Notes under the pieces: model-generated
Told to the model about the DNA's origin: nothing
Databases searched by the model: none
The model's input: the letters and a program-made list of their open reading frames with translations, nothing else
Assembly: GCA_964634365.1 (NCBI GenBank)
Contig: CAZWJU010000001.1
Location: 21,858 to 85,857, forward strand
Direction: 5' to 3'
Length of the DNA: 64,000 nucleotides
Source of the DNA: an uncultured Candidatus Saccharibacteria bacterium
GTDB taxonomy: Bacteria; Patescibacteriota; Minisyncoccia; Phycocordibacterales; UBA9973
Part shown: positions 1 through 64,000 of the stretch, one piece after another
How positions within the stretch are numbered: position 1 is the stretch's first letter
Layout: every line of letters begins with the position of its first letter
Program-made: the position numbers and the translations under genes

Positions 1-9178: not shown

Positions 9179-10072
9179 TCAAGCTTGTTTTCTCTTAAAC
9201 CAAGTTCTTTGGCGTTTTGCGTATTGCCAAATAGCGTTTTCAAGCTCAAGTAGCATTTGGTCCTTTGAAATCTTTTTTTGTAAGTAAAGCGCAGTATAGC
9301 GACACTCTAGACCTAGATCGTTCATCCGTTTCCAAGATACTCCAGATTCGTGGAGTTTTTTTGCTTCACGGAGCATGCCGAGCTTCATGCGTTCAAGTAG
9401 GCGAGCATGAATATTCTTTTTCAGTAATTCATCGGGTAAATCTATGTATACATCGAATACTTCGTATTTTGGCTTCGATTGGATTTTTGGAACAGAGCCG
9501 ATTGATTTTGCGATTTCTATAGCACGGAGAAGGCGTACTCGGTTTTTTGTATCTATGCTTTTAAATCTTTTTGGATCAAGTTTCTTGAGTGTTTCGCAAA
9601 GTTTCTCGGTTGAATATTTTTCTAGTTTTTTGCGAAGCTCTGTGTTCGGTGGAACTTCAGGCAAGACAATCCCTTTTGTAACTGCATCTATATAAAATCC
9701 TGTGCCTCCGACAAGTATTGGCAAGTTTCCGCGTCCGTGTATTTCGTCGATTGCACGCTCTGCATCTTTTTTAAAATATGAAACAGAATAAACTTTTTTC
9801 GGACTTACGATTGAAAGCATGTGATGGGGGATTCCGGAGGAGAAATAGCTACGAGCTATAAGCTGTGAGCTTTTAATACGGGAACGGTCGCGAGGGGTTT
9901 TGCCTGACAATAAATCCAGACCTTTGTAGACTTGGCGAGAATCAGCGGAAACTATCTCAGAAGTGACGCCATGTTTTTTTAAATACTTTGCCATAGCAAT
10001 ACTAGCTCCAGTTTTTCCTGAAGATGTAGGCCCAGTGATTGAGATTATAGGTTTTTTTACTTGCTTTTTCAT
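9179..10072 (-). CDS. miaA: tRNA dimethylallyltransferase
   Basis: 297 aa. P-loop ITGPTSSGKT. Overall MiaA architecture. Start overlaps a divergent promoter. Confidence 0.85.
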   Translation of the reverse strand: MKKQVKKPIISITGPTSSGKTGASIAMAKYLKKHGVTSEIVSADSRQVYKGLDLLSGKTPRDRSRIKSSQLIARSYFSSGIPHHMLSIVSPKKVYSVSYFKKDAERAIDEIHGRGNLPILVGGTGFYIDAVTKGIVLPEVPPNTELRKKLEKYSTEKLCETLKKLDPKRFKSIDTKNRVRLLRAIEIAKSIGSVPKIQSKPKYEVFDVYIDLPDELLKKNIHARLLERMKLGMLREAKKLHESGVSWKRMNDLGLECRYTALYLQKKISKDQMLLELENAIWQYAKRQRTWFKRKQA

Positions 10073-10080
10073 TATATATG

Positions 10081-10089
10081 TGGTATAAT
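10081..10089 (+). promoter_or_regulatory. extended -10 element (TGGTATAAT) upstream of the 10109 gene
   Basis: TGnTATAAT at 10081-10089, 20 nt upstream of the ATG at 10109. Confidence 0.3.
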
Positions 10090-10108
10090 TCTATGCAAAC
10101 GTTCAATT

Positions 10109-11050
10109 ATGAAAAGCATAAAAAAATATTATTATTTTTTGCCCATCATTTTTTCCATTTTTCTCTCAAGCATCTTTTTTTTAAAAGGAGGTTCGAGTGA
10201 TAAAGATAATGTACCACAAAAAGTTGAGCGCGTAAGTGTTCACCACAGAGAGTACAAAAATCTCAAGCCCGAATTGAGCTACAGCCGTATATATTCAGAT
10301 CCTGAATTTGAGAATTTGAATATGCTGGGTACAGTATCAAAATACGGGGTTTATGGAGATGTTGGGAAAGTTCTCCGCGCCATGCGTTTTGAAAATATTT
10401 CAAACGCAGTTGAGAATAGGTACAATCTTCCGCATCACATGATCCTCGCTATGGTCATAGAAGAATCCAATGGCGTAGATCTCTTACCAAATGGACGCAA
10501 TGATGGAGGTTTCGGTCTCTGTCATATGCAACCAGCCACAGCCCATGAGTTTGGTTTAAAGATTTATGCGGACTGCAAGAAAATGGTCTGCGAAGAGCAT
10601 GCTCTGGAATTGAAAAATATTTTAGAGAAGAATAACTTTGACCGAAGTAAGGTGCAAAAGTATGACGACAGGTTTAACCCGATCTTAAATTTGGATGCAG
10701 TCGGAAGAATGCTGGCAAGTTATATGGACGGTCCAAAAATTAAAGGCTTAGGTCCTGGTCGTACTGCAATATGTAGATACGCTGGCAAATACAACTACAG
10801 CCAGTATTGGGCTGATGTAAGACGTAACATGAACCTGTTGTCTGATGAAGAATTTATGAAAAAAGTTGAGGATGCTTTCAATAAAGCAAATCCAAACTTA
10901 GTCATAAATGGCGAAAGAGGGGATTTCGATTCATATATCGCTACATCAGCGGAGCAGGCCTACAACTACGGCTTGGGAGAGTATTTAAAACTCCCGAAAT
11001 ACCTGCCCAAAAATTCAGAAATCGTTTTGGCAACAATAGATGATTTCTAA
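10109..11050 (+). CDS. secreted lytic-transglycosylase-like protein (SLT-domain-like)
   Basis: Start moved to the MKSIKKYY Met, since the ORF-track start overlaps miaA. N-terminal signal/TM. ES...GGFGLCHMQPATAHEFG resembles the SLT catalytic Glu and GLMQ motif. Confidence 0.45.
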   Translation: MKSIKKYYYFLPIIFSIFLSSIFFLKGGSSDKDNVPQKVERVSVHHREYKNLKPELSYSRIYSDPEFENLNMLGTVSKYGVYGDVGKVLRAMRFENISNAVENRYNLPHHMILAMVIEESNGVDLLPNGRNDGGFGLCHMQPATAHEFGLKIYADCKKMVCEEHALELKNILEKNNFDRSKVQKYDDRFNPILNLDAVGRMLASYMDGPKIKGLGPGRTAICRYAGKYNYSQYWADVRRNMNLLSDEEFMKKVEDAFNKANPNLVINGERGDFDSYIATSAEQAYNYGLGEYLKLPKYLPKNSEIVLATIDDF

Positions 11051-11115
11051 AAATAAAAACGCTCCATATTGGGGCGTTTTCTTTTTTATTGACTATGTGT
11101 TTATAAAAGTGTAGT

Positions 11116-11490
11116 TTGTTTAAAAAACAAGTTATGAGCGAAAAACTTAATAAAGATTTTTTTGAAGGTAAAACACCCAGATATCTTCTGAATGAATTGA
11201 TGACTCCATCAAGACCGATTGATCAAAAGTGGCAGATCATTTTACACATCGAACAAAATTTTATTGATCCCAAAGCAATGCTTGCCGAATCAAAGAGGAA
11301 GCTTGAAGGACAGAATCTGCCGGATTCAGTAATAAAAAATATCTTGTCTGCTCAAAAAACAGCCGTAGATATATCTATGTCGCTTTTGAATCTCGACCAG
11401 ATAAACGGAATGGCAGATATCGATAAAGTTTTCGGCCAGATGAAGGAAGTTCATGGGGAAGAGGCCTATTTGGAGGAGGGTAAAATCTAG
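11116..11490 (+). CDS. hypothetical protein
   Basis: 124-aa ORF with no recognisable motif. Confidence 0.35.
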   Translation: MFKKQVMSEKLNKDFFEGKTPRYLLNELMTPSRPIDQKWQIILHIEQNFIDPKAMLAESKRKLEGQNLPDSVIKNILSAQKTAVDISMSLLNLDQINGMADIDKVFGQMKEVHGEEAYLEEGKI

Positions 11491-11502
11491 TATTTTTACC
11501 CC

Positions 11503-11531
11503 TTGACAAAAAAATAGCGATATGCTATACT
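11503..11531 (+). promoter_or_regulatory. near-consensus sigma70-type promoter (TTGACA-17-TATACT)
   Basis: -35 TTGACA at 11503-11508, 17-nt spacer, -10 TATACT at 11526-11531. No protein-coding ORF follows before a strong terminator. Confidence 0.5.
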
Positions 11532-11538
11532 CCTTGCA

Positions 11539-11782
11539 GATCAAATACAGCACATGCCATACAGCGTAGGAATTTTCAGGTTCTACGTGACGGTCAGTCA
11601 GCTGTTGTTCATTTTTAGGGGCCTAATGCGATGCACTTATTGCTATGCAATCAGCCCCATTGCCCGGATGATATATTCTACGCAGAGAACAACATCTGAT
11701 TAGGTAGGTCATTTACCTGAAGAATTTGAAGCAAAGCCCCGTACAGCCCTCTGTAAAAAGAGACATAGTACGGGGCTTTTTT
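11539..11782 (+). ncRNA. candidate small structured RNA (about 245 nt) bounded by promoter and intrinsic terminator; identity unknown (6S-like length)
   Basis: No credible ORF (only 24-26 codon frames without an RBS). GC is higher than its surroundings. Terminator stem aaagccccgtac...gtacggggcttt plus T-tract at 11733-11782. 5' (GAATTTTCAGG) and 3' (CCTGAAGAATTT) segments are complementary. Confidence 0.4.
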
Positions 11783-11835
11783 GTTGACAAAAAATACACG
11801 CAAGATATATTTAAGTTAAATAAATTGTTATCTTT

Positions 11836-12408
11836 ATGAGGAGAAATATTTTGCCAGCAGAATTCTTCCAGTCGAGGAGTTATGAAGATCTGTTAATTAT
11901 TTTAACTAGATCTATTTATACCGATGAAGAGAGACGACAGATAATTGACTACTTGATCGAGAATTATGAAGAAAAGATGATGCTCGACGCTGTCGGCATG
12001 ATGCCCACACCACTTGAACATATGCGCACGTATCGTCTTCCAGAGCGATACCAGAAAGGGGTGAGGATTATTGATATAGTGCAAGATTTGATTTCAGGGG
12101 AGGTCAGTCAGACAGAAAATGTAGATATATATAATTTTTTTCTGCATAATTTCAAAACCCCTTCTCAAGTTTTAGAAGATGCGTACGATAAAGTTGATGC
12201 AGACTTCAAAATTTCAAGAGAAGATGAAGAGATCAAGAAGCTTGCGATCCTTGTCTCTATGACAATAATCCAAGAGATCGGAAATGCCATTCAGAATGAT
12301 ACGATGAACTCTGATGTAAACATTAGGTTTATCGTAAACAGAAATTTGGATAAATTTGAAGATGTAAAGAGGAGAAGGCAAAAGATTTCTGTACGTAAAA
12401 AGGCGTAA
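11836..12408 (+). CDS. hypothetical protein
   Basis: 190-aa ORF. Own promoter-like TTGACA at 11784. Terminator downstream. Confidence 0.4.
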   Translation: MRRNILPAEFFQSRSYEDLLIILTRSIYTDEERRQIIDYLIENYEEKMMLDAVGMMPTPLEHMRTYRLPERYQKGVRIIDIVQDLISGEVSQTENVDIYNFFLHNFKTPSQVLEDAYDKVDADFKISREDEEIKKLAILVSMTIIQEIGNAIQNDTMNSDVNIRFIVNRNLDKFEDVKRRRQKISVRKKA

Positions 12409-12410
12409 TA

Positions 12411-12436
12411 AAACCTCCCTTTCGTCGGGAGGTTTA
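12411..12436 (+). terminator. rho-independent terminator
   Basis: cctccctttcgtcgggagg followed by a T-tract. Confidence 0.6.
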
Positions 12437-12463
12437 GATTTTATATATTTGAATATTGTGTTA

Positions 12464-12693
12464 GTATATTTTTGAAATTACCCGGGTGGATATAAAGCAA
12501 ACTGCTTTGCTTTATATCCGAGCATAGCGAGGTGGCCGACACCCGGGCAATGTTTGCGAAGCAGATCAAAAATACGAAGTATATTTTTGAAATTGCCCGG
12601 GTGGATATAAAGCAAACTGCTTTGCTTTATATCCGAGCATAGCGAGGTGGCCGACACCCGGGCAATGTTTGCGAAGCAGATCAAAAATACGAA
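12464..12693 (+). repeat. two tandem 115-bp repeats, each a tRNA-Leu acceptor-like mini-element (5' GCCCGGGTGG ... 3' ACCCGGGCA) with an internal perfect 12-bp hairpin
   Basis: Unit gtatatttttgaaatt-GCCCGGGTGG-ATATAAAGCAAA-CTGC-TTTGCTTTATAT-CCGAGCATAGCGAGGTGGCCGACACCCGGGCA-atgtttgcgaagcagatcaaaaatacgaa repeated at 12464-12578 and 12579-12693. A third unit starts at 12694 and runs into a tRNA-Leu 5' fragment. Confidence 0.8.
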
Positions 12694-12709
12694 GTATATT
12701 TTTGAAATT

Positions 12710-12760
12710 GCCCGGGTGGCGGAATGGTAGACCTGCCTGCCGGCAGGCAGGCGCAAGGGA
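12710..12760 (+). other. tRNA-Leu 5' fragment (acceptor, D-arm and anticodon-stem 5' strand) interrupted by a 19-nt perfect palindrome
   Basis: GCCCGGGTGGCGGAATGGTAGAC-[CTGCCTGCCGGCAGGCAGG]-CGCAAGGGA matches positions 1-31 of the intact tRNA-Leu at 13006, apart from the palindromic insert. It diverges exactly at the anticodon-loop boundary. Confidence 0.7.
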
Positions 12761-12767
12761 TATAAAT

Positions 12768-13001
12768 ATGTATTATGTATATGCTCTAAAAAGTTTAAAT
12801 AGAAATTATATATATGTTGGCTTAACAAATAATCTTGATCGTAGATTTAATCAACATAATTCTGGATAGGAAAAGACCACGAGAAGCTACGCACCTTTTG
12901 TTTTGCTTTATAGTGAATATCACCAAACAAGAGCAAGTGCTAGAATAAGAGAGAAGTATTTGAAATCTGGTTCCGGAAAAGAATTTTTGAAATCGATATA
13001 A
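12768..13001 (+). pseudogene. GIY-YIG nuclease family gene (YhbQ/UPF0213-like, about 77 codons) with an in-frame TAG at 12867-12869
   Basis: MYYVYALKSLNRNYIYVGLTNNLDRRFNQHNSG-[TAG]-EKTTRSYAPFVLLYSEYHQTRASARIREKYLKSGSGKEFLKSI is one continuous frame, homologous end-to-end to the intact paralog at 28898-29140. TAG is a normal stop elsewhere in the window, so a nonsense mutation is the likely explanation. Confidence 0.6.
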
Positions 13002-13005
13002 ATAT

Positions 13006-13089
13006 GCCCGGGTGGCGGAATGGTAGACGCAAGGGACTCAAAATCCCTCGATGGCAACATCATGAGAGTTCAAGTCTCTCCCCGGGCAC
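13006..13089 (+). tRNA. tRNA-Leu (anticodon CAA), long variable arm, CCA not encoded
   Basis: GCCCGGGTGGCGGAATGGTAGACGCAAGGGACTCAAAATCCCTCGATGGCAACATCATGAGAGTTCAAGTCTCTCCCCGGGCA. Followed by a long hairpin terminator at 13090-13130. Confidence 0.85.
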
Positions 13090-13333
13090 AAAAACAAAAC
13101 ACTAGCTTATTGCTAGTTTTTTGTTTTTGGTGGAGAGACTTGAAAGCCGGAGCGCTGATTAGAAAATCATGTCGGGAGACAAGGCGCGAGGTGGGCGATC
13201 AGCAGATTTGTTCCGTGAGGCTTCGCGAGTGAGTTGAGAGGCAAAAGACAAGAGAGTTGTGATTGTGTTTATTCAAATAGGGACTACCTTACACTTTGAC
13301 TTATACTGTATTACTGGTATTATAAAGAAAAAA

Positions 13334-13699
13334 ATGAAAAAGATTGTAGTGTTCGCTATTGTGAGTTTGCTATTTTATACGGCTTACTGCATTTATTTTG
13401 AAAAAGAGATCTTTTATATTGATTCAGCGAAAGAAATTTTAGGTTTAGATAACAAGACTAATATTGAAAGTCGAAATATATCAGAACCAAATTTTAAAAA
13501 TAATTCTGACTTTTATGAACCATGGATGATACTAGTGCCAGTAGTTTTTATCTTATTTGTAGGATTAATTTCGATAACAGGAGGTAATGATAATAGTTAT
13601 TTTCCGAATCCATATGATAGATGGGATCGCATACCTTCAAATTCTAAGTCGGAAGATTTTTCGAGTTCCGCAGATATAATTTACAATGATCATAATTAA
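13334..13699 (+). CDS. hypothetical small membrane protein
   Basis: Start moved to MKKIVVFAIVSLLFYTAY (TM helix). A second TM lies mid-protein. Terminator at 13692-13735. Confidence 0.4.
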   Translation: MKKIVVFAIVSLLFYTAYCIYFEKEIFYIDSAKEILGLDNKTNIESRNISEPNFKNNSDFYEPWMILVPVVFILFVGLISITGGNDNSYFPNPYDRWDRIPSNSKSEDFSSSADIIYNDHN

Positions 13700-13783
13700 A
13701 ATAACACCCATAAATTGGGTGTTATTTATTTTTGTTGACATAACACTTCATTTAGTTTAACTTGTAAAAATAATTTAGTTCGT

Positions 13784-14185
13784 ATGAAAAACAGAATAAC
13801 ACCAGAAAAGGTTTCAAAACCCAAACACAATGAAGTATTTGTCTTTGGTAGTAATTTATTGGGTCAGCACAGAAAGGGTGCAGCCGCGGATGCAGTTAAA
13901 TGGGGAGCGAAGTGGGGACAGGGAATAGGGCTTGCGGGCAGGACCTATGGCATACCTACCAAGGGCCGAACAATGCAACATATTTTACGTATCGAAGAGA
14001 TAAAAACATATGTTGATACATTTATCTCTTTTGCAGAATCTAGACCCGACCTAACTTTTTTAGTTACAGAAATTGGATGTGGAAGATCCAAGTATGACCC
14101 AAAAGATATTGCCCCACTTTTCAAGCGTGCAGTAAAGGTAGGCAACATCTGGCTTCCAAAGAGATTTTGGGAATGTTTGGAATAA
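13784..14185 (+). CDS. hypothetical protein (possible Rossmann-like SLOG/DprA-related fold)
   Basis: 133 aa. The motif VFVFGSNLLGQHRKGAAADA is reminiscent of nucleotide-binding SLOG-type proteins. No confident assignment. Confidence 0.3.
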   Translation: MKNRITPEKVSKPKHNEVFVFGSNLLGQHRKGAAADAVKWGAKWGQGIGLAGRTYGIPTKGRTMQHILRIEEIKTYVDTFISFAESRPDLTFLVTEIGCGRSKYDPKDIAPLFKRAVKVGNIWLPKRFWECLE

Positions 14186-14254
14186 TTTTATAAACTCGCG
14201 ATTTGCGAGTTTTATTTTTGCCGAAATGTATGATTTTCTGGTACAATATTTGTC

Positions 14255-15301
14255 ATGCAAGGACGTTATGAAAATTCTATATTCTTTATTGATGTAGATA
14301 AAATTGAACCAAACCCATATCAGCCAAGACGCGATTTCGAAGAAGGCCCACTACAAGACCTAGCTTCGTCTATACGTCAGTATGGAGTATTACAGCCACT
14401 AGTTGTGTCACGCGTGGAGAATATTACGGAAGATGGAGGTATGGTTACGAGGTACGAGCTTATTGCAGGAGAGCGGCGTCTGAGAGCTTCTAAGATTGCG
14501 GGTCTGATCCAAGTCCCAGCGATTATTAGAGTCGGCGATGATTCGATGGCAAAGCTGGAGCTTGCAATCATCGAAAACCTACAACGTGAAGACTTGAATG
14601 CAGTAGATAGAGCTCGGGCATTTCTAAAACTTCAAGATGAATTTAAATTTACTCATGCACAAATTGGCGCAAAGATGGGCAAGAGTCGTGAGTATGTTTC
14701 AAACACAATGCGTCTACTTGCTCTACCACAAGAAATCCTGGACGCTCTTTCTGGAGGGAAGATTACAGAAGGTCACACCCGTGCACTTCTGATGCTGTCT
14801 GATAGAGCAGAGGAACAAATGGTTTTGTTCAAAGAAATTATTTATAAAAAAATCAATGTTCGTGACGCAGAAAAATACGCACGCAAGATTGCAGTAGAGC
14901 GAATAAGAAACAAAGATTATGTTCCTGACCCAGAGATTGTAGAGATGGAATCAAAACTCCAAGAAGCTTTAGGCACAAGAGTCCATATAGAGAAAAAAGA
15001 AAACGGCGGATCAATCACGATAGACTTCTTTACAAACGATGACCTACAGTCTATTTTGTCTATGATAAAAGAAGCTGAAAGTAAGCCAGTATCATCTATG
15101 CTCGATAATTTTATAGCAAAAGCAGACAGTGTTTCTGGTGATGAGATAAAAAATAATACAGAGGTTTCTCCTGTTATGGTAGAGAAGACAGAAGTTGTAT
15201 TAGAAGATTCTCAAGAACCAGAAGTTTTCTCGGATGAAAATGTTGGTGAAAAAAATGAAGATGACTCAGATCTCTACAACATAAAGAATTTTTCAATATA
15301 A
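14255..15301 (+). CDS. parB: chromosome partitioning protein ParB/Spo0J
   Basis: 348 aa. ParB-box motif GERRLRAS, HTH region, acidic C-terminal tail. No parA is present upstream in this window. Confidence 0.8.
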   Translation: MQGRYENSIFFIDVDKIEPNPYQPRRDFEEGPLQDLASSIRQYGVLQPLVVSRVENITEDGGMVTRYELIAGERRLRASKIAGLIQVPAIIRVGDDSMAKLELAIIENLQREDLNAVDRARAFLKLQDEFKFTHAQIGAKMGKSREYVSNTMRLLALPQEILDALSGGKITEGHTRALLMLSDRAEEQMVLFKEIIYKKINVRDAEKYARKIAVERIRNKDYVPDPEIVEMESKLQEALGTRVHIEKKENGGSITIDFFTNDDLQSILSMIKEAESKPVSSMLDNFIAKADSVSGDEIKNNTEVSPVMVEKTEVVLEDSQEPEVFSDENVGEKNEDDSDLYNIKNFSI

Positions 15302-15327
15302 AAAAACCGGCGAGTGCCGGTTTTTTT
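15302..15327. terminator. bidirectional intrinsic terminator between parB (+) and rel (-)
   Basis: aaaaaaccggcgagtgccggttttttt. Confidence 0.65.
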
Positions 15328-16795
15328 ATTTGCCCCCAAAAGATAGAAATTTGGAAAGCAGACTGTTTTCTCGTAAGTATTTTTGAATTCTGTGGCGAGC
15401 TAAAGTGGTCTTCGCATAGTCTAGCCACTTACTAGAAGGATTTATATCTTTTCTTGTAGTTACTTCCACTATGTCTCCACTCTTGAGTTTTGTAGATATA
15501 GATACGAATTTGTTGTTTACCTTTGCTCCTGCTATGTGATCTCCGATATCACTATGGATTGCATAAGCAAAATCTATAGCACAAGATTCTTCTGGAAGGT
15601 CTATAATATCTCCCTTTGGAGTGAATACAAAAACTCTATCTTTGAAGAAATCGCTTTTCAATGTTTCTAGAAAATTTTCAGAACCATTTATATTTTTCTC
15701 GGCATTGCGAAGTTCTTCTACCCAAGGGTATTGGAGTGCTATTTTATTTTTCTTGGTTTTGTTTAGGTTTTCTTTGTATGCAAAGTGTGCGGCGATACCG
15801 TACTCTGCCTGTTCGTGCATATCTTTGGTGCGGATTTGGATTTCTACAACTCCTCCGGTTCCAGTAAAGATAGTAGTATGTATACTTTTGTACCCGTTTG
15901 GTTTTGGGGTTGCTATATAATCCTTGATTCTGCCGGGCAAGGGCTTCCAGAGGCCGTGAATTATGCCGAGCACCTGATAGCACTGCTCTATGTTTTCTAC
16001 AATAACTCGTACAGCTATGATGTCGTATACTTTGTCGATATCCATCTCGTATTTCTGCATTTTTTTATACAGTGAGTACAAGTGTTTTACACGCTGGTCT
16101 ACAGAAACATAGTTTAGACCCTGCATCTTGAAATTCTTTTTCAAGGCCCTTTCTACTTCTGTTAGATATTTTGCATTTACTTCTTTTTTCTCTTTTAGAA
16201 GTTCCACTACCAAAGCGTATTCTTTTGGATATGCATATGGGAAGGCTGCGTCTTCTAGTTCGCCTTTTAGTTTACCCATACCGAGTCTGTTTGCGAGTGG
16301 AGCATATATCTCAAGTGTCTCTAGTGCTATGCGTTTTTGTTTGTCTGGACGCAAGTGAGAGAGTGTTTGGACGTTGTGTAATCGATCAGCAAGTTTTATC
16401 ACGATCACGCGCAAGTCCTCGGCCATTGAGACGAAAAATTTACGCATATTTTCTACATTGCGTTCAACTCCTCGATATTTTAGTTTTCCTAGTTTTGTAA
16501 TCCCGTGAACAAGGAACTGTATTTCTTTACCAAAATTTTTCTCTAAATCTTCTTCTGTGACATCTGTATCTTCGACTGTGTCATGTAGCAAACCTGAGGC
16601 GATTACGGTACTGCTCATACCAAGATCTGCCAGAGTGAGGGCTGTTGAATATACATGGTTGAAGTATGGATCTCCGCTTGCTCTTTTCTGGGGTAGGTGA
16701 GCTTTCTCTGCAAATTCATATGCACGAGTAATAAGTTCGATGTCGCTATCGCTCGGGTTTGAGGTATGTTTGAGTAGCTCTTTTAAGCTTGGCAT
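15326..16795 (-). CDS. rel: (p)ppGpp synthetase/hydrolase, RelA/SpoT family (short form, HD + synthetase + TGS)
   Basis: 489 aa. HD hydrolase motif HDTVEDT. Synthetase region with ...DIIAVRVIV... and RxKD-like block. TGS-like C-terminus. Lacks an ACT domain. Confidence 0.8.
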   Translation of the reverse strand: MPSLKELLKHTSNPSDSDIELITRAYEFAEKAHLPQKRASGDPYFNHVYSTALTLADLGMSSTVIASGLLHDTVEDTDVTEEDLEKNFGKEIQFLVHGITKLGKLKYRGVERNVENMRKFFVSMAEDLRVIVIKLADRLHNVQTLSHLRPDKQKRIALETLEIYAPLANRLGMGKLKGELEDAAFPYAYPKEYALVVELLKEKKEVNAKYLTEVERALKKNFKMQGLNYVSVDQRVKHLYSLYKKMQKYEMDIDKVYDIIAVRVIVENIEQCYQVLGIIHGLWKPLPGRIKDYIATPKPNGYKSIHTTIFTGTGGVVEIQIRTKDMHEQAEYGIAAHFAYKENLNKTKKNKIALQYPWVEELRNAEKNINGSENFLETLKSDFFKDRVFVFTPKGDIIDLPEESCAIDFAYAIHSDIGDHIAGAKVNNKFVSISTKLKSGDIVEVTTRKDINPSSKWLDYAKTTLARHRIQKYLRENSLLSKFLSFGGK

Positions 16796-16869
16796 ATTTA
16801 AACTATATATTAAAAATAGTTTTTTGACAAAATAGACTACTAGTGTTAGATTTTTAAAAAAGATCTTTT

Positions 16870-17211
16870 ATGGAAGAAAAAAAAGGGAACCTTGCTTTGC
16901 TATATGGCGGAAGCGATATTGAAAAAAAGATGACAAAAGAGATTCTTACAAGATTTCAGGTGAATTTCATGACAGATGAAAATCTTCATAGCCCGGTAGT
17001 TACACTCCAAGGTATACCGGTGGGTACAAAAATCGCTGATAAATATTTGAAGATAGAAGGCTTTATGAATATTTCAAAATATGCCGAAAACTTACCTGCG
17101 TCAAAATTTATATACAAATATACTTTCAATTGTCGCGGACGTGAGGTGAAACTTTTCAAAAATATTTTTGGAATAGATGACCGAAACTTTCATCTTTTAG
17201 CAAAATTTTGA
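16870..17211 (+). CDS. hypothetical protein
   Basis: 113-aa ORF. No motif recognised. Confidence 0.35.
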   Translation: MEEKKGNLALLYGGSDIEKKMTKEILTRFQVNFMTDENLHSPVVTLQGIPVGTKIADKYLKIEGFMNISKYAENLPASKFIYKYTFNCRGREVKLFKNIFGIDDRNFHLLAKF

Positions 17212-17218
17212 AATCTTT

Positions 17219-17632
17219 TTGAAAAAATATGATTACCGAATCATGGATTCTCATATTTTTGAATGGTTTGAACATGAGAACAAGAGAATCTTCATTACAG
17301 AAAAGGAAACTGTACCTATCGCACATGCAGTGTATAGATTTGGCATAGAAGAGGTGGTAAGAATTTACTCTGGAGAGCAATACCTTAAGGCGAGAAATGA
17401 TCCAGAATTTACCAATACGCAACAACTTGTCGCTATAAAGTCATGGCAAAATCTTGGGTTTGTTCATGAACTAACCTGTGGAGATGATACTCACTTGGAT
17501 CAGGGGGCTCGTCCTGTATTGGAGGGGATAGAAAAAGATGGAAAAGTTTTTCTCATTTGTCCAAAATGCGGGTATCTTCAAGAAAGAGTTCCTTATATGG
17601 TTTTCGCTATGTATTTAGTAAACCGTAGATAA
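17219..17632 (+). CDS. hypothetical protein with C-terminal CxxC (zinc-ribbon-like) motif
   Basis: 137 aa. LICPKCGY near the C-terminus. 7-nt gap to the upstream ORF. Confidence 0.35.
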   Translation: MKKYDYRIMDSHIFEWFEHENKRIFITEKETVPIAHAVYRFGIEEVVRIYSGEQYLKARNDPEFTNTQQLVAIKSWQNLGFVHELTCGDDTHLDQGARPVLEGIEKDGKVFLICPKCGYLQERVPYMVFAMYLVNRR

Positions 17633-17690
17633 TTTGCGACGGTTTTACTTTTTTTGAGTTATTTGTTAGAAATAGCTTAAATAAGTAAAT

Positions 17691-18302
17691 ATGAATATAT
17701 ATATTGCAAGACATGGCGAAAATGAAGACAACGCAAATGGAATTCTAAATGGACACCGAGACCTACCTCTAACTTTGAAAGGGTATGATCAGGCGAGGTT
17801 TTTAGGGGATAAGATTAAAGAAACTGGAATTGTTTTTAACAAAATCTATTCATCTCCTTTAACTAGGGCAGCTGAGACTGCAATTATTGTTGCTAGGAAG
17901 ATTGGGATTTCAAATCTAGAATATCACGAAGCTCTGATTGAAAGAGATTTTGGAGTCATGACTGGTCTTAAGGTTAGCCAGATTGAAGAGGTATGTGGCG
18001 ATAGGGTTATTAAAGCAGAACACATTACATATTTCCTCGATCCACCGGAAGCTGAAACATTTTTGGATTTACTTGCTCGTGCAAATAAATTTCTACTAGA
18101 ACTTGAAGCCAATCATGCAGACAATGAAAACATACTTCTTGTTTGTCACGGCGATATTGGCAAGATGATATATGCAGATTTCTATGGATTAGAATGGAGG
18201 GATGTGCTTGTGAATTTCCATTTTGGTAACTGTGATCTGCTTTTGGTATCTAGGGATTCTCCGAAAGAAGATGCGCATGTTTTTGAATTTAAAAATATAT
18301 AA
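17691..18302 (+). CDS. histidine phosphatase family protein (phosphoglycerate-mutase-like)
   Basis: 203 aa. N-terminal RHGE catalytic motif (IYIARHGENEDN). Conserved His in VCHGD. Confidence 0.7.
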   Translation: MNIYIARHGENEDNANGILNGHRDLPLTLKGYDQARFLGDKIKETGIVFNKIYSSPLTRAAETAIIVARKIGISNLEYHEALIERDFGVMTGLKVSQIEEVCGDRVIKAEHITYFLDPPEAETFLDLLARANKFLLELEANHADNENILLVCHGDIGKMIYADFYGLEWRDVLVNFHFGNCDLLLVSRDSPKEDAHVFEFKNI

Positions 18303-18399
18303 CGAAAAAACCTCATAAAATTGTGAGGTTTTTATTTTTGACAAAAATTTTAAAAAGTGTATAAATATATTCATTAAGTTCATCAAAAAAAAAAATAGA

Positions 18400-18771
18400 A
18401 TGACTGAAAAAGAAATAGTAGATTTGTTTGCGAAAATAGAACAGTTTACTTTGGTATTCTGGATTGCTTGCAGTATCGTAATGACCTTTTTACCCAGGAG
18501 GGTAGAATCTAAATCAGTAGAGACAGATAATAAAACCTCTGAAGAGGAGGAGTATCAAAAATATTTGATATCCCATGTGCGATTAAAAAGAATAAAGTTT
18601 TCTTTTATTTTAGTGGTAGTGACCCTTGTTGTGGTCCTTGCTAGATATTTCGTAGAAAAAATATACGGCGACGGAGGAGATGTTATTTTTGTTTTATTAC
18701 TATTGCTTGTTACATGGAGTGATCATCACGCGTATAGAAAGCTGAAAAAAGCTTTAAGCGAGCAGAAATAA
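18400..18771 (+). CDS. hypothetical membrane protein
   Basis: 123 aa with two predicted TM helices. Terminator at 18772-18805. Confidence 0.35.
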   Translation: MTEKEIVDLFAKIEQFTLVFWIACSIVMTFLPRRVESKSVETDNKTSEEEEYQKYLISHVRLKRIKFSFILVVVTLVVVLARYFVEKIYGDGGDVIFVLLLLLVTWSDHHAYRKLKKALSEQK

Positions 18772-18847
18772 AAAAAGAGCGATAATATCGCTCTTTTACT
18801 TTTTTAGTTTATCTGGACGGTGGTTAGGACACTTATTATTACTACGG

Positions 18848-18965
18848 CGTTTAGGGATTGTTTTCGGTCACGAGCAATAATTCTTCGTCAAGAATTATTG
18901 CTCGTGACCCCGACTCGCGGTTTTGCGTGCTCGCAAAACATCGCTCCGTCTCACCAAAACCAGTT
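18848..18965. repeat. diverged copy (B) of the miniature element family: perfect 20-bp hairpin GGTCACGAGCAATAATTCTT-CGTCA-AAGAATTATTGCTCGTGACC followed by CCGACTCG...
   Basis: Shares the terminal hairpin and the CCGACTCG junction with the copies at 6.2 and 31.4 kb. The downstream core is diverged (GGTTTTGCGTGCTCGCAAAAC...CGCTCCGTCTCACC). Confidence 0.45.
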
Positions 18966-18994
18966 CGCACACAATGAAGATTGTGTGCTTGTGG

Positions 18995-21214
18995 TTATTT
19001 ATTGAGTTTATGAGGATTGTGATTCGGACAAGCTTTGTTGCTGCATCTTTCGGGAATGGTTTTGGTGCCTTCCATCATAAGGCTTCCACACATATCACAG
19101 ATTCGTCCCGTCGGCTTTGCTTTGATTGCATTTTTACAATCTGGATAGTTTGAACAAGAATAAAATATTCCAAATCTTCCACGGCGCTCCATCATTTCAC
19201 CTTTTTTACAAACAGGACACTCTACGCCAGTCATTTTCTTTTTCTTTTCTTCTTCGTCTTCTTTTATAAATTTACATTTTGGATAACGAGAGCAAGATAT
19301 AAACATTCCGAATCTTCCTTCGCGTATTACAAGTTTTCCACCTCCGGATTTAGTAAGTTCTTTTTGTTTTCCGTCTTTGTCTATTCCGCATAGTGGGCAA
19401 GGTTCGCCAATTTCTTTTGGCCCCTCCATAATCTTGCCGTCTATTGTGCGTCCACCCATACAATTTGGAAAATCTACACAAGATAAAAACTTTCCATTTT
19501 TACCAAGTTTTATGTACATTTCTTTGCCACACACAGGGCAAGGAAATTCTTTTGGTCCAGAACCTAGGTTTGTTATCTTTTCTATTTTGTCTTTTGACTT
19601 TACGTCTTTTAGAAAAGGTCCATAAAAGTCTTTTAGAGTTTTTACATATTCTCTTTTTCCGTTTGCAATATCGTCTAGTTCATCTTCCATCTCAGCCGTA
19701 AAAGTGTCAGAGATATATTGCATAAAATTATTTTCCAAGAAAGTTGATACAACATCGCCTGTGTCAGTAGGGAAAAGAGTCCTGCCTTCTTTTGTGACAT
19801 ACCCACGCTCTTCTATAGTGCGCATAATAGATGCATATGTAGATGGGCGTCCGATCCCTCGAGCTTCGAGTTCTTTGACTAGTCCAGCTTCTGTATAGCG
19901 AGATGGGGGTTGGGTTTCTTTTTCAGTACTTCGTAAATCTACAAGTGTAAGTGTTTCTCCGATGGAAACCTTTGGTAGCTCAACATCTTCTCCACGAGCG
20001 TCTACATCCACAGTAAGCCAACCAGGGAATATTACACGTGATCCATTGGCAGTAAAATCTGGTATATCACTATCTATGTTTGCAGTAATCTTTGTGCGCA
20101 GCACTTTTGCATCTACCATTTGTGATGAAACTGCTCTTTCCCAGATTAGACGGTAAAGTTTTTGTTGTTCATCGGTTACACCGCCACGCATATTTTCAAC
20201 ATGGGTTGGACGGATTGCTTCATGAGCTTCTTGGGCATTTTTAGATTTTGTTTTGTAGGTGTGCGCTTCAGCATACTCTTTGCCGTATTTTTTAGCGATA
20301 AGAGCTAGTATTTGACTTTGAGCTTGTTTACTTAGATTGGTTGAGTCGGTACGCATATATGATATGTGTCCAGCTTCATAAAGCTTCTGTGCAATTTGCA
20401 TAGTTCGAGATGGAGAAAATCCAAGTCTAGTCGATGCAACTTGTTGAAGTGTTGAGGTAGTAAAAGGTGCGCGGGCTGATCTCTTTTGCTCGGTTTCTTT
20501 TATATCTGTAACTTTCCACGTACCTTTTTTACCTTCAGCAAGAATTTTGTTTACGATTTTTTCGTCACGAGGCTCTTCGGTGCAAGATAGCGTAAGAGAA
20601 TATTTTTTTGTAGTTTTAAAATCCCCATCTATAACCCAAAACTTTTCAGGTATAAATGCTCTGATTTCTCGTTCGCGTTCCATAATAATTCGAAGTGCAG
20701 GGGATTGAACTCGGCCAGCTGAAAGTCCATAGCGTACTTTTTTCCATATTAGTCCTGATAGGTCATAGCCTACTAGTCTGTCCAAAACTCTGCGAGCTTC
20801 CTGAGCTTTTACTAGTTTTTCATCTATGTCACGTGGATTTTTCAAAGCTTCTTCGATAGCCTCTTTTGTAATCTCGTTGAAGGCGACACGCTTGATTTCG
20901 CTTTTAACTTTTTTATCGTCGTCTAGTATTTGCTTTATATGCCAAGAAATAGCCTCACCTTCGCGGTCCGGGTCAGTTGCGAGTATTATAGAATCGGCTT
21001 TGTGTGCGAGAGTTTTTAGTTCGCTTATAACTTTTTCTTTACCGGCAGAATTTTCATAGTGAGGTACGAAACCCGCTTCTATATCTATAGCTTTTTTGTT
21101 TGATTTTGGGAGATCACGAATATGACCAACAGACGCGCGAACAGTATACTTGCCGTCCAAGTATTTTTCGATAGTCTTTGCTTTTGATGGTGATTCGACG
21201 ATTAGAAGTTTCAT
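18995..21214 (-). CDS. topA: DNA topoisomerase I
   Basis: 739 aa. Toprim N-terminus (ESPSKAKTI). Active-site Tyr region. Multiple C-terminal C4 zinc ribbons (CPxCGxxM...C). Confidence 0.85.
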   Translation of the reverse strand: MKLLIVESPSKAKTIEKYLDGKYTVRASVGHIRDLPKSNKKAIDIEAGFVPHYENSAGKEKVISELKTLAHKADSIILATDPDREGEAISWHIKQILDDDKKVKSEIKRVAFNEITKEAIEEALKNPRDIDEKLVKAQEARRVLDRLVGYDLSGLIWKKVRYGLSAGRVQSPALRIIMEREREIRAFIPEKFWVIDGDFKTTKKYSLTLSCTEEPRDEKIVNKILAEGKKGTWKVTDIKETEQKRSARAPFTTSTLQQVASTRLGFSPSRTMQIAQKLYEAGHISYMRTDSTNLSKQAQSQILALIAKKYGKEYAEAHTYKTKSKNAQEAHEAIRPTHVENMRGGVTDEQQKLYRLIWERAVSSQMVDAKVLRTKITANIDSDIPDFTANGSRVIFPGWLTVDVDARGEDVELPKVSIGETLTLVDLRSTEKETQPPSRYTEAGLVKELEARGIGRPSTYASIMRTIEERGYVTKEGRTLFPTDTGDVVSTFLENNFMQYISDTFTAEMEDELDDIANGKREYVKTLKDFYGPFLKDVKSKDKIEKITNLGSGPKEFPCPVCGKEMYIKLGKNGKFLSCVDFPNCMGGRTIDGKIMEGPKEIGEPCPLCGIDKDGKQKELTKSGGGKLVIREGRFGMFISCSRYPKCKFIKEDEEEKKKKMTGVECPVCKKGEMMERRGRFGIFYSCSNYPDCKNAIKAKPTGRICDMCGSLMMEGTKTIPERCSNKACPNHNPHKLNK

Positions 21215-21299
21215 ATTTTTATTGCCCGTAAATTAAATATATATAGGCATGTTGCTAAATTAGTACCACTAATCAATTTTTTTAGCAAATTTTATTTTT

Positions 21300-22157
21300 T
21301 TAGACACGTCTGATTTCTCCCATTTCTTCTTTTATCAAACCTTTGATCTCAAGCACTGAAAGTATGGAATTTGTCTCAGTTATCGGCCTACCTACAGTTC
21401 GCAGTATTTCGTCACGACTCCTAGGCTCGCCTAGTAGTTCAAGTATTTTTTGTTCATCTTCTGAACAGTTTTCTATCTCACGATTTACATCTTTGTTTTC
21501 AGCAGAAAAGCCCAATGCTTCCAGTAGATCATTTTGACTTGTTATGGGTATTGCACCTAGTCTGATTAGGGAGTTTGTTCCTTTTGATACAGGAGAAAAT
21601 ATAGAACCTGGGACAGCCAATACATCTCTATTGTATTCGGTGGCAAGGCGGGCGGTTATGCGTGTTCCAGATTTATCTTCGGCTTCTATTATTAGAACTG
21701 CTTTTGATATGCCAGCCATAAGACGATTGCGACGAGGGAAGGTCCATATTGCCGCTGGTTGCTCTGGTTCAAATTCAGATATAAGGCAACCGCCTCTAGA
21801 GACGATACTATCGGCTAAACCTCTGTTTGAATATGGATAAAGATTTTTGTTTGATAGTCCTGAGCCTGGGAATGCTACCGTCTTTAGACCTGTTTCTAGT
21901 GCAGTCTTGTGTGCGATTGTGTCCATACCAAGTGCAAGACCAGAAACTATTACAACAGGATATCCTCGGAGTCCTCTTATGAGCATTTCACATACGTCGC
22001 GTCCATAGCTTGTGTATTTACGAGATCCTACAACTGTCATATATATAGAGCCGGTTGGAGGAAGTTTGCCTTTAATATAGATTTTTTTAGGAGGATCTGG
22101 TATTTCCTTTAGACCAAAAGGAAAGTCTTCTTTTTTAAGCTCTTCTATATTATCCAT
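21300..22157 (-). CDS. dprA: DNA processing protein DprA/Smf
   Basis: Rossmann-like DprA core (SGLALGMDTIAHKTAL, GGTxxVLxxG). Start moved to the internal MDNIEELKK, since the ORF-track N-terminal extension is a non-conserved hydrophobic leader. Confidence 0.75.
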   Translation of the reverse strand: MDNIEELKKEDFPFGLKEIPDPPKKIYIKGKLPPTGSIYMTVVGSRKYTSYGRDVCEMLIRGLRGYPVVIVSGLALGMDTIAHKTALETGLKTVAFPGSGLSNKNLYPYSNRGLADSIVSRGGCLISEFEPEQPAAIWTFPRRNRLMAGISKAVLIIEAEDKSGTRITARLATEYNRDVLAVPGSIFSPVSKGTNSLIRLGAIPITSQNDLLEALGFSAENKDVNREIENCSEDEQKILELLGEPRSRDEILRTVGRPITETNSILSVLEIKGLIKEEMGEIRRV

Positions 22158-22209
22158 ATATTTGCATACTTTTCGTATTCTTATACAATTATAGAAAAGT
22201 ATAATCGAA

Positions 22210-22521
22210 ATGGTAAAGAAAATAAATGTCTTACCTCTACCCAATAAAAAGCTTGAGAGAATAAAAGAAACTGATATTGTTGATTTTGTCGATAAAAAAG
22301 GCTGGGTAAGTTTTTTAATCGATATAGAATTTGAAGATGGCAGGCTCATCCAAGAAAAGACTTCTGTGCCTCTGAATTCTGAAACAGAATTAACACCAGC
22401 GTATTATTTTACAGTAGGCGTTCAGATGCTCGCTTCTATAATCGGTGCCGAGTACAGCTTTGTTCACCACAAGAAAGATTTTATTAAATTGGGGAACATA
22501 CAAGAGGACTATGAAAATTAA
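22210..22521 (+). CDS. hypothetical protein
   Basis: 103-aa ORF. Confidence 0.35.
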   Translation: MVKKINVLPLPNKKLERIKETDIVDFVDKKGWVSFLIDIEFEDGRLIQEKTSVPLNSETELTPAYYFTVGVQMLASIIGAEYSFVHHKKDFIKLGNIQEDYEN

Positions 22522-22568
22522 AGCTCTAAAAGATGGAGCTTTTTTATTTTTGAATATTTTGTTATAGT

Positions 22569-23888
22569 TTGAAAATGCTAGATATAAAGTTTATCCGCGA
22601 AAATCAAGATATTGTCAAACAATCTATTTTAAAAAAGAGGGCTTCTGTTGATATAGACGCGCTTCTTTCTCTAGACGACAGGAGACTTGAGCTATCTAAA
22701 ATATGTGAAAGTTTGCGTGCAGAACAAAATCTTGCTTCAAGGCAAATCGCTGTAGAGCGCGATGAAAACAAGCGTACTCAGATGATTTCAGAAATGAAAT
22801 TGATTAAGGATGATTTTGAAAAAAACGAGACTGAACTGAGAGAGGTTATGGAATCTTGGCAGAAGATAATGCTAACGATTCCGAATATTCCTTCTGTTGA
22901 TACACCCGAAGGTGAAGACGATAGTAAAAATATAGTAATAAAAGAATGGGGAACTAAAACAGAATTTTCATTTACACCAAAAGAGCATTTTGAAATTGGA
23001 AAGGCTCTCGGTCTTATAGATACTGAGACTGCAACTGAGGTGGCTTCGTCTAGATTTGCATATTTGAAGGGTGATCTTGTGTTGATGCAATTTGCTCTGA
23101 TACAGATGTGTTACGAGATGCTTTGCAATAAAGAGACTCTAGAAGGTATTGCAAAAAATGCAAATATTTCTATTCCTGTGGATACTTTTACTCCAGTTAT
23201 CCCGCCGGTTTTTGTTAGACCCGTAGCGCAAGTTAAGATGGCTCGTTTTATGGGTGCGGAAAATCATTATATGTTTCCTGAAGATGATCTCATGCTCATA
23301 GGTTCTGCTGAACATACGCTCGGCACAATGTATATGGATAAGATAATAGACGAGCGTGACCTGCCCATAAGACTCGCTGGGTATTCAACTGCTTTTAGAC
23401 GTGAAGCGGGTACATACGGAAAAGATACAAACGGAATCTTGCGCCAACACCAATTTGATAAATTAGAAATGGAAGTTTTTTCTCTACCAGAAAACTCAAT
23501 GCAAGAACAAAACTTCTTGGTTGCGATCCAAGAGCATATTTTGCAAAGTTTAAATATTCCTTATCAGGTTTTATCTGTGTGTACAGGCGATATGGGATTT
23601 CCGGATTATCGACAGATAGATATAAACTCTTGGATGCCAGGACAAAATAAATATCGCGAAACTCACAGTGCTGACCTAACAGGAAACTTTCAATCTAGAA
23701 GATTGAATACTCGAGTTAGACGCGCAGACGGAAAAATAGAGCCAGTACATATGAACGACGCAACTGCTATTGCAATAGGGCGTACACTTATAGCAATAAT
23801 TGAAAACTACCAGCAAGAAGATGGTTCTATAAAAGTTCCCGAAGTATTAAAGAAATATTTAGGCGGAAGAGAGTTTATTGGAAAATAA
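22569..23888 (+). CDS. serS: seryl-tRNA synthetase
   Basis: 439 aa. N-terminal coiled-coil tRNA-binding arm. Class II motifs 2 and 3 (FRREAGTYGKDTNGILRQHQF, GRTLIAIIENYQ). Confidence 0.85.
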   Translation: MKMLDIKFIRENQDIVKQSILKKRASVDIDALLSLDDRRLELSKICESLRAEQNLASRQIAVERDENKRTQMISEMKLIKDDFEKNETELREVMESWQKIMLTIPNIPSVDTPEGEDDSKNIVIKEWGTKTEFSFTPKEHFEIGKALGLIDTETATEVASSRFAYLKGDLVLMQFALIQMCYEMLCNKETLEGIAKNANISIPVDTFTPVIPPVFVRPVAQVKMARFMGAENHYMFPEDDLMLIGSAEHTLGTMYMDKIIDERDLPIRLAGYSTAFRREAGTYGKDTNGILRQHQFDKLEMEVFSLPENSMQEQNFLVAIQEHILQSLNIPYQVLSVCTGDMGFPDYRQIDINSWMPGQNKYRETHSADLTGNFQSRRLNTRVRRADGKIEPVHMNDATAIAIGRTLIAIIENYQQEDGSIKVPEVLKKYLGGREFIGK

Positions 23889-23903
23889 TAAAATTGTTTT
23901 TTC

Positions 23904-24797
23904 ATGGATAGCAAAAGAGTCGTATTAAAACCGTCTCATATAGCCGAACGTGAAAGGAAGGCTAAAAAACGCCGTCTGTATTTTTTATTTGCCACTGTAG
24001 TAGTATTTTTAAGCATCCTGTCTTTCGTATCTCACTTGCGTTCAATAAATATATCGAACGTTATAGTAGAAGGTAATCGTATAAGTAGTGTTCGAGATAT
24101 AACAAAATCTGTAAATAAAACAATAGAAGGCAATTATCTTTTTATATTTTCTAAATCAAATATTTTTATATTTTCGAAATCAAGTATAGAGAAAAATCTG
24201 TTGTATGAATTTCCTAGACTCGAATCAGTCTCAGTATCGAGACTTGGTTTTAATGGTATCAAGGTAGAAATAAAGGAGCGCGAAGGTCAGTATCTGTGGT
24301 GCGGATATTTGGAAGAAGATTTAAATATAAATTCTGAATCAACTTGCTATTTTACCGATGGGGAGGGTTATATTTTTGGCACGTCGCCATATTTTTCTGG
24401 TAATGCGTATTTTAAGTTTTATGGATCTGAAACTATGGATCGTACAAACAGTCCGGTTGGTCAAAATTTGGTTGCAAAAGAGCGCTTTATAGAACTTCTC
24501 CGGGTAGTTTATGGTCTTGAAAGACTGGGGATAATTTCTGAATCTATAAGAATACGAGACAATGGCGAGTATCATGTATTTTTAGAAAAAACAGCCAATA
24601 ATCAAGATTTTAAACCTTTTATTATTTTGTCTAAAGACAATGTCCTGGAGGAGTCTTTGGATAATCTTGCGGTGGCTTTTTCATCTGTAGATTTCAAAAA
24701 ACAATTTGACGAACAGCGTGACAGCCTGTTATACATAGACTTACGTTTCAAAGACAAGGTGTATTATAAGTTTGCACCTAGGACAGCAAATTTTTAA
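23904..24797 (+). CDS. FtsQ/DivIB-like cell division protein (TM + POTRA-like domain)
   Basis: 297 aa. N-terminal basic segment and TM helix. INISNVIVEGNRISSVRDI ... FPRLESVSVSRLGFNGIKVEIKER matches the FtsQ POTRA pattern. Confidence 0.5.
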   Translation: MDSKRVVLKPSHIAERERKAKKRRLYFLFATVVVFLSILSFVSHLRSINISNVIVEGNRISSVRDITKSVNKTIEGNYLFIFSKSNIFIFSKSSIEKNLLYEFPRLESVSVSRLGFNGIKVEIKEREGQYLWCGYLEEDLNINSESTCYFTDGEGYIFGTSPYFSGNAYFKFYGSETMDRTNSPVGQNLVAKERFIELLRVVYGLERLGIISESIRIRDNGEYHVFLEKTANNQDFKPFIILSKDNVLEESLDNLAVAFSSVDFKKQFDEQRDSLLYIDLRFKDKVYYKFAPRTANF

Positions 24798-25826
24798 ATG
24801 AAAGATAAAAGTATTAAAAATCCAGAAAACTTTTGGAAGGGTTTAAAAAAGCCCTTTTTTTGTCTTGCGCCGATGGCTGATGTAACAGATATTGCATTTA
24901 GAACAATAATCTCTAAATACAGTAGGCATGGAGAGAGTGGCGGAGGTCCTGATGTGTTTTGGACAGAGTTTGTTTCTGCAGATGGTCTCATGAGCGAAGG
25001 CAGAGATGCTTTGAAGATAGATTTAAAGTATGGTGAAAGAGAGCATCCAATAGTCGCACAAATATTTGGATCAAATTTGAAAAATATGCGTGACACAGCG
25101 AAGCTTTGTGCAGACTTGGGTTTTGATGGTGTTGATATAAACATGGGCTGCCCAGATAAATCCATAGAAAAACAAGGAGCTGGTGCTAGTCATATAAAAA
25201 ATCCTGATCATGCAGTACTAGTAATACGAGCAGTAAAAGAAGGAATAAAAGACAGTGGGAGAGATATTCCAGTATCGGTTAAAACTAGAATTGGTTATAA
25301 CAAAAATAATATATCCGAATGGATCCCGAAACTTTTAGGCGAGAATCTAGCGGCACTTACAATACACGCAAGAACTAGAAAAGAGATGTCACTTGTCCCA
25401 GCACGGTGGGAGCATGTTCGTGAGGTTGTCGAGATTAGAGACAGGATGGGTGTCGACACACTAATCATAGGCAATGGAGATTTGAAAAACTTAGATGATG
25501 CAAAAGAAAAAGTTAGCACCTCGCACGCAGATGGTGCGATGCTCGGCAGGGCTATATTTGGAAATCCGTGGCTTTTTGATTCAAACAAGAAAGAGGTTTC
25601 TTTGAGAGAAAAATTGGAAGTCATGTGTGAACACACAGAGCTTTTTGAGCGAGAGCTCGGCGAGTTCAAAAATTTTGCAATTATGAAAAAGCACTACAAA
25701 GCTTATGTTAACGGTTTTGATGGAGCAAAAGAGCTTCGTGTTAGACTTATGGAAGATGCTTCTACCGCAAAAGAGGTAAGGCAGATTGTGGAAAACTTCC
25801 TTGCAGGCTATACAGATCTGCTATAA
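24798..25826 (+). CDS. dus: tRNA-dihydrouridine synthase
   Basis: 342 aa. LAPMADVTDIAFR FMN-binding N-terminus. TIM-barrel Dus family. Confidence 0.8.
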   Translation: MKDKSIKNPENFWKGLKKPFFCLAPMADVTDIAFRTIISKYSRHGESGGGPDVFWTEFVSADGLMSEGRDALKIDLKYGEREHPIVAQIFGSNLKNMRDTAKLCADLGFDGVDINMGCPDKSIEKQGAGASHIKNPDHAVLVIRAVKEGIKDSGRDIPVSVKTRIGYNKNNISEWIPKLLGENLAALTIHARTRKEMSLVPARWEHVREVVEIRDRMGVDTLIIGNGDLKNLDDAKEKVSTSHADGAMLGRAIFGNPWLFDSNKKEVSLREKLEVMCEHTELFERELGEFKNFAIMKKHYKAYVNGFDGAKELRVRLMEDASTAKEVRQIVENFLAGYTDLL

Positions 25827-25936
25827 TAGAAACCAATGTGCAATAGATTATTCAAAAATGTTTTTTGTCGACCGTTTTTGGATTTTCGCAAAAACACCTC
25901 TGAAATTTTCAGAGGTGTTTTTGTTTTATAAATTTA

Positions 25937-26785
25937 TTGGAAATTAATATGGTGAAAAATCATAGTGGTATCGAAGATACCAAAAGTTTTAGTGCGGTCA
26001 TAAACAAGCTCAGGGCATTTTTTCTGAGCAAGGGTTTTTTAGAAGTGCACACTCAAGATAGGTTGTCGATTCTTGCTGCTTGTGAAGATCCTTCTACTGT
26101 TGCGACCTACAATTATCTTGGGTCTCTGTGGCCATTGCCACAAACAGGTCAAATGTGGCTTGAATATGAATTGTTAAAGAACCCCGATGTTACGGGGTAT
26201 TTTTGTGTCTCAACTAGTTTTCGGAACGAACAGAATCCAGTAGAAGGTAGGCATAAGTTTATTTTTCCAATGTTTGAATTTGAATCAAAGGGTAATATAG
26301 GGAATTTACTAGATATGGAAAAAGAATTGTTGGAATATTTGGGATTTAACAAAGATAGATTAGTAGAAAAAACATACGATGAGCTAGCAGAAAAATACAA
26401 AGTAGATGAATTGTCTTGGCGAGAAGAAAATAAAATGTACGAGGATCTAAGTCCTAGTGTGTTTATAAAAAATTTTCCAGTTCGCACCTCACCTTTTTGG
26501 AACATGAAGAAAGAAGGGGATTATGCGAGAAAAATTGATTGTATTATCTCAGGGCATGAAACTATTGGCTCAGCTGAGCGTAGTTCGGATGTAGACGAGA
26601 TGCGCAAACAGTTTCATTCGATAAGTGACGGTAAATATGCAGGCAAACTATATGAGCTTTTTGGTAAAGATAGAGTGGAGGCAGAGCTCGAAGAATTCTT
26701 GTCCCTAGATTTCTTCCCAAGATTTGGGGGAGGTATAGGTATAAGTAGACTTATTGATGGTATGAAAAAGGAGGGCTTGCTATAG
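25937..26785 (+). CDS. AsnA-like aspartate-ammonia ligase / class II aaRS-like catalytic core protein
   Basis: 282 aa. The C-terminal GGGIGISRL matches the AsnA GGGIGQSRL motif. Class II-like core (FEFE..G). Terminator at 26795-26826. Confidence 0.5.
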   Translation: MEINMVKNHSGIEDTKSFSAVINKLRAFFLSKGFLEVHTQDRLSILAACEDPSTVATYNYLGSLWPLPQTGQMWLEYELLKNPDVTGYFCVSTSFRNEQNPVEGRHKFIFPMFEFESKGNIGNLLDMEKELLEYLGFNKDRLVEKTYDELAEKYKVDELSWREENKMYEDLSPSVFIKNFPVRTSPFWNMKKEGDYARKIDCIISGHETIGSAERSSDVDEMRKQFHSISDGKYAGKLYELFGKDRVEAELEEFLSLDFFPRFGGGIGISRLIDGMKKEGLL

Positions 26786-26813
26786 ATATGATTTTCTTTA
26801 CAAAAACCCGAGG

Positions 26814-27902
26814 ATGTTATCTCGGGTTTTTGTTTTGTCTAGATATGGGTGCTATAATCTCGGGGTGAATAAAGAACACGTATCTCTATATAGAAAATAC
26901 AGACCACAAACTTTCAACGATGTTGTGGGACAAGATCATATTGTTAAGGTTTTGGAGTCTAGTATAAAAGATGGAAAGATTGCCCATGCGTATCTTTTTG
27001 CTGGTTCTAGAGGAACGGGAAAGACTTCTATTGCTAGAATCATGGCGACAGCCTTAGGTGTTAGCGACAAGGATTTTTATGAGATAGATGCAGCTAGTAA
27101 CAATAGTGTTGCAGATATTCGCGAGCTTCGTGAGGGTGTAAGCACTCTACCTTTTGATTCAAAATATAAAATCTATGTACTCGATGAAGTCCATATGCTC
27201 TCCAAAGGTGCTTTCAATGCGCTTTTAAAAACTCTAGAAGAACCACCAGCACATTGTATTTTTATACTAGCAACAACAGAACTCGATAAAGTTCCTGAAA
27301 CTATAATCTCAAGATGTCAGACTTTTAACTTTAAAAAACCAAATGAAGTTGTCTTGGCTTCTGTAGTAAGAGATGTAGTTAAAAAAGAGGGTTTCGCAAT
27401 ACCAGAAGAGAGTATTGAGCTCGTGTCAATTTTAGGTGAAGGATCTTTTCGTGATACTTTGGGAATACTACAGAAAATTTTATCATCTTCAAATAACAAG
27501 AAAATAACCTCCGAGGAGATTGAGTCTATAACAGGAGCTCCTGGTTCAGTTTTGGTCAATGACTTTCTATCTTCTTTAGCAGAGAAAAATATAGTTTCTG
27601 GTATTTCGGTTCTGGCTACTATAAACGAACGAAACATAGATCCTAAATTGTATTTGAATTTAGTTTTGATAAAATTACGTTATGCTCTAATGCTACGCTA
27701 CGCTCCAGATATGAGATCTAGTATACTGGAACATGTTAGCTCTAAAGACCTAGAATTTTTAGAAGACTTAGTAGCTAGGAAACCGGATACCATAACTTCA
27801 CATACATTAGAGATACTCTTGGATACTTACCAGAAATTAAGAAATTCTGTTATACCAAGTTTACCCATAGAAATTGCTTTGATTGATATATGCGATAGGT
27901 AA
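26814..27902 (+). CDS. dnaX: DNA polymerase III subunit gamma/tau (short form)
   Basis: 362 aa. YRKYRPQTF...GQDHIV...HAYLFAGSRGTGKTS Walker A. DEVHML Walker B. SRCQ sensor. The start could instead be GTG at 26865, next to a TATAAT at 26853-26858. Confidence 0.7.
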   Translation: MLSRVFVLSRYGCYNLGVNKEHVSLYRKYRPQTFNDVVGQDHIVKVLESSIKDGKIAHAYLFAGSRGTGKTSIARIMATALGVSDKDFYEIDAASNNSVADIRELREGVSTLPFDSKYKIYVLDEVHMLSKGAFNALLKTLEEPPAHCIFILATTELDKVPETIISRCQTFNFKKPNEVVLASVVRDVVKKEGFAIPEESIELVSILGEGSFRDTLGILQKILSSSNNKKITSEEIESITGAPGSVLVNDFLSSLAEKNIVSGISVLATINERNIDPKLYLNLVLIKLRYALMLRYAPDMRSSILEHVSSKDLEFLEDLVARKPDTITSHTLEILLDTYQKLRNSVIPSLPIEIALIDICDR

Positions 27903-27905
27903 TAT

Positions 27906-28880
27906 ATGAATTTAAATAATTATAAAAAAATTATGTTGACTAGCTTGGTTGCTTTTGTGGTAGGGGGTTTGTCCGTATATTTTTATCACGGTCATGAATA
28001 TTCAGATAATTTAAATTTTTCTCAGGAACGTTTTACAGATGAATATGAGTTTATATCGCCACTTTTAGAGTGCGATAGTTTTGAATCTAAAGAATTGAAT
28101 TCTTTCGACGAAGATGTTTATGATTGGGCTAGCTTATTGATGGAAAACGGGTCTATAGACAACCTGTCGTATTATTTTCGAGACTTAAATAACGGTGTTT
28201 GGGTTGGTCTAAATGAGGAGGAGAAATTTGCACCAGCATCGCTCATGAAGTTACCATTGATGATTTCGTATCTAAAACAGTCTGAAAATGATTCGAGCTT
28301 ACTAAGTCAGTCATATATGTTTAATTTCGAAGACGATGCTTACAGTAAGCAAAATATTGTTCCAGATGAGCTGATGTCCGTAGGCGCATATTACACAGTA
28401 GAAGATCTAATATTTAGGATGATTGCTTATTCTGATAATTCTGCACTTAGTATTTTATTGAAGAATAGCGGTTTGTTTGGATTTCGGGTTTTCGATGATT
28501 TAAGCATAGAGCTACCTAAAGATAAAAATAATGAGGATTTTATGTCTACAAGAACTTATTCTAAATTTTTTAGAATTCTATACAACGGGTCATATTTGAG
28601 CTTTGCAAATTCCAACAAAGCGCTTGAGATTTTATCTAATACGCAATATAAAGATGGTATTGTCGCAGGTGTTCCAGAAGATGTGGTTGTGGCTCATAAA
28701 TTTGGTGAGAGGGAAAATAATGGTGTAAAGCAACTGCACGACTGTGGAATAGTTTATTATCCAAATAAGCCATATGTTCTATGTGTCATGACAAGAGGAG
28801 ATGATATAGATAAGATGTCTAGTGCCATAGCCACACTGTCTGAATATACATACAAAGAAGTTAGTAGTAGTTTCAAATAA
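27906..28880 (+). CDS. membrane-anchored serine hydrolase of the class A beta-lactamase / PBP fold
   Basis: 324 aa. N-terminal TM. SxxK (SLMK), SDN (YSDNSAL) and K[ST]G-like (HKFGE) motifs. Confidence 0.5.
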   Translation: MNLNNYKKIMLTSLVAFVVGGLSVYFYHGHEYSDNLNFSQERFTDEYEFISPLLECDSFESKELNSFDEDVYDWASLLMENGSIDNLSYYFRDLNNGVWVGLNEEEKFAPASLMKLPLMISYLKQSENDSSLLSQSYMFNFEDDAYSKQNIVPDELMSVGAYYTVEDLIFRMIAYSDNSALSILLKNSGLFGFRVFDDLSIELPKDKNNEDFMSTRTYSKFFRILYNGSYLSFANSNKALEILSNTQYKDGIVAGVPEDVVVAHKFGERENNGVKQLHDCGIVYYPNKPYVLCVMTRGDDIDKMSSAIATLSEYTYKEVSSSFK

Positions 28881-28897
28881 TCAGCAAAAAAGAAAAA

Positions 28898-29140
28898 TTA
28901 GAGATCTATAATCTCTAATTTTTCTTTTTTGCTGAGTCTTTTTATTTCTGCTTCGCGAGCTCTAGCCTTGCTATATGTTTTGTATTTTTCTGAGTATTTT
29001 AAAACAACGGGTCTGCGGATTTTTGTATAATGCGCACCAGACTTAAGGTTGTTGTGTGCGTAGATGCGTTTTTCTAAATCGGTAGTGGATCCTGTATACA
29101 AAGTCTTGTCGGAGCATTCGAGAATATATACAAAATACAT
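28898..29140 (-). CDS. GIY-YIG nuclease family protein (YhbQ/UPF0213-like)
   Basis: 80 aa. MYFVYILECSDKTLYTGSTTDLEKRIYAHN carries the GIY-YIG motifs. An intact paralog of the interrupted gene at 12768. A perfect roughly 25-bp inverted repeat at 28881-28936 separates it from the convergent upstream gene. Confidence 0.75.
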   Translation of the reverse strand: MYFVYILECSDKTLYTGSTTDLEKRIYAHNNLKSGAHYTKIRRPVVLKYSEKYKTYSKARAREAEIKRLSKKEKLEIIDL

Positions 29141-29156
29141 AATCAGATTTTATAGT

Positions 29157-30635
29157 TTATTTTTCTAAATCTAGTGTTTCATCGATTCTAATCTGGGATA
29201 CGAATTCTGGTACGTGCGATACGAGTATCATCGCTCCAGTATAAGCAGAAAGTGCTTTTGCAATCACAGGTAGGTGTCGGAAGTTTATGTGGTTTGTGGG
29301 TTCGTCTAGTATAAGTAGTCCAGGGCGTAGTAATACAAGTCTAGCAAAAGCCACCAAGCCTTTTTGTCCTTCGGACAGGGCGCCGATTTTTGTATTTATA
29401 ACATCACTTTTTATTAGAAAACTAGATGCTACTGCACGAAGTTTCTCTTGATCTACCTTCACTCCACTTTCAAGCATCGCATCAGCTAGACATTTGAATA
29501 CTGGATCGTCAAAATTTAGGGTTGAGAAGTCTTGTCGATAATATCCAACGCGGATATTTGGAGATATTTTTGCACCCTTTGCACGACCTGTTGCCATACT
29601 CTCTAGAAGTGTGCTTTTACCGATTCCGTTCGGTCCTTTTAGTAGCAGATGCTGATTTTTCTTGATTTTTATATTTGCAGTCCGTTCAATAATCTTGTGT
29701 GTAGATGGGTGCATAATTGTAAAAGAAGATATGTTCATTATTTCTCCTAAGATATCTTCTTGGGCAGGGATCGTAAAGTCACGAATTGTCTTATCTTCTT
29801 TTCGAACATCCACCATCTCTTCCTCTAGTTCCTCGGCGAGAGCTTTCATGCGTTTCGCTACAAGACGAAGCCTCCCACCTTTGTGGGCAAATTCGTTGGA
29901 CTTGTCTTTTTTTGCTTGAATTTGTTTTGCGAGTTGCGCATTTTTCATATTTTCTTTTTCAACTCGGGCAGATATGTCTTTTAAAACATCTTTGTAGTTA
30001 CCAACATACTGTTCAATTTTTCTAGTATATACATCTAAGTATAAAACCCCAGTAGAAAAAGCATTTAAAAAGTCTGCATCGTGTGAGATAACCATTACTG
30101 TCTTTTTGTAGTTAACCAAGAATTCTGTTAGGTGTTTTATCCCAGCGTGGTCTAGATTATTTGTAGGCTCGTCGAGTAGTAGTAAGTCTGGGTCTTGGAT
30201 TAGAGCTGATGCTAGTAGCAGGCGGGCCTGTTGGCCTCCAGAAAAAGTTTTTATCACTCGGTCGTGTACTTTTGCGTGACCTTTCAGATTTACAATCTCA
30301 AGCACTTCGTCGATTTTCGGGTCAATATCGTAAACTTTGCTCTTGAAACATTTCTGAAAAAAATCTCGCACAGTTAAATCCATATCTTCGCGTGGAATCA
30401 CTTGGCGAGCTATTGCGATAGATGTGCCTCCGACTATATTTATAGTTCCATTTTCAGGTTGATGTAGTCCAGTTATGAGTCCAAATATTGTACTTTTACC
30501 AGCACCGTTTTGTCCCATGATTGTAATCTTGCTTCCTTCGCGCAAAGTAAAACTCACCTCATCCAAGATTGGTTTGTTTGGTCCGTATTCAAATGTTACT
30601 CCTTCAAAACGGAGAATTGCTTCGTTTTTTGCCAT
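29157..30635 (-). CDS. ABC-F family ATPase (tandem ABC domains, no TMD; EttA/Uup-like)
   Basis: 492 aa. Two Walker A motifs (GQNGAGKST, GPNGIGKST). Two signature/Walker B sets. Roughly 80-aa charged inter-domain linker. Confidence 0.8.
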   Translation of the reverse strand: MAKNEAILRFEGVTFEYGPNKPILDEVSFTLREGSKITIMGQNGAGKSTIFGLITGLHQPENGTINIVGGTSIAIARQVIPREDMDLTVRDFFQKCFKSKVYDIDPKIDEVLEIVNLKGHAKVHDRVIKTFSGGQQARLLLASALIQDPDLLLLDEPTNNLDHAGIKHLTEFLVNYKKTVMVISHDADFLNAFSTGVLYLDVYTRKIEQYVGNYKDVLKDISARVEKENMKNAQLAKQIQAKKDKSNEFAHKGGRLRLVAKRMKALAEELEEEMVDVRKEDKTIRDFTIPAQEDILGEIMNISSFTIMHPSTHKIIERTANIKIKKNQHLLLKGPNGIGKSTLLESMATGRAKGAKISPNIRVGYYRQDFSTLNFDDPVFKCLADAMLESGVKVDQEKLRAVASSFLIKSDVINTKIGALSEGQKGLVAFARLVLLRPGLLILDEPTNHINFRHLPVIAKALSAYTGAMILVSHVPEFVSQIRIDETLDLEK

Positions 30636-30748
30636 ATGTCGTTTATTAGATTCTTGAGAATAGACTATAGCAGAAATTCTCTAAATTTCTAAATTTTCTT
30701 TGACACATTTTTTATTTATGTTATTTTTATAATCAAATAAAAAACAAC

Positions 30749-31342
30749 ATGAATATAGTTCTTTCAACTAGAAATCCTAGTAAAGCCCTCCAAATAAAAG
30801 AAATATTTTCCAACTCACTTATAAATATCCAAACGCTTGATGAAGTGGGCATAGAAGGCGAGGCGGTCGAAGATGGAGAAACCTTAAAGGAAAATGCGTT
30901 CAAGAAAGCTGTGTACGCCCTCGCTTTCGCACCCAAGTTTTCTTGGGTGATGGCCGAAGATACAGGTATATTTATCGACGCTCTAGATGGAGATCCAGGT
31001 ATCATATCTGCTAGGTGGGCAGGGGAAGGTAAAAGCACCTTAGATATAATGCAGTATTGCCTTCAGAAGATGGAAGGCATTGAAAACCGCACGGCTTATT
31101 TTGAAACTGTTGTAGCTTTGATTTCTCCAGAAGGTAAAGAATATTATTTTTCTGGAAAACTTTACGGTCAGTTACTAAAAGCTCCACGCACAAATCCACA
31201 GCCAAGCATGCCGTACAGTCCACTTTTTGTACCAAATGGACACAAGAAAGTTTGGGCCGAGATGAGCGTAGAAGAAGAGAATCAAATTTCTCATAGAGGC
31301 AAGGCGTTTCGCCAAGCTCTCGAATTTTTGCAAAAGTTTTAA
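30749..31342 (+). CDS. rdgB: non-canonical purine NTP pyrophosphatase (Ham1/RdgB family)
   Basis: 197 aa. N-terminal IVLSTRNPSKALQIKEI. Ham1 fold motifs. Terminator at 31344-31371. Confidence 0.75.
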   Translation: MNIVLSTRNPSKALQIKEIFSNSLINIQTLDEVGIEGEAVEDGETLKENAFKKAVYALAFAPKFSWVMAEDTGIFIDALDGDPGIISARWAGEGKSTLDIMQYCLQKMEGIENRTAYFETVVALISPEGKEYYFSGKLYGQLLKAPRTNPQPSMPYSPLFVPNGHKKVWAEMSVEEENQISHRGKAFRQALEFLQKF

Positions 31343-31407
31343 ACAAAAACCTCCCAAGCGGGAGGTTTTTTAAATTTAAATTTTATTTTTCTGTAATCAC
31401 AATAAGT

Positions 31408-31607
31408 GCTGCGGGACCTGGACTCGGTCACGAGTTACTAAGTCTGCTCGTATGAGTACATACTGCGCGGACTAAGTACTCGCGACCCCGACTCGGCGAC
31501 AAGCACTCGCTCCGCTCGTCTTGTATACCGCCTCCGTCTTTCTCGTCCAATTCCGGCGAGCAATCGAGCATAATTTTTTATAAAGAAATTTATAAAAAAT
31601 TTCGCTT
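31408..31607. repeat. copy C of the miniature element family, with an 19-nt copy of a tRNA-Gln-type 3' end (gctgcgggacctggactcg) at its outer border
   Basis: Hairpin GGTCACGAGTTACTAAGTC...GACTAAGTACTCGCGACC, then the conserved core CCGACTCGGCGACAAGCACTCGCTCCGCTCGTCTTGTATACCGCCTCCGTCTTTC (near-identical to 6.2 kb). It abuts the tRNA-Gln 3'-half fragment. Confidence 0.6.
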
Positions 31608-31609
31608 GC

Positions 31610-31660
31610 TGCCAGACCTGGACTCGAACCAAGATAACCTCCTCCAGAGTTTCACCTATT
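31610..31660 (-). other. tRNA-Gln-like 3' half (anticodon loop to 3' end; acceptor TCTGGCA)
   Basis: Reverse complement CTCTGGAGGAGGTTATCTTGGTTCGAGTCCAGGTCTGGCA. Identical to the 3' half of the intact tRNA-Gln except for the acceptor strand. Confidence 0.6.
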
Positions 31661-31679
31661 ACTGATTTTCTATTCAAAG

Positions 31680-31750
31680 CTGGGAGACCTGGACTCGAAC
31701 CAAGATAACCTCCTCCAGAGGGAGGTGTCCTACCATTAGACGATCTCCCA
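31680..31750 (-). tRNA. tRNA-Gln (anticodon CTG), CCA not encoded
   Basis: Reverse complement TGGGAGATCGTCTAATGGTAGGACACCTCCCTCTGGAGGAGGTTATCTTGGTTCGAGTCCAGGTCTCCCAG. Flanked by 11-nt inverted repeats TATTCAAAGC/GCTTTGAATA. Confidence 0.8.
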
Positions 31751-31819
31751 GCTTTGAATATAAAATAACAGTAATTTCCTACGGAACCGGATGAAAATGA
31801 AAACTGATTCATTTTCATT

Positions 31820-31841
31820 CCTACCATTAGACGATCTGGCA
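31820..31841 (-). other. tRNA-Gln-like 5' fragment (acceptor TGCCAGA + D-arm), complementary partner of the 3' half at 31610-31660
   Basis: Reverse complement TGCCAGATCGTCTAATGGTAGG. Its acceptor strand pairs perfectly with TCTGGCA of the downstream 3' half. Confidence 0.55.
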
Positions 31842-31926
31842 ATATTCTTAACACGTTCACAATACTATATTGGAGCTTTATTTTCAACGATTTTGAAAAT
31901 ACTCAAATAGCATCTATACTTGATGT

Positions 31927-32553
31927 GTGGAAAATAAAAATACAGAAACAAACGTTCGTTTAGTCTTAGCACAAATAGGTGTGATTTTTGTTTTACCTGT
32001 GCTCTTGCTTTATTTTGGATTGGTTCCAGAATCTTGGAGAATAGTCGTGCTTTTTATATCCTCGCTTTTTATTTATGGAATTATAAAATATGAACGCTGG
32101 GAACAAAAAGATTTTGGATACAGAATAGACAATTTTCGCCATGCACTTTTGCCTTATACAGCGTTTACTTTAGTTGGGGTTACATTGATTATTTGGTTTG
32201 CAGATCAAAACGGTATGACTCCTGTAGAAGGTTGGTGGACTAACCCACATTTTTTGTATTTATTTTTAATAGTCTCTTTTTTACAAGAGTTTGCCTTTAG
32301 AGGATTCTTGATTCCACTGCTTAAAAAAGTTTTTAAAGATAGGTTAGGTATAGTTTTGATCAACGCTCTACTTTTTACACTTATTCATATTCTTTATCCG
32401 GTCCCGACCATCATGTTGCCTCTAGCTTTTATTGGAGGCTTGGGTTTTGCGACTTTATACATGATCTATCCAAATTTGATTTTGATCAGTCTTGCGCATG
32501 CAGTTTTAAATTTTGTCGCTGTACTTTTTGGTTTTTTCGTAATAATCTCATAA
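31927..32553 (+). CDS. CPBP-family intramembrane metalloprotease (CAAX protease / Abi-like)
   Basis: 208 aa, multi-TM. EExxFRG motif (QEFAFRGFL) and conserved His (FTLIHI). Confidence 0.7.
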   Translation: MENKNTETNVRLVLAQIGVIFVLPVLLLYFGLVPESWRIVVLFISSLFIYGIIKYERWEQKDFGYRIDNFRHALLPYTAFTLVGVTLIIWFADQNGMTPVEGWWTNPHFLYLFLIVSFLQEFAFRGFLIPLLKKVFKDRLGIVLINALLFTLIHILYPVPTIMLPLAFIGGLGFATLYMIYPNLILISLAHAVLNFVAVLFGFFVIIS

Positions 32554-32554
32554 C

Positions 32555-33199
32555 ATGCTTGAACAATTAACACTATACGTACAGAACTCAATCCTACCTC
32601 TAGGAGCGTTAGGAGTTTTTACAGGTTCTATTATAGAAGAGGTTATTGCTATCATACCTTCATATATAGTGCAGATGGGCGGAGGATTTTTGCTTATGGG
32701 AGTTGATCCTATAAGTTTTGTGTCTCTGTTGAAACTTTTTCTTTTAGTAATAATCCCAGCTTCGCTTGGAGTTACTGTTGGTTCTATATTTGTGTATTAT
32801 TTAGTTTTAAAAGGCGGGGAGCCGATGGTGCGAAAATTTGGCTGGATACTTGGAGTGAGTTGGGAGTCTATAGAACTCTTTGTTGCTAAACAGCGTTCTA
32901 GAGGTAACGATACGCTAATTGTTTTTATTTTTAGAACACTACCTTTCATACCTAGTGTTGTTGTGTGTGCATATGCAGGGATTATAGGTATGAGTATGAC
33001 TAGATATATGGTGTTAACTTTTTTTGGAACTCTCATACGCGCGGCAGTTTTAGGTTTTATGGGCTGGCAAAGTGGAGTAGCGTATGAAAAATACGGTAAG
33101 GAGATTCAGGGATTTGAGCATATCGGCCTATATGTGATTGGTTTTATAGTTATACTTTTTATTTTCTTGCAGTTTAGAAAAAATAGACTAAATAAATAG
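32555..33199 (+). CDS. DedA/TVP38 (VTT-domain) family membrane protein
   Basis: 214 aa, multi-TM. FRTLPFIPSVVVCAYAGIIGMSMTRY resembles the DedA core. Confidence 0.55.
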   Translation: MLEQLTLYVQNSILPLGALGVFTGSIIEEVIAIIPSYIVQMGGGFLLMGVDPISFVSLLKLFLLVIIPASLGVTVGSIFVYYLVLKGGEPMVRKFGWILGVSWESIELFVAKQRSRGNDTLIVFIFRTLPFIPSVVVCAYAGIIGMSMTRYMVLTFFGTLIRAAVLGFMGWQSGVAYEKYGKEIQGFEHIGLYVIGFIVILFIFLQFRKNRLNK

Positions 33200-33243
33200 T
33201 TTTACCCTTCTTAGAGAAGTGCAAATTGTGCTATAATTTCTCT

Positions 33244-35769
33244 ATGTTTTTTCGTCGTAGAGCCGGGACGAGTCATATTAAAAATACATGGATAGAAGAT
33301 ATTACGATTTCTGGTAAATCTAAGGTTCTTTCTCTGCGTCCAACATATTTTGTAATACGAATTGATAAACAAAAGATACGCGAACTTTTCAGTAAAGATA
33401 AATATTTTATAGGTTACGGCTTGGTTGTTTTGATTGTACTAGCAGTTTCATCTCTCTCTAATCCTACAAAAGCCGATGTTGTAAATTTCTATCCGACTAG
33501 CTGTCTTGGTGGATGGGAAAATCCTGAAAATGCAACCGGCGCTCCTAGTTTAGATAAAGACGAAAATTTAGAATCTTTCAATGAAGAAAATTCAGCTCGC
33601 ATGCGTGGCACTTCTGATATCTTTTGTGGAGGATTTGAAGGTGAGATACCTCCAGAGGCAGTTGCAAATTCTTTTTCTTTGAGTTTTAGAATATCTGTTG
33701 ACGATGGGTCTGTTGAACATAAAAAAACTGAAGTTCTTGTTGTGCCAGAAACAGAAGAGGTGCGAGTTGGCACTGATAATATAGAGCTCATAGAAATAGA
33801 AAGCTCAGATACAGAAAACCAATCTATTGATCCGACGGAAAACCAAGAAGTGTCTATTGAGCAAGATTCAACAAACACAGCAGAAACAGAGGAAGTTTCA
33901 ATACCAGAGTCAGAGATACCTACAGAAGATGTTCAAGTTGAAGCCCCAGCGCAAGAATCTCCAGAGCCAGAAAATTCACCAGAGTCAACTCCTGATACAA
34001 CAGAGTCTTCCGGTGAGTCTGCATTTTTGAGATTTTTTACAAGGAGAGTTCATGCTGAGGGCGAGGTTGTAACAGATTTAGAAGTTGCTGAAGATATTGT
34101 GTCACCGCAAGTTGAAGAAGCACCAGCTCAAGACACTATTTCAATCGAGGAGTCTGTTGTAGACGAACAATCTGCTGTTGAAAATCAAACTTCAGAACAA
34201 ATAGACACTGGACTAGAAGAGGTAATAAATATAGATAGATCTTCATCTGAAAATGATGAAATCGATTCGAGTGTCTCTGAAGATGGTAACACAGGAGATT
34301 TGGCAGAAGTTGTACCAAATGACGCAATACTTAAAATTATTTACACACTAGACGGAGAAAAATGGGTTTCACTCGGTTACATATCCATGAGCTCTTGGAA
34401 AGATTTGAAATTTAGTATTCCCTTAACAGATTGGTCTAGTGTGTCTAGTTTTCAAATAAAACTAGAACAGATTTCTAGTTACGACGAGAGACCTGTTGTT
34501 TTCTTGGATTCAATTATTCTTTCAGCTGAGTACGACGGACTAGGAGAAGATCCTATCAGACAACCAGACTTTGGAACAGATGTAATTTTGTATGATAAAA
34601 CAGTCGATGACATAAGAGTTATAAAAATACTACGCAACGATATACCAATGATTTGGTATACAAAAATTCCTCCACCAGTCGATTTACCTGAAGGAAAAAT
34701 ATTAGAAGAGCAAGATGGAGTGGAGATTATAATGGCTACAGATGATACTCCTATAGTGGACACAGAAACTCCAACAGATTCTTCTGGCGAGGGAGACGTT
34801 ACGTTGCCTGTGGAAGAGCCTGCGAGCGAGGTATTACCAACAGAAACTATACCTGAAAATCAAGATACGAATTCAACAGAAGAAGGTGCAGAAATAATAT
34901 CTTTTGTTAGAAAAATTAAAAATATTTTTGGTGTATTACAAGTTTATGCCGAAGGTGAAGAAGGCGGAGCTTCCGATGGAGGTTCTTCTGATAGTGGCGG
35001 AGGAGATAGTTCTTCTCAAGGAGGAGATTCATCTAGTACAACAAGCGAGAATGGTTCAGATTCAAGTAGTTCAGAATCTTCTTCTAGTGAATCAAATTCT
35101 TCGTCTGGTGCAGAAGAGAGTGTTAGTTCTATTGATCCTACGGATACAAATAATTCTGAAAATTCTGTTACGGAAGATTCTTTGGTTGAAGAAAACAATT
35201 CTGTTGTATCAGAATCTGATATTACAACAGATAATCAAGTAAGTGATTCAATAAACAAGGTTTTAGATGATATAAATATTGGTGAGGGTGGTAATATTAT
35301 TATTGATACTATTAACAAATACGATAACAGTGATATTAAGATTACAGAAGATCTTTTGTTGAGTACAACAGAAGAAATTATTCCTGGTTTAACACCTATT
35401 TTATATACAGAAGAGCAGATTATGGAAGAGAGGGCGAGTGGTGTGGAGTGGAATTTGGTTGCTGTAGGAGAATCTATTGATACATCAACACCTGTGGATG
35501 TAAGTGGAGGTATAATATTTTGGTTTGGGCCTGGTAAAAGTGTAATTTATCAGTACAACACAGCCTCAGGAGGAATATCTTCTGAAGGTGTCAGTGTAAC
35601 TACTGATTCGGAGGTAAAATATTTAGAGCCAAATGGTGATGTGTCTGAGGTGTCTATAGATATTCAAGATTCTGAAATAATTACACCAAAAGAAGAAATA
35701 GAAAGACAAGAAGCTATATTAGAATCAGAAAATAGTCAGACTAATATTATAGATACTGTTGACATATAA
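33244..35769 (+). CDS. large acidic Ser/Asp/Glu-rich cell-surface protein (N-terminal TM anchor)
   Basis: About 841 aa from the Met at 33244. TM helix GLVVLIVLAVSSL. Long low-complexity acidic tracts (SDGGSSDSGGGDSSSQGGDSSS...). No enzymatic motif. Confidence 0.5.
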   Translation: MFFRRRAGTSHIKNTWIEDITISGKSKVLSLRPTYFVIRIDKQKIRELFSKDKYFIGYGLVVLIVLAVSSLSNPTKADVVNFYPTSCLGGWENPENATGAPSLDKDENLESFNEENSARMRGTSDIFCGGFEGEIPPEAVANSFSLSFRISVDDGSVEHKKTEVLVVPETEEVRVGTDNIELIEIESSDTENQSIDPTENQEVSIEQDSTNTAETEEVSIPESEIPTEDVQVEAPAQESPEPENSPESTPDTTESSGESAFLRFFTRRVHAEGEVVTDLEVAEDIVSPQVEEAPAQDTISIEESVVDEQSAVENQTSEQIDTGLEEVINIDRSSSENDEIDSSVSEDGNTGDLAEVVPNDAILKIIYTLDGEKWVSLGYISMSSWKDLKFSIPLTDWSSVSSFQIKLEQISSYDERPVVFLDSIILSAEYDGLGEDPIRQPDFGTDVILYDKTVDDIRVIKILRNDIPMIWYTKIPPPVDLPEGKILEEQDGVEIIMATDDTPIVDTETPTDSSGEGDVTLPVEEPASEVLPTETIPENQDTNSTEEGAEIISFVRKIKNIFGVLQVYAEGEEGGASDGGSSDSGGGDSSSQGGDSSSTTSENGSDSSSSESSSSESNSSSGAEESVSSIDPTDTNNSENSVTEDSLVEENNSVVSESDITTDNQVSDSINKVLDDINIGEGGNIIIDTINKYDNSDIKITEDLLLSTTEEIIPGLTPILYTEEQIMEERASGVEWNLVAVGESIDTSTPVDVSGGIIFWFGPGKSVIYQYNTASGGISSEGVSVTTDSEVKYLEPNGDVSEVSIDIQDSEIITPKEEIERQEAILESENSQTNIIDTVDI

Positions 35770-38700
35770 CACACAAACAATGTATTTTTTGAAACCGAAA
35801 AGAAAAATAAAATCATTATTTAAGATATTTAATTTTAAAAAAATATTGGTTTTTATTTTTACAATAATGTTTTTATCCAGTGGTCTTACAGACTTGGTTT
35901 TGATGCGTGTGCTAGAAAAGAGATCAGACGATCCTGTTATGAAAAGTGCTGAAGCTGCTACCTATCAATTTTTCCCTACAGATGTAACAGTTGAAACTGG
36001 TACAGAGCAAACAGTTACTTCTCAGACCGCTGCTGCGGCTGAAGGTACAAACTTGGGTTCGCACACAGCGTTGCTAGGAAACGATGCTTTTCATTGGGCT
36101 GTTGCCTCGACTACTTCGGGTGTGTCTATGATCACAACTGTCGGTGGGGTAAACCTAAACGGTGCGAATAAGCTCGACATAGGTACGGAAATAGACTTAG
36201 ATGCAACTATTCCAGTTATAAGTTTTCAGATTTGTGACTGGAGAGATTCGACTAGTGTGAACAATGCCGCAGACGCAAACTGTACAACAGGTGGATGGAG
36301 GACTATCAATACAAAGAGCTTGACCAATACCGATGTGACTATTACTGGTACATCTACACTTCAGCTACGTTGGCAGATATACAACGGATATTTTTATAAT
36401 GGTTCAACGAATGGAGGAACACTGATTGACACACCGCTTGCAAACTTCGTTAGTGATTCAAATGAAATAAAAATTCGCTACTATGCAACAACAAATACCA
36501 CTTCTGTTGTGTCTATAGATTACCTCACAGTTTTTGCATATATCGACTCTATATACTATGCAAATTCATATTCAGATCTAACTGATGGTTCTGGTGGAAC
36601 AGAAAACGGAATAATCCCAAACACCATACCGGTTGTGAACACGGCCACGGCTTTTGCTTCGGCTGGTACAAACGACAACACTCGTTTCAGTGTCGCAGTA
36701 ACAACTCCTGCTAACAACCCAGACTTCTATTTGTCGTATAAAAATGTAAAACAGTATACAGGTATGAACACTATACTTTTAGGAACTTCGGTGAGTTGTA
36801 ACTCCGCTACTACAATACAAGCATATATTTATGACTTTACTGCAACCACCTGGGACACACTAGGCTCTGCTGTGTCGTGTACCACATCGGATGTGGATTA
36901 TCGTTTTGCTCACAACACAGTAGCTGACGCAGGCTTTGTTTTGAATGATTTCATATCAGACGGAGAGATTCGTATAAGATGGACCACAACTGCCGATGTT
37001 TCAAACAACGGTATAAGACTCGATTGGCAATATGTGATGCTCGGCTCTGTAAACTCGGATTCATCTTTGTGTGAAATATCTTTTGGTACAGGAACTGCAA
37101 CAAACTGCACAAACACTCGCGGTATGGATACAAACGGGTCTACAACATCTTTTGATATTGCAGGAGAGGATGAATCTGCAACTATGGGTACAGGAGAAGC
37201 GAATTCATTTTATGTGGCTGATACTGACCAAGACACGACTGTAGAAGAGGGTGTTTCTGCAAACATATCTTTTCCTATAACTGTGCCTACAAACGCTCAA
37301 GTGGTGGGTATAAACTGGGCGAGTCGGGAGACTTCGCGCAGTACAGGAACAACACAGGTTATAAATAGTGTTAGAGATTATTCTGGTTTTACCTCTACAG
37401 CAGGTGGATGGACCGATGTTGGTGCCGCTGTAAACGCCACAACTCAAACATATCAGGATACAGTAACACAAGGAGCGGTACTTTTGTGGGGACAACAAAT
37501 AAACCCAGAAGATTATGTAGATACAGTAAATGGTCGCATGAATATGCGTTTACGTACCTCGACATCTGGTGCAACAACTGACAACTCTACAACTGCTTGG
37601 GACTTTGCGATGATGTCTATACAGTGGATAGAAGATTCGTATAATCCTACAGTGACTTATCAATTTGCTCCAACAGGACAAACTCTTGTTACAGGCACTG
37701 ATACACAAGCAAACAACACTATTGCCGCTGGTGCAAACGGTGCAAACACTGGTTCGTGGAAGGGAACTCTTGCTGACGACAACAGGCATTGGGAGCTTAC
37801 TGGTACAGCTAGTGGTATAGATGTTCAGCTTTATATGAATGGTGTAAAGATAAATGGAGCTAATACAATTATTGTTCAATCTGAAATAGACGTCGACGCA
37901 ACTGCACCAGCACTTTTGATCCAGATATGTGATTGGGTGTCCACGACAAGTGTTGACCATGCAGCTGACGCCCAGTGTACTGGTGGTGGCTGGAGAACAC
38001 TTAACTCGCGTGATGTGACTGTTACTCCGACAACTGCAACCGCATATACATGGAATGTATACGATGGTAAATGGTCAAATGGTTCCAACACTCCGGTTTC
38101 TACTCCACTTTCAAACTTTGTTACAACGGATTCAAACAAGAGAGTTCTTATAAGATACTACTCAACAACAAACGCAACAACAGCAAGTAACTTCGCAATA
38201 GATTATTTGCGTATTTTCCCTGTTATTAATCCTGTGTACGAAGCAGGCGACGCAACTGCTCTTACAAACTCTTTTACAGGAGATTACACAAGCACAAACA
38301 CTGTGACTCAGGGTGCAGCTGACAACACAGACCTTCAGTGTCTTGGTACAACAGGAGGTCCAGACTGCTATTTGTCATTTTTTAATGTAAAAACATACCC
38401 GAGCATGAACACTATACTTGCACGATCGGAGTTTGCTTGTTCGGTTGGGGGTACTGCGCCTGAAGTCAAGATGGCATTTTACAATTTCACGACAGCAGGA
38501 TGGACAGATATCATAAATGAAATCGCTTCGTGTAGCACCACTGACACTGTTCGCATAGGAGCGGTGAATAATATTACAATAGGTGATTATGTACACAATG
38601 GTGAAGTAAGACTTAGATACTATCGTTCAAGTGGAACTGATACTGGTGCAATACAAATAGACTATGCATATATTATGGCTGGTACTACGAACTCTGATTC

Positions 38701-39796
38701 TGGGGCGACAAATTGCTTCATATCTTTTGGTACACTTTCTGCAAACGATTGTACTGCAGCAAGGACTATAAACATGAACGGTACGACAAACAATGGTACT
38801 ACTTGGCAGATCCTCGCTGAAGATGAAGATACTGATCGTGGTATCGGAGAGGCAAATACTTATTATCCTTTTGATACCGATGCGGATGCTGCGGCAACAG
38901 AAGAAGGTTCAGGATCGCACACCAAATTTTCTTTGAGTGGAGAACCAACGTACGGATCTATTACAGGAATATTTTTTTCATCTCAGCATATGGCTGGTAC
39001 TGGTGGAACCGTGGCTCTCGGTATTGCAGACTATTCGGGATATAACACGGCTGCCGCAACGATCGGAGGTTTTATAGCGCTCGGTGCAACCGCTACGACG
39101 GCTCTTGTATATACCGACAATATTACTGTAGGTACTACTGTTTCTGGTGGTGCTGCCGGATATATGACTAATCCAGATGATTTATTGAATACATCTGGCA
39201 ACGAAGCGTGGTTTCGTCTACGTACCTCGACTGATGGTAGCTCAGCAACAAACGCGGTTAGACAATGGGATTTTGCCATGATTGGGCTTCAGTGGGTAGA
39301 AACAGAAGATAGAACAATTTCGTTTGATATTTCTGATACAACTATAGGGTTCGGTCCTCTTACTACTTCGAATGCTCGTTATGCTACTGGAGATGCAGCT
39401 GGCAGCGACACGGAAGTAGAGGCGCATACAATATCAGCATCTTCTAGTGCAGCGGGCGGATATACAATAACTGTGCAAGGTAACACACTTACAAGTGGTG
39501 CGAACACAATAGATGCGATCGGTGGAACAAACACGGCTTCTAGTGCGGGGACAGAGCAGTTTGGAATAAAGGCATCTGTGTCAGGTGTCTCAAATTACCA
39601 TACCGTTGATTCTACATACTCAGGATCAGGATATGGATACGATGGAACTTCAAGTGCTTCAACTTTCGCAACACAATCCGAAGGCGACGGTTTTACTTCA
39701 ACATATTCTGTTAGTTATATTGCGAACATGTCTACAGGTACAGAGACTGGGGCATACTCTACAGATTTAAACTACATATTAACTGGTAATTTCTAG
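35759..39796 (+). CDS. giant (1345 aa) Thr/Gly/Asn-rich surface protein: N-terminal TM/signal, two tandem roughly 490-aa homologous modules, C-terminal WxL-like module
   Basis: Module 1 (about nt 36149-37630) and module 2 (about 37837-39310) align throughout (ICDW...CTTGGWRT, RYY.TTN, RLRTSTSG...WDFAM..QW). The last roughly 165 aa are homologous to the C-terminal halves of the ORFs at 39853 and 41036, and the protein ends ...LNYILTGNF. Confidence 0.6.
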   Translation: MTYNTQTMYFLKPKRKIKSLFKIFNFKKILVFIFTIMFLSSGLTDLVLMRVLEKRSDDPVMKSAEAATYQFFPTDVTVETGTEQTVTSQTAAAAEGTNLGSHTALLGNDAFHWAVASTTSGVSMITTVGGVNLNGANKLDIGTEIDLDATIPVISFQICDWRDSTSVNNAADANCTTGGWRTINTKSLTNTDVTITGTSTLQLRWQIYNGYFYNGSTNGGTLIDTPLANFVSDSNEIKIRYYATTNTTSVVSIDYLTVFAYIDSIYYANSYSDLTDGSGGTENGIIPNTIPVVNTATAFASAGTNDNTRFSVAVTTPANNPDFYLSYKNVKQYTGMNTILLGTSVSCNSATTIQAYIYDFTATTWDTLGSAVSCTTSDVDYRFAHNTVADAGFVLNDFISDGEIRIRWTTTADVSNNGIRLDWQYVMLGSVNSDSSLCEISFGTGTATNCTNTRGMDTNGSTTSFDIAGEDESATMGTGEANSFYVADTDQDTTVEEGVSANISFPITVPTNAQVVGINWASRETSRSTGTTQVINSVRDYSGFTSTAGGWTDVGAAVNATTQTYQDTVTQGAVLLWGQQINPEDYVDTVNGRMNMRLRTSTSGATTDNSTTAWDFAMMSIQWIEDSYNPTVTYQFAPTGQTLVTGTDTQANNTIAAGANGANTGSWKGTLADDNRHWELTGTASGIDVQLYMNGVKINGANTIIVQSEIDVDATAPALLIQICDWVSTTSVDHAADAQCTGGGWRTLNSRDVTVTPTTATAYTWNVYDGKWSNGSNTPVSTPLSNFVTTDSNKRVLIRYYSTTNATTASNFAIDYLRIFPVINPVYEAGDATALTNSFTGDYTSTNTVTQGAADNTDLQCLGTTGGPDCYLSFFNVKTYPSMNTILARSEFACSVGGTAPEVKMAFYNFTTAGWTDIINEIASCSTTDTVRIGAVNNITIGDYVHNGEVRLRYYRSSGTDTGAIQIDYAYIMAGTTNSDSGATNCFISFGTLSANDCTAARTINMNGTTNNGTTWQILAEDEDTDRGIGEANTYYPFDTDADAAATEEGSGSHTKFSLSGEPTYGSITGIFFSSQHMAGTGGTVALGIADYSGYNTAAATIGGFIALGATATTALVYTDNITVGTTVSGGAAGYMTNPDDLLNTSGNEAWFRLRTSTDGSSATNAVRQWDFAMIGLQWVETEDRTISFDISDTTIGFGPLTTSNARYATGDAAGSDTEVEAHTISASSSAAGGYTITVQGNTLTSGANTIDAIGGTNTASSAGTEQFGIKASVSGVSNYHTVDSTYSGSGYGYDGTSSASTFATQSEGDGFTSTYSVSYIANMSTGTETGAYSTDLNYILTGNF

Positions 39797-39852
39797 TATC
39801 TTTTTACTATTTAATATTTTCTGTGTTATTATGAATATAACGCATAAATATT

Positions 39853-40941
39853 ATGATAAAAAAAATTACTAGCTTAATAGTGATATTTTCTCTAATATTC
39901 ACAAACTATGTATGGTTTGTGAACAGGGCTCTCGCAGCAAGTGTCACAACTTTCTCAGATACACTTTCGACTCTCACTGCTGCAACAGCTTCTAATCATG
40001 AAATACTTTTCATTACACCTACTGGTGTTGAGGCAAACAATGATTCAATAGTATTTACTTTTACAGGTTTTGATGGTACATCACTCGACGCTATTGCTTT
40101 TGGTGATGTAGATTTGGCAGAGAGTGCAAACGCAAGTTGTTCTACGCCAGGTTCTTGGACAGATAAAACACTAGGTGCTGCTGACGGAGCCTCTACTTAT
40201 GGCGTTGCTACTAACTCGACAACACTTGTTTTTGATCCACCAACCACATCTGGCTATATAACAGCGGGAAGATGTATCCGTGTAAAAATTGGTACGAATG
40301 CAACAGGTGGTACAAACCAGATAACAAATGGTGGGGCCGCAACTGCGCATTCAGTAGCTATATCTGGAAACTTTGGAGATACTGGCACTGCTTCTATAGA
40401 TATTATTGCCGATGATTCAGTTAATTTGAGTGCTACTGTTGAATCTGCTATCTCATTTACAATAGACGATACGGCGATAGGTTTCGGTACACTAGATTCT
40501 GCTGGTGCCAGATGGGCAACCGGGGATGCGACAGGTACTTCTTCTCTACCAGGAGACACGTCCGGGGCACATCAAATGACACTTTCTACAAATGCTGCCT
40601 CTGGGTATTCGATTACATATAGTGGCGCAACACTAACAAGTGGTGCAAATACTATAGACGTAGCAACAATCTCAGAAGATGACGATGGATCATCGGGCAC
40701 AGAGCAATTTGCTTTGGGTCTAGATGATAATGGAGGTAACGTAACTATAGTTTCAGACTATGATCTAGCAACCACAAATAGTTATAAGTTTGTAGCTGGG
40801 GCGACCACAACCGTTGCTTCTGAGACAGCTCCTACTACAACCGAAACATTTGACGTCCAATATATTGCAAACATATCGACAAGTACTGAAGCAGGGTCAT
40901 ATTCGACAGATATTACTTGGATAGCAACGGGTAATTTCTAA
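39853..40941 (+). CDS. secreted surface protein, paralog 1, with WxL-like C-terminal module
   Basis: 362 aa. Signal peptide ending ALA|ASVT. C-terminal module ISFTIDDTAIGFGTL...GYSITYSGATLTSGANTI...YSTDITWIATGNF resembles the WxL domain pattern (LTF..DFG ... GWTLT ... YTGTLTWTL), with Y/W and A/L substitutions. Confidence 0.5.
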   Translation: MIKKITSLIVIFSLIFTNYVWFVNRALAASVTTFSDTLSTLTAATASNHEILFITPTGVEANNDSIVFTFTGFDGTSLDAIAFGDVDLAESANASCSTPGSWTDKTLGAADGASTYGVATNSTTLVFDPPTTSGYITAGRCIRVKIGTNATGGTNQITNGGAATAHSVAISGNFGDTGTASIDIIADDSVNLSATVESAISFTIDDTAIGFGTLDSAGARWATGDATGTSSLPGDTSGAHQMTLSTNAASGYSITYSGATLTSGANTIDVATISEDDDGSSGTEQFALGLDDNGGNVTIVSDYDLATTNSYKFVAGATTTVASETAPTTTETFDVQYIANISTSTEAGSYSTDITWIATGNF

Positions 40942-41035
40942 GGTATGATATCCACAGTGTTGCTATGATATTTTTTGTGTGTTTATATGGTACAATTTTA
41001 GAATAGATTATTAAATTATTATCCAGATTTTAAAT

Positions 41036-42118
41036 ATGATAAAAAAATTTACAAGCCTTCTAGTAATACTTTCTGTAGTCGCTACTAATTTTGTAGGTTT
41101 TGCAGATAAAGCTCTTGCTGCCAGTGTTACTTCTTTGTCTGATACACTTGCAACACTTACAGCATCTACTGCCTCAAACCACGAAATAAAGTTTGTAACA
41201 CCTTCTGGTGTCGATGCTGGTGAGTCAGTATCTGTGACTTTTGACGCTGATTTCACAGGACTTGGTTCTATTGTTGAAGACGATGTTGACTTCGCAACTG
41301 GTGATTCGAGTAACTGTTCTACAGCGAGCTTTACCGAAGAAACAACAGCCTCTTCTCCTTCAGGTGCCACATGGGGGGTTGGTATAGCTGGACAGGTTGT
41401 AACAATAACTTCAGGAACAGACACTGTAACGGCCAGCCGATGTGTTCGTATAAGGATTGGTACAAACGCTACAAACTCTGGAACAGGTGCAAACCGGATA
41501 TCAAACGGAGTTGCAGCTAACGCTCACTCTATAACAATAGGTGGAACATTTGGCGACTCAGGCACAGCAGCAATCGACATAATCGCAGACGACTCAGTAA
41601 ACATAACAGCAACAGTTGATCCTACTATAACTTTCACAATATCTGATACAACAGTTGGTTTCGGAACACTCTCTACCTCAGTTGCAACTTATGCAACAGG
41701 TGATACTAACGGTACAACTTCTCTTCCTGGTGACACATCAGGAGCTCATGAGATGACAGTAGCAACCAACGCATCTTCTGGATATTCGATAACATATAAC
41801 GGTGCAACTTTGACATCAGGAGGAAACACTATTTCAGCAGCCACAATCTCATCTGACAACGACGGAACCCCAGGTTCAGAACAATTCGCTCTAGGAATTG
41901 ATGACAACGGAGGAAACGTAACCATTGCTTCAGGATATGATCTCGCTGGTACAAACAGTTACAACTTTGTAGCTGGCACTACCACAACAGTCGCATCTGA
42001 AACAATTGCCACAGCAACAGAAACTCTAGATGTTCAATATATTGCTAACATAGCAGGTACAACTGAAGCTGGTTCATACACAACAAACATTACTTGGATA
42101 GCTACAGGTAACTTCTAA
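41036..42118 (+). CDS. secreted surface protein, paralog 2, with WxL-like C-terminal module
   Basis: 360 aa, collinear with the 39853 ORF. Same signal peptide and the same C-terminal ...YTTNITWIATGNF. Confidence 0.5.
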   Translation: MIKKFTSLLVILSVVATNFVGFADKALAASVTSLSDTLATLTASTASNHEIKFVTPSGVDAGESVSVTFDADFTGLGSIVEDDVDFATGDSSNCSTASFTEETTASSPSGATWGVGIAGQVVTITSGTDTVTASRCVRIRIGTNATNSGTGANRISNGVAANAHSITIGGTFGDSGTAAIDIIADDSVNITATVDPTITFTISDTTVGFGTLSTSVATYATGDTNGTTSLPGDTSGAHEMTVATNASSGYSITYNGATLTSGGNTISAATISSDNDGTPGSEQFALGIDDNGGNVTIASGYDLAGTNSYNFVAGTTTTVASETIATATETLDVQYIANIAGTTEAGSYTTNITWIATGNF

Positions 42119-42123
42119 AATGT

Positions 42124-43167
42124 ATGATTAAAAGAAGATCAATAATAGTCACACTATTTGTTGCGCTATCATTTGTTTCTTTTGGTTTTGTTAAAAATGC
42201 TGAGGCTCTAACACTTACTCCGGTTAGACTAGAGATTAGTGGAGACGCTGGTAGTACAGTTTCAAGTGAGATTACTCTTATAAACGACAGAGACACAGAA
42301 GAAACATTTTATTCTTCATATGCGAACTTTGAAGCTCAAGGTGAGACAGGAAGTCCAAACTTCGTTGATCCTGTAGAAGGTCTTGGAACATGGATAAAAA
42401 CAGATGAAGTTGTAGTATTAGGTCCTGGCACAAGTAAGATTATACCTGTAACAATAACCATACCTGCAGGCACTGAAGCAGGAGGATACTTTGCTGCTGT
42501 ATTTTTCGGTACAAACAATCCTAACTTAGGTGATGCTGGTAGTGTTTCTATTGGTGCAAAGACTGGAGTGCTTGTATTGCTACGAGTAAACGGTGAAGTT
42601 AGTGAGCAGGGTGGAATACTCGAATACGATACAAAGGATCACAAGAGATTTTTCACATCACTACCTGTTGATTTTTATTACAGATTTCAAAATACAGGAG
42701 GAGATAGAGTTAAACCAGAAGGAGATATAACAATAAAACACTTTCTCGGTTTTGTTCGTGCAAGAGTTCCAGCTAACTTAGTAGAGGGAAATGTCCTACC
42801 AAACCAAATTCGAAGATTTGAAGCTTCATGGCAGAGTAGAAATGGGGAAAGTGTAAAAGAAGGAGAAAAATTGAACTTTATTGAGAGTGTAAAAAACCAA
42901 TGGGCAAACTTTGCCTTCGGTTATTACAAGGCAAATATAAGTCTTACATATGGAGAGGGTGATAAGATTACAGAATCTTCTGTGGGTGTATGGGTTTTTC
43001 CATGGCAACTACTCCTAACTATAATCGTAGCTCTGTTCACAGTAAGATTTATTTGGAGAAAGGTTTCTATACACAGAAGAAAAGAATTGATGTCTGAGAT
43101 GCGTGAAGAAATCATGAAAGAGATGAACAATAAATCTAATACTGAAAAAACTCATATACAGTTTTAG
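42124..43167 (+). CDS. secreted Ig-like protein with C-terminal TM anchor (DUF916/DUF3324, CscA-like)
   Basis: 347 aa. Signal peptide. Beta-rich LTLTPVRLEISGDAGSTVSSEITLIN... domain. C-terminal TM WQLLLTIIVALFTV followed by a charged tail. This architecture matches the anchor component of Gram-positive WxL (Csc) clusters. Confidence 0.4.
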   Translation: MIKRRSIIVTLFVALSFVSFGFVKNAEALTLTPVRLEISGDAGSTVSSEITLINDRDTEETFYSSYANFEAQGETGSPNFVDPVEGLGTWIKTDEVVVLGPGTSKIIPVTITIPAGTEAGGYFAAVFFGTNNPNLGDAGSVSIGAKTGVLVLLRVNGEVSEQGGILEYDTKDHKRFFTSLPVDFYYRFQNTGGDRVKPEGDITIKHFLGFVRARVPANLVEGNVLPNQIRRFEASWQSRNGESVKEGEKLNFIESVKNQWANFAFGYYKANISLTYGEGDKITESSVGVWVFPWQLLLTIIVALFTVRFIWRKVSIHRRKELMSEMREEIMKEMNNKSNTEKTHIQF

Positions 43168-43182
43168 TATAGGTAAAGGCCG

Positions 43183-44082
43183 ATGTCTTTATTTAATAAA
43201 AATAAAAAGCATATTATGGGTATATTTTTGCTCGGTATGCTTTTTATTTTTTCTGCTGAAGTATCTAGTGCAGTTGATTTGAATATATCTGCTCAGGTTG
43301 GTGCGGGTGGTGGAGATGTCGGAGGTGGCGGAGGAGGAGGCGGTGGTGGAGGTGGTGGAAACGACGGAGACTCCACTGTAAATTTTTCTGGGTATGCTTA
43401 TCCGCTTTCGCAAGTTATAGTACTTCGTGATGGCTTAGAAGTAATCCAGACTATTGCAGGGCCAGATGCAAAATTTAGTATAAGTATCGACAATCTTCCA
43501 GAGGGCAACTACACTTTTTCTGTTTTAGCAGAAGATTATCAGGAGAGAAGATCTACACTCTTCACGTTCCCTCTATATCTAACCGATGGCCTTACTACGA
43601 CTATATCTGGTATATTCATCGCTCCTTCTATAGCTATAGACAAGAGTGTGGTCAAGCAAGGTGAGCAGCTTACTATCTTTGGACAATCTACTCCAAATTC
43701 CGAAGTGTCTATAAGCGTAAACTCACTAAATGAATTTATTTTGAATACTATCTCAGACAGTAGTGGTGTGTATTTATCTGTATTTAATACAAGTCTTCTT
43801 GAGATAGGAGACCATACTACGCGTTCATACTCTAAGTATCTAGATGCAACATCTTCATACTCTAGTACACTTGCTTTTGAGGTTTCTGACAAAGCAGGAG
43901 AGGTTTTAATTTGCGGAAGCAAAGCAGATGTTAGTTTAGATTGTCGTATAAATATAATAGATTTCTCTATGCTAGCTTATTGGTTTGAGAGAGTAACTCC
44001 ACCACCCGCTTTTGATCTTTCAGGTGATGGTAAAATAACTTTGATTGATTTTTCTATAATGGCTTATTATTGGACAGGATAA
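43183..44082 (+). CDS. secreted protein with poly-Gly tract and C-terminal dockerin-like repeats
   Basis: 299 aa. Signal peptide. 15 consecutive Gly encoded by GGN repeats at 43316-43360. C-terminus INIIDFSMLAYWF...DLSGDGKITLIDFSIMAYYW resembles the two dockerin type I Ca-binding repeats. Confidence 0.5.
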   Translation: MSLFNKNKKHIMGIFLLGMLFIFSAEVSSAVDLNISAQVGAGGGDVGGGGGGGGGGGGGNDGDSTVNFSGYAYPLSQVIVLRDGLEVIQTIAGPDAKFSISIDNLPEGNYTFSVLAEDYQERRSTLFTFPLYLTDGLTTTISGIFIAPSIAIDKSVVKQGEQLTIFGQSTPNSEVSISVNSLNEFILNTISDSSGVYLSVFNTSLLEIGDHTTRSYSKYLDATSSYSSTLAFEVSDKAGEVLICGSKADVSLDCRINIIDFSMLAYWFERVTPPPAFDLSGDGKITLIDFSIMAYYWTG

Positions 44083-44084
44083 AT

Positions 44085-44984
44085 ATGAAAATAAATTATT
44101 TCAAAATATTTTTTATAGTTACTTTTTTTGCACTAAACTATAACTTTGCTTTTTCTAGTGGGGCAGATTTGATATTAAAATCTCCGGAAGGTGAAGTAAA
44201 AACGAATAGCCCTTTTTCTGTTAGTGTTTTATTGGATACATCGGGCGACGATACCAATGCAGTAGAAGGTGCTCTCTCTTTCAATGAAGATTTTTTTGAA
44301 TTTGTAAGTATTGTTGATGGTAACAGTGTGGTTACTTCTTGGGTTCAAAAACCAGAGTACGAAAATGGAAAGATAGTTTTCTCTGGAATCATGGCTGGAG
44401 GGTATTTGGGTACAATCGATCCGCTTACTAATGCTATAGGCCCAGGTATTTTGTTTGAAATAATTTTAATTCCAAAAACTGAAGGGATTGGCTCTGTGAC
44501 GCTGTCTGATGCAAAAATTTATAAAAATGATGGACTAGGTACATCCAAGAGCGTTGCAACTAAGGATTTAAAAATAAGTTCGGATGTAAATGGGGTTTCA
44601 AATTATCTAGACAAGATAGACGATGTTCGCCCTCTTGTTTTCTCGCCTATAATTTCAAAAAATAATGAAATGTTCGAAGGTAGATATTTCCTCGTGTTTG
44701 ATACCAAAGATAAAGAGTCCGGTATAGATTATTTTGAAGTTAAAGAGGGTAGAAAAGACTGGGTAAGAGCAGAGAGCCCATATGTACTCACAGACCAAAC
44801 ACTAACTAGTCGTATACGTGTTAAAGCAGTAGACAATGCTGGGAATGAGCGCATAGTTACTTACGGAGAAAAAACAAATTTTCCTATTTCGATTCTCTCT
44901 ATACCAATTGTACTTCTACTTGGCATAATAGTGTTTATATATTTTTGGTACACTAGAAAAATACGTGTTTTAAGTGTAAAATAA
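44085..44984 (+). CDS. cohesin-like domain protein with C-terminal TM anchor
   Basis: Start at MKINYF. Signal peptide. Cohesin-like beta-sandwich pattern (FSVSVLLDTSGDDTNAVEGALSFNEDFFEFVSI...GKIVFSGIMAG...GILFEIILIPKTEG). C-terminal TM PIVLLLGIIVFIYFW. Confidence 0.45.
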   Translation: MKINYFKIFFIVTFFALNYNFAFSSGADLILKSPEGEVKTNSPFSVSVLLDTSGDDTNAVEGALSFNEDFFEFVSIVDGNSVVTSWVQKPEYENGKIVFSGIMAGGYLGTIDPLTNAIGPGILFEIILIPKTEGIGSVTLSDAKIYKNDGLGTSKSVATKDLKISSDVNGVSNYLDKIDDVRPLVFSPIISKNNEMFEGRYFLVFDTKDKESGIDYFEVKEGRKDWVRAESPYVLTDQTLTSRIRVKAVDNAGNERIVTYGEKTNFPISILSIPIVLLLGIIVFIYFWYTRKIRVLSVK

Positions 44985-44989
44985 AATAC

Positions 44990-46753
44990 ATGATTCTCTC
45001 TTCGGTTAATATAAAAAGATTTTTGATTGCAGTCTTTGCCTGTTTATTTTTTATTTCTCCAAAACTTACCCACGCTGCTTCGTTTCAGATATCTCCTTCG
45101 TCTGGTAGTGTCTCAAGCTCAGGTACCATAACTTTAACTGTCAGTCTAACAGCAAGTTCTGCCACCCCGATCAATGCTTTTTCTGGTAGATTGAATTTCC
45201 CAAAAGAATTAGTTTCTAATACAAATGTATCTATTAGTGGTTCAATCGCAAATTTTTGGACAGTGCAACCATCTGTATCTTCTGATGGAGTAATAAGATT
45301 CGAAGGAATTGTTTTAAATCCTGGTTTCAATGGTTCAGGAGGCAAATTATTTACTGCAACATTTAAAACAGAAGGTAACGGTACAGCAAACTTCAATCTG
45401 ACTAGCGCATCGATTTTGGCCAATGATGGATTGGGTACAAATGTTTTGACTGCTACGCTACCTGCGTCTGTATTTACTATTGGCAATGCAGCGCCTGTCG
45501 CAACTACTCCCGCTACAACTAGTTCTGCTCCGATTGCTCCAGAAATAATATCTCTATCGCATCCAAATCCAAATGGATGGAACAAGGAGACTGTGGCTGA
45601 TATATATTGGGAGCTTCCAAAAGACGCAACCGGCGCCTCATTTGTTTTAGATAAAAATCCTGGGACTATACCAGCGAAAGTTTCAAAAGGATTGGTGAGT
45701 TCATATAAGTCTGAAAAACTAGAAGACGGTGTATGGTACATGCACGTAATGATAAGAAATTCTATCGGGTGGGGAAGTGTTGCTCACTACAGAATCGGTG
45801 TTGATACAGTTGCGCCAGAGTATGTGAACATAACTCATGTTCACGAGGAAATACCTATGGGTACTAGCAAGTTTGATATAACTGGTGAAGATGCAACTTC
45901 TGGTATAGCTTATTATGAAGTAAGTTTTGATGCAGGTGAGCCAGAAATTTTTAAGAAATCACTAGCAACAGATTTGTTTGAGTCAAAAATTTTACCACCT
46001 AAAAGATACTTGGTTGTTGTAAATGCATATGACTTTGCCGGAAACGCGACTCCAGCGATTATGTACTTCACTGCACTACCAGTGAACCCACCTGTTATTG
46101 TAGATTATTCCAAAGAATTAAATAGCGGAGAATATTTGACTATTTCAGGTACTGGATATGAAAATCAAAATGTAAGAATTCGTTTTGAAAAAAGTAAAAC
46201 ATCTTTCTTTTATAAAATATTTGCACACACTAGAAGTGCGGCGTTGAATGAAGAGGTAACAAAAGTAGACAAGGATGGGAACTTTGCTTTCAAAAATGAT
46301 GAATCTTGGAACGCTGGAATATATTATGTAACAGTTCGAAACGAACTATCCAACGGAGCTTTCAGTGAATACACAACTCCTGTTCAAATAACAGTAGAGA
46401 GTGGTGCTTTTGTTAGATTCATAGAATCCTCTCTAAGATTCTTGATACCTGTTATTCCTTTCTTGCTTGCAATCATACTTATACTTTTTGCAGGATTATT
46501 TATTTTAAGATTTTTCAAAAAATACAGAAGAATCCTGTCTAAACAAGTAAGAGAAGCTGAGGGTGTGGACGATGAATCTATGAGATTGATTGACAGTGAA
46601 GTCTTGGATGAGATAAATCTTCTCAAAAAAGTACGCTCAGGTGAACCTCTGTCAGAAAGAGAGCAGGCTTTCCTAACTAAACTTCGAGGGGATTTGGGTG
46701 TTGCAAATTCTATAATTCAAAAAGAAATAAAAGATATAGAAAAGAAAATATAA
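44990..46753 (+). CDS. cohesin-like domain surface protein with C-terminal TM anchor and charged cytoplasmic tail
   Basis: 587 aa. Signal peptide. Cohesin-like N-terminal domain (TITLTVSLTASSATPINAFSGRLNFP...GVIRFEGIVLNPGFNGSGGKLFTATFKTEG). TM near residue 500. Coiled-coil tail. Confidence 0.45.
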   Translation: MILSSVNIKRFLIAVFACLFFISPKLTHAASFQISPSSGSVSSSGTITLTVSLTASSATPINAFSGRLNFPKELVSNTNVSISGSIANFWTVQPSVSSDGVIRFEGIVLNPGFNGSGGKLFTATFKTEGNGTANFNLTSASILANDGLGTNVLTATLPASVFTIGNAAPVATTPATTSSAPIAPEIISLSHPNPNGWNKETVADIYWELPKDATGASFVLDKNPGTIPAKVSKGLVSSYKSEKLEDGVWYMHVMIRNSIGWGSVAHYRIGVDTVAPEYVNITHVHEEIPMGTSKFDITGEDATSGIAYYEVSFDAGEPEIFKKSLATDLFESKILPPKRYLVVVNAYDFAGNATPAIMYFTALPVNPPVIVDYSKELNSGEYLTISGTGYENQNVRIRFEKSKTSFFYKIFAHTRSAALNEEVTKVDKDGNFAFKNDESWNAGIYYVTVRNELSNGAFSEYTTPVQITVESGAFVRFIESSLRFLIPVIPFLLAIILILFAGLFILRFFKKYRRILSKQVREAEGVDDESMRLIDSEVLDEINLLKKVRSGEPLSEREQAFLTKLRGDLGVANSIIQKEIKDIEKKI

Positions 46754-46764
46754 TATCTTATAAT

Positions 46765-47601
46765 ATGAATTTTAAAAAAATATTCCTAATCACAATAATA
46801 CTACTTTCTTTTTCTAGTCCAGTGCTGGCCATAGAATCAAATAATACTGGTTTTATATCAGAAAGCGTTTGGTTTTCCGAAGAAGATTTAGTCTTGGGGG
46901 AAAGTGTAAATATATATACAGCTTTGTTCAACAATTCCTCTTCTGTACTTGAGGGAAGTGTTACCTTTTTTGACAAAGATGTAGTATTAGGAGTTAAGAC
47001 TTTTTCTATACCTGAAAAATCTGTAAGGGATGTAAAACAATCTTGGATTGTAACATCAGGAGATCATGAGTTGTATGCGAGTCTAAGTATCAAAAAAACT
47101 GACATAGAGCTTGGTGAAAAAATTACAGAACCACTTAAATTCACAATCCAAGCCCCTGTTGTTGCCGAAAAAGATTTGGTAGCTGATGAAACCAAAGAAT
47201 TGCTATCTGATGTAGATGATATACAAGAAAAAATTATAGAAAGTATTCCGCCGGAGGTTTCAGATAAACTGGAGTCTTCTCTGTTTGGAGTGGAGAGTTT
47301 TAGAATTGAAACCTCCAGTAATATAGAAGAAAAGAAAGATGCCAAGCAAGAAGTTGTCGATAATTTAAAATCTCTACCGGAGAAAGATTCAGTTGATTTA
47401 GAGATCGGTCTAGAAGATGGGAAAACAAACGTAGATGTAAAATCCACCCCACTAGATACGCCTCTTGCTTATGCTGGTCTGTTTTTCTACACAATACTTA
47501 GCTATATATTCAAGTCCACGATAATATTCTATGGGCTTTGTATTATATTGATATTCTTGGTTTTGCGGGCTATTTACAGAGCTATGCGTAGACGCTCTTA
47601 A
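46765..47601 (+). CDS. secreted protein with C-terminal TM anchor (hypothetical)
   Basis: 278 aa. Signal peptide. Acidic mid-region. C-terminal TM. Confidence 0.4.
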   Translation: MNFKKIFLITIILLSFSSPVLAIESNNTGFISESVWFSEEDLVLGESVNIYTALFNNSSSVLEGSVTFFDKDVVLGVKTFSIPEKSVRDVKQSWIVTSGDHELYASLSIKKTDIELGEKITEPLKFTIQAPVVAEKDLVADETKELLSDVDDIQEKIIESIPPEVSDKLESSLFGVESFRIETSSNIEEKKDAKQEVVDNLKSLPEKDSVDLEIGLEDGKTNVDVKSTPLDTPLAYAGLFFYTILSYIFKSTIIFYGLCIILIFLVLRAIYRAMRRRS

Positions 47602-47663
47602 TACTACAGAAAATCATTTTTGTAAGACTCGACAGTATTTAAACTAGTTGATATACTCATATT

Positions 47664-47924
47664 ATGCCTAGGCCACTTTTTATCGTATTGATATTTGCAA
47701 GCGTTATTTGGGCGCCTTGGTGGTTTTCTTTTATAATGATATTTAGCGGGATAATTTTTCTGGATTTCTCGCTAGAGTCTATACTGGCAGCTTTTTTGGT
47801 TGATATGCTTTATGGGGTAGGATTGTCTAGATTTATCGACGGGCCTTTTGTCTTTACTCTCGTGGCGCTTGTTTTATTTTTTGGTAAAAGATTTTTAAAA
47901 CCTTATATTTTTATAAATAAATGA
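47664..47924 (+). CDS. small polytopic membrane protein, possibly MreD-like (located immediately upstream of the PBP2-like gene)
   Basis: 86 aa with 3 TM helices. Assigned on position only, which is weak. Confidence 0.3.
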   Translation: MPRPLFIVLIFASVIWAPWWFSFIMIFSGIIFLDFSLESILAAFLVDMLYGVGLSRFIDGPFVFTLVALVLFFGKRFLKPYIFINK

Positions 47925-49606
47925 TTTTCAAAAGACGCAGGAGAAAAATAGCTATACCCGAAGTAGATCCAGATGAAATATTTTTGGATTCTCAAAACAT
48001 ACCTTCTTTCGATAGTCAGCAATTTGAAGGCAGAATCGAAAGTGCCATACCAAAACGCACAATATTTTTTCTAGGCTCTTTTTTTGCTCTTGTCGGAGTC
48101 GTGTTTGTTTTCAAGGCTGGTGTATTGCAATTGAAGATGGCTGCGGCTTATGCGCTTCGAAGTGAACAAAACAGTTTAGATACTATACCGCTTTTTTCTG
48201 ATAGAGGTGTTATTTTCGATAGAAACGGAGTTGAACTTGTCACAAACAAAATGATTCCGGATTCTGATTTTCCGGTTAGGAATTATACAGACAAACAAGG
48301 CTTTTCTCATATCTTGGGTTATGTAAGTTATCCAGCAAAAGATACTAGTGGAGTGTATTGGCAGAAGGAGATTATTGGTAAAGATGGAATCGAAAAATCT
48401 ATGAACAGTGTCTTGTCTGGTAAAAACGGTTTGAAAATTTTTGAGACAGATGCGTTAGGGAAAATACAATCTGAAAATTTAGTGAATACTCCAGAGCATG
48501 GAGAAAACATAACTTTGGCTATAGATGCGCGCTTGCAAAACGAATTTTCTTTGGCGATTGAAAGATTGGCCGAGACAGCAGGCTTTATTGGAGGAGCTGG
48601 GGTGATTATGGATGTAAATACAGGAGAGATTATTGTTATGACTAGTTTTCCTGAATACGATTCAAATATTTTATCTTTAGGAAGCGATAGAGAAACTATA
48701 TCTAGATATATTCATGACAATCGTAAAGTATTTTTAAATAAAACAGTCGGGGGGCTTTATACACCCGGATCCATAGTGAAGCCTTTTGTGGCGGTCGGGG
48801 CTCTCATGGAAGATGTAATCGATCCGAACAAGCAGATTTTAAGTACAGGATCTATATCTTTACCAAACCCATACAATCCAGAGTTGAAAACTGTTTTCAA
48901 CGATTGGAAGGCTCATGGCTGGGTAGATATGCGCAAGGCTCTGGCTGTTTCTTCGAACGTTTATTTTTATGAAATTGGTGGAGGGTTTCAAGATCAGAAG
49001 GGTTTGGGTATAAGCAATATTAAAAAGTATACTCAAATGTTTGGTCTCGGTAAAAAGACTGGGGTAGATGTAGCTGGTGAGCTTACTGGTACGATTCCTT
49101 CACCAGAATGGAAAGAGAAAAATTTCCCAGGCGATATATGGAGAATAGGAGATACTTACAACACTGCTATTGGTCAGTATGGATTTCAGGTTACTCCAAT
49201 TCAGATGGTTAGAGCAGTTGCTGCTATTGCAAACGGTGGAAAGTTACTGACTCCTACTATATTAAAAACCGATAAGCCCGTTGGAAATATTGAAAGTATT
49301 GATATACCAGAAGATGTTTTAAATATTGTTCGAGAAGGAATGCGCATGGTTGTAACAGAAGGCACTGGTTCCATAATGAACTACTCAGGTATCACTGTAG
49401 CTGCAAAAACTGGTACAGCCCAAGTTGGAATATCTAAAAATTATATGAACTCATGGTCAATGGGATTCTTCCCATATGAGAACCCTAAATATGCTTTCAT
49501 TGTGCTTATGGAAAAAGGCCCAAAGACAAATACTATTGGAGCAAGTCATGTTATGAAAGATGTGCTTTACTATATAAACACCTATGCCCCAGAATACGCA
49601 GAATAG
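47921..49606 (+). CDS. mrdA: penicillin-binding protein 2-like transpeptidase
   Basis: 561 aa. N-terminal TM. SxxK (GSIVKP), SxN (SSNVYFY) and KTG (AAKTGTAQ) motifs. PBP dimerisation domain. Stop codon is TAG. Confidence 0.75.
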   Translation: MIFKRRRRKIAIPEVDPDEIFLDSQNIPSFDSQQFEGRIESAIPKRTIFFLGSFFALVGVVFVFKAGVLQLKMAAAYALRSEQNSLDTIPLFSDRGVIFDRNGVELVTNKMIPDSDFPVRNYTDKQGFSHILGYVSYPAKDTSGVYWQKEIIGKDGIEKSMNSVLSGKNGLKIFETDALGKIQSENLVNTPEHGENITLAIDARLQNEFSLAIERLAETAGFIGGAGVIMDVNTGEIIVMTSFPEYDSNILSLGSDRETISRYIHDNRKVFLNKTVGGLYTPGSIVKPFVAVGALMEDVIDPNKQILSTGSISLPNPYNPELKTVFNDWKAHGWVDMRKALAVSSNVYFYEIGGGFQDQKGLGISNIKKYTQMFGLGKKTGVDVAGELTGTIPSPEWKEKNFPGDIWRIGDTYNTAIGQYGFQVTPIQMVRAVAAIANGGKLLTPTILKTDKPVGNIESIDIPEDVLNIVREGMRMVVTEGTGSIMNYSGITVAAKTGTAQVGISKNYMNSWSMGFFPYENPKYAFIVLMEKGPKTNTIGASHVMKDVLYYINTYAPEYAE

Positions 49607-49650
49607 TCATTTTTTGTTGACTTTTAGGCTCTAAAAGCTACAATACTCTC

Positions 49651-50121
49651 ATGCAAAAAGACGAAGAATATATAAGTGCTGAACGAAAAAAGGCTTTAGA
49701 AATAGAACTTCACGAACTTCAGACTGTCAAAAGAAAAGAAATACTTGAGAACCTTGAGTATGCAAAATCACTCGGAGATCTATCTGAAAATGCAGAATAT
49801 CACCAGGCACGTGACGAGCAAGGTAAGCTTGAGGAGCGTATTGCTAAAATAGAACACATACTCCAATCATCAAAAATCATAAGTAAATCAACTGGTGGAA
49901 CTAGTATAGACATAGGATCAAAAGTGGTTGTATCAAAAGTTGATTCTGATCAAAAACAAGAATACGAAATAGTAGGTAGCGAAGAAGCTGACATGGCACA
50001 AGGTAGACTGTCACACCGTTCTCCACTAGGTATAGCGCTTATGGGCAAAACAAAGGGTGATACAGTGAACATAGAATCACCAAGAGGAAAGTCGAGTTAT
50101 AAAATAGTTTCAGTTCAATAA
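49651..50121 (+). CDS. greA: transcription elongation factor GreA
   Basis: 156 aa. N-terminal coiled-coil with conserved acidic residues. C-terminal FKBP-like domain. Confidence 0.8.
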   Translation: MQKDEEYISAERKKALEIELHELQTVKRKEILENLEYAKSLGDLSENAEYHQARDEQGKLEERIAKIEHILQSSKIISKSTGGTSIDIGSKVVVSKVDSDQKQEYEIVGSEEADMAQGRLSHRSPLGIALMGKTKGDTVNIESPRGKSSYKIVSVQ

Positions 50122-50125
50122 TTTT

Positions 50126-51589
50126 ATGGCAGCATTAGAAGAAATTCGTGAGTTACGTCTACAAAAGTTAGCACGTTTACAAGAAGCTGGTATGGATCCA
50201 TACCCAGCTCGTATTACTCGTGACTTGGCTATATCTGATTTGCGTGAAAATTTTGAAGAAAAGTTATCTAGCGGCGAGGCACTGAATATAGCTGGTAGGA
50301 TAATGGCGATTCGCGGACAAGGTGCGATACTTTTTGTCGTGCTCGATGACGGCACAGATAAATTTCAATGCGTTTTCAAAAAAGACACAATAGATGAAAA
50401 ACTTTTCGCTTTATTTACTGAGAACATAGATATAGGAGATTTTATTTCAGTTAACGGAACACTTTTCACAACAGAAAGAGGAGAAAAAAGTATTTTGACC
50501 AAGACTTGGAGTATTGTCACAAAGTCTATCCTACCACTTCCTGAAAAATGGCATGGGATAACAGACGAAGATGAGCGCTACCGCAAGCGATATCTCGACA
50601 TGCTTATGAATCCAGAACTTAGAGAGATCTTCAAAAAGAGATCAAAGTTTTGGAATGTTATAAGAGAATATCTTTTAGAAAAAGATTTTATAGAAGTAGA
50701 AACTCCTGTGCTTGAAAATACAACAGGAGGTGCAGATGCGCGTCCATTTGTAACTCATCACAATGCGCTCGATATAGATGTGTATTTGCGTATATCAGCC
50801 GGAGAATTGTGGCAGAAAAAGTTGTTGGTAGGAGGATTCCCAAGAACATTTGAAATAGGGAGAATTTTTAGAAACGAAGGTATGTCTGCTGAACATCTTC
50901 AAGACTACACTCAGCTTGAGTATTATATGGCGTACTCTGATTTCAGAGAGGGTATGGAGATGACAAAAGAATTGTACAGACTAATCGGAGAAAAAGTTTT
51001 TGGTACTACAAAATTTACCATAAAAGGATTTGATATAGATTTGGCAGATACTTGGCAGATATATGATTTTGTTGAGATTTTGAAAAAAGAATATAGCATA
51101 GATGCTTTCGATACAAATGTAGAACAAATCGAATCTATGCTAAAAAAATATGACATAGTCTACGATAAAAAAGATTTGAGTATTGAAAGGGGTATCGATC
51201 TTCTATGGAAGCGTGTACGTAAAAATATAGGTGGTCCAGGATTTTTGATTGGAGTACCAGTCTACTTGGAACCTCTTGCAAAGAAGAATTCAGACAATCC
51301 AAAAACAGTTGAACGTTTTCAGGTAATACTTGCCGGTAGTGAGATGGGTAAAGGTTTTAGTGAGCTCAATGACCCAGTAGATCAAAAAGAAAGATTCATG
51401 GCTCAGCAAGCTTTGCGTGACGCAGGAGACGATGAAGCGCAGATGGCAGATATGGAATTCGTCGAAGCGCTAGAGTATGGTATGCCTCCAGCGTTTGGTT
51501 TCGGTTTGTCTGAGAGATTGTTTAGCTTTCTAATGGACAAGCCAGTACGCGAAACAGTTTTGTTTCCACTAATGAAGCCACGAGATTAA
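50126..51589 (+). CDS. lysS: lysyl-tRNA synthetase (class II)
   Basis: 487 aa. N-terminal OB anticodon-binding domain. Class II motifs (FRNEG, GxGxGxxR-like GFGLSERL). Confidence 0.85.
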   Translation: MAALEEIRELRLQKLARLQEAGMDPYPARITRDLAISDLRENFEEKLSSGEALNIAGRIMAIRGQGAILFVVLDDGTDKFQCVFKKDTIDEKLFALFTENIDIGDFISVNGTLFTTERGEKSILTKTWSIVTKSILPLPEKWHGITDEDERYRKRYLDMLMNPELREIFKKRSKFWNVIREYLLEKDFIEVETPVLENTTGGADARPFVTHHNALDIDVYLRISAGELWQKKLLVGGFPRTFEIGRIFRNEGMSAEHLQDYTQLEYYMAYSDFREGMEMTKELYRLIGEKVFGTTKFTIKGFDIDLADTWQIYDFVEILKKEYSIDAFDTNVEQIESMLKKYDIVYDKKDLSIERGIDLLWKRVRKNIGGPGFLIGVPVYLEPLAKKNSDNPKTVERFQVILAGSEMGKGFSELNDPVDQKERFMAQQALRDAGDDEAQMADMEFVEALEYGMPPAFGFGLSERLFSFLMDKPVRETVLFPLMKPRD

Positions 51590-51600
51590 ACACAAAAAGT

Positions 51601-51625
51601 AAAACCTCCCAGAAGGGAGGTTTTT
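51601..51625. terminator. bidirectional intrinsic terminator
   Basis: aaaacctcccagaagggaggtttttatttt. Confidence 0.65.
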
Positions 51626-51629
51626 ATTT

Positions 51630-51923
51630 TTACATACCGAAGAATCCTCGGAACAATTCTTTCATTCTCGGATCAAATTTGTAGACATATGGTTTATCCG
51701 GAAGTTGATTTTCAACCGGTATAAATATTTTTGGGATCATTCTTCCTTTGTCGTCTTTATTTAAATTCAGTATCCCGCAAAAAATAGAATCAGTTTTGAG
51801 CCCATCAAAATTTTTCATTTGAGATGGGGGAGTAACTGGCTCAATAAATCTCGGTACTATTTTACCATTTGGTAATTGAGTAATTTCCAAAATACTTTTA
51901 GTTATGTTGTCTATTTTTTTCAT
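51630..51923 (-). CDS. hypothetical protein
   Basis: 97-aa ORF. Confidence 0.35.
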   Translation of the reverse strand: MKKIDNITKSILEITQLPNGKIVPRFIEPVTPPSQMKNFDGLKTDSIFCGILNLNKDDKGRMIPKIFIPVENQLPDKPYVYKFDPRMKELFRGFFGM

Positions 51924-52012
51924 AGTGTGCTGTTTTTATTAGATTACCACAAATATATTCTTTGTCAAAAGAGAGTGATTTTAGTTATCCACAGAATTAA
52001 ATTTGTTGGATT

Positions 52013-52057
52013 GTGGGACAAAGTGGAGTATAATTACACCAAGTGGGATTAAGTGGG
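52013..52057 (+). promoter_or_regulatory. MraZ operator-like direct repeats (GTGGG/GTGGA at 10-bp phasing) overlapping the mraZ promoter (-10 TATAAT at 52029-52034)
   Basis: GTGGG at 52013, GTGGA at 52023, GTGGG at 52043 and 52053. MraZ is known to bind tandem GTGGG repeats separated by 5-nt spacers upstream of the dcw operon. Confidence 0.55.
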
Positions 52058-52071
52058 AAATATTAAAAACT

Positions 52072-52506
52072 ATGCTAATCGGAGAATACACACATTCAAT
52101 AGACGACAAAAATCGTATATCACTTCCAGCAAAATTTCGAAAGGAAATGGGGAAGAGTGTTATTCTAGCGCCTGGACTCGACAAATGTATAGCCATGTAT
52201 ACATCTCGAGAATGGGAGCGGGTTTCAGAGAAACTTGCCGAGAGCTCAGTTCTCCAGTCTGACAACAGGAGTTTCGGCCGCTTTATGTTTGGTGGCGCGG
52301 TCGAGGCTCCAGTTGATGCAGCTGGTCGTATTCTCATACCAGATTTTTTAATACAACGTGCAGGTCTCAAATCTAAAGTCGCTCTGATAGGTGTGCAAAA
52401 TAGAATTGAACTTTGGAACGACAAGGTATGGCAAGAATACAAGCGTGCGGTTGATTCACAAGCTGACCAACTTGCTGAAAAGTTGGGACAGATAGGTGTT
52501 CTCTAG
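52072..52506 (+). CDS. mraZ: transcriptional regulator MraZ
   Basis: Start moved to MLIGEYTHSIDDKNRISLPAKFR. Two SpoVT/AbrB-like halves, each with a DxxxR motif. Confidence 0.8.
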   Translation: MLIGEYTHSIDDKNRISLPAKFRKEMGKSVILAPGLDKCIAMYTSREWERVSEKLAESSVLQSDNRSFGRFMFGGAVEAPVDAAGRILIPDFLIQRAGLKSKVALIGVQNRIELWNDKVWQEYKRAVDSQADQLAEKLGQIGVL

Positions 52507-52509
52507 AAT

Positions 52510-53418
52510 ATGAGTTCAGTAGAGAAACACCCACACATAAGCGTTCTTTTAAACGAATCAATAGAAGGTTTAGATATAGGCCCAAAAGATATTGTCCTAG
52601 ATGGCACTGTAGGAGCTGGAGGTCATACGTTTGAGATTTTAAGTAGATTTAAAAACTCCAACATCAGACTAATCGCTCTCGACAGAGATGTTCAAGCTTT
52701 AGAGATTGCTAAATCTAGATGTAGAGAATTTACAAACGTATCTTTTCATAAAGAAAATTTTCGCAACTTAGATAAAGTTCTTGCAACTCTAGACATAGAC
52801 AAAGTAGACGCAGTCTTGCTCGATCTAGGTGTCAGTTCTATGCAACTCGATACACCTGGGAGAGGATTCTCATTTATGAGAGACGAACCACTCTCTATGA
52901 CTATGGCAAGCGACCAGTCTGATACAGGAGTAACTGCATACGATGTAGTTAACACTTGGGCAGAAGAGAGCTTGGCGGATATTATTTACGGCTACGGCGA
53001 AGAAAGATATTCGAGACGTATTGCCCGAGCAATAGTAGAATCCAGATCAATAGAGCCCATAAAGTCCACAGCAGAGCTTGCAGAATTGATCAAGAGCGCG
53101 GTCCCTTTCTCTTATAGAAATGGCCGAATACATCCAGGCACAAAAACATTTCAAGCTATCCGTATCGCAGTAAACGATGAACTAGGCTCAATCAGAGAAG
53201 GTTTGGATAAGGCTTGGTCACATTTGAGTAAAGACGGAAGACTTGTGGTTATATCTTTTCACTCTCTCGAAGATCGCATAGTTAAAAATTTTATAAAAGA
53301 ACACAAAGACGAAGGTCTCATTATTACAAAAAAACCAAAAACTGCTAGTGACGAAGAAATCAGATTAAACCCAAGATCACGCAGTGCAAAATTAAGAATT
53401 TTTCAAAAAAACAAATGA
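52510..53418 (+). CDS. rsmH: 16S rRNA (cytosine1402-N4)-methyltransferase RsmH/MraW
   Basis: 302 aa. SAM-binding DGTVGAGGH. Conserved RsmH blocks. Confidence 0.85.
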   Translation: MSSVEKHPHISVLLNESIEGLDIGPKDIVLDGTVGAGGHTFEILSRFKNSNIRLIALDRDVQALEIAKSRCREFTNVSFHKENFRNLDKVLATLDIDKVDAVLLDLGVSSMQLDTPGRGFSFMRDEPLSMTMASDQSDTGVTAYDVVNTWAEESLADIIYGYGEERYSRRIARAIVESRSIEPIKSTAELAELIKSAVPFSYRNGRIHPGTKTFQAIRIAVNDELGSIREGLDKAWSHLSKDGRLVVISFHSLEDRIVKNFIKEHKDEGLIITKKPKTASDEEIRLNPRSRSAKLRIFQKNK

Positions 53419-53756
53419 CTATAAAAAAAATACAACAAAAAAGCAGAACATTGACCGAGTCACGCGGTAAGCAACTTTTCTTTTGGATGGTTGTGTGTGC
53501 TGGCGCACTGTTTGCTATGTATTTGTATTTTTTGTCTACTACAGTATTTAGTATAGTCACCCGCAAAAACGTAGAAAACGATATTAGAGCTAAGGTTACA
53601 TCTATTGGTGAGCTCGAGCTTACATATCTAAATTATTTTTCATCAATCAACAAGACTCTGGCTTATGAAGAGGGCTTCATAGAGCCAAAGGAAGTATATT
53701 TTGTATCAAGAAACACACTGCTAACAAAAGCAGAAAATTCTTCATATGAACTCTAG
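53415..53756 (+). CDS. FtsL-like cell division protein (small bitopic membrane protein)
   Basis: 113 aa. Single TM followed by a coiled-coil. Positioned between rsmH and ftsI. Confidence 0.5.
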   Translation: MTIKKIQQKSRTLTESRGKQLFFWMVVCAGALFAMYLYFLSTTVFSIVTRKNVENDIRAKVTSIGELELTYLNYFSSINKTLAYEEGFIEPKEVYFVSRNTLLTKAENSSYEL

Positions 53757-55461
53757 TTTTCTGTTTCGTATACGAATATTGGTAGGGGTTTTTGTCTTCG
53801 TAATCTTGCTTGTAGTTGCGAAGCTTTTTTATATCCAAATCATACACAAAGATACATATACTGAAAAAGCTGATAGGCAGTACGCTACACCTGTCGGTAG
53901 TATGTTCGATCGCGGAAGTATATATTTTAGTACCAAGGACAATACTCTGGTATCCGCAGCTACTCTAAAAACTCTTTTCAAAATAGCTATAAAACCCAAA
54001 GAGATAGTCGACCCAGAAGCTACTTTCAGTAAGCTCCAAACTTACATACCACTTGAACATGAGGAGTTTATGAAGCAGGTTGCAAAGGTTGAAGACCCTT
54101 ACGAAGAGATTGCGGTTCGTCAGACGAAAGAGGTTGCAGATAGTATAAGTCTCGCAAAGATACCAGGTGTTTATATATACAAAGAAAAAACTAGATTCTA
54201 TCCAGGCGATTCGCTCGCTTCACATGTTTTGGGCTTTGTCGCTTACAAAGAAGATGAGTTGTCAGGACGCTATGGTCTTGAGCGAAGTTACGACGAAACT
54301 TTGTCTAGAGGCAAAGAGTCCGTGTACATGAACTTCTTTGCAGAAATTTTTGCAAATATTCACGATACTATTTTTACTCGCGAAGAAAAAGACGGAGATC
54401 TTGTCCTGTCTATTGAACCACAAGTGCAGACACTACTCGAAGATGAGCTTGTAAAAGCCGTGGAGCGCTATGGAGCAGACTTTGCTGGCGGAATGATAAT
54501 CGACCCACGTACTGGCGATATGATAGCGATGGCGCGCGTCCCAGGATACGATCTCAATGCTTTCAAGGAGGTTACGAACCCTCTGCTCTATGGAAATACA
54601 AACGTCGAAAACGTATATGAGTTTGGGTCTGTTATAAAACCTCTTACAATAGCTTCTGGTATAGATGCCGGGGTGATAACTCCAGAGACTTCATACAACG
54701 ACCAAGGTTTTGTAATTTTGAATACAAAAAGAATAAACAACTTCGACTTGAAAGGTCGCGGACCAGGTACAACCATGCAAGATGTTTTGAATGAATCTCT
54801 AAACACTGGAAGTGTGTTTGTAATGCAAAAACTGGGCCATGACAAGTTTAGAGACTATATGATGAGCTTTGGGATTGGCGAGAAGACTGGTATAGATCTC
54901 CCGAATGAAACAACTGGTCTTGTTTCAAACTTGAAAAGTACACGTGAGATTGAGTATGCGACTGCAGCCTTCGGTCAGGGTATAGCTCTGACACCTATCG
55001 AAGCACTACGTGCTTTTACTGTATTTGCAAACGATGGTAGATATGTAACACCGCATCTAGTAAAAGAAATCAAATATACAGACGGGACAAGTTATAAAAC
55101 TGAAGTAGAAGAGAGCGAGCAAGTCATATCCGAAGAATCTGCTTTTACGATTACCAAAATGCTTACTGTTGTAGCAGATACTATGATGAAAACTTACGGG
55201 CTATCTTTCCCACACTATTCTCTAGCGGTAAAGACTGGTACAGCCCAGGTGGCACTTGAGAGCGGGGGAGGATACTATGACGACAAGCACCTACACTCTA
55301 TATTCGGATATTTCCCAGCTTATGAGCCAAGATTTCTAATATTTATGTACATAATGGATCCAAAAGGGGTAAAGTATTCTGCACAGACTCTTTCAGGTCC
55401 GCTTGTAAACACAGCAAAATATTTGAGTACTTACTACAACGTACCACCGGATAGTATATAG
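53746..55461 (+). CDS. ftsI: penicillin-binding protein FtsI (PBP3-like transpeptidase)
   Basis: 571 aa. N-terminal TM. SxxK (GSVIKP), SxN (SLNTGS) and KTG (AVKTGTAQ) motifs. dcw-cluster position. Confidence 0.8.
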   Translation: MNSSFLFRIRILVGVFVFVILLVVAKLFYIQIIHKDTYTEKADRQYATPVGSMFDRGSIYFSTKDNTLVSAATLKTLFKIAIKPKEIVDPEATFSKLQTYIPLEHEEFMKQVAKVEDPYEEIAVRQTKEVADSISLAKIPGVYIYKEKTRFYPGDSLASHVLGFVAYKEDELSGRYGLERSYDETLSRGKESVYMNFFAEIFANIHDTIFTREEKDGDLVLSIEPQVQTLLEDELVKAVERYGADFAGGMIIDPRTGDMIAMARVPGYDLNAFKEVTNPLLYGNTNVENVYEFGSVIKPLTIASGIDAGVITPETSYNDQGFVILNTKRINNFDLKGRGPGTTMQDVLNESLNTGSVFVMQKLGHDKFRDYMMSFGIGEKTGIDLPNETTGLVSNLKSTREIEYATAAFGQGIALTPIEALRAFTVFANDGRYVTPHLVKEIKYTDGTSYKTEVEESEQVISEESAFTITKMLTVVADTMMKTYGLSFPHYSLAVKTGTAQVALESGGGYYDDKHLHSIFGYFPAYEPRFLIFMYIMDPKGVKYSAQTLSGPLVNTAKYLSTYYNVPPDSI

Positions 55462-55465
55462 AGTA

Positions 55466-55768
55466 TTATTGGATAAGCCAGGCTACAAATATTAGTAAAC
55501 CAGGCAAGAACCAATCAAACAGAAAGGTAAAGAAACTTTTAGGTAATTTACTTTTTTGTATAAAATCATAAAAAACCCACTGTCTTTTAAATGTTCCATA
55601 TTGAAAATAAGTAAGTATACATCCGCCTAGTACTAAGTCTTGAATCCTGAGAAGCATGAATACGAGAAGGATATAATACCACTCTAACCAAAAAACAGAG
55701 CTGATCATTAAAATAAAAAATAGCCAATGAGTTATATCCGCAAGTATGGCTATAGATTTATTTTTCAT
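55466..55768 (-). CDS. hypothetical small membrane protein
   Basis: 100 aa, 3 TM helices. Confidence 0.35.
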   Translation of the reverse strand: MKNKSIAILADITHWLFFILMISSVFWLEWYYILLVFMLLRIQDLVLGGCILTYFQYGTFKRQWVFYDFIQKSKLPKSFFTFLFDWFLPGLLIFVAWLIQ

Positions 55769-55776
55769 AATTTAAT

Positions 55777-56343
55777 TTACTTTTCTACTGTCACAAAAAC
55801 TGGTATATCAGATACTACTATCTTAGCCACACCATCTTCTATCAAATATCCGCGAGTAAGTGGCTCCACTTCTCCTTCTCGTACGAATCTCTCAGTTAGC
55901 ACAATAGATCCTTCAGCAGGGAAATTTGCAGTTAAGTCAGAGGATGATGTAAAGTTTTCATCTAACCAGATTATCCATTCGGTATTTTCACCGTTTTTAA
56001 AACTATATAGTACGAATTCAGGTGAGCTTTCTATGCGAAGGGGAATGCTTGCGTTTTGAAAATGTTTTTTCATTTGTTTTACAAACATATCCTCAACTGA
56101 TCCATCTTTGTAAGAGAAGTCTTTTGCAAGCAAGGCGAACTCGTATGAGAGTTCGGTGCTTTTTTCTGCACTAGAGACTACAAGTGAGAGTGTTTTTTCT
56201 GTTAGGTTGGATATATTTTCTTGGTCTTGTCTTACCAACACAGCTCTACGAGGGCCGTTGTCTGGCAATAGACCGATTAGTAAAAATATTGATATAGAGC
56301 TAATTAGTATATAAGCTTGTTTTTTTGTGATTAGATTGTTCAT
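55777..56343 (-). CDS. hypothetical secreted/membrane-anchored protein
   Basis: 188 aa, N-terminal TM/signal. Confidence 0.35.
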   Translation of the reverse strand: MNNLITKKQAYILISSISIFLLIGLLPDNGPRRAVLVRQDQENISNLTEKTLSLVVSSAEKSTELSYEFALLAKDFSYKDGSVEDMFVKQMKKHFQNASIPLRIESSPEFVLYSFKNGENTEWIIWLDENFTSSSDLTANFPAEGSIVLTERFVREGEVEPLTRGYLIEDGVAKIVVSDIPVFVTVEK

Positions 56344-56410
56344 GTACTGATTATATACTCGAAATTTATTTGCGAAAAGTCGTAAAAATTGGTATATTCT
56401 CGAGGCAAAT

Positions 56411-56485
56411 GGCCCTATCGTCTATCGGTTAGGACACATCCTTCTCAAGGATGGAAGCGCGGTTCGATTCCGCGTAGGGTCACCA
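56411..56485 (+). tRNA. tRNA-Glu (anticodon CTC), CCA encoded
   Basis: GGCCCTATCGTCTATCGGTTAGGACACATCCTTCTCAAGGATGGAAGCGCGGTTCGATTCCGCGTAGGGTCACCA. Confidence 0.85.
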
Positions 56486-56637
56486 TCACGTGCTAGCACG
56501 AGAAGCATATAAAATAATACTTTTTGACGATCAAAAATTTGCACCCCTCTGAGAATCGAACCTTCTTTGGCGCCGCTGTTAAAAGGCTTGGCTTACCCGA
56601 AATATATACACTGTGCCCCTTAAGGTATAATACATCT

Positions 56638-58461
56638 ATGTGGATTTCAAAAGTAACAATAGAGAATTTTAGAAAAGCAACAGCCTTCATGCCTATAGAA
56701 GTAGAGCTTAATGATGGTCTTAATCTTTTAGTTGGCGAAAATAATGTAGGTAAAACTTGTGTAGCTGAAGCGCTCGCTCTTGCGCTGGGATATGGAAATT
56801 CAGATCGAAATGTTTTTTTAAAGGAACAGGATTTTAACGATCCAGCAAAACCCATCAAAATCAGCATAATGTTCGATGGACTATCGACTGATCAAGAAGC
56901 TGCTTTTTTACAAGCGCTTGTAATTGAAAAATATTCTGAATCTGAAGAAGAAAGTGGCACAGGAGAAGTTGTTAGGGCCAACTTCCAATTTCTGTTTGAA
57001 CTAAATAATAGAAAAATAAGCAATAGAGTGCTTTGCGGGGAAAATTTTGAGGTAAGTGCCCCTATGGACTTAATTGGCAACCTTAAGGTGACTTATTTGC
57101 CTGCATTACGCGATGCAAACCAAGAGTTTAAGCCCGGGTACAAAAGTAGAATTGGAAAAATATTGAAATCCCGCTTTGCGGGTGGTGATCAAGAGGTGAT
57201 AGAACAAATTTTCGAAAGAGCTAATATCGAAGCACTCGCACATCAAGGAACAGCAAATCCAGTTAGTGCGCTTGCAAAAAAGGCAAACACAAGCATTGAA
57301 AAACTTTCTTTATATGGCACCAACAACAAAATAAAAATGGAGTTTGTTGAACAGGAGTTCAATCGGATTATTGCAAATATATCAATGAAAACTGATGCTG
57401 GTTTAGACATAGAAACAAACGGACTTGGTTACAATAATTTAATATATATTGCAACAATAATCACGGAGCTTGAGCATGACCATAAAGAGGAGCCACACTC
57501 ATACAACTGCCTACTAATTGAGGAACCAGAAGCCCATCTGCATCCTCAGCTCCAAACATTACTACTTGATTTTGTTCAATCTAATTACCCAGAGATTCAA
57601 GTAATTCTAACTTCACACTCCCCTACACTAGTCGCAGAAACTGAATTTAAAAACTTAAGTGTCATGTCCACTACGCCAACTGGAGTAGTAAGTAGGCGTG
57701 TTGCTAACTCTTCAATATCTGGAGATCATGAAATATTTCTTCAACGCTTTCTTGATGTCACAAAATCTCAATTGTTTTTTGCTAGAAACATAATTTTTGT
57801 TGAGGGAATTACTGAAGCATTACTACTAAAGTTATTTTGGGATCTTTATTACACACTTGATGACGAGAAATTTTCTCGCCAAGGAATTGAGATCGTAAAT
57901 ATTAATGGTGTTGCTTTTAGTCCTTATGCAGGATTAGTAAAAGGAATTTTTGCAAAATCAAATATCAAATGTACAATCTTGACTGACGATGATCGAGGTA
58001 GCGGAATAGCATGTCCAGTAAATTCAAGATTCAAAGATGGTGACAGTATCAAAAATACTGAAGTAATTGAGACTATTTTTGCAAATAGTCCACTCTCGAG
58101 CAGGGCTAAAAAGCTTAGCGATGAGGTTAAGGAGATTCAAAATGAGGGTTTTAATAATTTATCGATTTTCTTGGCAAGAAAAACTTTTGAGGTTGAATTT
58201 GCCCTCGCTAACATTGAAAACAAAACAATGTTGGAAGACCTTGCTGGTATGACTAGAGGTTCTTTAGTTGGGATGAGTGAAATCGGTGCAGCAGTAGAGT
58301 TTTGGAAACAAATTGTCGAGAAAGATATTAAAACTGAAGTTAGTACTATGATTGCAAAGAAAATCCTCAATAAGGAAACGGTGTCATGCCCTCAGCACTT
58401 TATTAATGCATTTGAATTTATCAGACCAAAGAAAAAGCAATCTCAAAATGGAACTAACTGA
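56638..58461 (+). CDS. gajA: OLD-family ATPase/Toprim nuclease, Gabija GajA-like
   Basis: Start moved to MWISKVTIENFRK. N-terminal ABC-type ATPase (Walker A GENNVGKT, Walker B/D-loop LLIEEPEAHLHP). C-terminal Toprim (IIFVEGITE catalytic Glu, ILTDDDRGSG DxD). About 607 aa. Confidence 0.75.
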   Translation: MWISKVTIENFRKATAFMPIEVELNDGLNLLVGENNVGKTCVAEALALALGYGNSDRNVFLKEQDFNDPAKPIKISIMFDGLSTDQEAAFLQALVIEKYSESEEESGTGEVVRANFQFLFELNNRKISNRVLCGENFEVSAPMDLIGNLKVTYLPALRDANQEFKPGYKSRIGKILKSRFAGGDQEVIEQIFERANIEALAHQGTANPVSALAKKANTSIEKLSLYGTNNKIKMEFVEQEFNRIIANISMKTDAGLDIETNGLGYNNLIYIATIITELEHDHKEEPHSYNCLLIEEPEAHLHPQLQTLLLDFVQSNYPEIQVILTSHSPTLVAETEFKNLSVMSTTPTGVVSRRVANSSISGDHEIFLQRFLDVTKSQLFFARNIIFVEGITEALLLKLFWDLYYTLDDEKFSRQGIEIVNINGVAFSPYAGLVKGIFAKSNIKCTILTDDDRGSGIACPVNSRFKDGDSIKNTEVIETIFANSPLSSRAKKLSDEVKEIQNEGFNNLSIFLARKTFEVEFALANIENKTMLEDLAGMTRGSLVGMSEIGAAVEFWKQIVEKDIKTEVSTMIAKKILNKETVSCPQHFINAFEFIRPKKKQSQNGTN

Positions 58462-60160
58462 TAGACAAACAGAAGCCGTGCAACAGAATGGTTTATTTAC
58501 TCTCGCCGCTTGCCCAGGAAGTGGTAAGACTGTAGTTGTTGCCAGCCGAATAAAACGCCTTATTGATTCAGGTGATCTCCAGCCTTATCAAGGTGTTGCG
58601 GCAATCTCATTCACTAGAATTGCAAGAGACTCTATACAAGAAACCTTTAGGGATATGAATGGCCTACCCTCTAAACATCCACATTTTATAGGCACATTTG
58701 ATAGTTTTTTAAATCAATATGTTTTTTTACCTTTCTCACACCTAATCTCTAATAGCGGTAAACCTATGACAATTCTAGATGTCGAATCTACATGGTTGTC
58801 AGAAAAGATTTTTCCTATGCTTAAATCTGAAAAAATAATTGCGGAAAAAGTTTTTTACAAAGTTGATGGTTCATTTGGTTACACAGGAAGAGAATTACCT
58901 CAAGAAAAACTAGTGCTTATTAAAAAGAAAACGAAAGAATTAAATTTAGCAACACAGTCTGATGTAACTTATTATTCTTTAGAAATACTGAGAAATAACC
59001 CAAAGATACTACAAGCTCTTCTAACGAAGTTTCCTTACATCATTGTCGATGAGGCTCAAGATTGTTCAGATATACAGATGGAAATAGTTAACACACTTGT
59101 TACTGCGGGTCACTGTGAAATAATGCTCTCTGGAGATCCTTATCAGTCTATATACGAATGGAGGGACGCAAAACCTAGTCTTTTTATACAAAAAACAAAC
59201 GAAAAAGGATGGGCAAGTCTTTCCTTAAACCATAATCAAAGAAGTGGACAAGCTATATGTGATGTATTGAATAAGTTTGTAGAACCCAGCAATATAACTT
59301 CTGATCCTTCTCGTACGGAACTAGTTGATGCAGAGGTTGCTTTCATTGAATCTGCGGACCCTGTTTATATCCTAGAACGTTTTCTTGAACTAACTGAGGC
59401 TAAGGGAATATCCACTTCCCCAGAAAACATCGCAGTTTTATACAGAGCACACGGATCTGCAATGAATACTAAAACAACCATTGACTATGTTAATTCTTGG
59501 TGGGCTGGATCAATAGATAAAGTTGAAATGCTTGGAACAACGGTATTACCAGTTAAAATTGCTTATTTAATGAAAACTGGTAGCTACGCTGAAGCCTTTA
59601 AATTTTCTCAGCATTTTTTTTATTTTCAAATGCATAAAGAATTACTACGGAGTACCGACGAAAATAAGTTATTATTTGAAAATATTGAAGTAAAGAAAAT
59701 TTTATGGAAGTTTTGTCGTACCATACCATCACTTAAACAAGACTTAAACCAATGGATTGAAAAAACAAATTCTCTTATAGCTGCTACAGTTGAAGCTTTT
59801 TCGAACCTTGGTTTAAATATTGTTGGTAAGCAGGTTTCAATAAAAAAGAAACTTGGCTTTAACGAAAATCCAAATATCTGGGAAGTTCTCTCCGAACGTG
59901 GAATTGAAAGAGACGATATTTTGATTGAGAATATTCATCAAATTAAAGGAAGATCTTTTGACGCTGCTTTAATTTATGTAGAGTCATCAGCTAAAAAAGC
60001 TATGTCAGCGCAAAAAATAAAAAACATACTTGCTTCGAAAGAAATGTTTGATACAGTAACAGCTGAAGACGGGAGATGTTTTTATGTAGCTGCCTCAAGA
60101 GCAAAAAGACTTCTTTGTATTGCTACTACAGATAAAGAGCTGATTCAAGCTCTCCTATAG
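58448..60160 (+). CDS. gajB: UvrD/PcrA-like SF1 helicase, Gabija GajB-like
   Basis: Start at MELTDRQTEAV, overlapping the gajA stop by 14 nt (atggaactaactga). Walker A AACPGSGKT, motif II IIVDEAQD, motif VI YVAASRAKRLL. About 570 aa. Confidence 0.75.
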   Translation: MELTDRQTEAVQQNGLFTLAACPGSGKTVVVASRIKRLIDSGDLQPYQGVAAISFTRIARDSIQETFRDMNGLPSKHPHFIGTFDSFLNQYVFLPFSHLISNSGKPMTILDVESTWLSEKIFPMLKSEKIIAEKVFYKVDGSFGYTGRELPQEKLVLIKKKTKELNLATQSDVTYYSLEILRNNPKILQALLTKFPYIIVDEAQDCSDIQMEIVNTLVTAGHCEIMLSGDPYQSIYEWRDAKPSLFIQKTNEKGWASLSLNHNQRSGQAICDVLNKFVEPSNITSDPSRTELVDAEVAFIESADPVYILERFLELTEAKGISTSPENIAVLYRAHGSAMNTKTTIDYVNSWWAGSIDKVEMLGTTVLPVKIAYLMKTGSYAEAFKFSQHFFYFQMHKELLRSTDENKLLFENIEVKKILWKFCRTIPSLKQDLNQWIEKTNSLIAATVEAFSNLGLNIVGKQVSIKKKLGFNENPNIWEVLSERGIERDDILIENIHQIKGRSFDAALIYVESSAKKAMSAQKIKNILASKEMFDTVTAEDGRCFYVAASRAKRLLCIATTDKELIQALL

Positions 60161-61531
60161 CTTTAAATTAACTTTTTTATTAATCAATACAATTTCACTT
60201 TTTAAACACATCATAAATTTCCGTTTTTCTTCGATAGACCCCTCAATCAAAATAAACTTTGCGTAATTCCGTATATCAATATCTTTCACTGTTATTGTTG
60301 TCTTAGTTCCTAACAGCATTTGTTCAAATTTCTTGAATCTTTGCACTTCGGCTGTGATCTTCTCTTTCATTGGTAGAGTTTTAATTTCTAAATCATCAAC
60401 AAGTTCTTGTAATTGAGATATCAGGTCTTCTTCGTTGATGAATCCGCAAGGACAGTCCTGGTCTCTTGTCCTTGTGCATTTGTAGTAGACATAGCGGTTC
60501 ACATTACCGTTCTTCTGGTGCTTAAATTTCTCGTCTGCTGTGATTCCTGAACCACACAAACCACAGGTCATAATCTTGGTGAAAGCAAATTCTTTCTGTT
60601 CTGACCTTGGTGTTAAGGTTTGGTTTTTTATTTGTATTTGCACTGCATCATACAAATCTTTGGTGATAATCGGTTCATGAGATCCGTTGTACCAATTGCC
60701 AGATCCAATAGGATATTCAAACTTTCCATAATAAAAGGTGTTGGCAAGTATCTTGTATATATTCCCAAGGCTAAGATGCATATTTGTTTCCGTTCTGAAA
60801 TTAATCTCTTCTTTCAACCATAAAAATAACTTTCTTCCACTCCAACCATCATATCCAACTTTTTCAAACATTTGTTTTATGATCGGTGCACGCTCTTTAT
60901 CTATTACTGATTCACATTTCTGATCTATTCTTTTGAACTTTGTATATCCAGTTGGTGGTCTACATGGCCACAGTCCCATTTCCACTCTAGCCCTTAGTCC
61001 TCGCTTCACATTGATACTCTTGTTGTCATTCTCGAGCTTGGCTTGAGAACATAGGATCATTAAAAGAAATTTTTCATTCGGTGAGTTTGAAAACGTCTGT
61101 CCGTATGTCTGTATATGAATCAATTTTTTCTGATCCATAAGATCAACTAAAGAACCAAGGTCTCCTGCATTTCTTGAAAGTCTATCAGGTGCCCAAGTCA
61201 GGATTCCGTTATATATACCTTTTGCAATTTCTCCGAGCAACTCCTTAAATACAGGTCTTTGTCCTGATTCCTTTGCTGAATGTGATTCTCGTTTTATATC
61301 TACCATATTAAGCTTTAAACGTTCTGCAATAGCAGTCATTTCGTTAATCTGTGAATCTATAGACAAAGCCTGTTGCTCATCAGATTCGGTTGATTTTCGA
61401 GCATATAGACAGTACCTAATCCTTGTTTCCGTTATTGATATATTGTTTGCGATTTTTCCTATAGCATTCGTCTCCATATACATATTAATGACGCAGAAAG
61501 GGTCTTTTGCTAAGGCCTCGCTTGTTGGCAA
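60155..61531 (-). CDS. large serine recombinase (resolvase catalytic domain + recombinase domain + zinc ribbon)
   Basis: 458 aa. YARKSTESDEQQALSIDSQ catalytic Ser region. RLSRN... recombinase domain. C-terminal CxxC...C ribbon. The true start may be the internal MYMETN at 61477. Its 3' end abuts the gajB stop convergently (cta/tag). Confidence 0.8.
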   Translation of the reverse strand: MPTSEALAKDPFCVINMYMETNAIGKIANNISITETRIRYCLYARKSTESDEQQALSIDSQINEMTAIAERLKLNMVDIKRESHSAKESGQRPVFKELLGEIAKGIYNGILTWAPDRLSRNAGDLGSLVDLMDQKKLIHIQTYGQTFSNSPNEKFLLMILCSQAKLENDNKSINVKRGLRARVEMGLWPCRPPTGYTKFKRIDQKCESVIDKERAPIIKQMFEKVGYDGWSGRKLFLWLKEEINFRTETNMHLSLGNIYKILANTFYYGKFEYPIGSGNWYNGSHEPIITKDLYDAVQIQIKNQTLTPRSEQKEFAFTKIMTCGLCGSGITADEKFKHQKNGNVNRYVYYKCTRTRDQDCPCGFINEEDLISQLQELVDDLEIKTLPMKEKITAEVQRFKKFEQMLLGTKTTITVKDIDIRNYAKFILIEGSIEEKRKFMMCLKSEIVLINKKVNLKL

Positions 61532-61830
61532 CTTGTTGGTAACTTCCTCTGTGATTTTGAGGGTCTGCGATATGATCGTCTGGAATAATAGCGGTTGAAA
61601 TGCTATTATTTATTTACAAGTTAATAGCAAGTAGTAGCCTAAACCATTGGTAATTCCTATCAATGGCATGGCGAAAAGTCCTTGGAAGATAAAGAACCCA
61701 TCATGTGGGGTTTGTCTTCCAAGGCCGTATCGGGAAACTGGTACGGAGGGTTAAAACCCTCGACCATGTGGTGGGCTTTTTGTATACAATTTAGTCCATC
61801 CAAAAATTATTAATACTAAATAAAATAAAT

Positions 61831-62478
61831 ATGGATGAAAAAAATAGTACTCCAGAGAAAATAAAAACATTTAATTTGAGAAACTTCTCTGTTTGGTTTT
61901 TGGGTATAGTTTTGCTTTTTGCAGGAATTGGAATGATGAGCGAAAGCATCTTTGCTGGAATTTTAGCAATAATCTCGGCTCTCATAGTATTACCTCCAAC
62001 AGTAAAGATTATGAAGGATAAATTTAAATTTCAGATATCCAGAAATCTTACTGCTATTATTATCATTGTTTTGATCGGTATTGCTACATCTATAAATTCA
62101 AGTGTTGAGAAAAATACTATAACAGATACAACCTCTGATACATCTATTCAGACAACTGAGCAATCTGAAACAACACAGGGTAATAAACCTGTTTCCTCAG
62201 AAAAAACATATCAAGAAGTATTCTCTTTTAGTGGATCAGGAGCAAAGAAGTCTGAACCATTTACCATAACTGGTAGCAGATTTAAGATTGCATATGATTG
62301 CAATGGAAGTCTTTGCCAAGCATTTCTGTATAAAGTTGGAAGCGATATAATGTCAGATCTAATAATAAATAGCAGTGGTCCAGTGAAAGACGAAACAATA
62401 ACTTACGGAAGTGGTGAATACTATATTCAGTCAAACACAGTTGGTACGTATACTATGACTGTTTATGATTACAAATAG
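61831..62478 (+). CDS. hypothetical membrane protein with Thr-rich extracellular region
   Basis: 215 aa, 3 TM helices, Thr/Ser-rich linker, Cys-containing C-terminal domain. Confidence 0.35.
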   Translation: MDEKNSTPEKIKTFNLRNFSVWFLGIVLLFAGIGMMSESIFAGILAIISALIVLPPTVKIMKDKFKFQISRNLTAIIIIVLIGIATSINSSVEKNTITDTTSDTSIQTTEQSETTQGNKPVSSEKTYQEVFSFSGSGAKKSEPFTITGSRFKIAYDCNGSLCQAFLYKVGSDIMSDLIINSSGPVKDETITYGSGEYYIQSNTVGTYTMTVYDYK

Positions 62479-62888
62479 CCCTTCTTTCTTTTCTCCTCCT
62501 CCTCTTCTTCCTCATCGGCTGTCTCTTTTGCTAGATCCAAAAGAGACAGTTTTTCTCCATTGTTATATGAAGCAGGTTTATCAACCTTAAATTTAGGGTG
62601 TCTTCTTTTCATGTAACAGTTCATTGCTTGCCAATGTCTCTCATTTATTAAAGACATTAATTTTGATTCGACGAGATCATCAAAGAATTTATCACCCTCT
62701 TCGATTGCGTCTTCAACATCATTGTTAAATTTTATATCTTCTTTCATCCATCTATAAACAGTGGATCGAGCTATTCCCATTTTCTCGCATACCAGTTGTA
62801 TGATAGGTGCTTGCTTTAGGTGTTCCAGAAACTCTAACTTTGTCTTTTTAATTCTCGCCTGACTATTAGGCCTTGGTGATTTTTTCAT
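62469..62888 (-). CDS. phage terminase small subunit-like HTH DNA-binding protein
   Basis: 139 aa. N-terminal HTH (QLVCEKMGIARSTVYRWMKED). Acidic C-terminal tail (EEEEEEEKRKK). Resembles TerS / phage transcriptional regulators. Confidence 0.45.
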   Translation of the reverse strand: MKKSPRPNSQARIKKTKLEFLEHLKQAPIIQLVCEKMGIARSTVYRWMKEDIKFNNDVEDAIEEGDKFFDDLVESKLMSLINERHWQAMNCYMKRRHPKFKVDKPASYNNGEKLSLLDLAKETADEEEEEEEKRKKGYL

Positions 62889-64000
62889 TGGAAATTTTCT
62901 TAAATCTATTAATTATTAACTGACAGAAGATCGGTTCTTTTTCACACATATATGCTGTTCTGCTCAGTTGTTCACATGCGATCATAATGCTCCCTGATCC
63001 TGCTGTAAGGTCTAGTACAACATCTCCAGCCTTGCTACATCTCTTAAGAGCCTTTTCGTGTAGCAGAGGACTCTTTTGTGTTGGATGTTCATATTCACTA
63101 CTTGGAAGCCGTTTAACTGTCCATATGTTCAGATAATCATTAATTTCGTCAATAAGATTATTGCCGTTAGTCATCTCTTTGTTCATAATCTCATTAAGGT
63201 TATTTACATCCTTCGCTAAGTATGGAGAACCAATGGTTCCGTACACACAAAACTCTGTTGCTTTATTAAAAGCAGTTTGAGGTGTCGGTGATGCGTTATT
63301 TTTGAGCCATATACAAAGTCTCTTTGAATCTATATTGAGTTCTTTGTATAAAGTTTGAAACAGCCACACATATCGCTCATCAGTCCAATAGAATACATGG
63401 CAATTCTTTTTCGCTACTGAAATAGCGTTTTTCATCATCTTTCTTATGAATTCCGCGTACTCAGTATCAGACTTATTGTCGTCAGTTGTTCCTCCATAAT
63501 TCTTTTTACTTTTCTTCCCACCTACACCTTTGTTGTAACTTAAGTTTATGTTGAAAGGTGGATCTTGATTTATCATATCTACCAAGACTCCATTCGTAAG
63601 TTTCTTAACTGTGTTTGGATCCGTCGCGTCACCACATACCAATCTATGTCTTCCTAATTGGAACACATCACCAACTTTAATGTCGGTTTTCTTTATCTTC
63701 TGTAATTCTTTTTCTTCATCCCAAGAATCTCCAACAACTTCATCTTTCTTATCGAATATGTTTGATAGTTCAAAACTATCGAAACCTGACTTTAGTAATA
63801 TATCTACATCGAAATTATCATGAAGTATATCCCAATCCCAATCTCCGTGAATTGCATTCGAGGAGAGGAGGTACTGATCATACTCTTGCTTCGTTAGTTT
63901 TCTATTTGGAACTCTAACTTCAATCTCTTCTTCGCCTCGATTAAGTAATTTAAGAACCATCAATCTCTGATGACCAGCGATCACCTTATTGTCAGTGTCC
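62866..64000 (-). CDS. ParB-like nuclease domain fused to N6-adenine DNA methyltransferase (partial, N-terminus beyond window)
   Basis: ParB-box-like VIAGHQRLMVLK at the N-terminal end of the visible frame (GTG at 63984, with the frame still open to the window edge). DPPF motif IV (INQDPPFN). C-terminal SAM motif I (VLDLTAGSGS), i.e. beta-class N6A/N4C MTase order. Confidence 0.65.
   Translation of the reverse strand, partial: DTDNKVIAGHQRLMVLKLLNRGEEEIEVRVPNRKLTKQEYDQYLLSSNAIHGDWDWDILHDNFDVDILLKSGFDSFELSNIFDKKDEVVGDSWDEEKELQKIKKTDIKVGDVFQLGRHRLVCGDATDPNTVKKLTNGVLVDMINQDPPFNINLSYNKGVGGKKSKKNYGGTTDDNKSDTEYAEFIRKMMKNAISVAKKNCHVFYWTDERYVWLFQTLYKELNIDSKRLCIWLKNNASPTPQTAFNKATEFCVYGTIGSPYLAKDVNNLNEIMNKEMTNGNNLIDEINDYLNIWTVKRLPSSEYEHPTQKSPLLHEKALKRCSKAGDVVLDLTAGSGSIMIACEQLSRTAYMCEKEPIFCQLIINRFKKISNEKITKA

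Follow-up and report, generated by a model that had tools for sequence, protein, structure and literature searches.

A short promoter-to-terminator unit in a Candidate Phyla Radiation genome that probably encodes a lineage-restricted small protein on a self-folding mRNA

Background

Dual-function coding small RNAs include SR1/SR1P, RNAIII/hld and SgrS/SgrT. To our knowledge, post-transcriptional control and small proteins have hardly been characterised in bacteria of the Candidate Phyla Radiation (CPR). A small-protein gene with a structurally selected mRNA is a type of object that is already known. Folded type I toxin mRNAs, such as those of the aapA1/IsoA1 and hok/Sok systems, form a second group of interest here. 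In Helicobacter pylori, the AapA1 transcript of 250-253 nt is stable and poorly translated as a result of a long-distance interaction between its 5' and 3' ends (PMC5416894).

The locus described here resembles both groups in part. Like aapA1/IsoA1 and hok/Sok, it would give a stand-alone transcript of about 250 nt for a peptide of no more than 60 residues; its predicted fold is likewise compact and stable, and conserved 5'-to-3' pairing competes there with local hairpins. Unlike them, it has no detectable antisense or antitoxin RNA, its pairing covers codons 7-10 rather than a Shine-Dalgarno (SD) sequence, in a genome that is SD-less, and its peptide is weakly hydrophobic, strongly basic and without sequence relation to known toxin families. 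With SR1/SR1P, RNAIII/hld and SgrS/SgrT it shares a short transcript, a strong promoter, a terminator and the combination of a small open reading frame (ORF) with conserved RNA structure; in contrast to these RNAs, neither a trans target nor a regulatory activity could be predicted for it, and its conserved segments pair in cis. 6S RNA (RF00013) is a rod with a central bubble, whereas the predicted core of this unit is a three-way junction and its sequence is under protein-coding selection.

A sequence-only reading of the window (the whole 64-kb stretch of DNA analysed here) had proposed a structured, noncoding RNA of about 245 nt at this locus. We arrive, with moderate confidence, at a different reading: a separate transcript of about 245 nt that serves as mRNA for a lineage-restricted protein of 49 or 50 residues and in which a conserved cis-acting fold is probably present as well.

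Results

The locus and its relatives

The unit lies in a gap of 345 nt between a gene for a 118-aa protein (11134-11490, + strand) and one for a 190-aa protein (11836-12408, + strand). The window is chromosomal, and miaA, parB, clpB, topA and five tRNAs were found in it. Relatives of this CPR bacterium carry the labels Candidatus Pacebacteria or Nomurabacteria, and one of them is a complete genome of 705 kb (CP064973.1). The lineage is present in activated sludge, for example in the samples behind SRR12487045, SRR12486993 and GCA_016699365.1.

The 190-aa neighbour and MiaA served as anchors for recovering the syntenic gap in relatives. Four further distinct forms were obtained, referred to as L014, its near-twin L024, L003 and L016; identical copies were present in L004-L013 (as in L003) and in L017 (as in L016). 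The comparison set therefore comprised five distinct sequences from four independent lineages (the window, L014/L024, L003 and L016), so small numbers underlie every statistic given below. At the 5' end the window and L014/L024 do not count as independent, because recent recombination has left them with a common segment there; dS for the window against L014 was 0.16 in the upstream 118-aa gene and 0.9-1.9 in the flanking genes. Hypervariability of the middle of the ORF was considered for this same pair, but a recombination breakpoint close to codon 11/12 accounts better for the strong divergence. L014 and L024 have no differences in the ORF and 10 in its flanks.

Conservation in related genomes, a check that the sequence-only reading had itself proposed, bore out the unit in all four other distinct homologous sequences: both promoters (11/12 consensus positions each), the terminator and the ORF were kept in every relative recovered. 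Locus order was syntenic in all lineages, and the element was single-copy and not on mobile DNA; nhmmer found one copy in the window and none at distant loci. The whole block was absent from four more distant relatives (L019, L020, L022 and L027, with MiaA 67-70% identical), which have a tRNA-Leu between miaA and parB in its place. The L018 contig stops too early to show the locus. The distribution of the element is thus patchy and confined to one clade.

Homologues of the small protein were sought more widely. A word-index search of 5.8 billion proteins returned the L003 copy alone, and a full HMMER search against 1.84 billion protein representatives returned the L003 copy and two weak matches to long repetitive proteins; neither search gave a homologue outside the clade. 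There was no match in JGI metagenomes for either the small protein or the 190-aa neighbour, none in IMG/VR, none by blastn among phage and plasmid records, and no credible match for the peptide in Pfam, NCBIfam or PHROGs. Judged by these sequence searches, the protein family is new and restricted to a narrow CPR subclade. The sole match in GTDB species genomes, GLMRCTYCY within a 348-aa protein (L015) that we took to be transposase-like, was rejected as spurious.

A predicted stand-alone transcription unit

The features of the unit are collected in Table 1. Its promoter matches 11 of 12 consensus positions, and just five sites in the 64-kb window, counting both strands, score as high. Both hexamers and the TG extension were invariant in the five distinct homologues, while the spacer varied. 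The transcription start is predicted at about 11538, which is 7-8 nt past the -10 box. The predicted 5' untranslated region (UTR) that follows contains the leader motif given in Table 1, which was invariant in the alignment (A6), and is mostly unpaired in the minimum free energy (MFE) fold.

Table 1. Coordinates of the features of the unit (positions in the window)
Feature	Coordinates	Strand	Remarks
Sigma-70-type promoter	11503-11531	+	-35 TTGACA 11503-11508; 17-nt spacer; extended -10 TGcTATACT 11523-11531 (TG 11523-11524, TATACT 11526-11531)
A-rich 5' UTR (predicted), about 16 nt	11538-11553	+	Read from the sequence; contains invariant AAAUACAGC
Small ORF, 49 codons + TAG, ATG start	11554-11703	+	MPYSVGIFRFYVTVSQLLFIFRGLMRCTYCYAISPIARMIYSTQRTTSD; conserved in relatives
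Alternative local 5' hairpin	11565-11587	+	CGUAGGA (11565-11571) with UUCUACG (11581-11587); codons 4-12
P1 5' strand UUUUCAGGU	11573-11581	+	Codons 7-10; partner strand 11715-11723 (MFE folds of window and L003)
P3 5' strand CAGCUGUUGUUC	11599-11610	+	Codons 16-19 (QLLF); invariant in all homologues
P4 and P5, variable junction arms	P4 11618-11658; P5 11661-11684	+	Codons 22-44; clear coding signature
P3 3' strand GAACAACAUCUG	11687-11698	+	Codons 45-48; invariant including synonymous sites
P1 3' strand ACCUGAAGA	11715-11723	+	3' UTR; pairs with 11573-11581
Intrinsic terminator	11733-11782	+	12-bp stem; inner hairpin CUCU (11749-11752)/AGAG (11759-11762); U6 11777-11782

The terminator has a G+C-rich stem, in which 11733-11744 pair with 11768-11779 in the predicted fold. 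Four of its pairs change on both sides across homologues, that is, in a compensatory manner. The apex of 21 nt, GCCCTCTGTAAAAAGAGACAT (11746-11766), was invariant and occurs once in the window. A simple terminator scan overlooked this structure because 23 nt separate the two arms of the stem. A second promoter-like site (11784-11811) lies ahead of the 190-aa gene and matches 11 of 12 consensus positions in all four lineages.

The sequence-only reading had described a near-consensus sigma-70 promoter, a strong intrinsic terminator and a promoter-like element belonging to the next gene, and all three were confirmed and found conserved in relatives. Its claim of elevated G+C held to the extent that the value is raised (0.44 against a window mean of 0.378), but the rise is modest and similar values are reached in neighbouring genes. 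Transcription would run from the near-consensus extended -10 promoter to the strong intrinsic terminator, and the signals support a stand-alone unit of about 245 nt.

A conserved small ORF

Between these signals the sequence-only reading had seen no plausible ORF, and it had held that a conserved small ORF with a ribosome-binding site, brought out by comparison, would count against a noncoding RNA. Comparison of relatives brought out such an ORF, without a ribosome-binding site in a genome that is SD-less. The predicted peptides are MPYSVGIFRFYVTVSQLLFIFRGLMRCTYCYAISPIARMIYSTQRTTSD in the window, MPYSVGIFRFYVLVTQLLFLPVAGMVCSYCYTHDPLYRIIKSAQKTTSG in L014, MNPYYVGAFRFYEVVIQLLFFFKGSMRCTYCYAKDPVARILKSMQQTTSG in L003 and MPYNVGIFRFYALAIQLLFIFKGVRRCTYCYSRNPLRRILHSMQRTTSG in L016. 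The ORF has 49 or 50 codons throughout L014/L024, L003-L013 and L016/L017, and start, stop and frame are identical in the four lineages. Its sole indel is an in-frame insertion of 3 nt; no out-of-frame indel occurs in the 150 nt of the ORF, whereas the 3' UTR of about 30 nt has several indels in the same sequences. The frame stayed open in all four lineages in 0.24% of column-shuffle trials, and in 1.7% of simulations in which the observed substitutions were redistributed at random.

The pattern of substitution also pointed to selection on the protein. By the Nei-Gojobori method, dN/dS was 0.31-0.50 in the ORF frame versus 0.7-1.3 in the shifted frames. Taken together, codons 12-15 and 20-45 had a pS of 0.46-0.87, which is near saturation, as in miaA and the flanking genes, with a pN of 0.27-0.42; outside the helices described below, pN/pS was about 0.4-0.7. 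Synonymous variation was present at seven of the eight conserved degenerate residues outside the helix segments. Pro35 is encoded by CCC, CCG, CCT and CCA and Ser42 by TCT, TCC, TCA and TCG, and a C-x-Y-C-Y motif is retained despite TGC/TGT and TAT/TAC changes. Codon-position bias was weak (17 variable columns at codon position 1, 21 at position 2 and 28 at position 3), and dN was high.

No SD sequence was found upstream of the ORF. This is no argument against coding because the long ORFs of the window all lack one: GGAG or GAGG at -20 to -4 occurred in 0/42, compared with 6.8% of random positions. A subgroup of Parcubacteria is reported to have lost the anti-SD motif (PMC9297842), which agrees with the SD-less window. 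The leader of the ORF is short and A-rich and resembles those of other genes in the window. Taking the comparative evidence together, we regard translation of the ORF as very likely.

Nucleotide-level constraint and the predicted RNA fold

Three segments of the ORF (codons 2-11, 16-19 and 45-48) behaved differently from the rest. Synonymous change affected only 1 of 15 conserved degenerate codons in these helix segments, against 7 of 8 in the remainder of the ORF (Fisher p = 2.5e-4; p = 0.008 without L014). In the adjacent 190-aa gene, 49 of 64 such codons vary synonymously, which again differs from the helix segments (p = 7e-7). The pS of the helix codons was 0-0.16. The frozen stretches are complementary either to each other or to ACCUGAA in the 3' UTR. 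The substitutions among the homologues show constraint on the helix segments at the level of nucleotides; the exact pairing, and the fold as a whole, are predicted.

The unit is predicted to fold better than shuffled controls, with z = -4.4 when the terminator was included and z = -3.0 without it. For the core fold, z was -3.0 in the window, -4.7 in L003, -3.6 in L014 and -1.6 in L016. The core is predicted to be a three-way junction, and in each of the four lineages the single-sequence fold contains helix P3 and two hairpins.

Helix P1 corresponds to the complementarity of 5' and 3' ends that had been noticed from the sequence alone. It closes the MFE fold, and both of its strands are conserved. 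Across the five sequences P1 was 94.7% paired, with one pair varying as U-G, U-A or C-G. On its 3' side, ACCUGAA is the sole invariant run in a 3' UTR that is otherwise variable and rich in indels, and it is complementary to UUCAGGU in codons 8-10. The long-distance fold formed by P1, which is of the toxin-mRNA type, is predicted for the window and L003. In L014 and L016 the MFE solution is instead the local 5' hairpin, with the 5' strand of P1 in its loop and AACC of the 3' island paired locally. The arms of this hairpin are invariant, synonymous sites included. Given the local hairpin in L014 and L016 and P1 elsewhere, two competing conformations are plausible.

The strands of P3 are each other's sole reverse-complement match in the 64 kb when up to one mismatch is allowed. 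Every lineage has P3 in its MFE fold, and the helix was 86% paired across the five sequences. P4 and P5 form hairpins in every lineage, with shifts of register; column-wise covariation is weak there, and 56-77% of cells are paired. True covariation is thin because P1 and P3 almost never vary. Consensus folds from RNAalifold, computed from three and from five sequences, were partly unlike the single-sequence folds, and we therefore relied only on P1, P3 and the terminator. As the AUG is unpaired in the predicted folds, an inhibitory role of the structure is not obvious.

At gathering thresholds, an Rfam scan of the whole window returned a LOOT RNA and five tRNAs alone, all of them elsewhere. 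In a permissive scan of 11300-12000 (701 nt, E <= 10) no match rose above threshold; most of the weak matches owed their score to the terminator, and they lie only in the flank before the promoter, one of them just upstream of it, and in the 3' UTR, terminator and downstream promoter. The RF00013 covariance model had no match even at E <= 10, in keeping with the earlier statement that no family signature could be recognised. The 6S-like rod that had been suggested was not supported: no Rfam family reached threshold at the locus, and the predicted core has the three-way shape described above. What remains of the proposed structured RNA of about 245 nt is the unit itself, its closing pairing and the constraint on its nucleotides; its noncoding status is not supported, since the ORF is under selection at the protein level. 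Most likely, the transcript is a small-protein mRNA with a conserved cis fold rather than a 6S-like noncoding RNA.

The encoded peptide

The N-terminal half of the peptide is moderately hydrophobic, and the C-terminal half is basic with a CxxC motif; the net charge of the tail is +3 to +8. The maximum of the Kyte-Doolittle profile over 19 residues is 1.3-1.9, in a segment that includes Arg9, Gln16 and, in L003, also Glu13. AF2 modelled the peptide as one helix, with low confidence (pLDDT 68). Our best guess is a small protein that associates with the membrane or binds a partner.

Discussion

Alternative explanations

The most attractive of the rival explanations is a system resembling type I toxin-antitoxin loci, in which a membrane-active toxin of 49 residues would be encoded by an mRNA kept inert and stable through 5'-3' pairing until it is processed, and a small RNA would act as antitoxin. 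The size of the peptide and its hydrophobic N-terminal helix fit such a system, as do the patchy occurrence of the element in one clade and an architecture like that of aapA1, in which a separate transcript (here about 245 nt) shows conserved 5'-3' pairing alongside local hairpins that compete with it. Frozen synonymous sites would likewise be expected of a base-pairing target. However, no promoter-like site of at least 9/12 was found in any of the four lineages on the minus strand of a stretch that begins at the promoter and reaches 60 nt into the next gene, no complementary sequence turned up elsewhere in the 64-kb window, and the terminator is not bidirectional; an antitoxin may be a trans RNA encoded beyond the window, or may be made from an atypical promoter. 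The hydrophobic segment is weak, with charged or polar residues inside it. The curated families of Pfam include Hok, Ldr and Fst, and no Pfam family was matched. Furthermore, the pairing covers early codons and leaves the start codon free, and the element is single-copy, syntenic and not on mobile DNA. We consider this explanation unlikely.

A dual-function small RNA, which would encode the peptide and also act in trans, as a regulator that pairs with RNA or binds protein, through invariant single-stranded or loop segments, was judged to be distinctly unlikely. Constraints on the protein and on the RNA do coexist here, a very strong promoter and a dedicated terminator frame the unit, and the invariance of the 21-nt terminator apex and of the leader AAAUACAGC does not follow from the protein. 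Against this, no complementary target for the invariant coding segments turned up elsewhere in the 64-kb window, and no known RNA family was matched. Because these segments are complementary to one another, a cis structure is enough to explain them.

Were the unit either toxin-like or dual-function, it would be the first such RNA described in the CPR, a prospect to which we give a small but real chance. In that event a 5'-3' interaction would gate translation in an SD-less genome by covering the first codons and not an SD sequence, and an RNA partner would read the invariant segments, namely the leader, the strands of P1 and P3, and the terminator apex.

A purely noncoding structured RNA with an accidental ORF is unlikely, and to our mind quite improbable. 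It would account for the stable fold (z of -3 to -4.7 in three of the four lineages), the conserved helix strands and the weak codon-position bias, and gene callers passed over the ORF in most assemblies, calling it in just one of those examined. It would not account for an ORF that is open, in frame and of the same length in four lineages though its variable half is near synonymous saturation, for the lack of out-of-frame indels in the 150-nt ORF next to several indels in the short 3' UTR, or for residues that are held while their codons change, with pN/pS below 1 in this frame alone. Moreover, Rfam gave no match to the ORF and core (11538-11660) even at E <= 10.

A leader peptide with a transcription attenuator controlling the 190-aa gene, suggested by the order of a small ORF, a terminator about 30 nt past it and a gene immediately after that, syntenic in all lineages, can be set aside as highly improbable, as that gene has its own 11/12 promoter just past the terminator, conserved in the four lineages, no antiterminator pairing is conserved (GGGGC, a possible competitor in the window, is GGAUC in L003), and an ORF of 49 codons with a conserved amino-acid sequence does not resemble known leader peptides.

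Proposed mechanism and implications

For the reading that we favour, a small-protein mRNA with a cis-acting fold, the following course of events can be proposed. The strong promoter and the terminator would yield a short monocistronic mRNA. Initiation would occur without an SD sequence at the AUG at 11554, on a short, unpaired, A-rich leader, as is apparently the rule in this genome. The coding region would then fold upon itself, with codons 16-19 pairing with codons 45-48 (P3), and codons 7-10 would either pair with the invariant ACCUGAA (P1) or sit in the loop of the local hairpin. Structure would thus start about 12 nt into the ORF, just inside the ribosome footprint, and 5'-3' closure together with P3 would compact the message. 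Early structure and closure of the ends may limit or time initiation, and may keep RNases off the short transcript.

Should the fold gate translation, the unit would show control of initiation by mRNA structure where there is no SD sequence to sequester. The unit is also a compact case of overlapping selection on a protein and on RNA structure in an SD-less CPR genome. In appearance this is a textbook orphan small-RNA gene; most likely it is a small-protein gene that had been missed. For annotation, the ORF should be called throughout the clade, and no noncoding RNA family should be created for the element. The L003 copy is already annotated by NCBI, in CP064973.1, as the 50-aa hypothetical protein IPJ63_02895.

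Mosaic ancestry around the small ORF

The region from 11134 to 11590 is of mosaic ancestry when the window is compared with the related loci L024/L014. The 118-aa gene upstream of the small ORF, together with the 5'-terminal part of that ORF, is nearly identical between them (dS 0.16), whereas miaA (dS 0.91), the remainder of the small ORF and the downstream 190-aa gene (dS 1.9) are strongly diverged. This pattern points to recombination, with a breakpoint at about codon 11/12 of the small ORF. Gene content on the upstream side also varied among relatives. An SLT-like transglycosylase gene was found in the window and in genomes of the L003 type, but was missing from L016/L017 and L024, in which the 85/120-aa homologue adjoins miaA directly. 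Coordinates of these and other features are collected in the table below.

Features of the window discussed in this section
Feature	Position	Strand	Remarks
SLT-like transglycosylase gene	10109-11050		between miaA and the 118-aa gene
Apical terminator segment, 21 nt	11746-11766	+	GCCCTCTGTAAAAAGAGACAT; invariant in homologues
Perfect tandem duplication, 115-nt unit	12463-12577 and 12578-12692
Duplicate of tRNA-Leu 5' end, 24 nt	12709-12732		identical to 13005-13028
Intact tRNA-Leu(CAA)	13006-13089
LOOT RNA (RF03000)	61636-61761	+	full-length Rfam match

The small peptide itself had a single 'relative' in the scan of GTDB species genomes, a 348-aa Cys-rich, putatively transposase-like protein (L015, 4419-5465). 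This was rejected as a homologue, as the only string in common was GLMRCTYCY, a chance motif match.

An invariant terminator apex

In each of the five homologues the apex of the intrinsic terminator that ends the small-ORF unit was unchanged; the lower stem of the same terminator, by contrast, covaries. The apical segment includes the inverted repeat CTCT-N6-AGAG and precedes the -35 box of the downstream gene's promoter by approximately 20-40 nt. A protein or an RNA could bind there.

Duplications at the tRNA-Leu gene

Farther downstream, both copies of the 115-nt tandem unit contain a 32-nt palindrome, and the duplication is followed in order by the 24-nt tRNA-Leu copy, an ORF for a GIY-YIG nuclease and the intact tRNA-Leu(CAA). 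The nuclease ORF is apparently interrupted in the window by a stop near 12870; at the same place in the relatives L004 and L006 the gene is intact and encodes 77 aa. The arrangement between 12463 and 13089 resembles the insertion of a GIY-YIG mobile element at the tRNA-Leu gene.

Other features of the window

Apart from tRNAs, the LOOT RNA was the only Rfam match in the window (92.7 bits, E = 2e-16, against a gathering score of 46.4).

Translation start signals were assessed for the 42 long ORFs (at least 150 aa) of the whole window. None was preceded by a Shine-Dalgarno motif, compared to 6.8% of random positions. Several had a TATAAT-like box just 7-15 nt or so 5' of the ATG, a spacing that points to mRNAs with very short leaders or no leader at all for these ORFs.

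Follow-up and report, generated by a model that had tools for sequence, protein, structure and literature searches.

A free-standing gene for a GIY-YIG homing endonuclease, SegB, is located in a tRNA cluster of phage T4 (PMC2330249), and a mobile-element model has been proposed for disrupted tRNA genes of archaea, as described for the tRNA-Thr of Caldiarchaeum (PMC3293823). For Patescibacteria (CPR), the accessible text of two reports describes GIY-YIG-encoding insertions that are not introns in rRNA genes (PMC11270868) and introns of group I within tRNA genes (PMC13011429). In addition, integrative elements and prophages target tRNA genes. Here, we describe a locus in a 64-kb stretch of chromosomal DNA from a bacterium of the Patescibacteria (CPR), referred to below as the window, in which an intact tRNA-Gln gene lies between the 5' and 3' parts of another tRNA-Gln gene, and we compare it with related loci, some of which carry a GIY-YIG open reading frame (ORF).

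These loci resemble the SegB system in that a GIY-YIG gene occurs among tRNA genes, that related genomes carry empty and occupied alleles, and that the spread we propose involves a double-strand break and its repair, with co-transfer of the nuclease gene and adjacent tRNA sequence. However, SegB is a larger protein, its extra length presumably being a DNA-binding region, and its gene lies between intact tRNA genes, whereas the ORFs found here encode 80-97 aa and the catalytic domain only. Moreover, the elements described here sit inside a tRNA gene, leave fragments of it behind and regenerate or bring a whole tRNA; their cleavage activity is putative, and the copy in the window has lost its ORF. 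With tRNA-targeting integrative elements and prophages, our loci share the disruption of the gene, the import of tRNA sequence, the displaced fragment that appears as a direct repeat, and junctions in the anticodon loop or T loop. Those elements, however, carry the 3' part of the tRNA and measure several kb or more, whereas the elements here are 0.17-0.5 kb long, have no integrase, supply the 5' part or the entire tRNA, and leave both 5' and 3' remnants. As in Caldiarchaeum, a mobile insertion has split a tRNA 5' fragment off from a complete tRNA of the same identity, and populations are heterogeneous at the locus. In contrast, Caldiarchaeum is an archaeon, its 1.8-kb element carries a recombinase, and its introns are removed by a splicing endonuclease, whereas the host here is bacterial and the outer pieces are apparently dead. 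As far as the accessible text of the two CPR reports goes, the insertions in rRNA and tRNA genes occur in the same phylum, lie inside structured-RNA genes and in some cases carry GIY-YIG ORFs, but they interrupt a gene and need to be removed or tolerated, whereas in our case a second, complete gene takes the place of the interrupted one, which is abandoned. No nesting of one tRNA in another is described in that text (PMC11270868, PMC13011429), and our search of the full-text literature returned no account of nested tRNA genes in bacteria, nor of tRNA genes that contain a GIY-YIG gene. Among the nearest known systems, none has both a replacement tRNA and a minimal nuclease located within a tRNA gene of a bacterium.

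RESULTS

An intact tRNA-Gln gene lies between the two parts of another

The locus is a 584-nt spacer between rdgB (30749-31342, plus strand) and a CAAX-protease gene (31927-32553, plus strand); its neighboring ORFs encode an ABC-F protein, RdgB, the CAAX protease and a VTT protein. According to the flanking RdgB and CAAX-protease genes, the closest relatives are assemblies of Candidatus Paceibacterota and Nomurabacteria. All nested-tRNA features of the spacer sit on the minus strand, and we describe them in the direction of that strand. A promoter-like site (TTGAAA-17 nt-TATTGT, 31859-31887), which in relatives precedes an intact copy of the outer tRNA-Gln gene (gene A), is located upstream of the 5' fragment of A (TGCCAGATCGTCTAATGGTAGG, 31820-31841), which comprises the acceptor 5' strand TGCCAGA and the D stem and loop. 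The left end of the inserted cassette is an AT-rich hairpin (31791-31818) that sits within the D-stem 3' strand, between GA and C. It is followed by a 15-nt spacer (31776-31790), at the place occupied by a GIY-YIG ORF in full-length relatives (by comparison with locus L088), and by a 25-nt leader arm (31751-31775), which pairs with a 21-nt trailer arm (31658-31678) in a helix that extends the acceptor stem of the inner gene. This inner gene (gene B, 31679-31750) is an intact tRNA-Gln(CUG) with the acceptor strands TGGGAGA/TCTCCCA, and it scored 58.8 bits against the Rfam tRNA model. Beyond the trailer, the 8-nt right cassette end (AGGTGAAA, 31650-31657) runs up to an alignment breakpoint, where the 3' fragment of A begins (CTCTGGAGG...TCTGGCAGC, 31608-31649; from the first anticodon-loop base to the discriminator plus C). 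The remainder of the spacer contains an AT-rich palindromic hairpin after A (31567-31607; also found in L016 and L018), which is the first part of what we term the T-loop element; copy C of that element (31427-31560), in which an arm antisense to the 3' part of the tRNA is combined with two conserved hairpins and a GTGAC end; the 3' remnant of a third tRNA-Gln, allele C, which runs from T-loop C56 to TCCCGCA (31407-31426); and a bidirectional terminator hairpin (31345-31371) that closes the locus and is kept in L004, L016 and L157.

The original prediction, made from this DNA alone, had described an intact tRNA-Gln between the 5' and 3' parts of another, and all elements of that arrangement were found in the sequence. 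Consistently, the acceptor strands of the two parts of A, TGCCAGA (5') and TCTGGCA (3'), pair without a mismatch, the anticipated loss of about 8 nt from the outer gene amounts to 7-8 nt (ACACCTCC), and the third tRNA-Gln 3' end is present at 31426-31407. Two features had been recognized correctly and delimited imprecisely: the outer 3' half, placed at 31660-31610, spans 31649-31608, so that its start was off by about 11 nt, and the inverted repeats around B, given as 11 nt, are 23-nt arms with 96% complementarity (including the acceptor stem), accompanied by a further ATTACTG/CAGTAAT. ARAGORN, one of the tRNA finders proposed as a check, and Rfam both detected B, and neither detected a second, outer tRNA. 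The ORF drawn across the region (31438-31887) had been called spurious, in agreement with our finding that it has no Pfam match and crosses the promoter, a tRNA gene and repeats.

The 5'A-spacer-B junction was reproduced at 100% identity in L003, an independent Logan assembly of the same organism, and the nested locus is therefore not an assembly artifact. The downstream part of the locus is present in L001, a Logan contig of the same organism, and the B-trailer-3'A junction has a homologue in L100, with no independent contig of this organism covering it. Both Logan contigs of the organism stop inside the nested locus.

The cassette replaced 7-8 nt of gene A in a lineage-specific event

We gathered related loci by exact-protein look-ups and one genome-collection scan. 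An uninterrupted A was found at the orthologous site in 13 related assemblies (L004, L016-L023, L025-L027 and L158), indicating that the window shows a lineage-specific event. Over its 72 nt, the A gene of these relatives matches the window halves without a difference once the 8 missing bases are added; more specifically, the 5' fragment shows 100% identity to intact A of the 13 assemblies (positions 1-22), and the 3' fragment is likewise 100% identical to the relatives' intact gene. When the window was aligned with L016 by blastn, both sides matched and the alignment broke exactly at 31649/31819, corresponding to L016 3885/3893, which indicates that 170 nt replaced 7-8 nt of A. One site is therefore represented by an occupied allele (window) and an empty allele (13 assemblies) with a clean breakpoint. 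These comparisons demonstrate insertion with replacement and bear out the earlier proposal that a tRNA-Gln gene had been inserted into another or had replaced its center; a simple tandem pair of tRNA-Gln genes, the scenario that had been set against this proposal, was not found at the orthologous site in any relative.

The cassette is 170 bp long (31650-31819), cuts A between the D arm and the anticodon loop, and consists of the hairpin, spacer, leader, complete tRNA-Gln(CUG) B and trailer, in that order, with no ORF. Since the two halves of A are identical to the intact gene at 64/64 nt, whereas flanking DNA is 79-87% identical between these genomes, the insertion is much younger than the lineage split. 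Searching the window and all collected loci with spacers X and Y returned only the window itself and L003.

The nested unit recurs at a non-syntenic site and belongs to a wider set of loci

A second copy of the nested unit was found in L100, where the inner tRNA is 96%, the leader 92%, and hairpin plus spacer 73% identical to those of the window, and where both junctions are the same. L100 and the window are not syntenic, which demonstrates that the cassette is a transferable unit. The outer halves in L100 are degraded (48% and 81% identity, with the T stem broken), as expected of pseudogene remnants, and this decay speaks against the outer halves having any function.

A metagenome scan with the first 24 nt of B, which represent a tRNA-Gln type common in metagenomes, yielded at least 120 tRNA-Gln loci; among the 120 matches listed, approximately 15 loci have tRNA-Gln fragments around an intact tRNA-Gln. 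The insertion points of whole-tRNA cassettes vary by locus and include the D loop, D arm, anticodon loop and T loop. At loci whose outer and inner acceptor stems are identical, the 5' part alone is duplicated, whereas a whole tRNA is carried at those with differing stems (the window, L111, L088, L049, L087, L032 and L112), presumably because a hybrid acceptor stem would not pair.

These cassettes are marked by a 13-30-bp leader-trailer helix that prolongs the acceptor stem. The median energy of the leader-trailer duplex was -19.8 kcal/mol at loci with fragments versus -7.9 kcal/mol (Mann-Whitney p = 2.7e-5), and the gapless extension of the acceptor stem was bimodal (at least 13 bp in ~20 loci, at most 10 bp in the rest). 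Over the 13 pairs beyond the acceptor stem, 93.6% of positions were paired in 18 helix loci, compared with 36-49% in slid controls, and 11 of the 13 extension pairs change on both sides, although these statistics are partly circular because the 18 loci were selected for having the helix. The data show that the helix recurs with differing sequences while pairing is kept. The helices of the window and L100 are set apart by one double change, from A-U to G-C, and by several G-U intermediates. An origin of the inverted flanks by template switching would likewise give different sequences in each cassette.

Full-length relatives encode a minimal GIY-YIG protein

In L088, L095, L110, L112 and L120, a GIY-YIG ORF (PF01541) of 80-97 aa terminates 6-21 nt upstream of the inner tRNA; a GIY-YIG ORF is also present in L148-L156. 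The encoded proteins consist of the GIY-YIG catalytic domain alone, and among solved structures they come nearest to UPF0213 proteins and the SLX1 nuclease domain. The window cassette has its closest full-length analogue in L088. This locus contains, in order, an outer 5' fragment ending in GGTAG, a GC-rich two-hairpin module, the ORF, a leader, the inner tRNA, a trailer and an outer 3' fragment, the last starting at the same anticodon-loop base as in the window. The L088 protein has 122 homologues at E <= 1e-10, nearly all from CPR. As a guard against bias, five of these homologues were picked by the length of their contigs alone, independently of the tRNA-Gln search, and their six loci inspected; all six (6/6) showed a tRNA 5' fragment, the module, the ORF and a complete tRNA of the same identity, which was tRNA-Gln at four loci, with tRNA-Ser present in two contigs. 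The module motif lies directly after the GGTAG of the tRNA-Gln fragment in 8/8 cases (all DNA examined).

The left hairpin of the window cassette is homologous to the L100 hairpin and lies within 2 nt of the position of the GC-rich module in the GIY-YIG elements. Its position also matches, within 2 nt, that of a perfect 20-nt palindrome (12732-12751) in a tRNA-Leu fragment of the window. This tRNA-Leu locus has the same build, in that a 5' fragment and a GIY-YIG ORF, with an in-frame TAG, are located upstream of a whole tRNA, and L101 has a tRNA-Gly with a 5' fragment and a GIY-YIG ORF just upstream. Tandem units were observed as two ORF units in L153 and as 2 x 115-nt repeats at 12463-12692 of the window. 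The window contains no intact tRNA-linked GIY-YIG gene; an intact one at 28898-29140 does not adjoin a tRNA. The architecture that recurs in Patescibacteria is thus a tRNA fragment, a hairpin module, a ~85-aa GIY-YIG ORF in full-length copies, and a whole tRNA of the same identity, and the comparisons demonstrate that the window cassette is a member of it.

Older layers at the locus predate the cassette

L157, the closest relative by its flanks, carries allele C (TGCGGGA...TCCCGCA), which has 14 differences from A, at the same site. The 3' end of this allele and the third fragment in the window differ by a single T-stem base, and L020 carries an exact C-type 3' end. Copy C of the T-loop element, its AT hairpin and the third fragment occur together in L016-L023 and L027, all of which are free of the cassette. 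Thus, the T-loop element and the third fragment are older than the cassette, contrary to the original prediction, in which a miniature element integrated after the tRNA insertion. The remnants surviving at the locus give an order in which C is the oldest, followed by A with the T-loop element and then by B, so that one site holds three acceptor-stem variants in layers. Successive invasions of tRNA genes are stacked at this locus.

The T-loop element also has a 97% identical core adjoining a tRNA-Tyr, in addition to the orthologues of copy C in L016-L023. Judged by analogy, its layout would suit a folded single-strand attachment-site mimic, as in CTX phage or integron attC. Three other candidates, namely, an IS200/IS605-type guide RNA, an IS110 bridge RNA and the primer-binding site of a retro-element, found no support, given the absence of a transposase and the 20-nt duplication. 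Rfam searches at gathering and permissive thresholds assigned no family to the cassette, the hairpins or the T-loop element, and scans of viral contigs with the T-loop core, the cassette junction and the GIY-YIG protein gave no match.

DISCUSSION

We interpret the cassette as a degenerate member of an apparently undescribed class of tRNA-gene invaders that bring a replacement tRNA, and we place the probability of this reading at roughly 70%. The minus strand of the cassette itself showed no promoter-like site, and B would therefore be transcribed from the promoter of A within a chimeric precursor; the promoter-like site at 31859-31887 is probably the only promoter serving B. The long leader-trailer helix could act as a processing stalk that helps to release B from this precursor. 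The halves of A would be non-functional and B the functional replacement gene, in which case the cell would now depend on the tRNA of the cassette.

With regard to spread, a GIY-YIG nuclease supplied in trans might break both strands of a naive tRNA gene close to its D arm or anticodon stem, and repair of the break might then copy the cassette from a donor allele, with conserved tRNA segments serving as homology arms. This homing-like route is the least certain part of our interpretation. The absence of an ORF from the window cassette and of an intact tRNA-linked GIY-YIG gene from the window weighs against our reading. The window and the non-syntenic L100 share both junctions, as a homing-like preference for one site would predict, but the other whole-tRNA cassettes sit elsewhere, and such varied insertion points speak against homing, as does the lack in the ORFs of a DNA-binding domain of the kind found in known homing endonucleases. 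Furthermore, the regenerated tRNA recreates the presumed target, which classical homing avoids; this argues against simple immunity, and it may explain tandem re-invasion, as in the units of L153 and the repeats at 12463-12692. For CPR rRNA genes, the accessible text of Tsurumaki et al. 2024 (PMC11270868) likewise assesses GIY-YIG insertions as seemingly outside homing.

An explanation that we regard as unlikely is that the cassette is a miniature inverted-repeat element that a transposase or a structure-specific nuclease moves by way of its inverted flanks, with the GIY-YIG gene as cargo or coincidence. Leader and trailer do form arms like terminal inverted repeats, a second cassette family (L032, L049 and L087) has the ends CCTGCCCGCC...GGCAGGCGGGG at different tRNA positions, the palindrome at 12732-12751 in the tRNA-Leu fragment is built of such ends, and cassette junctions show small duplications or deletions (+4, +2, 0, -2 and -8). 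However, the window has an 8-nt loss instead of a target-site duplication, there is a single copy of the cassette in 64 kb, and no transposase adjoins any copy. In addition, insertions are restricted to tRNA genes of the same identity, for which homology-dependent copying or strong selection is a better fit than transposition.

We consider it improbable that the locus consists of remnants of integrase-type integration, with the direct repeats as attL/attR cores that begin at the anticodon loop or T loop and reach the tRNA 3' end, and with the interiors of the elements deleted. The positions of the repeats are suggestive: a direct repeat of 36-42 nt starts from the anticodon loop and 20-nt repeats start exactly from T-loop C56, and these loops are the two classic integrase sublocations in tRNA genes that Williams reportedly defined in 2002. 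Against this explanation, no integrase is present in the neighborhood, only 29 nt lie between the direct repeats, the duplicated 5' fragment is left unexplained, B possesses a matching 5' acceptor strand of its own, and the same small cassette recurs elsewhere (L100).

Even less probable is a local origin, by tandem triplication of tRNA-Gln followed by two deletions and without a mobile element. The copies do have long exact repeats in common, but all relatives have a single gene at the site, the spacers are unlike the local flanks and homologous to L100, and B differs from A by two flipped, and therefore compensated, acceptor-stem base pairs and by nothing else. Finally, it is very unlikely that the outer gene still functions in a bacterium as a split or intron-containing tRNA, with the helix holding its halves until they are joined, since, although the minimum-free-energy fold pairs the outer acceptor strands together with the long helix and L032 and L087 show a precise anticodon-loop insertion with a complete outer tRNA sequence, the window lacks the anticodon-stem 5' strand, the tRNA finders report B alone, no group I/II intron matched in Rfam (E up to 10), the outer halves decay in the older copy L100, and bacteria are not known to possess a bulge-helix-bulge splicing endonuclease. 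A variant in which removal of the hairpin would complete the outer tRNA (GGTAGGA-hairpin-C, with the GTTCC strand) was also rejected, as it gives 4 pairs only, is not supported by ARAGORN or Rfam, and is at odds with the decay in L100.

Extending our reading of the cassette as a tRNA-gene invader, we tentatively propose, at a little below even odds, that Patescibacteria harbor widespread and undescribed selfish tRNA-replacement elements. Such elements would comprise a minimal GIY-YIG gene, driven by the captured promoter of the tRNA, and a partial or complete tRNA gene, and would destroy the resident gene and make the host dependent, with rapid turnover of alleles as a result; the window cassette would be a non-autonomous form, and the T-loop elements would be an ORF-less partner class acting on the 3' side. 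If this is true, the tRNA genes of these minimal genomes, far from being static housekeeping loci, are active battlegrounds on which small elements overwrite each other and leave datable layers, and the dependence of the host on an element-borne tRNA resembles a gene drive or an addiction module. The idea that mobile elements break up tRNA genes, developed for archaea, would also gain a counterpart in bacteria, and the findings would point to a minimal GIY-YIG nuclease whose possible target is a structure in tRNA genes. In practical terms, orphan tRNA fragments in CPR genomes would be explained, assembly breaks at tRNA loci might be, and ORF callers should be expected to draw spurious proteins across such loci. 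Apart from the tRNA loci, a LOOT RNA was found in the window.

Insertions within tRNA genes

At the metagenomic tRNA-Gln locus L112 (about 750-1290), we found that the outer tRNA-Gln holds three separate insertions, namely, (i) a hairpin module after tRNA position 7; (ii) a GIY-YIG-tRNA cassette that interrupts the D loop; and (iii) a hairpin of 26 nt at position 37/38, the canonical intron site. Two GIY-YIG units are arranged in tandem on the contig L153 (1164-1832), and a tRNA 5' fragment lies ahead of each. Both there and on L154, another contig of a GIY-YIG homologue, the GIY-YIG ORF extends at its end into the tRNA and shares the first 14-15 nt with it.

Within the window, the tRNA-Leu locus (12463-13089, plus strand) consists of four parts. 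It begins with a 115-nt sequence repeated in tandem (two copies, 99% identical), both copies containing the first 10 nt of tRNA-Leu, followed by a tRNA-Leu 5' fragment in which the 3' strand of the D stem is interrupted by a perfect 20-nt palindrome (CCTGCCTGCCGGCAGGCAGG, 12732-12751). A GIY-YIG ORF carrying an in-frame TAG (12768-13001) and an intact tRNA-Leu (13006-13089) complete the locus. The palindrome is equal to both ends, joined, of the second cassette family (L032/L049/L087), whose members are inserted at differing tRNA positions.

An intact GIY-YIG ORF of 80 aa is also present in the window (28898-29140, minus strand), flanked by beta-lactamase-like and ABC-F genes; no tRNA adjoins it, and its position is kept in relatives. 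On the non-syntenic contig L100, an ORF 67% identical to it follows the nested tRNA-Gln at a distance of ~350 nt.

Allelic variation at the tRNA-Gln site

The orthologous tRNA-Gln site is occupied by strongly divergent alleles, as revealed by comparing L157 (3876-3947), a relative with an intact C-type gene, with the window and the related assemblies L004 and L158, in which allele A is uninterrupted. Allele C departs from allele A at 14 of 72 positions, the entire anticodon stem among them, and the flanks around them are 80-87% identical. The presence of an adjoining gene of the exonuclease/endonuclease/phosphatase family (Exo_endo_phos) also varies among these loci. As the pattern of tRNA-Gln allele and Exo_endo_phos gene is out of step with overall similarity, these data suggest allele swapping limited to the tRNA-Gln gene itself.

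Elements downstream of tRNA genes

An ORF-less family, the T-loop elements, is located immediately 3' of tRNA-Tyr, tRNA-Trp, and tRNA-Gln (6179-6356, minus strand; 8844-8993, plus strand; 31407-31607, minus strand), with further members in L016-L023, L111, and L139. Each element opens with a hairpin and continues with an arm that runs antisense to the T loop, the T stem, and the 3' acceptor strand of the tRNA; a pair of conserved hairpins, a (T)YGTGAC end, and a 20-nt repeat of the 3' end of the tRNA, the first base of which is exactly C56, follow in that order. The cores of the Tyr and Gln elements share 97% identity across 63 nt, and the antisense arm varies with tRNA identity. This arrangement is reminiscent of a folded mimic of a single-strand attachment site, a candidate reading of these elements.

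Downstream of tRNA-Leu (13132-13260, plus strand; GGAGAGACTTGAA) and tRNA-Glu (56486-56620, plus strand; GAATCGAACC), the T arm of the respective tRNA recurs in inverted orientation, in both cases followed by GC-rich sequence. No direct tRNA 3' copy was detectable at either site, and the two regions may represent degraded T-loop-type elements.

Other features of the window

A LOOT RNA (RF03000; 61636-61761, plus strand; 92.7 bits) is consistent with the host assignment, as this RNA family is typical of candidate phyla. Diverged direct repeats of 70-77% identity (36719-36778/38360-38419 and 39852-40034/41035-41217) were located within and shortly after a 1345-aa ORF (35759-39796) lacking any Pfam match; these may be internal protein repeats.

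Follow-up and report, generated by a model that had tools for sequence, protein, structure and literature searches.

A 14-kb cluster of nine consecutive genes in the window, the 64,000-nt stretch of DNA analyzed here, which belongs to an ultrasmall member of the CPR/Patescibacteria, is very probably an operon encoding a Pam-type pilus. The explanation that best accounts for the cluster as a whole, with a probability of roughly 0.7, is a variant of this operon in which G5 acts as the chaperone, G2 as the tip subunit, and the dockerin of G6 is joined to the cohesins of G7 and G8; as proposed, the variant is typical of Paceibacteria-like lineages of the CPR.

Pam pili are specific to the CPR and are assembled through donor-strand exchange with the help of chaperones; a cryo-EM structure was recently described (2026 preprint, bioRxiv 10.64898/2026.03.03.709456). 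In Candidatus Mycosynbacter amalyticus (Saccharimonadia), the system consists of the pilins PamA, PamB, PamE, and PamT, the chaperones PamC and PamD, and the anchor PamR. PamA and PamB comprise an N-terminal beta-sandwich, a linker, and a C-terminal domain (CTD). The PamR-type terminator starts with a strand, continues with two FnIII/Ig domains, and ends in a transmembrane (TM) anchor. Pam has been reported mainly from Saccharimonadia and Microgenomatia, and cohesin, dockerin, WxL, and DUF916 are nowhere mentioned in the preprint (10.64898/2026.03.03.709456).

The nine open reading frames (ORFs) lie on the + strand from 33226/33244 to 47601 with intergenic gaps of -13 to +94 nt (Table 1), and ATG codons at 33244, 35780, and 44085 are the likely true starts of G1, G2, and G7, respectively. 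All nine products begin with a hydrophobic signal or anchor segment, to which G5, G7, G8, and G9 add a C-terminal TM segment, and Pfam and NCBIfam scans returned no enzyme family for any of them, in agreement with the original prediction of nine same-strand genes for secreted or membrane-anchored proteins without enzyme motifs. A promoter and terminator scan of the cluster stayed at the chance level and was uninformative. The flanking genes encode a CPBP protease, a DedA/VTT protein, PBP2, GreA, and LysS; these housekeeping flanks vary among related loci and are placed outside the cassette because they are not conserved with it.

Table 1. Genes of the cluster and features within them (positions in the window).
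Feature	Position (nt)	Strand	Description
G1	33244..35769	+	acidic low-complexity surface protein, 841-847 aa; N-terminal signal-anchor aa 60-78
G2	35780..39796	+	giant candidate tip adhesin, 1345 aa; signal/TM segment, two repeats, Pam pilin CTD
G2 repeats	about 35936..37648 and 37649..39313		tandem repeats
G2 CTD	39302..39796		Pam pilin CTD
G3	39853..40941	+	shaft pilin (proposed), 362 aa; signal peptide, N-terminal beta-sandwich (aa 29-182), linker, Pam pilin CTD (aa ~197-362)
G3 linker motif	40420..40440		candidate donor strand VNLSATV, aa 190-196
G4	41036..42118	+	second shaft pilin (proposed), 360 aa; G3 paralogue
G4 linker motif	41597..41617	+	VNITATV, aa 188-194
G5	42124..43167	+	candidate membrane-tethered pilus chaperone; signal peptide, two Ig-like domains, C-terminal TM helix
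G6	43183..44082	+	candidate pilus terminator/adaptor; signal peptide, strand motif, two Ig-like domains, dockerin
G6 strand motif	43279..43299	+	donor-strand-like LNISAQV, aa 33-39, mature N-terminus
G6 dockerin	43924..44064		Dockerin_1 match, aa 248-294
G7	44085..44984	+	membrane-anchored cohesin-like protein; signal peptide, C-terminal TM segment (aa 273-291)
G7 cohesin-like domain	about 44157..44573		
G8	44990..46753	+	larger membrane-anchored cohesin-like protein; signal peptide, TM segment (aa 488-506), cytoplasmic tail
G8 cohesin-like domain	45071..45469		aa ~28-160
G9	46765..47601	+	accessory surface protein; signal peptide, Ig-like region, acidic linker, C-terminal TM segment (aa 252-270)

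The C-terminal module of approximately 165 aa predicted to be common to G2, G3, and G4 was recovered by alignment, with the motifs originally quoted for it. Along their entire length, G3 and G4 are 62% identical, and aa 1182-1345 of G2 share 44% identity with aa 195-362 of G3 (E = 3e-26). An HMM of the module, run over the whole window, matched exactly these three ORFs (E from 1e-38 to 6e-73). All three pass the NCBIfam model NF058581, CPR_Pam_pilin_C ("Pam pilus system pilin subunit"; curated cutoff 55 bits), with 68.6 bits for G2 (aa 1207-1345), 85.9 for G3, and 71.0 for G4, as do the tip-position proteins of two related loci, L037 (61.2 bits) and L047 (73.2 bits). At the family level, as judged by this match, the module is the CTD of Pam pilins. 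The cutoff of 240 in the PamT equivalog model NF058579 was reached by none of the proteins tested from the window and the related loci, the best scores being 32.2 bits for G3 and 38.9 bits for L047.

G3 and G4 are the proposed shaft pilins. The AF2 model of G3 (pLDDT 92) has strands at aa 29-182, a linker at aa 183-199 that is without secondary structure in the monomer, and a beta domain at aa 200-362; PDB sequence searches with G3 and with the pilin profile gave nothing useful. The linker is the most conserved stretch in the consensus of the pilin family and carries a seven-residue strand motif, [VILT]x[VILM][ST]Ax[VI], found in the linker of 67 of 82 G4-like pilins from other genomes and at the mature N-terminus of 66 of 70 G6 orthologues, while it is nearly absent elsewhere (background of 0.016 per 100 aa). 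Without control for phylogeny, the G6 motif has a similarity of 3.14 to the pilin linker of the same genome against 1.05 +/- 0.52 in permuted pairs, with 0 of 5000 permutations as high.

G2 lacks this motif. Its tandem repeats of approximately 565 aa are 38% identical when the halves are compared directly (E = 2e-108), and a PDB sequence search with them gave nothing useful. In related loci, a motif-less CTD protein followed by one or more pilins with the motif is the commonest order. The first CTD-bearing gene of these loci encodes a protein of 277-2937 aa having only the CTD in common with G2, and the linker motif occurs in none of the 31 first-CTD proteins of the BLAST family and in one of 16 of the large class recognized by HMM. 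Since G2 combines a CTD with a duplicated N-terminal region of 1100 aa and has no linker strand, the distal tip would be the only possible place for it, and its sequence features suggest that it is, on balance, the tip subunit.

In the model of G5 (pLDDT 87), two Ig-like beta-sandwich domains, at aa 34-155 and aa 163-291, are followed by a C-terminal TM helix with a charged tail; the operon encodes here a protein of PapD/FimC-like chaperone fold with a TM helix at its C-terminus. PapD anchors the C-terminal carboxylate of the pilin through Arg8 and Lys112. Domain 1 of G5 has basic residues in its outermost strands, R35 in the first and K146 in the last, both at least 90% conserved, and all 39 G2-like proteins have an aromatic residue at their very end, a combination reminiscent of PapD. 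G5 matched neither the NCBIfam Pam models nor the Pfam PapD model, a PDB sequence search with it gave nothing useful, and its profile reached WxLIP in the PDB at E 0.23. The original prediction of a DUF916/CscA-like architecture held in outline (signal peptide, two beta-sandwich domains, and C-terminal TM). In the G5 scans, PF06030 (DUF916) recurred below threshold, with scores of 14-21 bits (cutoff 27.3) over approximately 40 aa and alongside generic Ig families, and PF11797 (DUF3324) was never matched; a specific homology to WxLIP is thus neither accepted nor rejected. The predicted fold makes it likely that G5 is a chaperone resembling PamC/PamD, PapD, and WxLIP. Its family is large, comprising 9624 cluster representatives at E <= 1e-3.

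The dockerin predicted at the C-terminus of G6 is supported at the family level by Pfam Dockerin_1 (PF00404), which matches G6 at 24.2 bits (cutoff 22.9) and 45 of 49 orthologues (best E 1.1e-8). Its duplicated Ca-loop/helix segment is conserved, and each of the residues Asp, Phe, and Ser forms invariant columns in the two repeats. Pfam also matched Big_6 in G6 and in 39/49 orthologues, the two Ig-like (Big_6) domains being preceded by a poly-Gly linker, while a PDB sequence search returned Gly-linker noise and a weak dockerin match. Set beside the PamR layout, G6 has a strand motif at its N-terminus and a pair of Ig-like domains and ends in a dockerin rather than a TM segment, and the TM anchors are found on G7 and G8.

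G7, called as a 299-aa protein in the public annotation, has a cohesin-like domain together with a small OmpL47/DUF3981-like beta domain (barrel_OmpL47, 30.1 bits, below the cutoff of that model), and some of its homologues are named "cohesin domain-containing protein". The G7 family profile matched cohesins of R. flavefaciens in the PDB (5aoz, E 1e-4; 5m2o, E 3e-4), and Pfam Cohesin (PF00963) was found in 9/49 orthologues (best E 1.3e-6). Similarly, the N-terminus of G8 aligned with the G7 family at 99% probability (hhalign, E = 4e-18), and its orthologues include 13 of 48 with Pfam Cohesin (best E 2.2e-16) and 19 of 48 with Big_13; further Ig-like domains and a cytoplasmic tail of approximately 80 aa complete the protein. 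PF00963 left the G7 and G8 of the window itself unmatched, and PDB sequence searches with either single sequence gave nothing useful, so that the cohesin-like nature foreseen for both proteins holds at the family level. From these sequence assignments, it is tentatively suggested, at somewhat below even odds, that G6 is a terminator anchored via the cohesin-dockerin interaction.

For a comparison of gene order, the G5 profile was used to collect 80 loci of species-representative CPR genomes. Always on a single strand, these repeat the arrangement in which a tip protein and then one or more pilins lead up to G5, and G6, G7, and G8 come after it: a pilin lies before G5 in approximately 78 loci, and behind it are G6 in 75/80, G7 in 73/80, and G8 in 62/80. 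In one related lineage (L082), the G6-G8 module is preceded by proteins left unmatched by the CTD HMM, and the module may therefore be not strictly tied to Pam pilins. G1 and G9 have homologues in 12 and 6 of the 80 loci, respectively. G1 has no family match in Pfam or NCBIfam, and in four loci (L005, L007, L011, and L013), a G1-like N-terminus is fused to a protein of 2582-2903 aa terminating in the pilin C-terminal tail. G9 gave weak Ig-like matches in Pfam. As proposed, both are lineage-specific accessories, and G1 is an accessory or tip-associated protein.

The cluster could alternatively hold two independent neighbors with no physical link between them, G2-G5 forming a Pam-type pilus and G6-G8 a cohesin-dockerin surface scaffold of its own that displays G6 on the cell. 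Many prokaryotes have cohesin-dockerin pairs that are not part of a cellulosome, which, together with the L082 arrangement and a contact between G6 and a pilin that is so far a proposal, would suit such a separation. It is nevertheless unlikely, given the adjacency of G5, G6, G7, and G8 in 62-75 of the 80 species with short or overlapping junctions, and given a pilin-linker motif in G6 that covaries with the pilin linker of the same genome. Even less probable is the view of G5 as a PamR-like membrane anchor or terminator, with chaperoning done elsewhere or unneeded. In alignments, RbmA covers one domain of G5 (105 aa), whereas chaperone-usher chaperones and WxLIP cover both (163-181 aa); the donor-strand motif is absent from the mature N-terminus of G5 and occurs anywhere in only 4 of 81 family members, whereas G6 has it; and the conserved basic residues of domain 1 also argue for a chaperone.

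A WxL/Csc surface complex, in which the shared module would be a non-covalent cell-wall binder stabilized on peptidoglycan by G5 as WxLIP/CscA and no filament would form, is very improbable. It had been suggested by the layout of the module, which was read as WxL-like. Pfam WxL (PF13731) matched neither G2, G3, and G4 (E <= 1) nor 57 homologues (E <= 0.01), none of these 57 has two W-x-L motifs in its last 170 aa, and the identity of the module as a WxL domain is rejected on these grounds. The original prediction had named a fit to another known family, such as pilins, as evidence against itself, and the module passes the model of Pam pilins, the founding members of which are filaments in cryo-EM. 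No LPx[TSA]G motif was found in the nine proteins, and thus, no LPXTG-anchored CscD-like partner is present among them; the short, sub-threshold DUF916 matches of G5 and the absence of any DUF3324 match also count against this complex. A sortase pilus was rejected because the nine proteins include neither an LPxTG motif nor a match to a sortase family, and the fold resemblance to the sortase-pilus proteins RrgB, EbpB, and Spb1 is generic to Ig-like domains. A cellulosome was likewise rejected, as Pfam and NCBIfam found no enzymes or CBMs among the nine.

In the Pam-type pilus proposed here, every component would be exported by Sec, and the membrane-tethered G5 would use its two Ig domains to cap the incomplete Ig-like CTD of G2, G3, and G4. 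The linker strand of an incoming G3 or G4 (V-N-[LI]-[ST]-A-T-V) would then displace the chaperone strand from the groove in the CTD of the subunit before it, so that G3 and G4 make up the shaft, and G2, having only the groove, would be placed at the distal tip as an adhesin. G6, which has the same strand at its mature N-terminus and is without a CTD, would end the fiber, and its dockerin would bind the cohesin domains of G7 and G8 to fix the pilus to the cell. A broader hypothesis is possible, although the odds are against it: Paceibacteria-type CPR would hold a Pam-like pilus by a non-covalent cohesin-dockerin joint, with the G6 strand in the last pilin and its dockerin in G7/G8, in place of a membrane-anchored subunit, cell-wall ligation, or an usher; the hypervariable giant G2 would be the host-recognition tip; and Pam and the Firmicute WxL/WxLIP system could be two branches of one donor-strand system, an ancient "chaperone without usher" of monoderms.

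How CPR/Patescibacteria recognize and hold their hosts is a central open question, and the Paceibacteria are almost untouched, with very few cultures. The cluster provides candidate host-attachment proteins in this largest and least studied CPR class, and the dedicated attachment apparatus that had been expected in a reduced CPR genome is now read as a Pam-type pilus. It had also been considered possibly not previously described in this form; since Pam is described in the 2026 preprint, the system is not wholly undescribed, but its combination with cohesin and dockerin still looks undescribed. If the explanation is true, the cassette represents an attachment organelle of wide distribution, as the size of the G5 family suggests, and the hypervariable first CTD gene, as the determinant of its specificity, could be read straight from genomes. 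It would also contain the first cohesin-dockerin pair known to us as a pilus anchor and join three literatures that do not cite one another, those of Pam pili, WxL/WxLIP clusters, and chaperone-usher pili.

Compared with the chaperone-usher pili (Pap, Fim, CFA/I, and Csu), the cluster has no outer-membrane usher family among its nine proteins (Pfam and NCBIfam), its candidate chaperone is membrane-tethered, its pilins have an extra N-terminal domain, and, outside G6, the proposed donor strand lies in the linker between the pilin domains and not in an extension of the N-terminus. The WxL/Csc clusters of Firmicutes combine WxL proteins, thought to bind peptidoglycan and not to polymerize, with WxLIP of DUF916-DUF3324-TM architecture (PMC10599100), whereas the present cluster is without the WxL motif and the LPXTG component. 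Cohesin-dockerin systems are resembled in the duplicated Ca-loop/helix dockerin of G6 and in the N-terminal domains of the G7 and G8 families that match Pfam and PDB cohesins; the cluster differs in that glycoside hydrolases, CBMs, and SLH domains are all missing, the cohesin proteins are anchored by a TM helix at the C-terminus, and the dockerin of G6 is combined with a pilin-like strand instead of an enzyme.

The cluster differs from Pam in having one chaperone-like gene rather than two, a tip candidate that is a duplicated giant of highly variable length in relatives where PamT is CTD-only, and, in place of an identified TM-anchored PamR, the strand-plus-dockerin G6 with two TM-anchored cohesin proteins; in addition, the lineage looks Paceibacteria-like, and no ATP-synthase genes are present among the flanking genes checked. 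The likeness to Pam lies in a pilin CTD that passes the family model, two-domain pilins with a conserved interdomain linker, two paralogous shaft pilins, a chaperone-like protein that is PapD-like in fold and carries a TM helix at its C-terminus, Sec signals on all parts, and restriction to the CPR.

The cell-surface cluster of nine consecutive genes (G1-G9) is most probably, with a probability of about 0.85, an operon for a pilus of the Pam type, the donor-strand-exchange pilus specific to CPR bacteria. Its intergenic gaps range from -13 to +94 nt. All nine products carry a hydrophobic signal or anchor segment near the N-terminus, and G5, G7, G8, and G9 have a further TM segment at the C-terminus. 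Pfam and NCBIfam scans of all nine detected no enzyme family. The original prediction of nine same-strand secreted or anchored genes without enzymatic motifs, together with a common C-terminal module, was borne out by ORF calls, signal/TM segments, family scans, and alignments. The genes directly 3' of the cassette form a division and cell-wall cluster, a Rce1-like CPBP protease and a DedA/VTT protein are encoded 5' of it, and the flanking housekeeping genes of neither side are co-conserved with the cassette in other genomes. The window also contains a strong match to the LOOT RNA (Rfam RF03000) that covers the whole model length and scores 92.7 bits, where the gathering score is 46.4.

Features of the cassette and its surroundings in the window
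Feature	Position	Strand	Length	Source or content
G1-G9	33226/33244-47601	+		ORF call
G1	33226/33244-35769	+	847 aa	ORF call
G2	35759-39796	+	1345 aa	ORF call
G3		+	362 aa	ORF call
G4		+	360 aa	ORF call
G5		+	347 aa	ORF call
G6		+	299 aa	ORF call
G7		+	304/299 aa	ORF call
G8		+	587 aa	ORF call
G9		+	278 aa	ORF call
3' genes	47921-55461			PBP2-type transpeptidase, GreA, LysS, MraZ, RsmH, second PBP
LOOT RNA	61636-61761	+		Rfam RF03000

The C-terminal module (CTD) is common to G2, G3, and G4, which are exactly the three ORFs that match the module HMM over the 64-kb window. Full-length G3 and G4 are identical at 62% of positions, and the last 164 residues of G2 share 44% identity with G3 aa 195-362 (E=3e-26), an aligned segment containing the motifs quoted in the original prediction; the rest of G2 is made up of two tandem repeats of ~565 aa, 38% identical, ahead of the CTD. 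All three pass NCBIfam NF058581 (CPR_Pam_pilin_C, Pam pilus system pilin subunit; curated cutoff of 55 bits) with 68.6, 85.9, and 71.0 bits, respectively. The AF2 model of G3, built from an MSA of 57 homologues (pLDDT 92), has strands at aa 29-182, an unstructured stretch at aa 183-199, and a beta domain at aa 200-362, which is the two-domain pilin plan of PamA/PamB: an N-terminal beta-sandwich, a linker, and a C-terminal domain. The matches in fold searches were all generic adhesin and pilin folds of the Ig-like type, with no Pam structure among the PDB entries searched.

The same module had been likened to the WxL domain, a reading that failed in sequence tests: Pfam WxL has no match in G2, G3, or G4 nor in 57 homologues, the dual Trp-x-Leu signature is absent, and NF058581 is passed instead, so WxL membership of the cluster was rejected. 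In WxL clusters, one small and one large WxL protein are encoded together with a WxL-interacting protein (WxLIP), and AF2 models show the beta-sandwich of WxL being completed by a strand of the WxLIP (PMC10599100). As modeled, this completion is the same principle as chaperone complementation, a reading that PMC10599100 does not itself give; the resemblance sensed in the original prediction is therefore real in architecture and possibly extends to mechanism. A solved structure of EfmWxLIP1 (PDB 9i1y / 9i25) was released on 2026-01-28; in 9i25, the WxLIP is chain C, possibly as part of a complex with a second protein.

Close homologues of G5 number 954, of which most are unnamed and some bear the label Nomurabacteria or Paceibacterota. 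In a set of 1.84 billion protein clusters, 9624 representatives belong to the G5 family at E<=1e-3. Pfam PF06030 (DUF916/WxLIP_PGBD) is matched at E<=0.01 by half of the G5 orthologues; in ten examined orthologues, these matches span ~40 residues at 14-21 bits against a cutoff of 27.3, alongside generic Ig families, and PF11797 (DUF3324) was never matched in the same ten. The DUF916/CscA-like call for G5 is therefore right as to architecture, and specific homology to WxLIP is only suggestive. G5 is read as a candidate membrane-tethered chaperone like PamC/PamD, providing the operon with the TM-anchored PapD-like protein found in Pam. Conservation reaches at least 90% for two residues in its domain 1, R35 in the first strand and K146 in the last, and the last amino acid is aromatic in every G2-like protein; both observations fit the chaperone reading. 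In PapD, Arg8 and Lys112 hold the pilin C-terminal carboxylate, an arrangement that R35/K146 and the aromatic end of the G2-like proteins would recall by analogy.

G6 was correctly described as having a dockerin-like C-terminus: it passes Pfam Dockerin_1 (24.2 bits; cutoff of 22.9) and also has Big_6 Ig-like domains, its orthologues match these families in 45/49 and 39/49 cases, respectively, and the family consensus contains a duplicated Ca-loop/helix segment. For G7 and G8, both anchored by a C-terminal TM segment, the cohesin assignment stands at the family level, while the window's own two sequences have no Pfam Cohesin match. Cohesin is matched by 9/49 G7 orthologues and 13/48 G8 orthologues (best E 2e-16), a PDB search with the profile of the G7 family retrieves cohesins of Ruminococcus flavefaciens (E=1e-4), and the G8 N-terminus aligns with the G7 family at an hhalign probability of 99%. 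In the G6 orthologues of six loci (L006, L010, L012, L069, L076, and L082), a Cys-rich segment, CGDDxIGxGExCDGxDLGGxxCxSxGFxxGTLxCxxxCxFNTSxC, replaces or precedes the poly-Gly linker that comes after the strand motif.

This candidate donor strand, [VILT]x[VILM][ST]Ax[VI], occurs in the pilin linker (VNLSATV at aa 190 of G3 and VNITATV at aa 188 of G4) and at the linker position of 67/82 G4-like pilins. Of 70 G6 orthologues, 66 have it where the mature protein begins, mostly right behind the signal peptide and ahead of a Gly/Pro-rich linker (LNISAQV at aa 33 of the window's G6). At the corresponding position of G2-like proteins it occurs in 0/31, and elsewhere it is nearly absent, with 0.016 per 100 aa of background ORFs. 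An HMM-based CTD census found the motif in 44/62 pilin-size, 1/16 large, and 1/14 small proteins, and the motif-less CTD protein is usually first in gene order. The similarity of the G6 motif to the pilin linker of the same genome is 3.14, compared with 1.05 +/- 0.52 for permuted partners (0/5000 permutations), a statistic that ignores phylogeny. In a donor-strand system, this distribution would place G2, a groove (incomplete Ig-like domain) without a strand, at the distal tip as an adhesin, G3 and G4, with both strand and groove, in the shaft, and G6, a strand without a groove, at the proximal end as a fiber terminator. Given the dockerin at the end of G6 and the membrane-anchored cohesins encoded by the two genes that follow, the fiber is proposed to be fixed to the cell by a cohesin-dockerin joint, a model held at somewhat less than even odds.

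The cassette has been retrieved from a range of CPR genomes. A scan with the G5 profile over one genome per GTDB species gave 80 loci, whose informatively named hosts include Nomurabacteria, Paceibacterota, Parcubacteria (including RAAC4_OD1_1), Falkowbacteria, and Peribacteria. On one strand, a CTD protein whose size varies is followed by the pilin(s) and then by G5, G6, G7, and G8. Of the 80 loci, many of them on incomplete contigs, about 78 have a pilin, 75 have G6, 73 have G7, and 62 have G8. Since the order G5-G6-G7-G8 is kept while the flanks are not, the cohesin and dockerin genes are core parts of the cassette and not chance neighbors. G1 (12/80 loci) and G9 (6/80) are lineage-specific. 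Numerous public MAG records with the cassette (L003, L022-L024, L027, L028, L030, and others) go under the titles 'uncultured Gammaproteobacteria', 'Pseudomonadales', or 'Candidatus Saccharibacteria', with proteins 42-86% identical to those of the window; such titles are probably unreliable taxonomic labels, and the first two are clearly wrong. In a relative of Ca. Microsyncoccus/Minisyncoccus (GCA_030154545.1, L082:6711-12549), a G6-G7-G8 module at 48%, 39%, and 31% identity is preceded by a secreted protein of 488 aa and a TM protein of 254 aa with a single domain, neither of which matches the Pam CTD HMM or NCBIfam. The 488-aa protein has a stretch, 'ISVSIDDGSIEYGVL', similar to pilin 'ISFTIDDTAIGFGTL', and W-T-L is also present; this locus may represent a more divergent fiber type with the same anchor.

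The first CTD gene is hypervariable across loci (277-2937 aa), has only the CTD in common with G2, and in one version contains autotransporter-type beta-strand repeats. G1 and G2 overlap by 11 nt in the window, and in four genomes (L005:790-8700, L007:835-8763, L011:71-8782, and L013:904-8652) a stretch resembling the N-terminus of G1 (aa ~7-540) is fused with a protein of 2582-2903 aa that has the pilin C-terminal tail at its end. G1 may therefore have split off from the tip protein.

Pam filaments were described from the CPR parasite Ca. Mycosynbacter amalyticus, in which cryo-EM identified the pilins PamA and PamB; in each of them, a single strand links an N-terminal beta-sandwich to a C-terminal domain with a truncated Ig-like fold, and this domain takes up the linker strand of the neighboring subunit (10.64898/2026.03.03.709456, 2026 preprint). 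The pam operon also encodes the PapD/FimC-like chaperones PamC (WP_260763277) and PamD (WP_260763284) with a C-terminal TM helix, the CTD-only tip pilin PamT, and PamR (WP_260763282), an RbmA-like anchor with an N-terminal strand and a TM helix; Pam pilins are reported mainly from Saccharimonadia and Microgenomatia (10.64898/2026.03.03.709456). Cohesin, dockerin, WxL, DUF916, and Paceibacteria are not mentioned in that preprint, and no literature linking cohesin-dockerin modules to CPR pili was found. The window cluster agrees with Pam in its pilin domain, in the two-domain layout of its pilins, and in encoding a PapD-like protein with a TM anchor; it has no PamT equivalog. G6, compared with PamR, has the strand motif at its N-terminus but a dockerin at the other end, and the proposed cohesin-dockerin joint of G6-G8 would stand in for the TM helix of PamR. 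The operon is judged a new and widespread variant of Pam that has only one chaperone, a very large and hypervariable protein at the tip, and a terminator with a dockerin, for which the cohesins are proposed, with reserve, as anchors.

Follow-up and report, generated by a model that had tools for sequence, protein, structure and literature searches.

The last part of the 64,000-nt window analyzed here (contig CAZWJU010000001.1; all coordinates are positions in this window) holds a compact group of genes next to a tRNA-Glu gene (Table 1). The first two, gajA and gajB, overlap by 14 nt (58448–58461), with the gajB start lying inside the end of gajA. They converge with the gene for a large serine recombinase (LSR), which overlaps gajB by 6 nt at the gajB stop codon. 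An earlier sequence-only reading had named these features, followed by the membrane-protein, TerS-like HTH and ParB-MTase genes; all of them are present where it placed them and in the order it gave.

Table 1. Features of the tRNA-Glu-proximal region, in window positions
Feature	Position	Strand	Basis or remark
tRNA-Glu (anticodon CUC)	56411..56485	+	ARAGORN; Rfam tRNA, 53.6 bits
Conserved element terminus CGTGCTAGCACGAGAAGC, 18 nt	56489..56506	+	3 nt past tRNA-Glu 3′ end
gajA, 607 aa, OLD-family (class 2) ABC ATPase + Toprim nuclease	56638..58461	+	PADLOC, Pfam
gajB, 570 aa, UvrD-like SF1 helicase/NTPase	58448..60160	+	PADLOC, Pfam
Large serine recombinase (LSR), 458 aa	60155..61531	-	Pfam Resolvase + Recombinase + Zn_ribbon_recom
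LOOT RNA (Rfam RF03000)	61636..61761	+	92.7 bits vs gathering score 46.4, full length
Predicted membrane protein, 215 aa	61831..62478	+	hydrophobic N-terminal segments
TerS-like HTH protein, 139 aa	62469..62888	-	Pfam HTH_Tnp_1_2, 7.7e-8
ParB-like nuclease domain + N6/N4 DNA methyltransferase (ParB-MTase)	62866..64000, on to ~64155	-	Pfam N6_N4_Mtase, 5.6e-25

The ParB-MTase gene was completed from Logan contig L001, which is 100% identical to the window and extends past its end. The full protein has 429 residues and a ParB-like N-terminus, and matches phrog_498 (1.1e-81) and the ParB-like phrog_620 (7e-22). Beyond it lies a gene for an SpvB/FG-GAP/RHS protein of more than 1428 aa. The TerS-like HTH protein shows a weak match to the Sf6 terminase and matches at least five PHROG small-terminase families (1e-8 to 5e-4). 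No Pfam, PHROG or PADLOC match was found for the membrane protein, but C-terminal homologues occupy the same position in three related loci (L023, L016 and L056).

In line with its initial description as CPR-like, the host belongs to the Paceibacteria-type CPR bacteria and has a tiny genome: its closest genomes are MAGs of Candidatus Paceibacterota, and the window encodes a CPR Pam-pilin domain. The G+C content is about 0.35–0.37 in the island and 0.36–0.40 nearby, with no break between them.

The tRNA-Glu edge and the terminal motif

L002, the closest relative that shares this flank (its adjoining PBP is 82% identical), is near-identical to the window through the last base of tRNA-Glu and unrelated beyond it. 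Synteny thus breaks off precisely at the tRNA 3′ end, the left edge of the element. At this syntenic site the relative has no Gabija genes, no LSR and no island. The island is therefore not core genome kept in all relatives, and the proposal that it is a mobile element integrated next to tRNA-Glu is supported.

The conserved terminus, overlooked by the sequence-only reading, contains a 12-nt palindrome, CGTGCTAGCACG. The same or a related motif abuts tRNA genes (Glu, Ser, Trp and Gln) across loci with related LSRs, whatever the size of the cargo. In its simple form it is present in 33 of 40 tRNA flanks of LSR loci compared with 0 of 31 control tRNA flanks, and it was not found in the element-free relative. 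It is a candidate recombinase-binding or att-junction site. To our knowledge, tRNA 3′ ends are not a recognised target of large serine recombinases. Moreover, the palindromic motif seems to belong in its entirety to the element side of the junction and so fits a simple attL hybrid poorly.

A search for an attR revealed neither a second att-like copy of the motif nor a tRNA fragment in the window and the 4.7 kb beyond it. The element is thus not delimited, and its excision is only putative. The far boundary, which had been placed beyond the window, may sit close behind the window end and not at a distance from it.

An element family with a variable cargo slot

The LSR matches the phrog_95 integrase (5.3e-62), has an intact C-terminus, and carries an invariant catalytic-serine motif, YARKST (S47). 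It has more than 564 relatives in metagenomes, and similarity to them extends as far as the stop codon but no further. We compared 85 loci with related LSRs, taking 10 kb of flank per locus. These loci have only a backbone of four to six genes in common (about 5–7 kb), in the order ParB-MTase, TerS, (TerL), LOOT RNA and LSR. ParB-MTase homologues were found in about 42 loci and TerS-like homologues directly after ParB-MTase in about 40; in other loci the TerS-like gene is followed by TerL (in L012, phrog_38, 1.5e-75). TerL is present in 37 loci altogether, and a divergent S24/LexA-CI-like repressor in nine relatives. The window copy has neither, as is the case throughout its subclade, and may therefore be degenerate.

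A downstream tRNA gene is present in 40 loci; in each of them it lies on the strand opposite to the LSR, 92 bp to 9 kb away, and the element ends at its 3′ end. Where the gene is tRNA-Glu(ctc), the gaps are 116 bp, 3.2, 3.7 (here), 6.0, 7.1 and 7.7 kb. The slot between the LSR stop codon and the terminal motif varies from 0 to 9 kb; here it measures 3.65 kb. Its contents are mostly restriction-modification (R-M) systems; here it holds gajA-gajB, and in one other locus (L034) a distant Gabija-like pair. The layout of tRNA, terminus, cargo and LSR is recurrent, and Gabija is a swappable cargo of a small LSR element located after tRNA-Glu. The element family is widespread and apparently undescribed.

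Could the gene pair nonetheless lie outside the LSR element, as a separate cassette or what is left of a different island, caught between tRNA-Glu and an LSR element that is older? Integration hotspots are generally found at tRNA 3′ ends, close LSR relatives carry completely different cargo, and the Logan contigs of sample SRR12486993 have breaks at 56458 and 60235, one to each side of the cassette. We consider such tandem accretion unlikely, because the terminal motif of the LSR family stands between tRNA and cargo, in cargo-bearing and cargo-free loci alike, which makes the cargo internal to the motif–LSR unit. Moreover, the cassette has no integrase, transposase or repeat of its own at its flanks.

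The island had also been called prophage-like, which proved too strong: it has no TerL and no structural gene, and the next gene beyond ParB-MTase is the SpvB/FG-GAP/RHS gene. A reading of the island as a temperate prophage, complete or recently decayed, in which Gabija would serve as a lysogenic-conversion (moron) cassette is quite improbable. Phage late operons commonly open with ParB-MTase and then TerS, the PHROG matches include an integrase (5e-62) and TerS, with TerL in relatives (1.5e-75), and some relatives are in IMG/VR. On the other hand, in the relatives the LSR and the element end come directly after TerL, with no portal gene, and only 2 of 111 upstream ORFs match a "tail protein" PHROG.

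A tentative refinement of the cargo-bearing LSR element is that the carrier is a phage satellite of the PICI/PICMI type, which a helper CPR phage would induce and package into its capsids. Such a satellite would have its own integrase, repressor and TerS (plus TerL in most relatives), with Gabija or R-M systems as accessory anti-phage cargo. Consistent with this idea, the compact backbone combines the repressor, ParB-MTase, TerS, TerL and LSR, and structural genes are absent among the 111 upstream and 114 downstream ORFs, apart from the two upstream "tail protein" matches. Like known satellites and tycheposons, the element is tRNA-adjacent and carries defence genes, and four related contigs are classed as viral in IMG/VR. 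The idea is possible rather than probable, given that neither a replication module nor a helper-sensing gene was recognised, that the window copy lacks TerL and the repressor, that no helper phage is known, and that the 10 kb of flank compared per locus would also fit a larger prophage whose early genes vary strongly.

Several traits are shared with tycheposons, PICIs and P4-like hotspots (bioRxiv 10.1101/2020.12.28.424599): insertion at tRNA 3′ ends, a small conserved backbone that includes a site-specific recombinase, a streamlined host genome, variable cargo beside the integrase that often consists of defence genes, and TerS-type packaging genes without structural genes. However, tyrosine recombinases are used by 910 of the 937 elements of Hackl et al. 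(bioRxiv 10.1101/2020.12.28.424599), whereas the recombinase here is of the large serine type. The present element further differs in that no partial tRNA repeat was detected and no replication genes were recognised, and in its backbone of ParB-MTase, LOOT RNA and, usually in relatives, TerL.

The LOOT RNA, also overlooked at first, lies between the LSR and the membrane-protein gene, 105 nt from the start of the former (opposite strand) and 70 nt upstream of the latter (same strand). With a covariance model built in this analysis, we found it in 45 of the 85 LSR loci and in no control locus. In the sequences from LSR loci, 92.8% of cells pair and 39 of 41 pairs show compensatory changes; the multi-hairpin structure is the same as that of Rfam RF03000. 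A same-strand ORF, often with predicted transmembrane segments, starts about 100 nt or less downstream in 34 of the 45 loci. This orphan RNA is thus tightly linked to one LSR family. The motif is listed as a metagenome-derived sRNA (Weinberg et al. 2017), and the literature consulted gave no statement on its genomic context. Its consistent neighbours here, one LSR family and a variable gene immediately downstream, point to a mobile-element leader that acts in cis and not to a free-standing sRNA.

The gajA-gajB pair

PADLOC named both proteins over their full length: GajA matched PDLC00071 (3.5e-106, 354 bits, residues 1–590) and GajB matched PDLC00138 (3e-106, 354 bits, residues 2–563). The rival models Old (124 bits, 1.8e-36) and AriA (119 bits) scored far lower for GajA. 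By these model scores the pair does not fall with non-Gabija families, and the original assignment to a Gabija-type pair, a class 2 OLD protein with an overlapping UvrD-like helicase, holds. Moreover, we examined the gene neighbourhoods of three GajA homologues (63%, 49% and 40% identical), and each had an overlapping UvrD partner.

Both proteins retain all their catalytic motifs. GajA, which starts with ATG at 56638, has the Pfam domains AAA_15, AAA_21 and OLD-like_TOPRIM. Its ABC motifs (Walker A G33–T40 with K39, signature-like L263–L268, Walker B/D-loop L292–P303, H327) and Toprim residues (E389, G424, D450/D452) are invariant across 25 homologues, and its catalytic residues correspond to K35, E379 and D432/D434 of B. 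cereus GajA. GajB has the domains UvrD-helicase (1.5e-34) and UvrD_C, with Walker A CPGSGKT (22–28), DEAQD (201–205) and motifs III GDPYQSIY (229–236), IV NHNQRS (261–266), V (496–505) and VI VAASRAKR (547–554).

The arrangement of a co-oriented OLD ATPase-Toprim gene followed by a UvrD-like helicase gene is that of Gabija from B. cereus VD045 (PDB 8SM3, 8U7I, 8J4T; Antine et al. 2023, PMC10781630). The Toprim E/G/DxD and ABC motifs are shared with B. cereus GajA, and Walker A and the DExQD box with GajB. The AF2 model of GajA (pLDDT 86.5) has GajA 8u7i_A as its best PDB fold match (E 8e-23), and the full-length folds match at a TM of about 0.6. Nevertheless, structure-based identity to B. cereus GajA is only about 16–19% and the sequence alignment ends at residue 446. 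GajB has 570 residues against 494 in B. cereus, with a sequence match limited to residues 177–340. The proteins also fall into other PADLOC sub-models than B. cereus Gabija, and the host here is a CPR bacterium.

The C-terminal region of GajA (residues ~355–589) aligns end to end with BpOLD and XccOLD (PDB 6NK8, 6NJV; Schiltz et al.) at E ~1e-20 (best 1.8e-20), with the catalytic E, DxD, E..E and K residues in common. Both are proteobacterial proteins, their solved structures cover only the C-terminal regions, and neither has been described in a mobile-element context. Class 2 OLD proteins are defined by an adjoining UvrD/PcrA-like helicase gene (Schiltz et al.).

Some comparisons would suit a housekeeping or other OLD module instead (class 1 OLD, PARIS AriA or RecF/UvrD-like core repair). 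The GajA-clade profile favours class 1 TsOLD (1.8e-31) over B. cereus GajA (3.6e-19), the fold search scores TsOLD as good as or better than GajA and does not separate the OLD classes, and among the PDB sequence matches of GajB, which include UvrD and B. cereus GajB, E. coli UvrD ranks first. Given this parity and the low identity to B. cereus GajA, the class 2/Gabija call rests on PADLOC, the C-terminal region and the helicase partner. A non-defence role is nevertheless very improbable and largely refuted by the PADLOC scores of both proteins, the helicase partner kept in homologues, the absence of the pair from the syntenic site in the nearest relative, and the R-M systems that occupy the slot elsewhere. 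By analogy, gajA-gajB would be an anti-phage system of an ordinary, known kind.

A model for the locus

Taken as a whole, we interpret the region as a Gabija operon carried by a small, tRNA-proximal integrative LSR element in a Paceibacteria chromosome, a reading to which we assign a probability of about three in four. The region would be the tRNA-proximal part of this element. In the direction of the LSR, the backbone would run from ParB-MTase through the TerS-like HTH gene and the LOOT-led membrane-protein gene to the LSR, with a single gajA-gajB operon in the cargo slot and the terminal motif ending the element. The LSR probably integrates the element at the tRNA 3′ end, and the element may still be mobile today. 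By analogy with Gabija of Bacillus cereus and Pseudomonas, a GajA tetramer would dock GajB to form a 4:4 nuclease–helicase complex, restrained by cellular nucleotides. Infection would perturb these nucleotides, and GajAB would then cut the invading phage DNA or its unprotected ends, which would protect both the cell and the element that carries the system.

The gajAB cassette and its host

All features named in the sequence-only reading were found in place by ORF listing, ARAGORN, Rfam and Pfam (see table). By their ORF coordinates, gajA and gajB overlap by 14 nt (58448-58461); the two neighbours share an orientation and form one operon, and the stop of the large serine recombinase (LSR) gene overlaps the 3′ end of gajB by 6 nt. 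A 100 % identical Logan contig (L001) adds 4.7 kb past the window end and completes the ParB-MTase, which in full has 429 aa with a ParB-like N-terminus.

Features of the island at tRNA-Glu and of the adjoining gene (window coordinates unless stated otherwise)
Feature	Position	Strand	Support or remark
tRNA-Glu(CUC)	56411-56485		ARAGORN, Rfam
Terminal motif CGTGCTAGCACGAGAAGC	56489-56506		includes a 12-nt palindrome
gajA, 607 aa, from ATG	56638-58461		Pfam AAA_15/AAA_21, OLD-like_TOPRIM
gajB, 570 aa	58448-60160		Pfam UvrD-helicase, UvrD_C
LSR, 458 aa	60155-61531	opposite to gajAB	Pfam Resolvase, Recombinase, Zn_ribbon_recom
LOOT RNA (RF03000)	61636-61761	+	Rfam
215-aa protein	61831-62478	+	no Pfam match
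TerS-like HTH protein, 139 aa	62469-62888	-	Pfam HTH_Tnp_1_2, weak Sf6 terminase
ParB-MTase	62866-64000, continues beyond window	-	Pfam N6_N4_Mtase
SpvB/FG-GAP/RHS protein	L001 2-4285 (- in L001), window ~64392 to beyond 68675	+	directly adjoins the element

GajA is an OLD-family protein with an N-terminal ABC ATPase and a C-terminal Toprim nuclease domain (Pfam AAA_15, 4e-35; OLD-like_TOPRIM, 3e-12), and GajB is a UvrD-like SF1A helicase (UvrD-helicase, 1.5e-34; UvrD_C, 6e-9). That the two form a Gabija-type pair, as first proposed from the sequence, is borne out by PADLOC: its GajA model matches residues 1-590 (3.5e-106) and its GajB model residues 2-563 (3e-106), the OLD-type models Old (1.8e-36) and AriA (6.8e-35) being far weaker on GajA. 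Among 25 aligned GajA homologues, Walker A (GENNVGKT, 33-40, with K39) shows no change, and the Walker B/D-loop LLIEEPEAHLHP (292-303), the H-loop TSHSP (325-329) and the complete Toprim set E389, G424 and D450/D452 are invariant. The active site of B. cereus GajA consists of E379, G409 and D432/D434 (Antine et al., PMC10781630); in a profile alignment with the B. cereus chain, VEG of the window protein stands opposite IEG, and TDDD opposite TDND. GajB retains Walker A (CPGSGKT, 22-28), DEAQD (201-205) and motifs III-VI of SF1A helicases. In a search of 5.8 billion proteins, the nearest GajA relatives were 63 %, 60 % and then ~50 % identical. The genomic context was examined for three homologues (63 %, 49 % and 40 % identical), one of them from Candidatus Gracilibacteria, another CPR lineage, and in each an overlapping UvrD-like gene follows the GajA homologue.

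The assignment to a particular OLD class is less straightforward. In profile comparisons, GajA residues 355-589 align end to end with the C-terminal regions of the class 2 proteins BpOLD and XccOLD (~1e-20). The same profile favours the class 1 Thermus protein TsOLD (6P74, 1.8e-31) over B. cereus GajA (3.6e-19), for which the alignment ends at residue 446. The AlphaFold2 model of GajA (pLDDT 86.5, pTM 0.80), which has a helical insertion at about residues 160-285 inside the ATPase domain, matched GajA structures in a fold search (8U7I_A, E 8e-23; 8X5I_B, TM 0.61/0.66), and TsOLD about equally well (E 2e-22), all at 16-19 % identity. The fold search thus fails to separate OLD classes, and the predicted fold places GajA in the OLD family but no finer. 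The class 2/Gabija call is therefore based on the PADLOC models, the match of residues 355-589 to BpOLD and XccOLD, and the conserved helicase partner. We conclude that gajAB is a genuine Gabija-type system, though a divergent one: its GajA is less than 20 % identical to the studied GajA.

In studied Gabija systems, GajB docks on a GajA tetramer, and the resulting 4:4 complex cuts phage DNA (PMC10781630). DNA ends not bound by RecBCD are the preferred target, and RecBCD activity has been proposed to shield self DNA from Gabija (PMC12407980). By analogy, the window GajAB may likewise assemble into a 4:4 complex and cleave phage DNA. A 49 %-identical GajAB pair was also seen in a defence island (L093 1-18194; JGI Ga0265297_10005685), together with type III R-M, RmuC, two DUF2924-associated large serine recombinases and another MTase-HTH pair, so that serine recombinases are again the neighbours of a Gabija system from the window's clade.

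Elsewhere in the window lie core genes encoding IF-2, ClpB, TopA, LysS and two PBPs with MraZ/RsmH. A giant 1345-aa protein (35759-39796, +) ends in a CPR Pam-pilus pilin domain (NCBIfam NF058581, 5.9e-19) and coincides with the sole clear elevation of G+C in the window (0.42-0.43 at ~36-42 kb). Relatives of the FtsI-type PBP were found only in Candidatus Paceibacterota/Paceibacteria MAGs (82, 55 and 52 % identity). Judged from gene content, the PBP relatives and the Pam-pilin domain support the earlier suggestion that the host would be a CPR bacterium.

Element boundary, recombinase and cargo slot

The closest relative (L002) shares with the window the order rsmH - ftsL - PBP - 187-aa gene - tRNA-Glu(CUC). 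The two DNA sequences are near-identical to the last tRNA base, immediately after which they are unrelated; this sets the left boundary at the tRNA 3′ end. Beyond it, L002 carries small metabolic genes and trxB, with neither Gabija nor recombinase, in agreement with the initial view of an island at tRNA-Glu; none of these L002 genes had a match in the window or the 4.7-kb extension. A composition scan revealed no break in G+C or skew at the island, and a promoter and terminator scan gave counts equal to the shuffled expectation, hence uninformative.

The recombinase has all three expected domains (Pfam Resolvase, 9e-19; Recombinase, 3e-11; Zn_ribbon_recom, 4e-9), an invariant catalytic motif YARKST with the nucleophilic S47, and a match to the phrog_95 integrase (5e-62). 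Relatives occur in four IMG/VR contigs (56-59 % identity), and one metagenome scan returned more than 564, from which we kept 80 loci (56-84 % identity). In two of the IMG/VR loci (L008 2233-3570 and L009 7338-8675), the homologue is split into adjacent ORFs of 225 and 215 aa. These could be pseudogenes or could contain an in-frame stop that is read through under an alternative genetic code, such as some CPR lineages use.

In all 40 LSR loci that have a tRNA downstream of the recombinase, the first one lies on the opposite strand, at a distance of 92 bp to 9 kb. Where this is tRNA-Glu(CUC), the distance is 116 bp (L071), 3.2 kb (L015), 3.7 kb (window), 6.0, 7.1 or 7.7 kb. The same or a related terminal motif (..CGTGCTAGCACGAGAAG.., related form ..GTGAGACCGACCGAGAGG..) is present 3-6 nt from the 3′ end of tRNA-Glu, -Ser, -Trp, -Gln, -Arg and -Lys; it follows the first downstream tRNA in L013, L015, L017, L020, L028, L036, L040, L048, L053 and other loci. 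A crude form of the motif was detected in 33 of 40 tRNA flanks of LSR loci versus 0 of 31 control flanks, and the motif is absent from L002. It is probably the element terminus or a recombinase site.

The opposite end is less well defined. Neither the tRNA-Glu 3′ end nor the terminal motif is repeated, directly or inverted, within 56.3-68.7 kb, and a search as far as 68.7 kb also yielded no tRNA fragment. Beside the tRNA there is one conserved palindromic terminus, with no partner within the 12 kb examined; an nhmmer profile built from 41 termini lacked the power to detect another element end. A T-loop-like tRNA remnant on the minus strand (56540-56562) was considered and rejected, as Rfam was blank and the only BLAST match was an 11-mer of the T-loop (E 0.12). 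In addition, Logan contigs of SRR12486993 end at 56458 (L007), inside tRNA-Glu, and at 60235 (L001/L006), 80 nt inside the LSR gene 3′ end, bracketing gajAB. These ends may reflect strain variants with different cargo or merely graph branching.

Among close LSR relatives, similarity reaches the LSR stop codon and then ends. Because of this, and because the terminal motif adjoins the tRNA, we regard the segment between stop codon and motif as an internal cargo slot. From 37 loci, 114 ORFs were collected in this slot, mostly type I, II and III restriction-modification genes; in the window, it holds exactly gajAB. On a 182-kb contig (L034), a distant Gabija-like pair (5986-9920, - strand; 25-29 % identity to the window GajA and GajB) is located instead between LOOT (5767-5883) and the LSR gene (9989-11269). 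This is a different slot, so that cargo can occupy at least two positions in this family.

The LOOT RNA

The LOOT RNA of the window scores 92.7 bits over model positions 1-121 (Rfam gathering threshold 46.4). With our own covariance model, built from this copy and refined on its matches, LOOT was detected in 45 of the 85 LSR loci, and many loci lacking it are short contigs; there was none in control loci and no second copy in the window. Over 46 sequences, the paired fraction of cells is 92.8 %, versus 34-40 % for slid controls, and compensatory double changes affect 39 of 41 pairs of a consensus multi-hairpin structure. LOOT is tightly linked to this LSR family. In 25 loci it is encoded opposite to the LSR gene, no more than ~250 nt upstream of its start; in five it lies just downstream on the same strand. 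Further copies include L010 9704-9826, L011 11379-11508, L017 9772-9898 and L022 9758-9874, as well as those in 40 other loci.

A same-strand ORF starts within ~100 nt downstream of LOOT in 34 of 45 cases (in the window, the 215-aa gene at 70 nt). These ORFs belong to many families, often with predicted membrane segments. This suggests that LOOT is a cis leader borne by a mobile element, not a free sRNA. We found no genomic context for LOOT in the literature searched, where it is listed only as a metagenomic RNA.

Nature and significance of the carrier

We deduced the backbone of the family by clustering ORFs of the 85 LSR loci. On the recombinase strand, it consists of ParB-MTase (42 loci), a TerS-like HTH protein (40), a ~490-aa large terminase, TerL (37), and then the LSR; the TerL member of L012 matches phrog_38 (1.5e-75). 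The window's subclade (L013-L018; LSR 76-84 % identity) is without TerL and has a small opposite-strand gene there, as in the window. Of the 111 ORFs upstream of ParB-MTase, nine encode a divergent S24/LexA-CI-like repressor, the only gene that recurs there. The remaining ORFs are scattered defence and host genes; virion genes were absent from all 111. Separately, in L030, L039, L040 and L047, a conserved non-coding stretch (..TGCGTAGTAAAAAGNAGA..ATCGCCTAAAA.CCATGCCTATTCCGCGCAAGAAATA..) lies ~60-200 nt upstream of the ParB-MTase start. It belongs to the TerL-containing subclade, is absent from the window, and might act in packaging or regulation or represent another RNA. No motif upstream of ParB-MTase common to the window and its relatives was found.

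The island had originally been described as prophage-like, a label that is not supported: no TerL, portal, capsid or tail gene lies in 56.4-68.7 kb. The neighbour past ParB-MTase, transcribed divergently from it, codes in L001 for a secreted protein that exceeds 1428 aa and carries SpvB, FG-GAP and RHS/YD repeats. Its architecture is of the polymorphic-toxin type, no homologue was found in the other 85 loci, and it is not a phage gene. The LSR relatives likewise have no structural genes within 10 kb, although TerL is present. Such a small backbone with TerS/TerL and no structural genes, of which the window itself has the integrase and TerS, suggests a phage satellite of the PICI-like kind. However, no replication module was recognised, the window copy has neither TerL nor repressor, and among relatives the CI/LexA-like repressor occurs in only nine and TerL in 37.

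Taken jointly, these observations admit a reading to which we assign a probability of roughly 0.4, and which is accordingly offered as tentative. In this reading, gajAB would be one payload of a very widespread new family of compact CPR elements, seated by the LSR at the 3′ ends of many tRNAs. With their own packaging-type genes (ParB-MTase, TerS and TerL) and without virion genes, the elements would be candidate satellites of CPR phages. Whole defence systems would be exchanged in a fixed slot extending from the LSR stop to the terminus, and LOOT would be the leader of a variable membrane-protein gene.

Part of this picture is already known: Gabija is a common system, and tRNA-linked islands are places where defence systems are expected. 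Since a high density of defence systems has also been reported in CPR bacteria, Paceibacteria especially (PMC12259885), the cassette alone amounts to routine annotation. On the other hand, we found no description of CPR serine-recombinase elements in the literature searched, in which both the carrier family and its link with LOOT appear to be undescribed.

The divergent GajAB in a minimal-genome host makes the RecBCD safeguard in CPR hosts a checkable question, and the link between LOOT and the element makes the role of this RNA testable. In the carrier we see a way in which immune modules may be exchanged among streamlined, uncultivated bacteria: a small serine-recombinase element offers a fixed slot for them. 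If the joint reading is true, LOOT would gain its first biological context, and a main vehicle would be identified for the 'pan-immune' gene flow reported in Paceibacteria.
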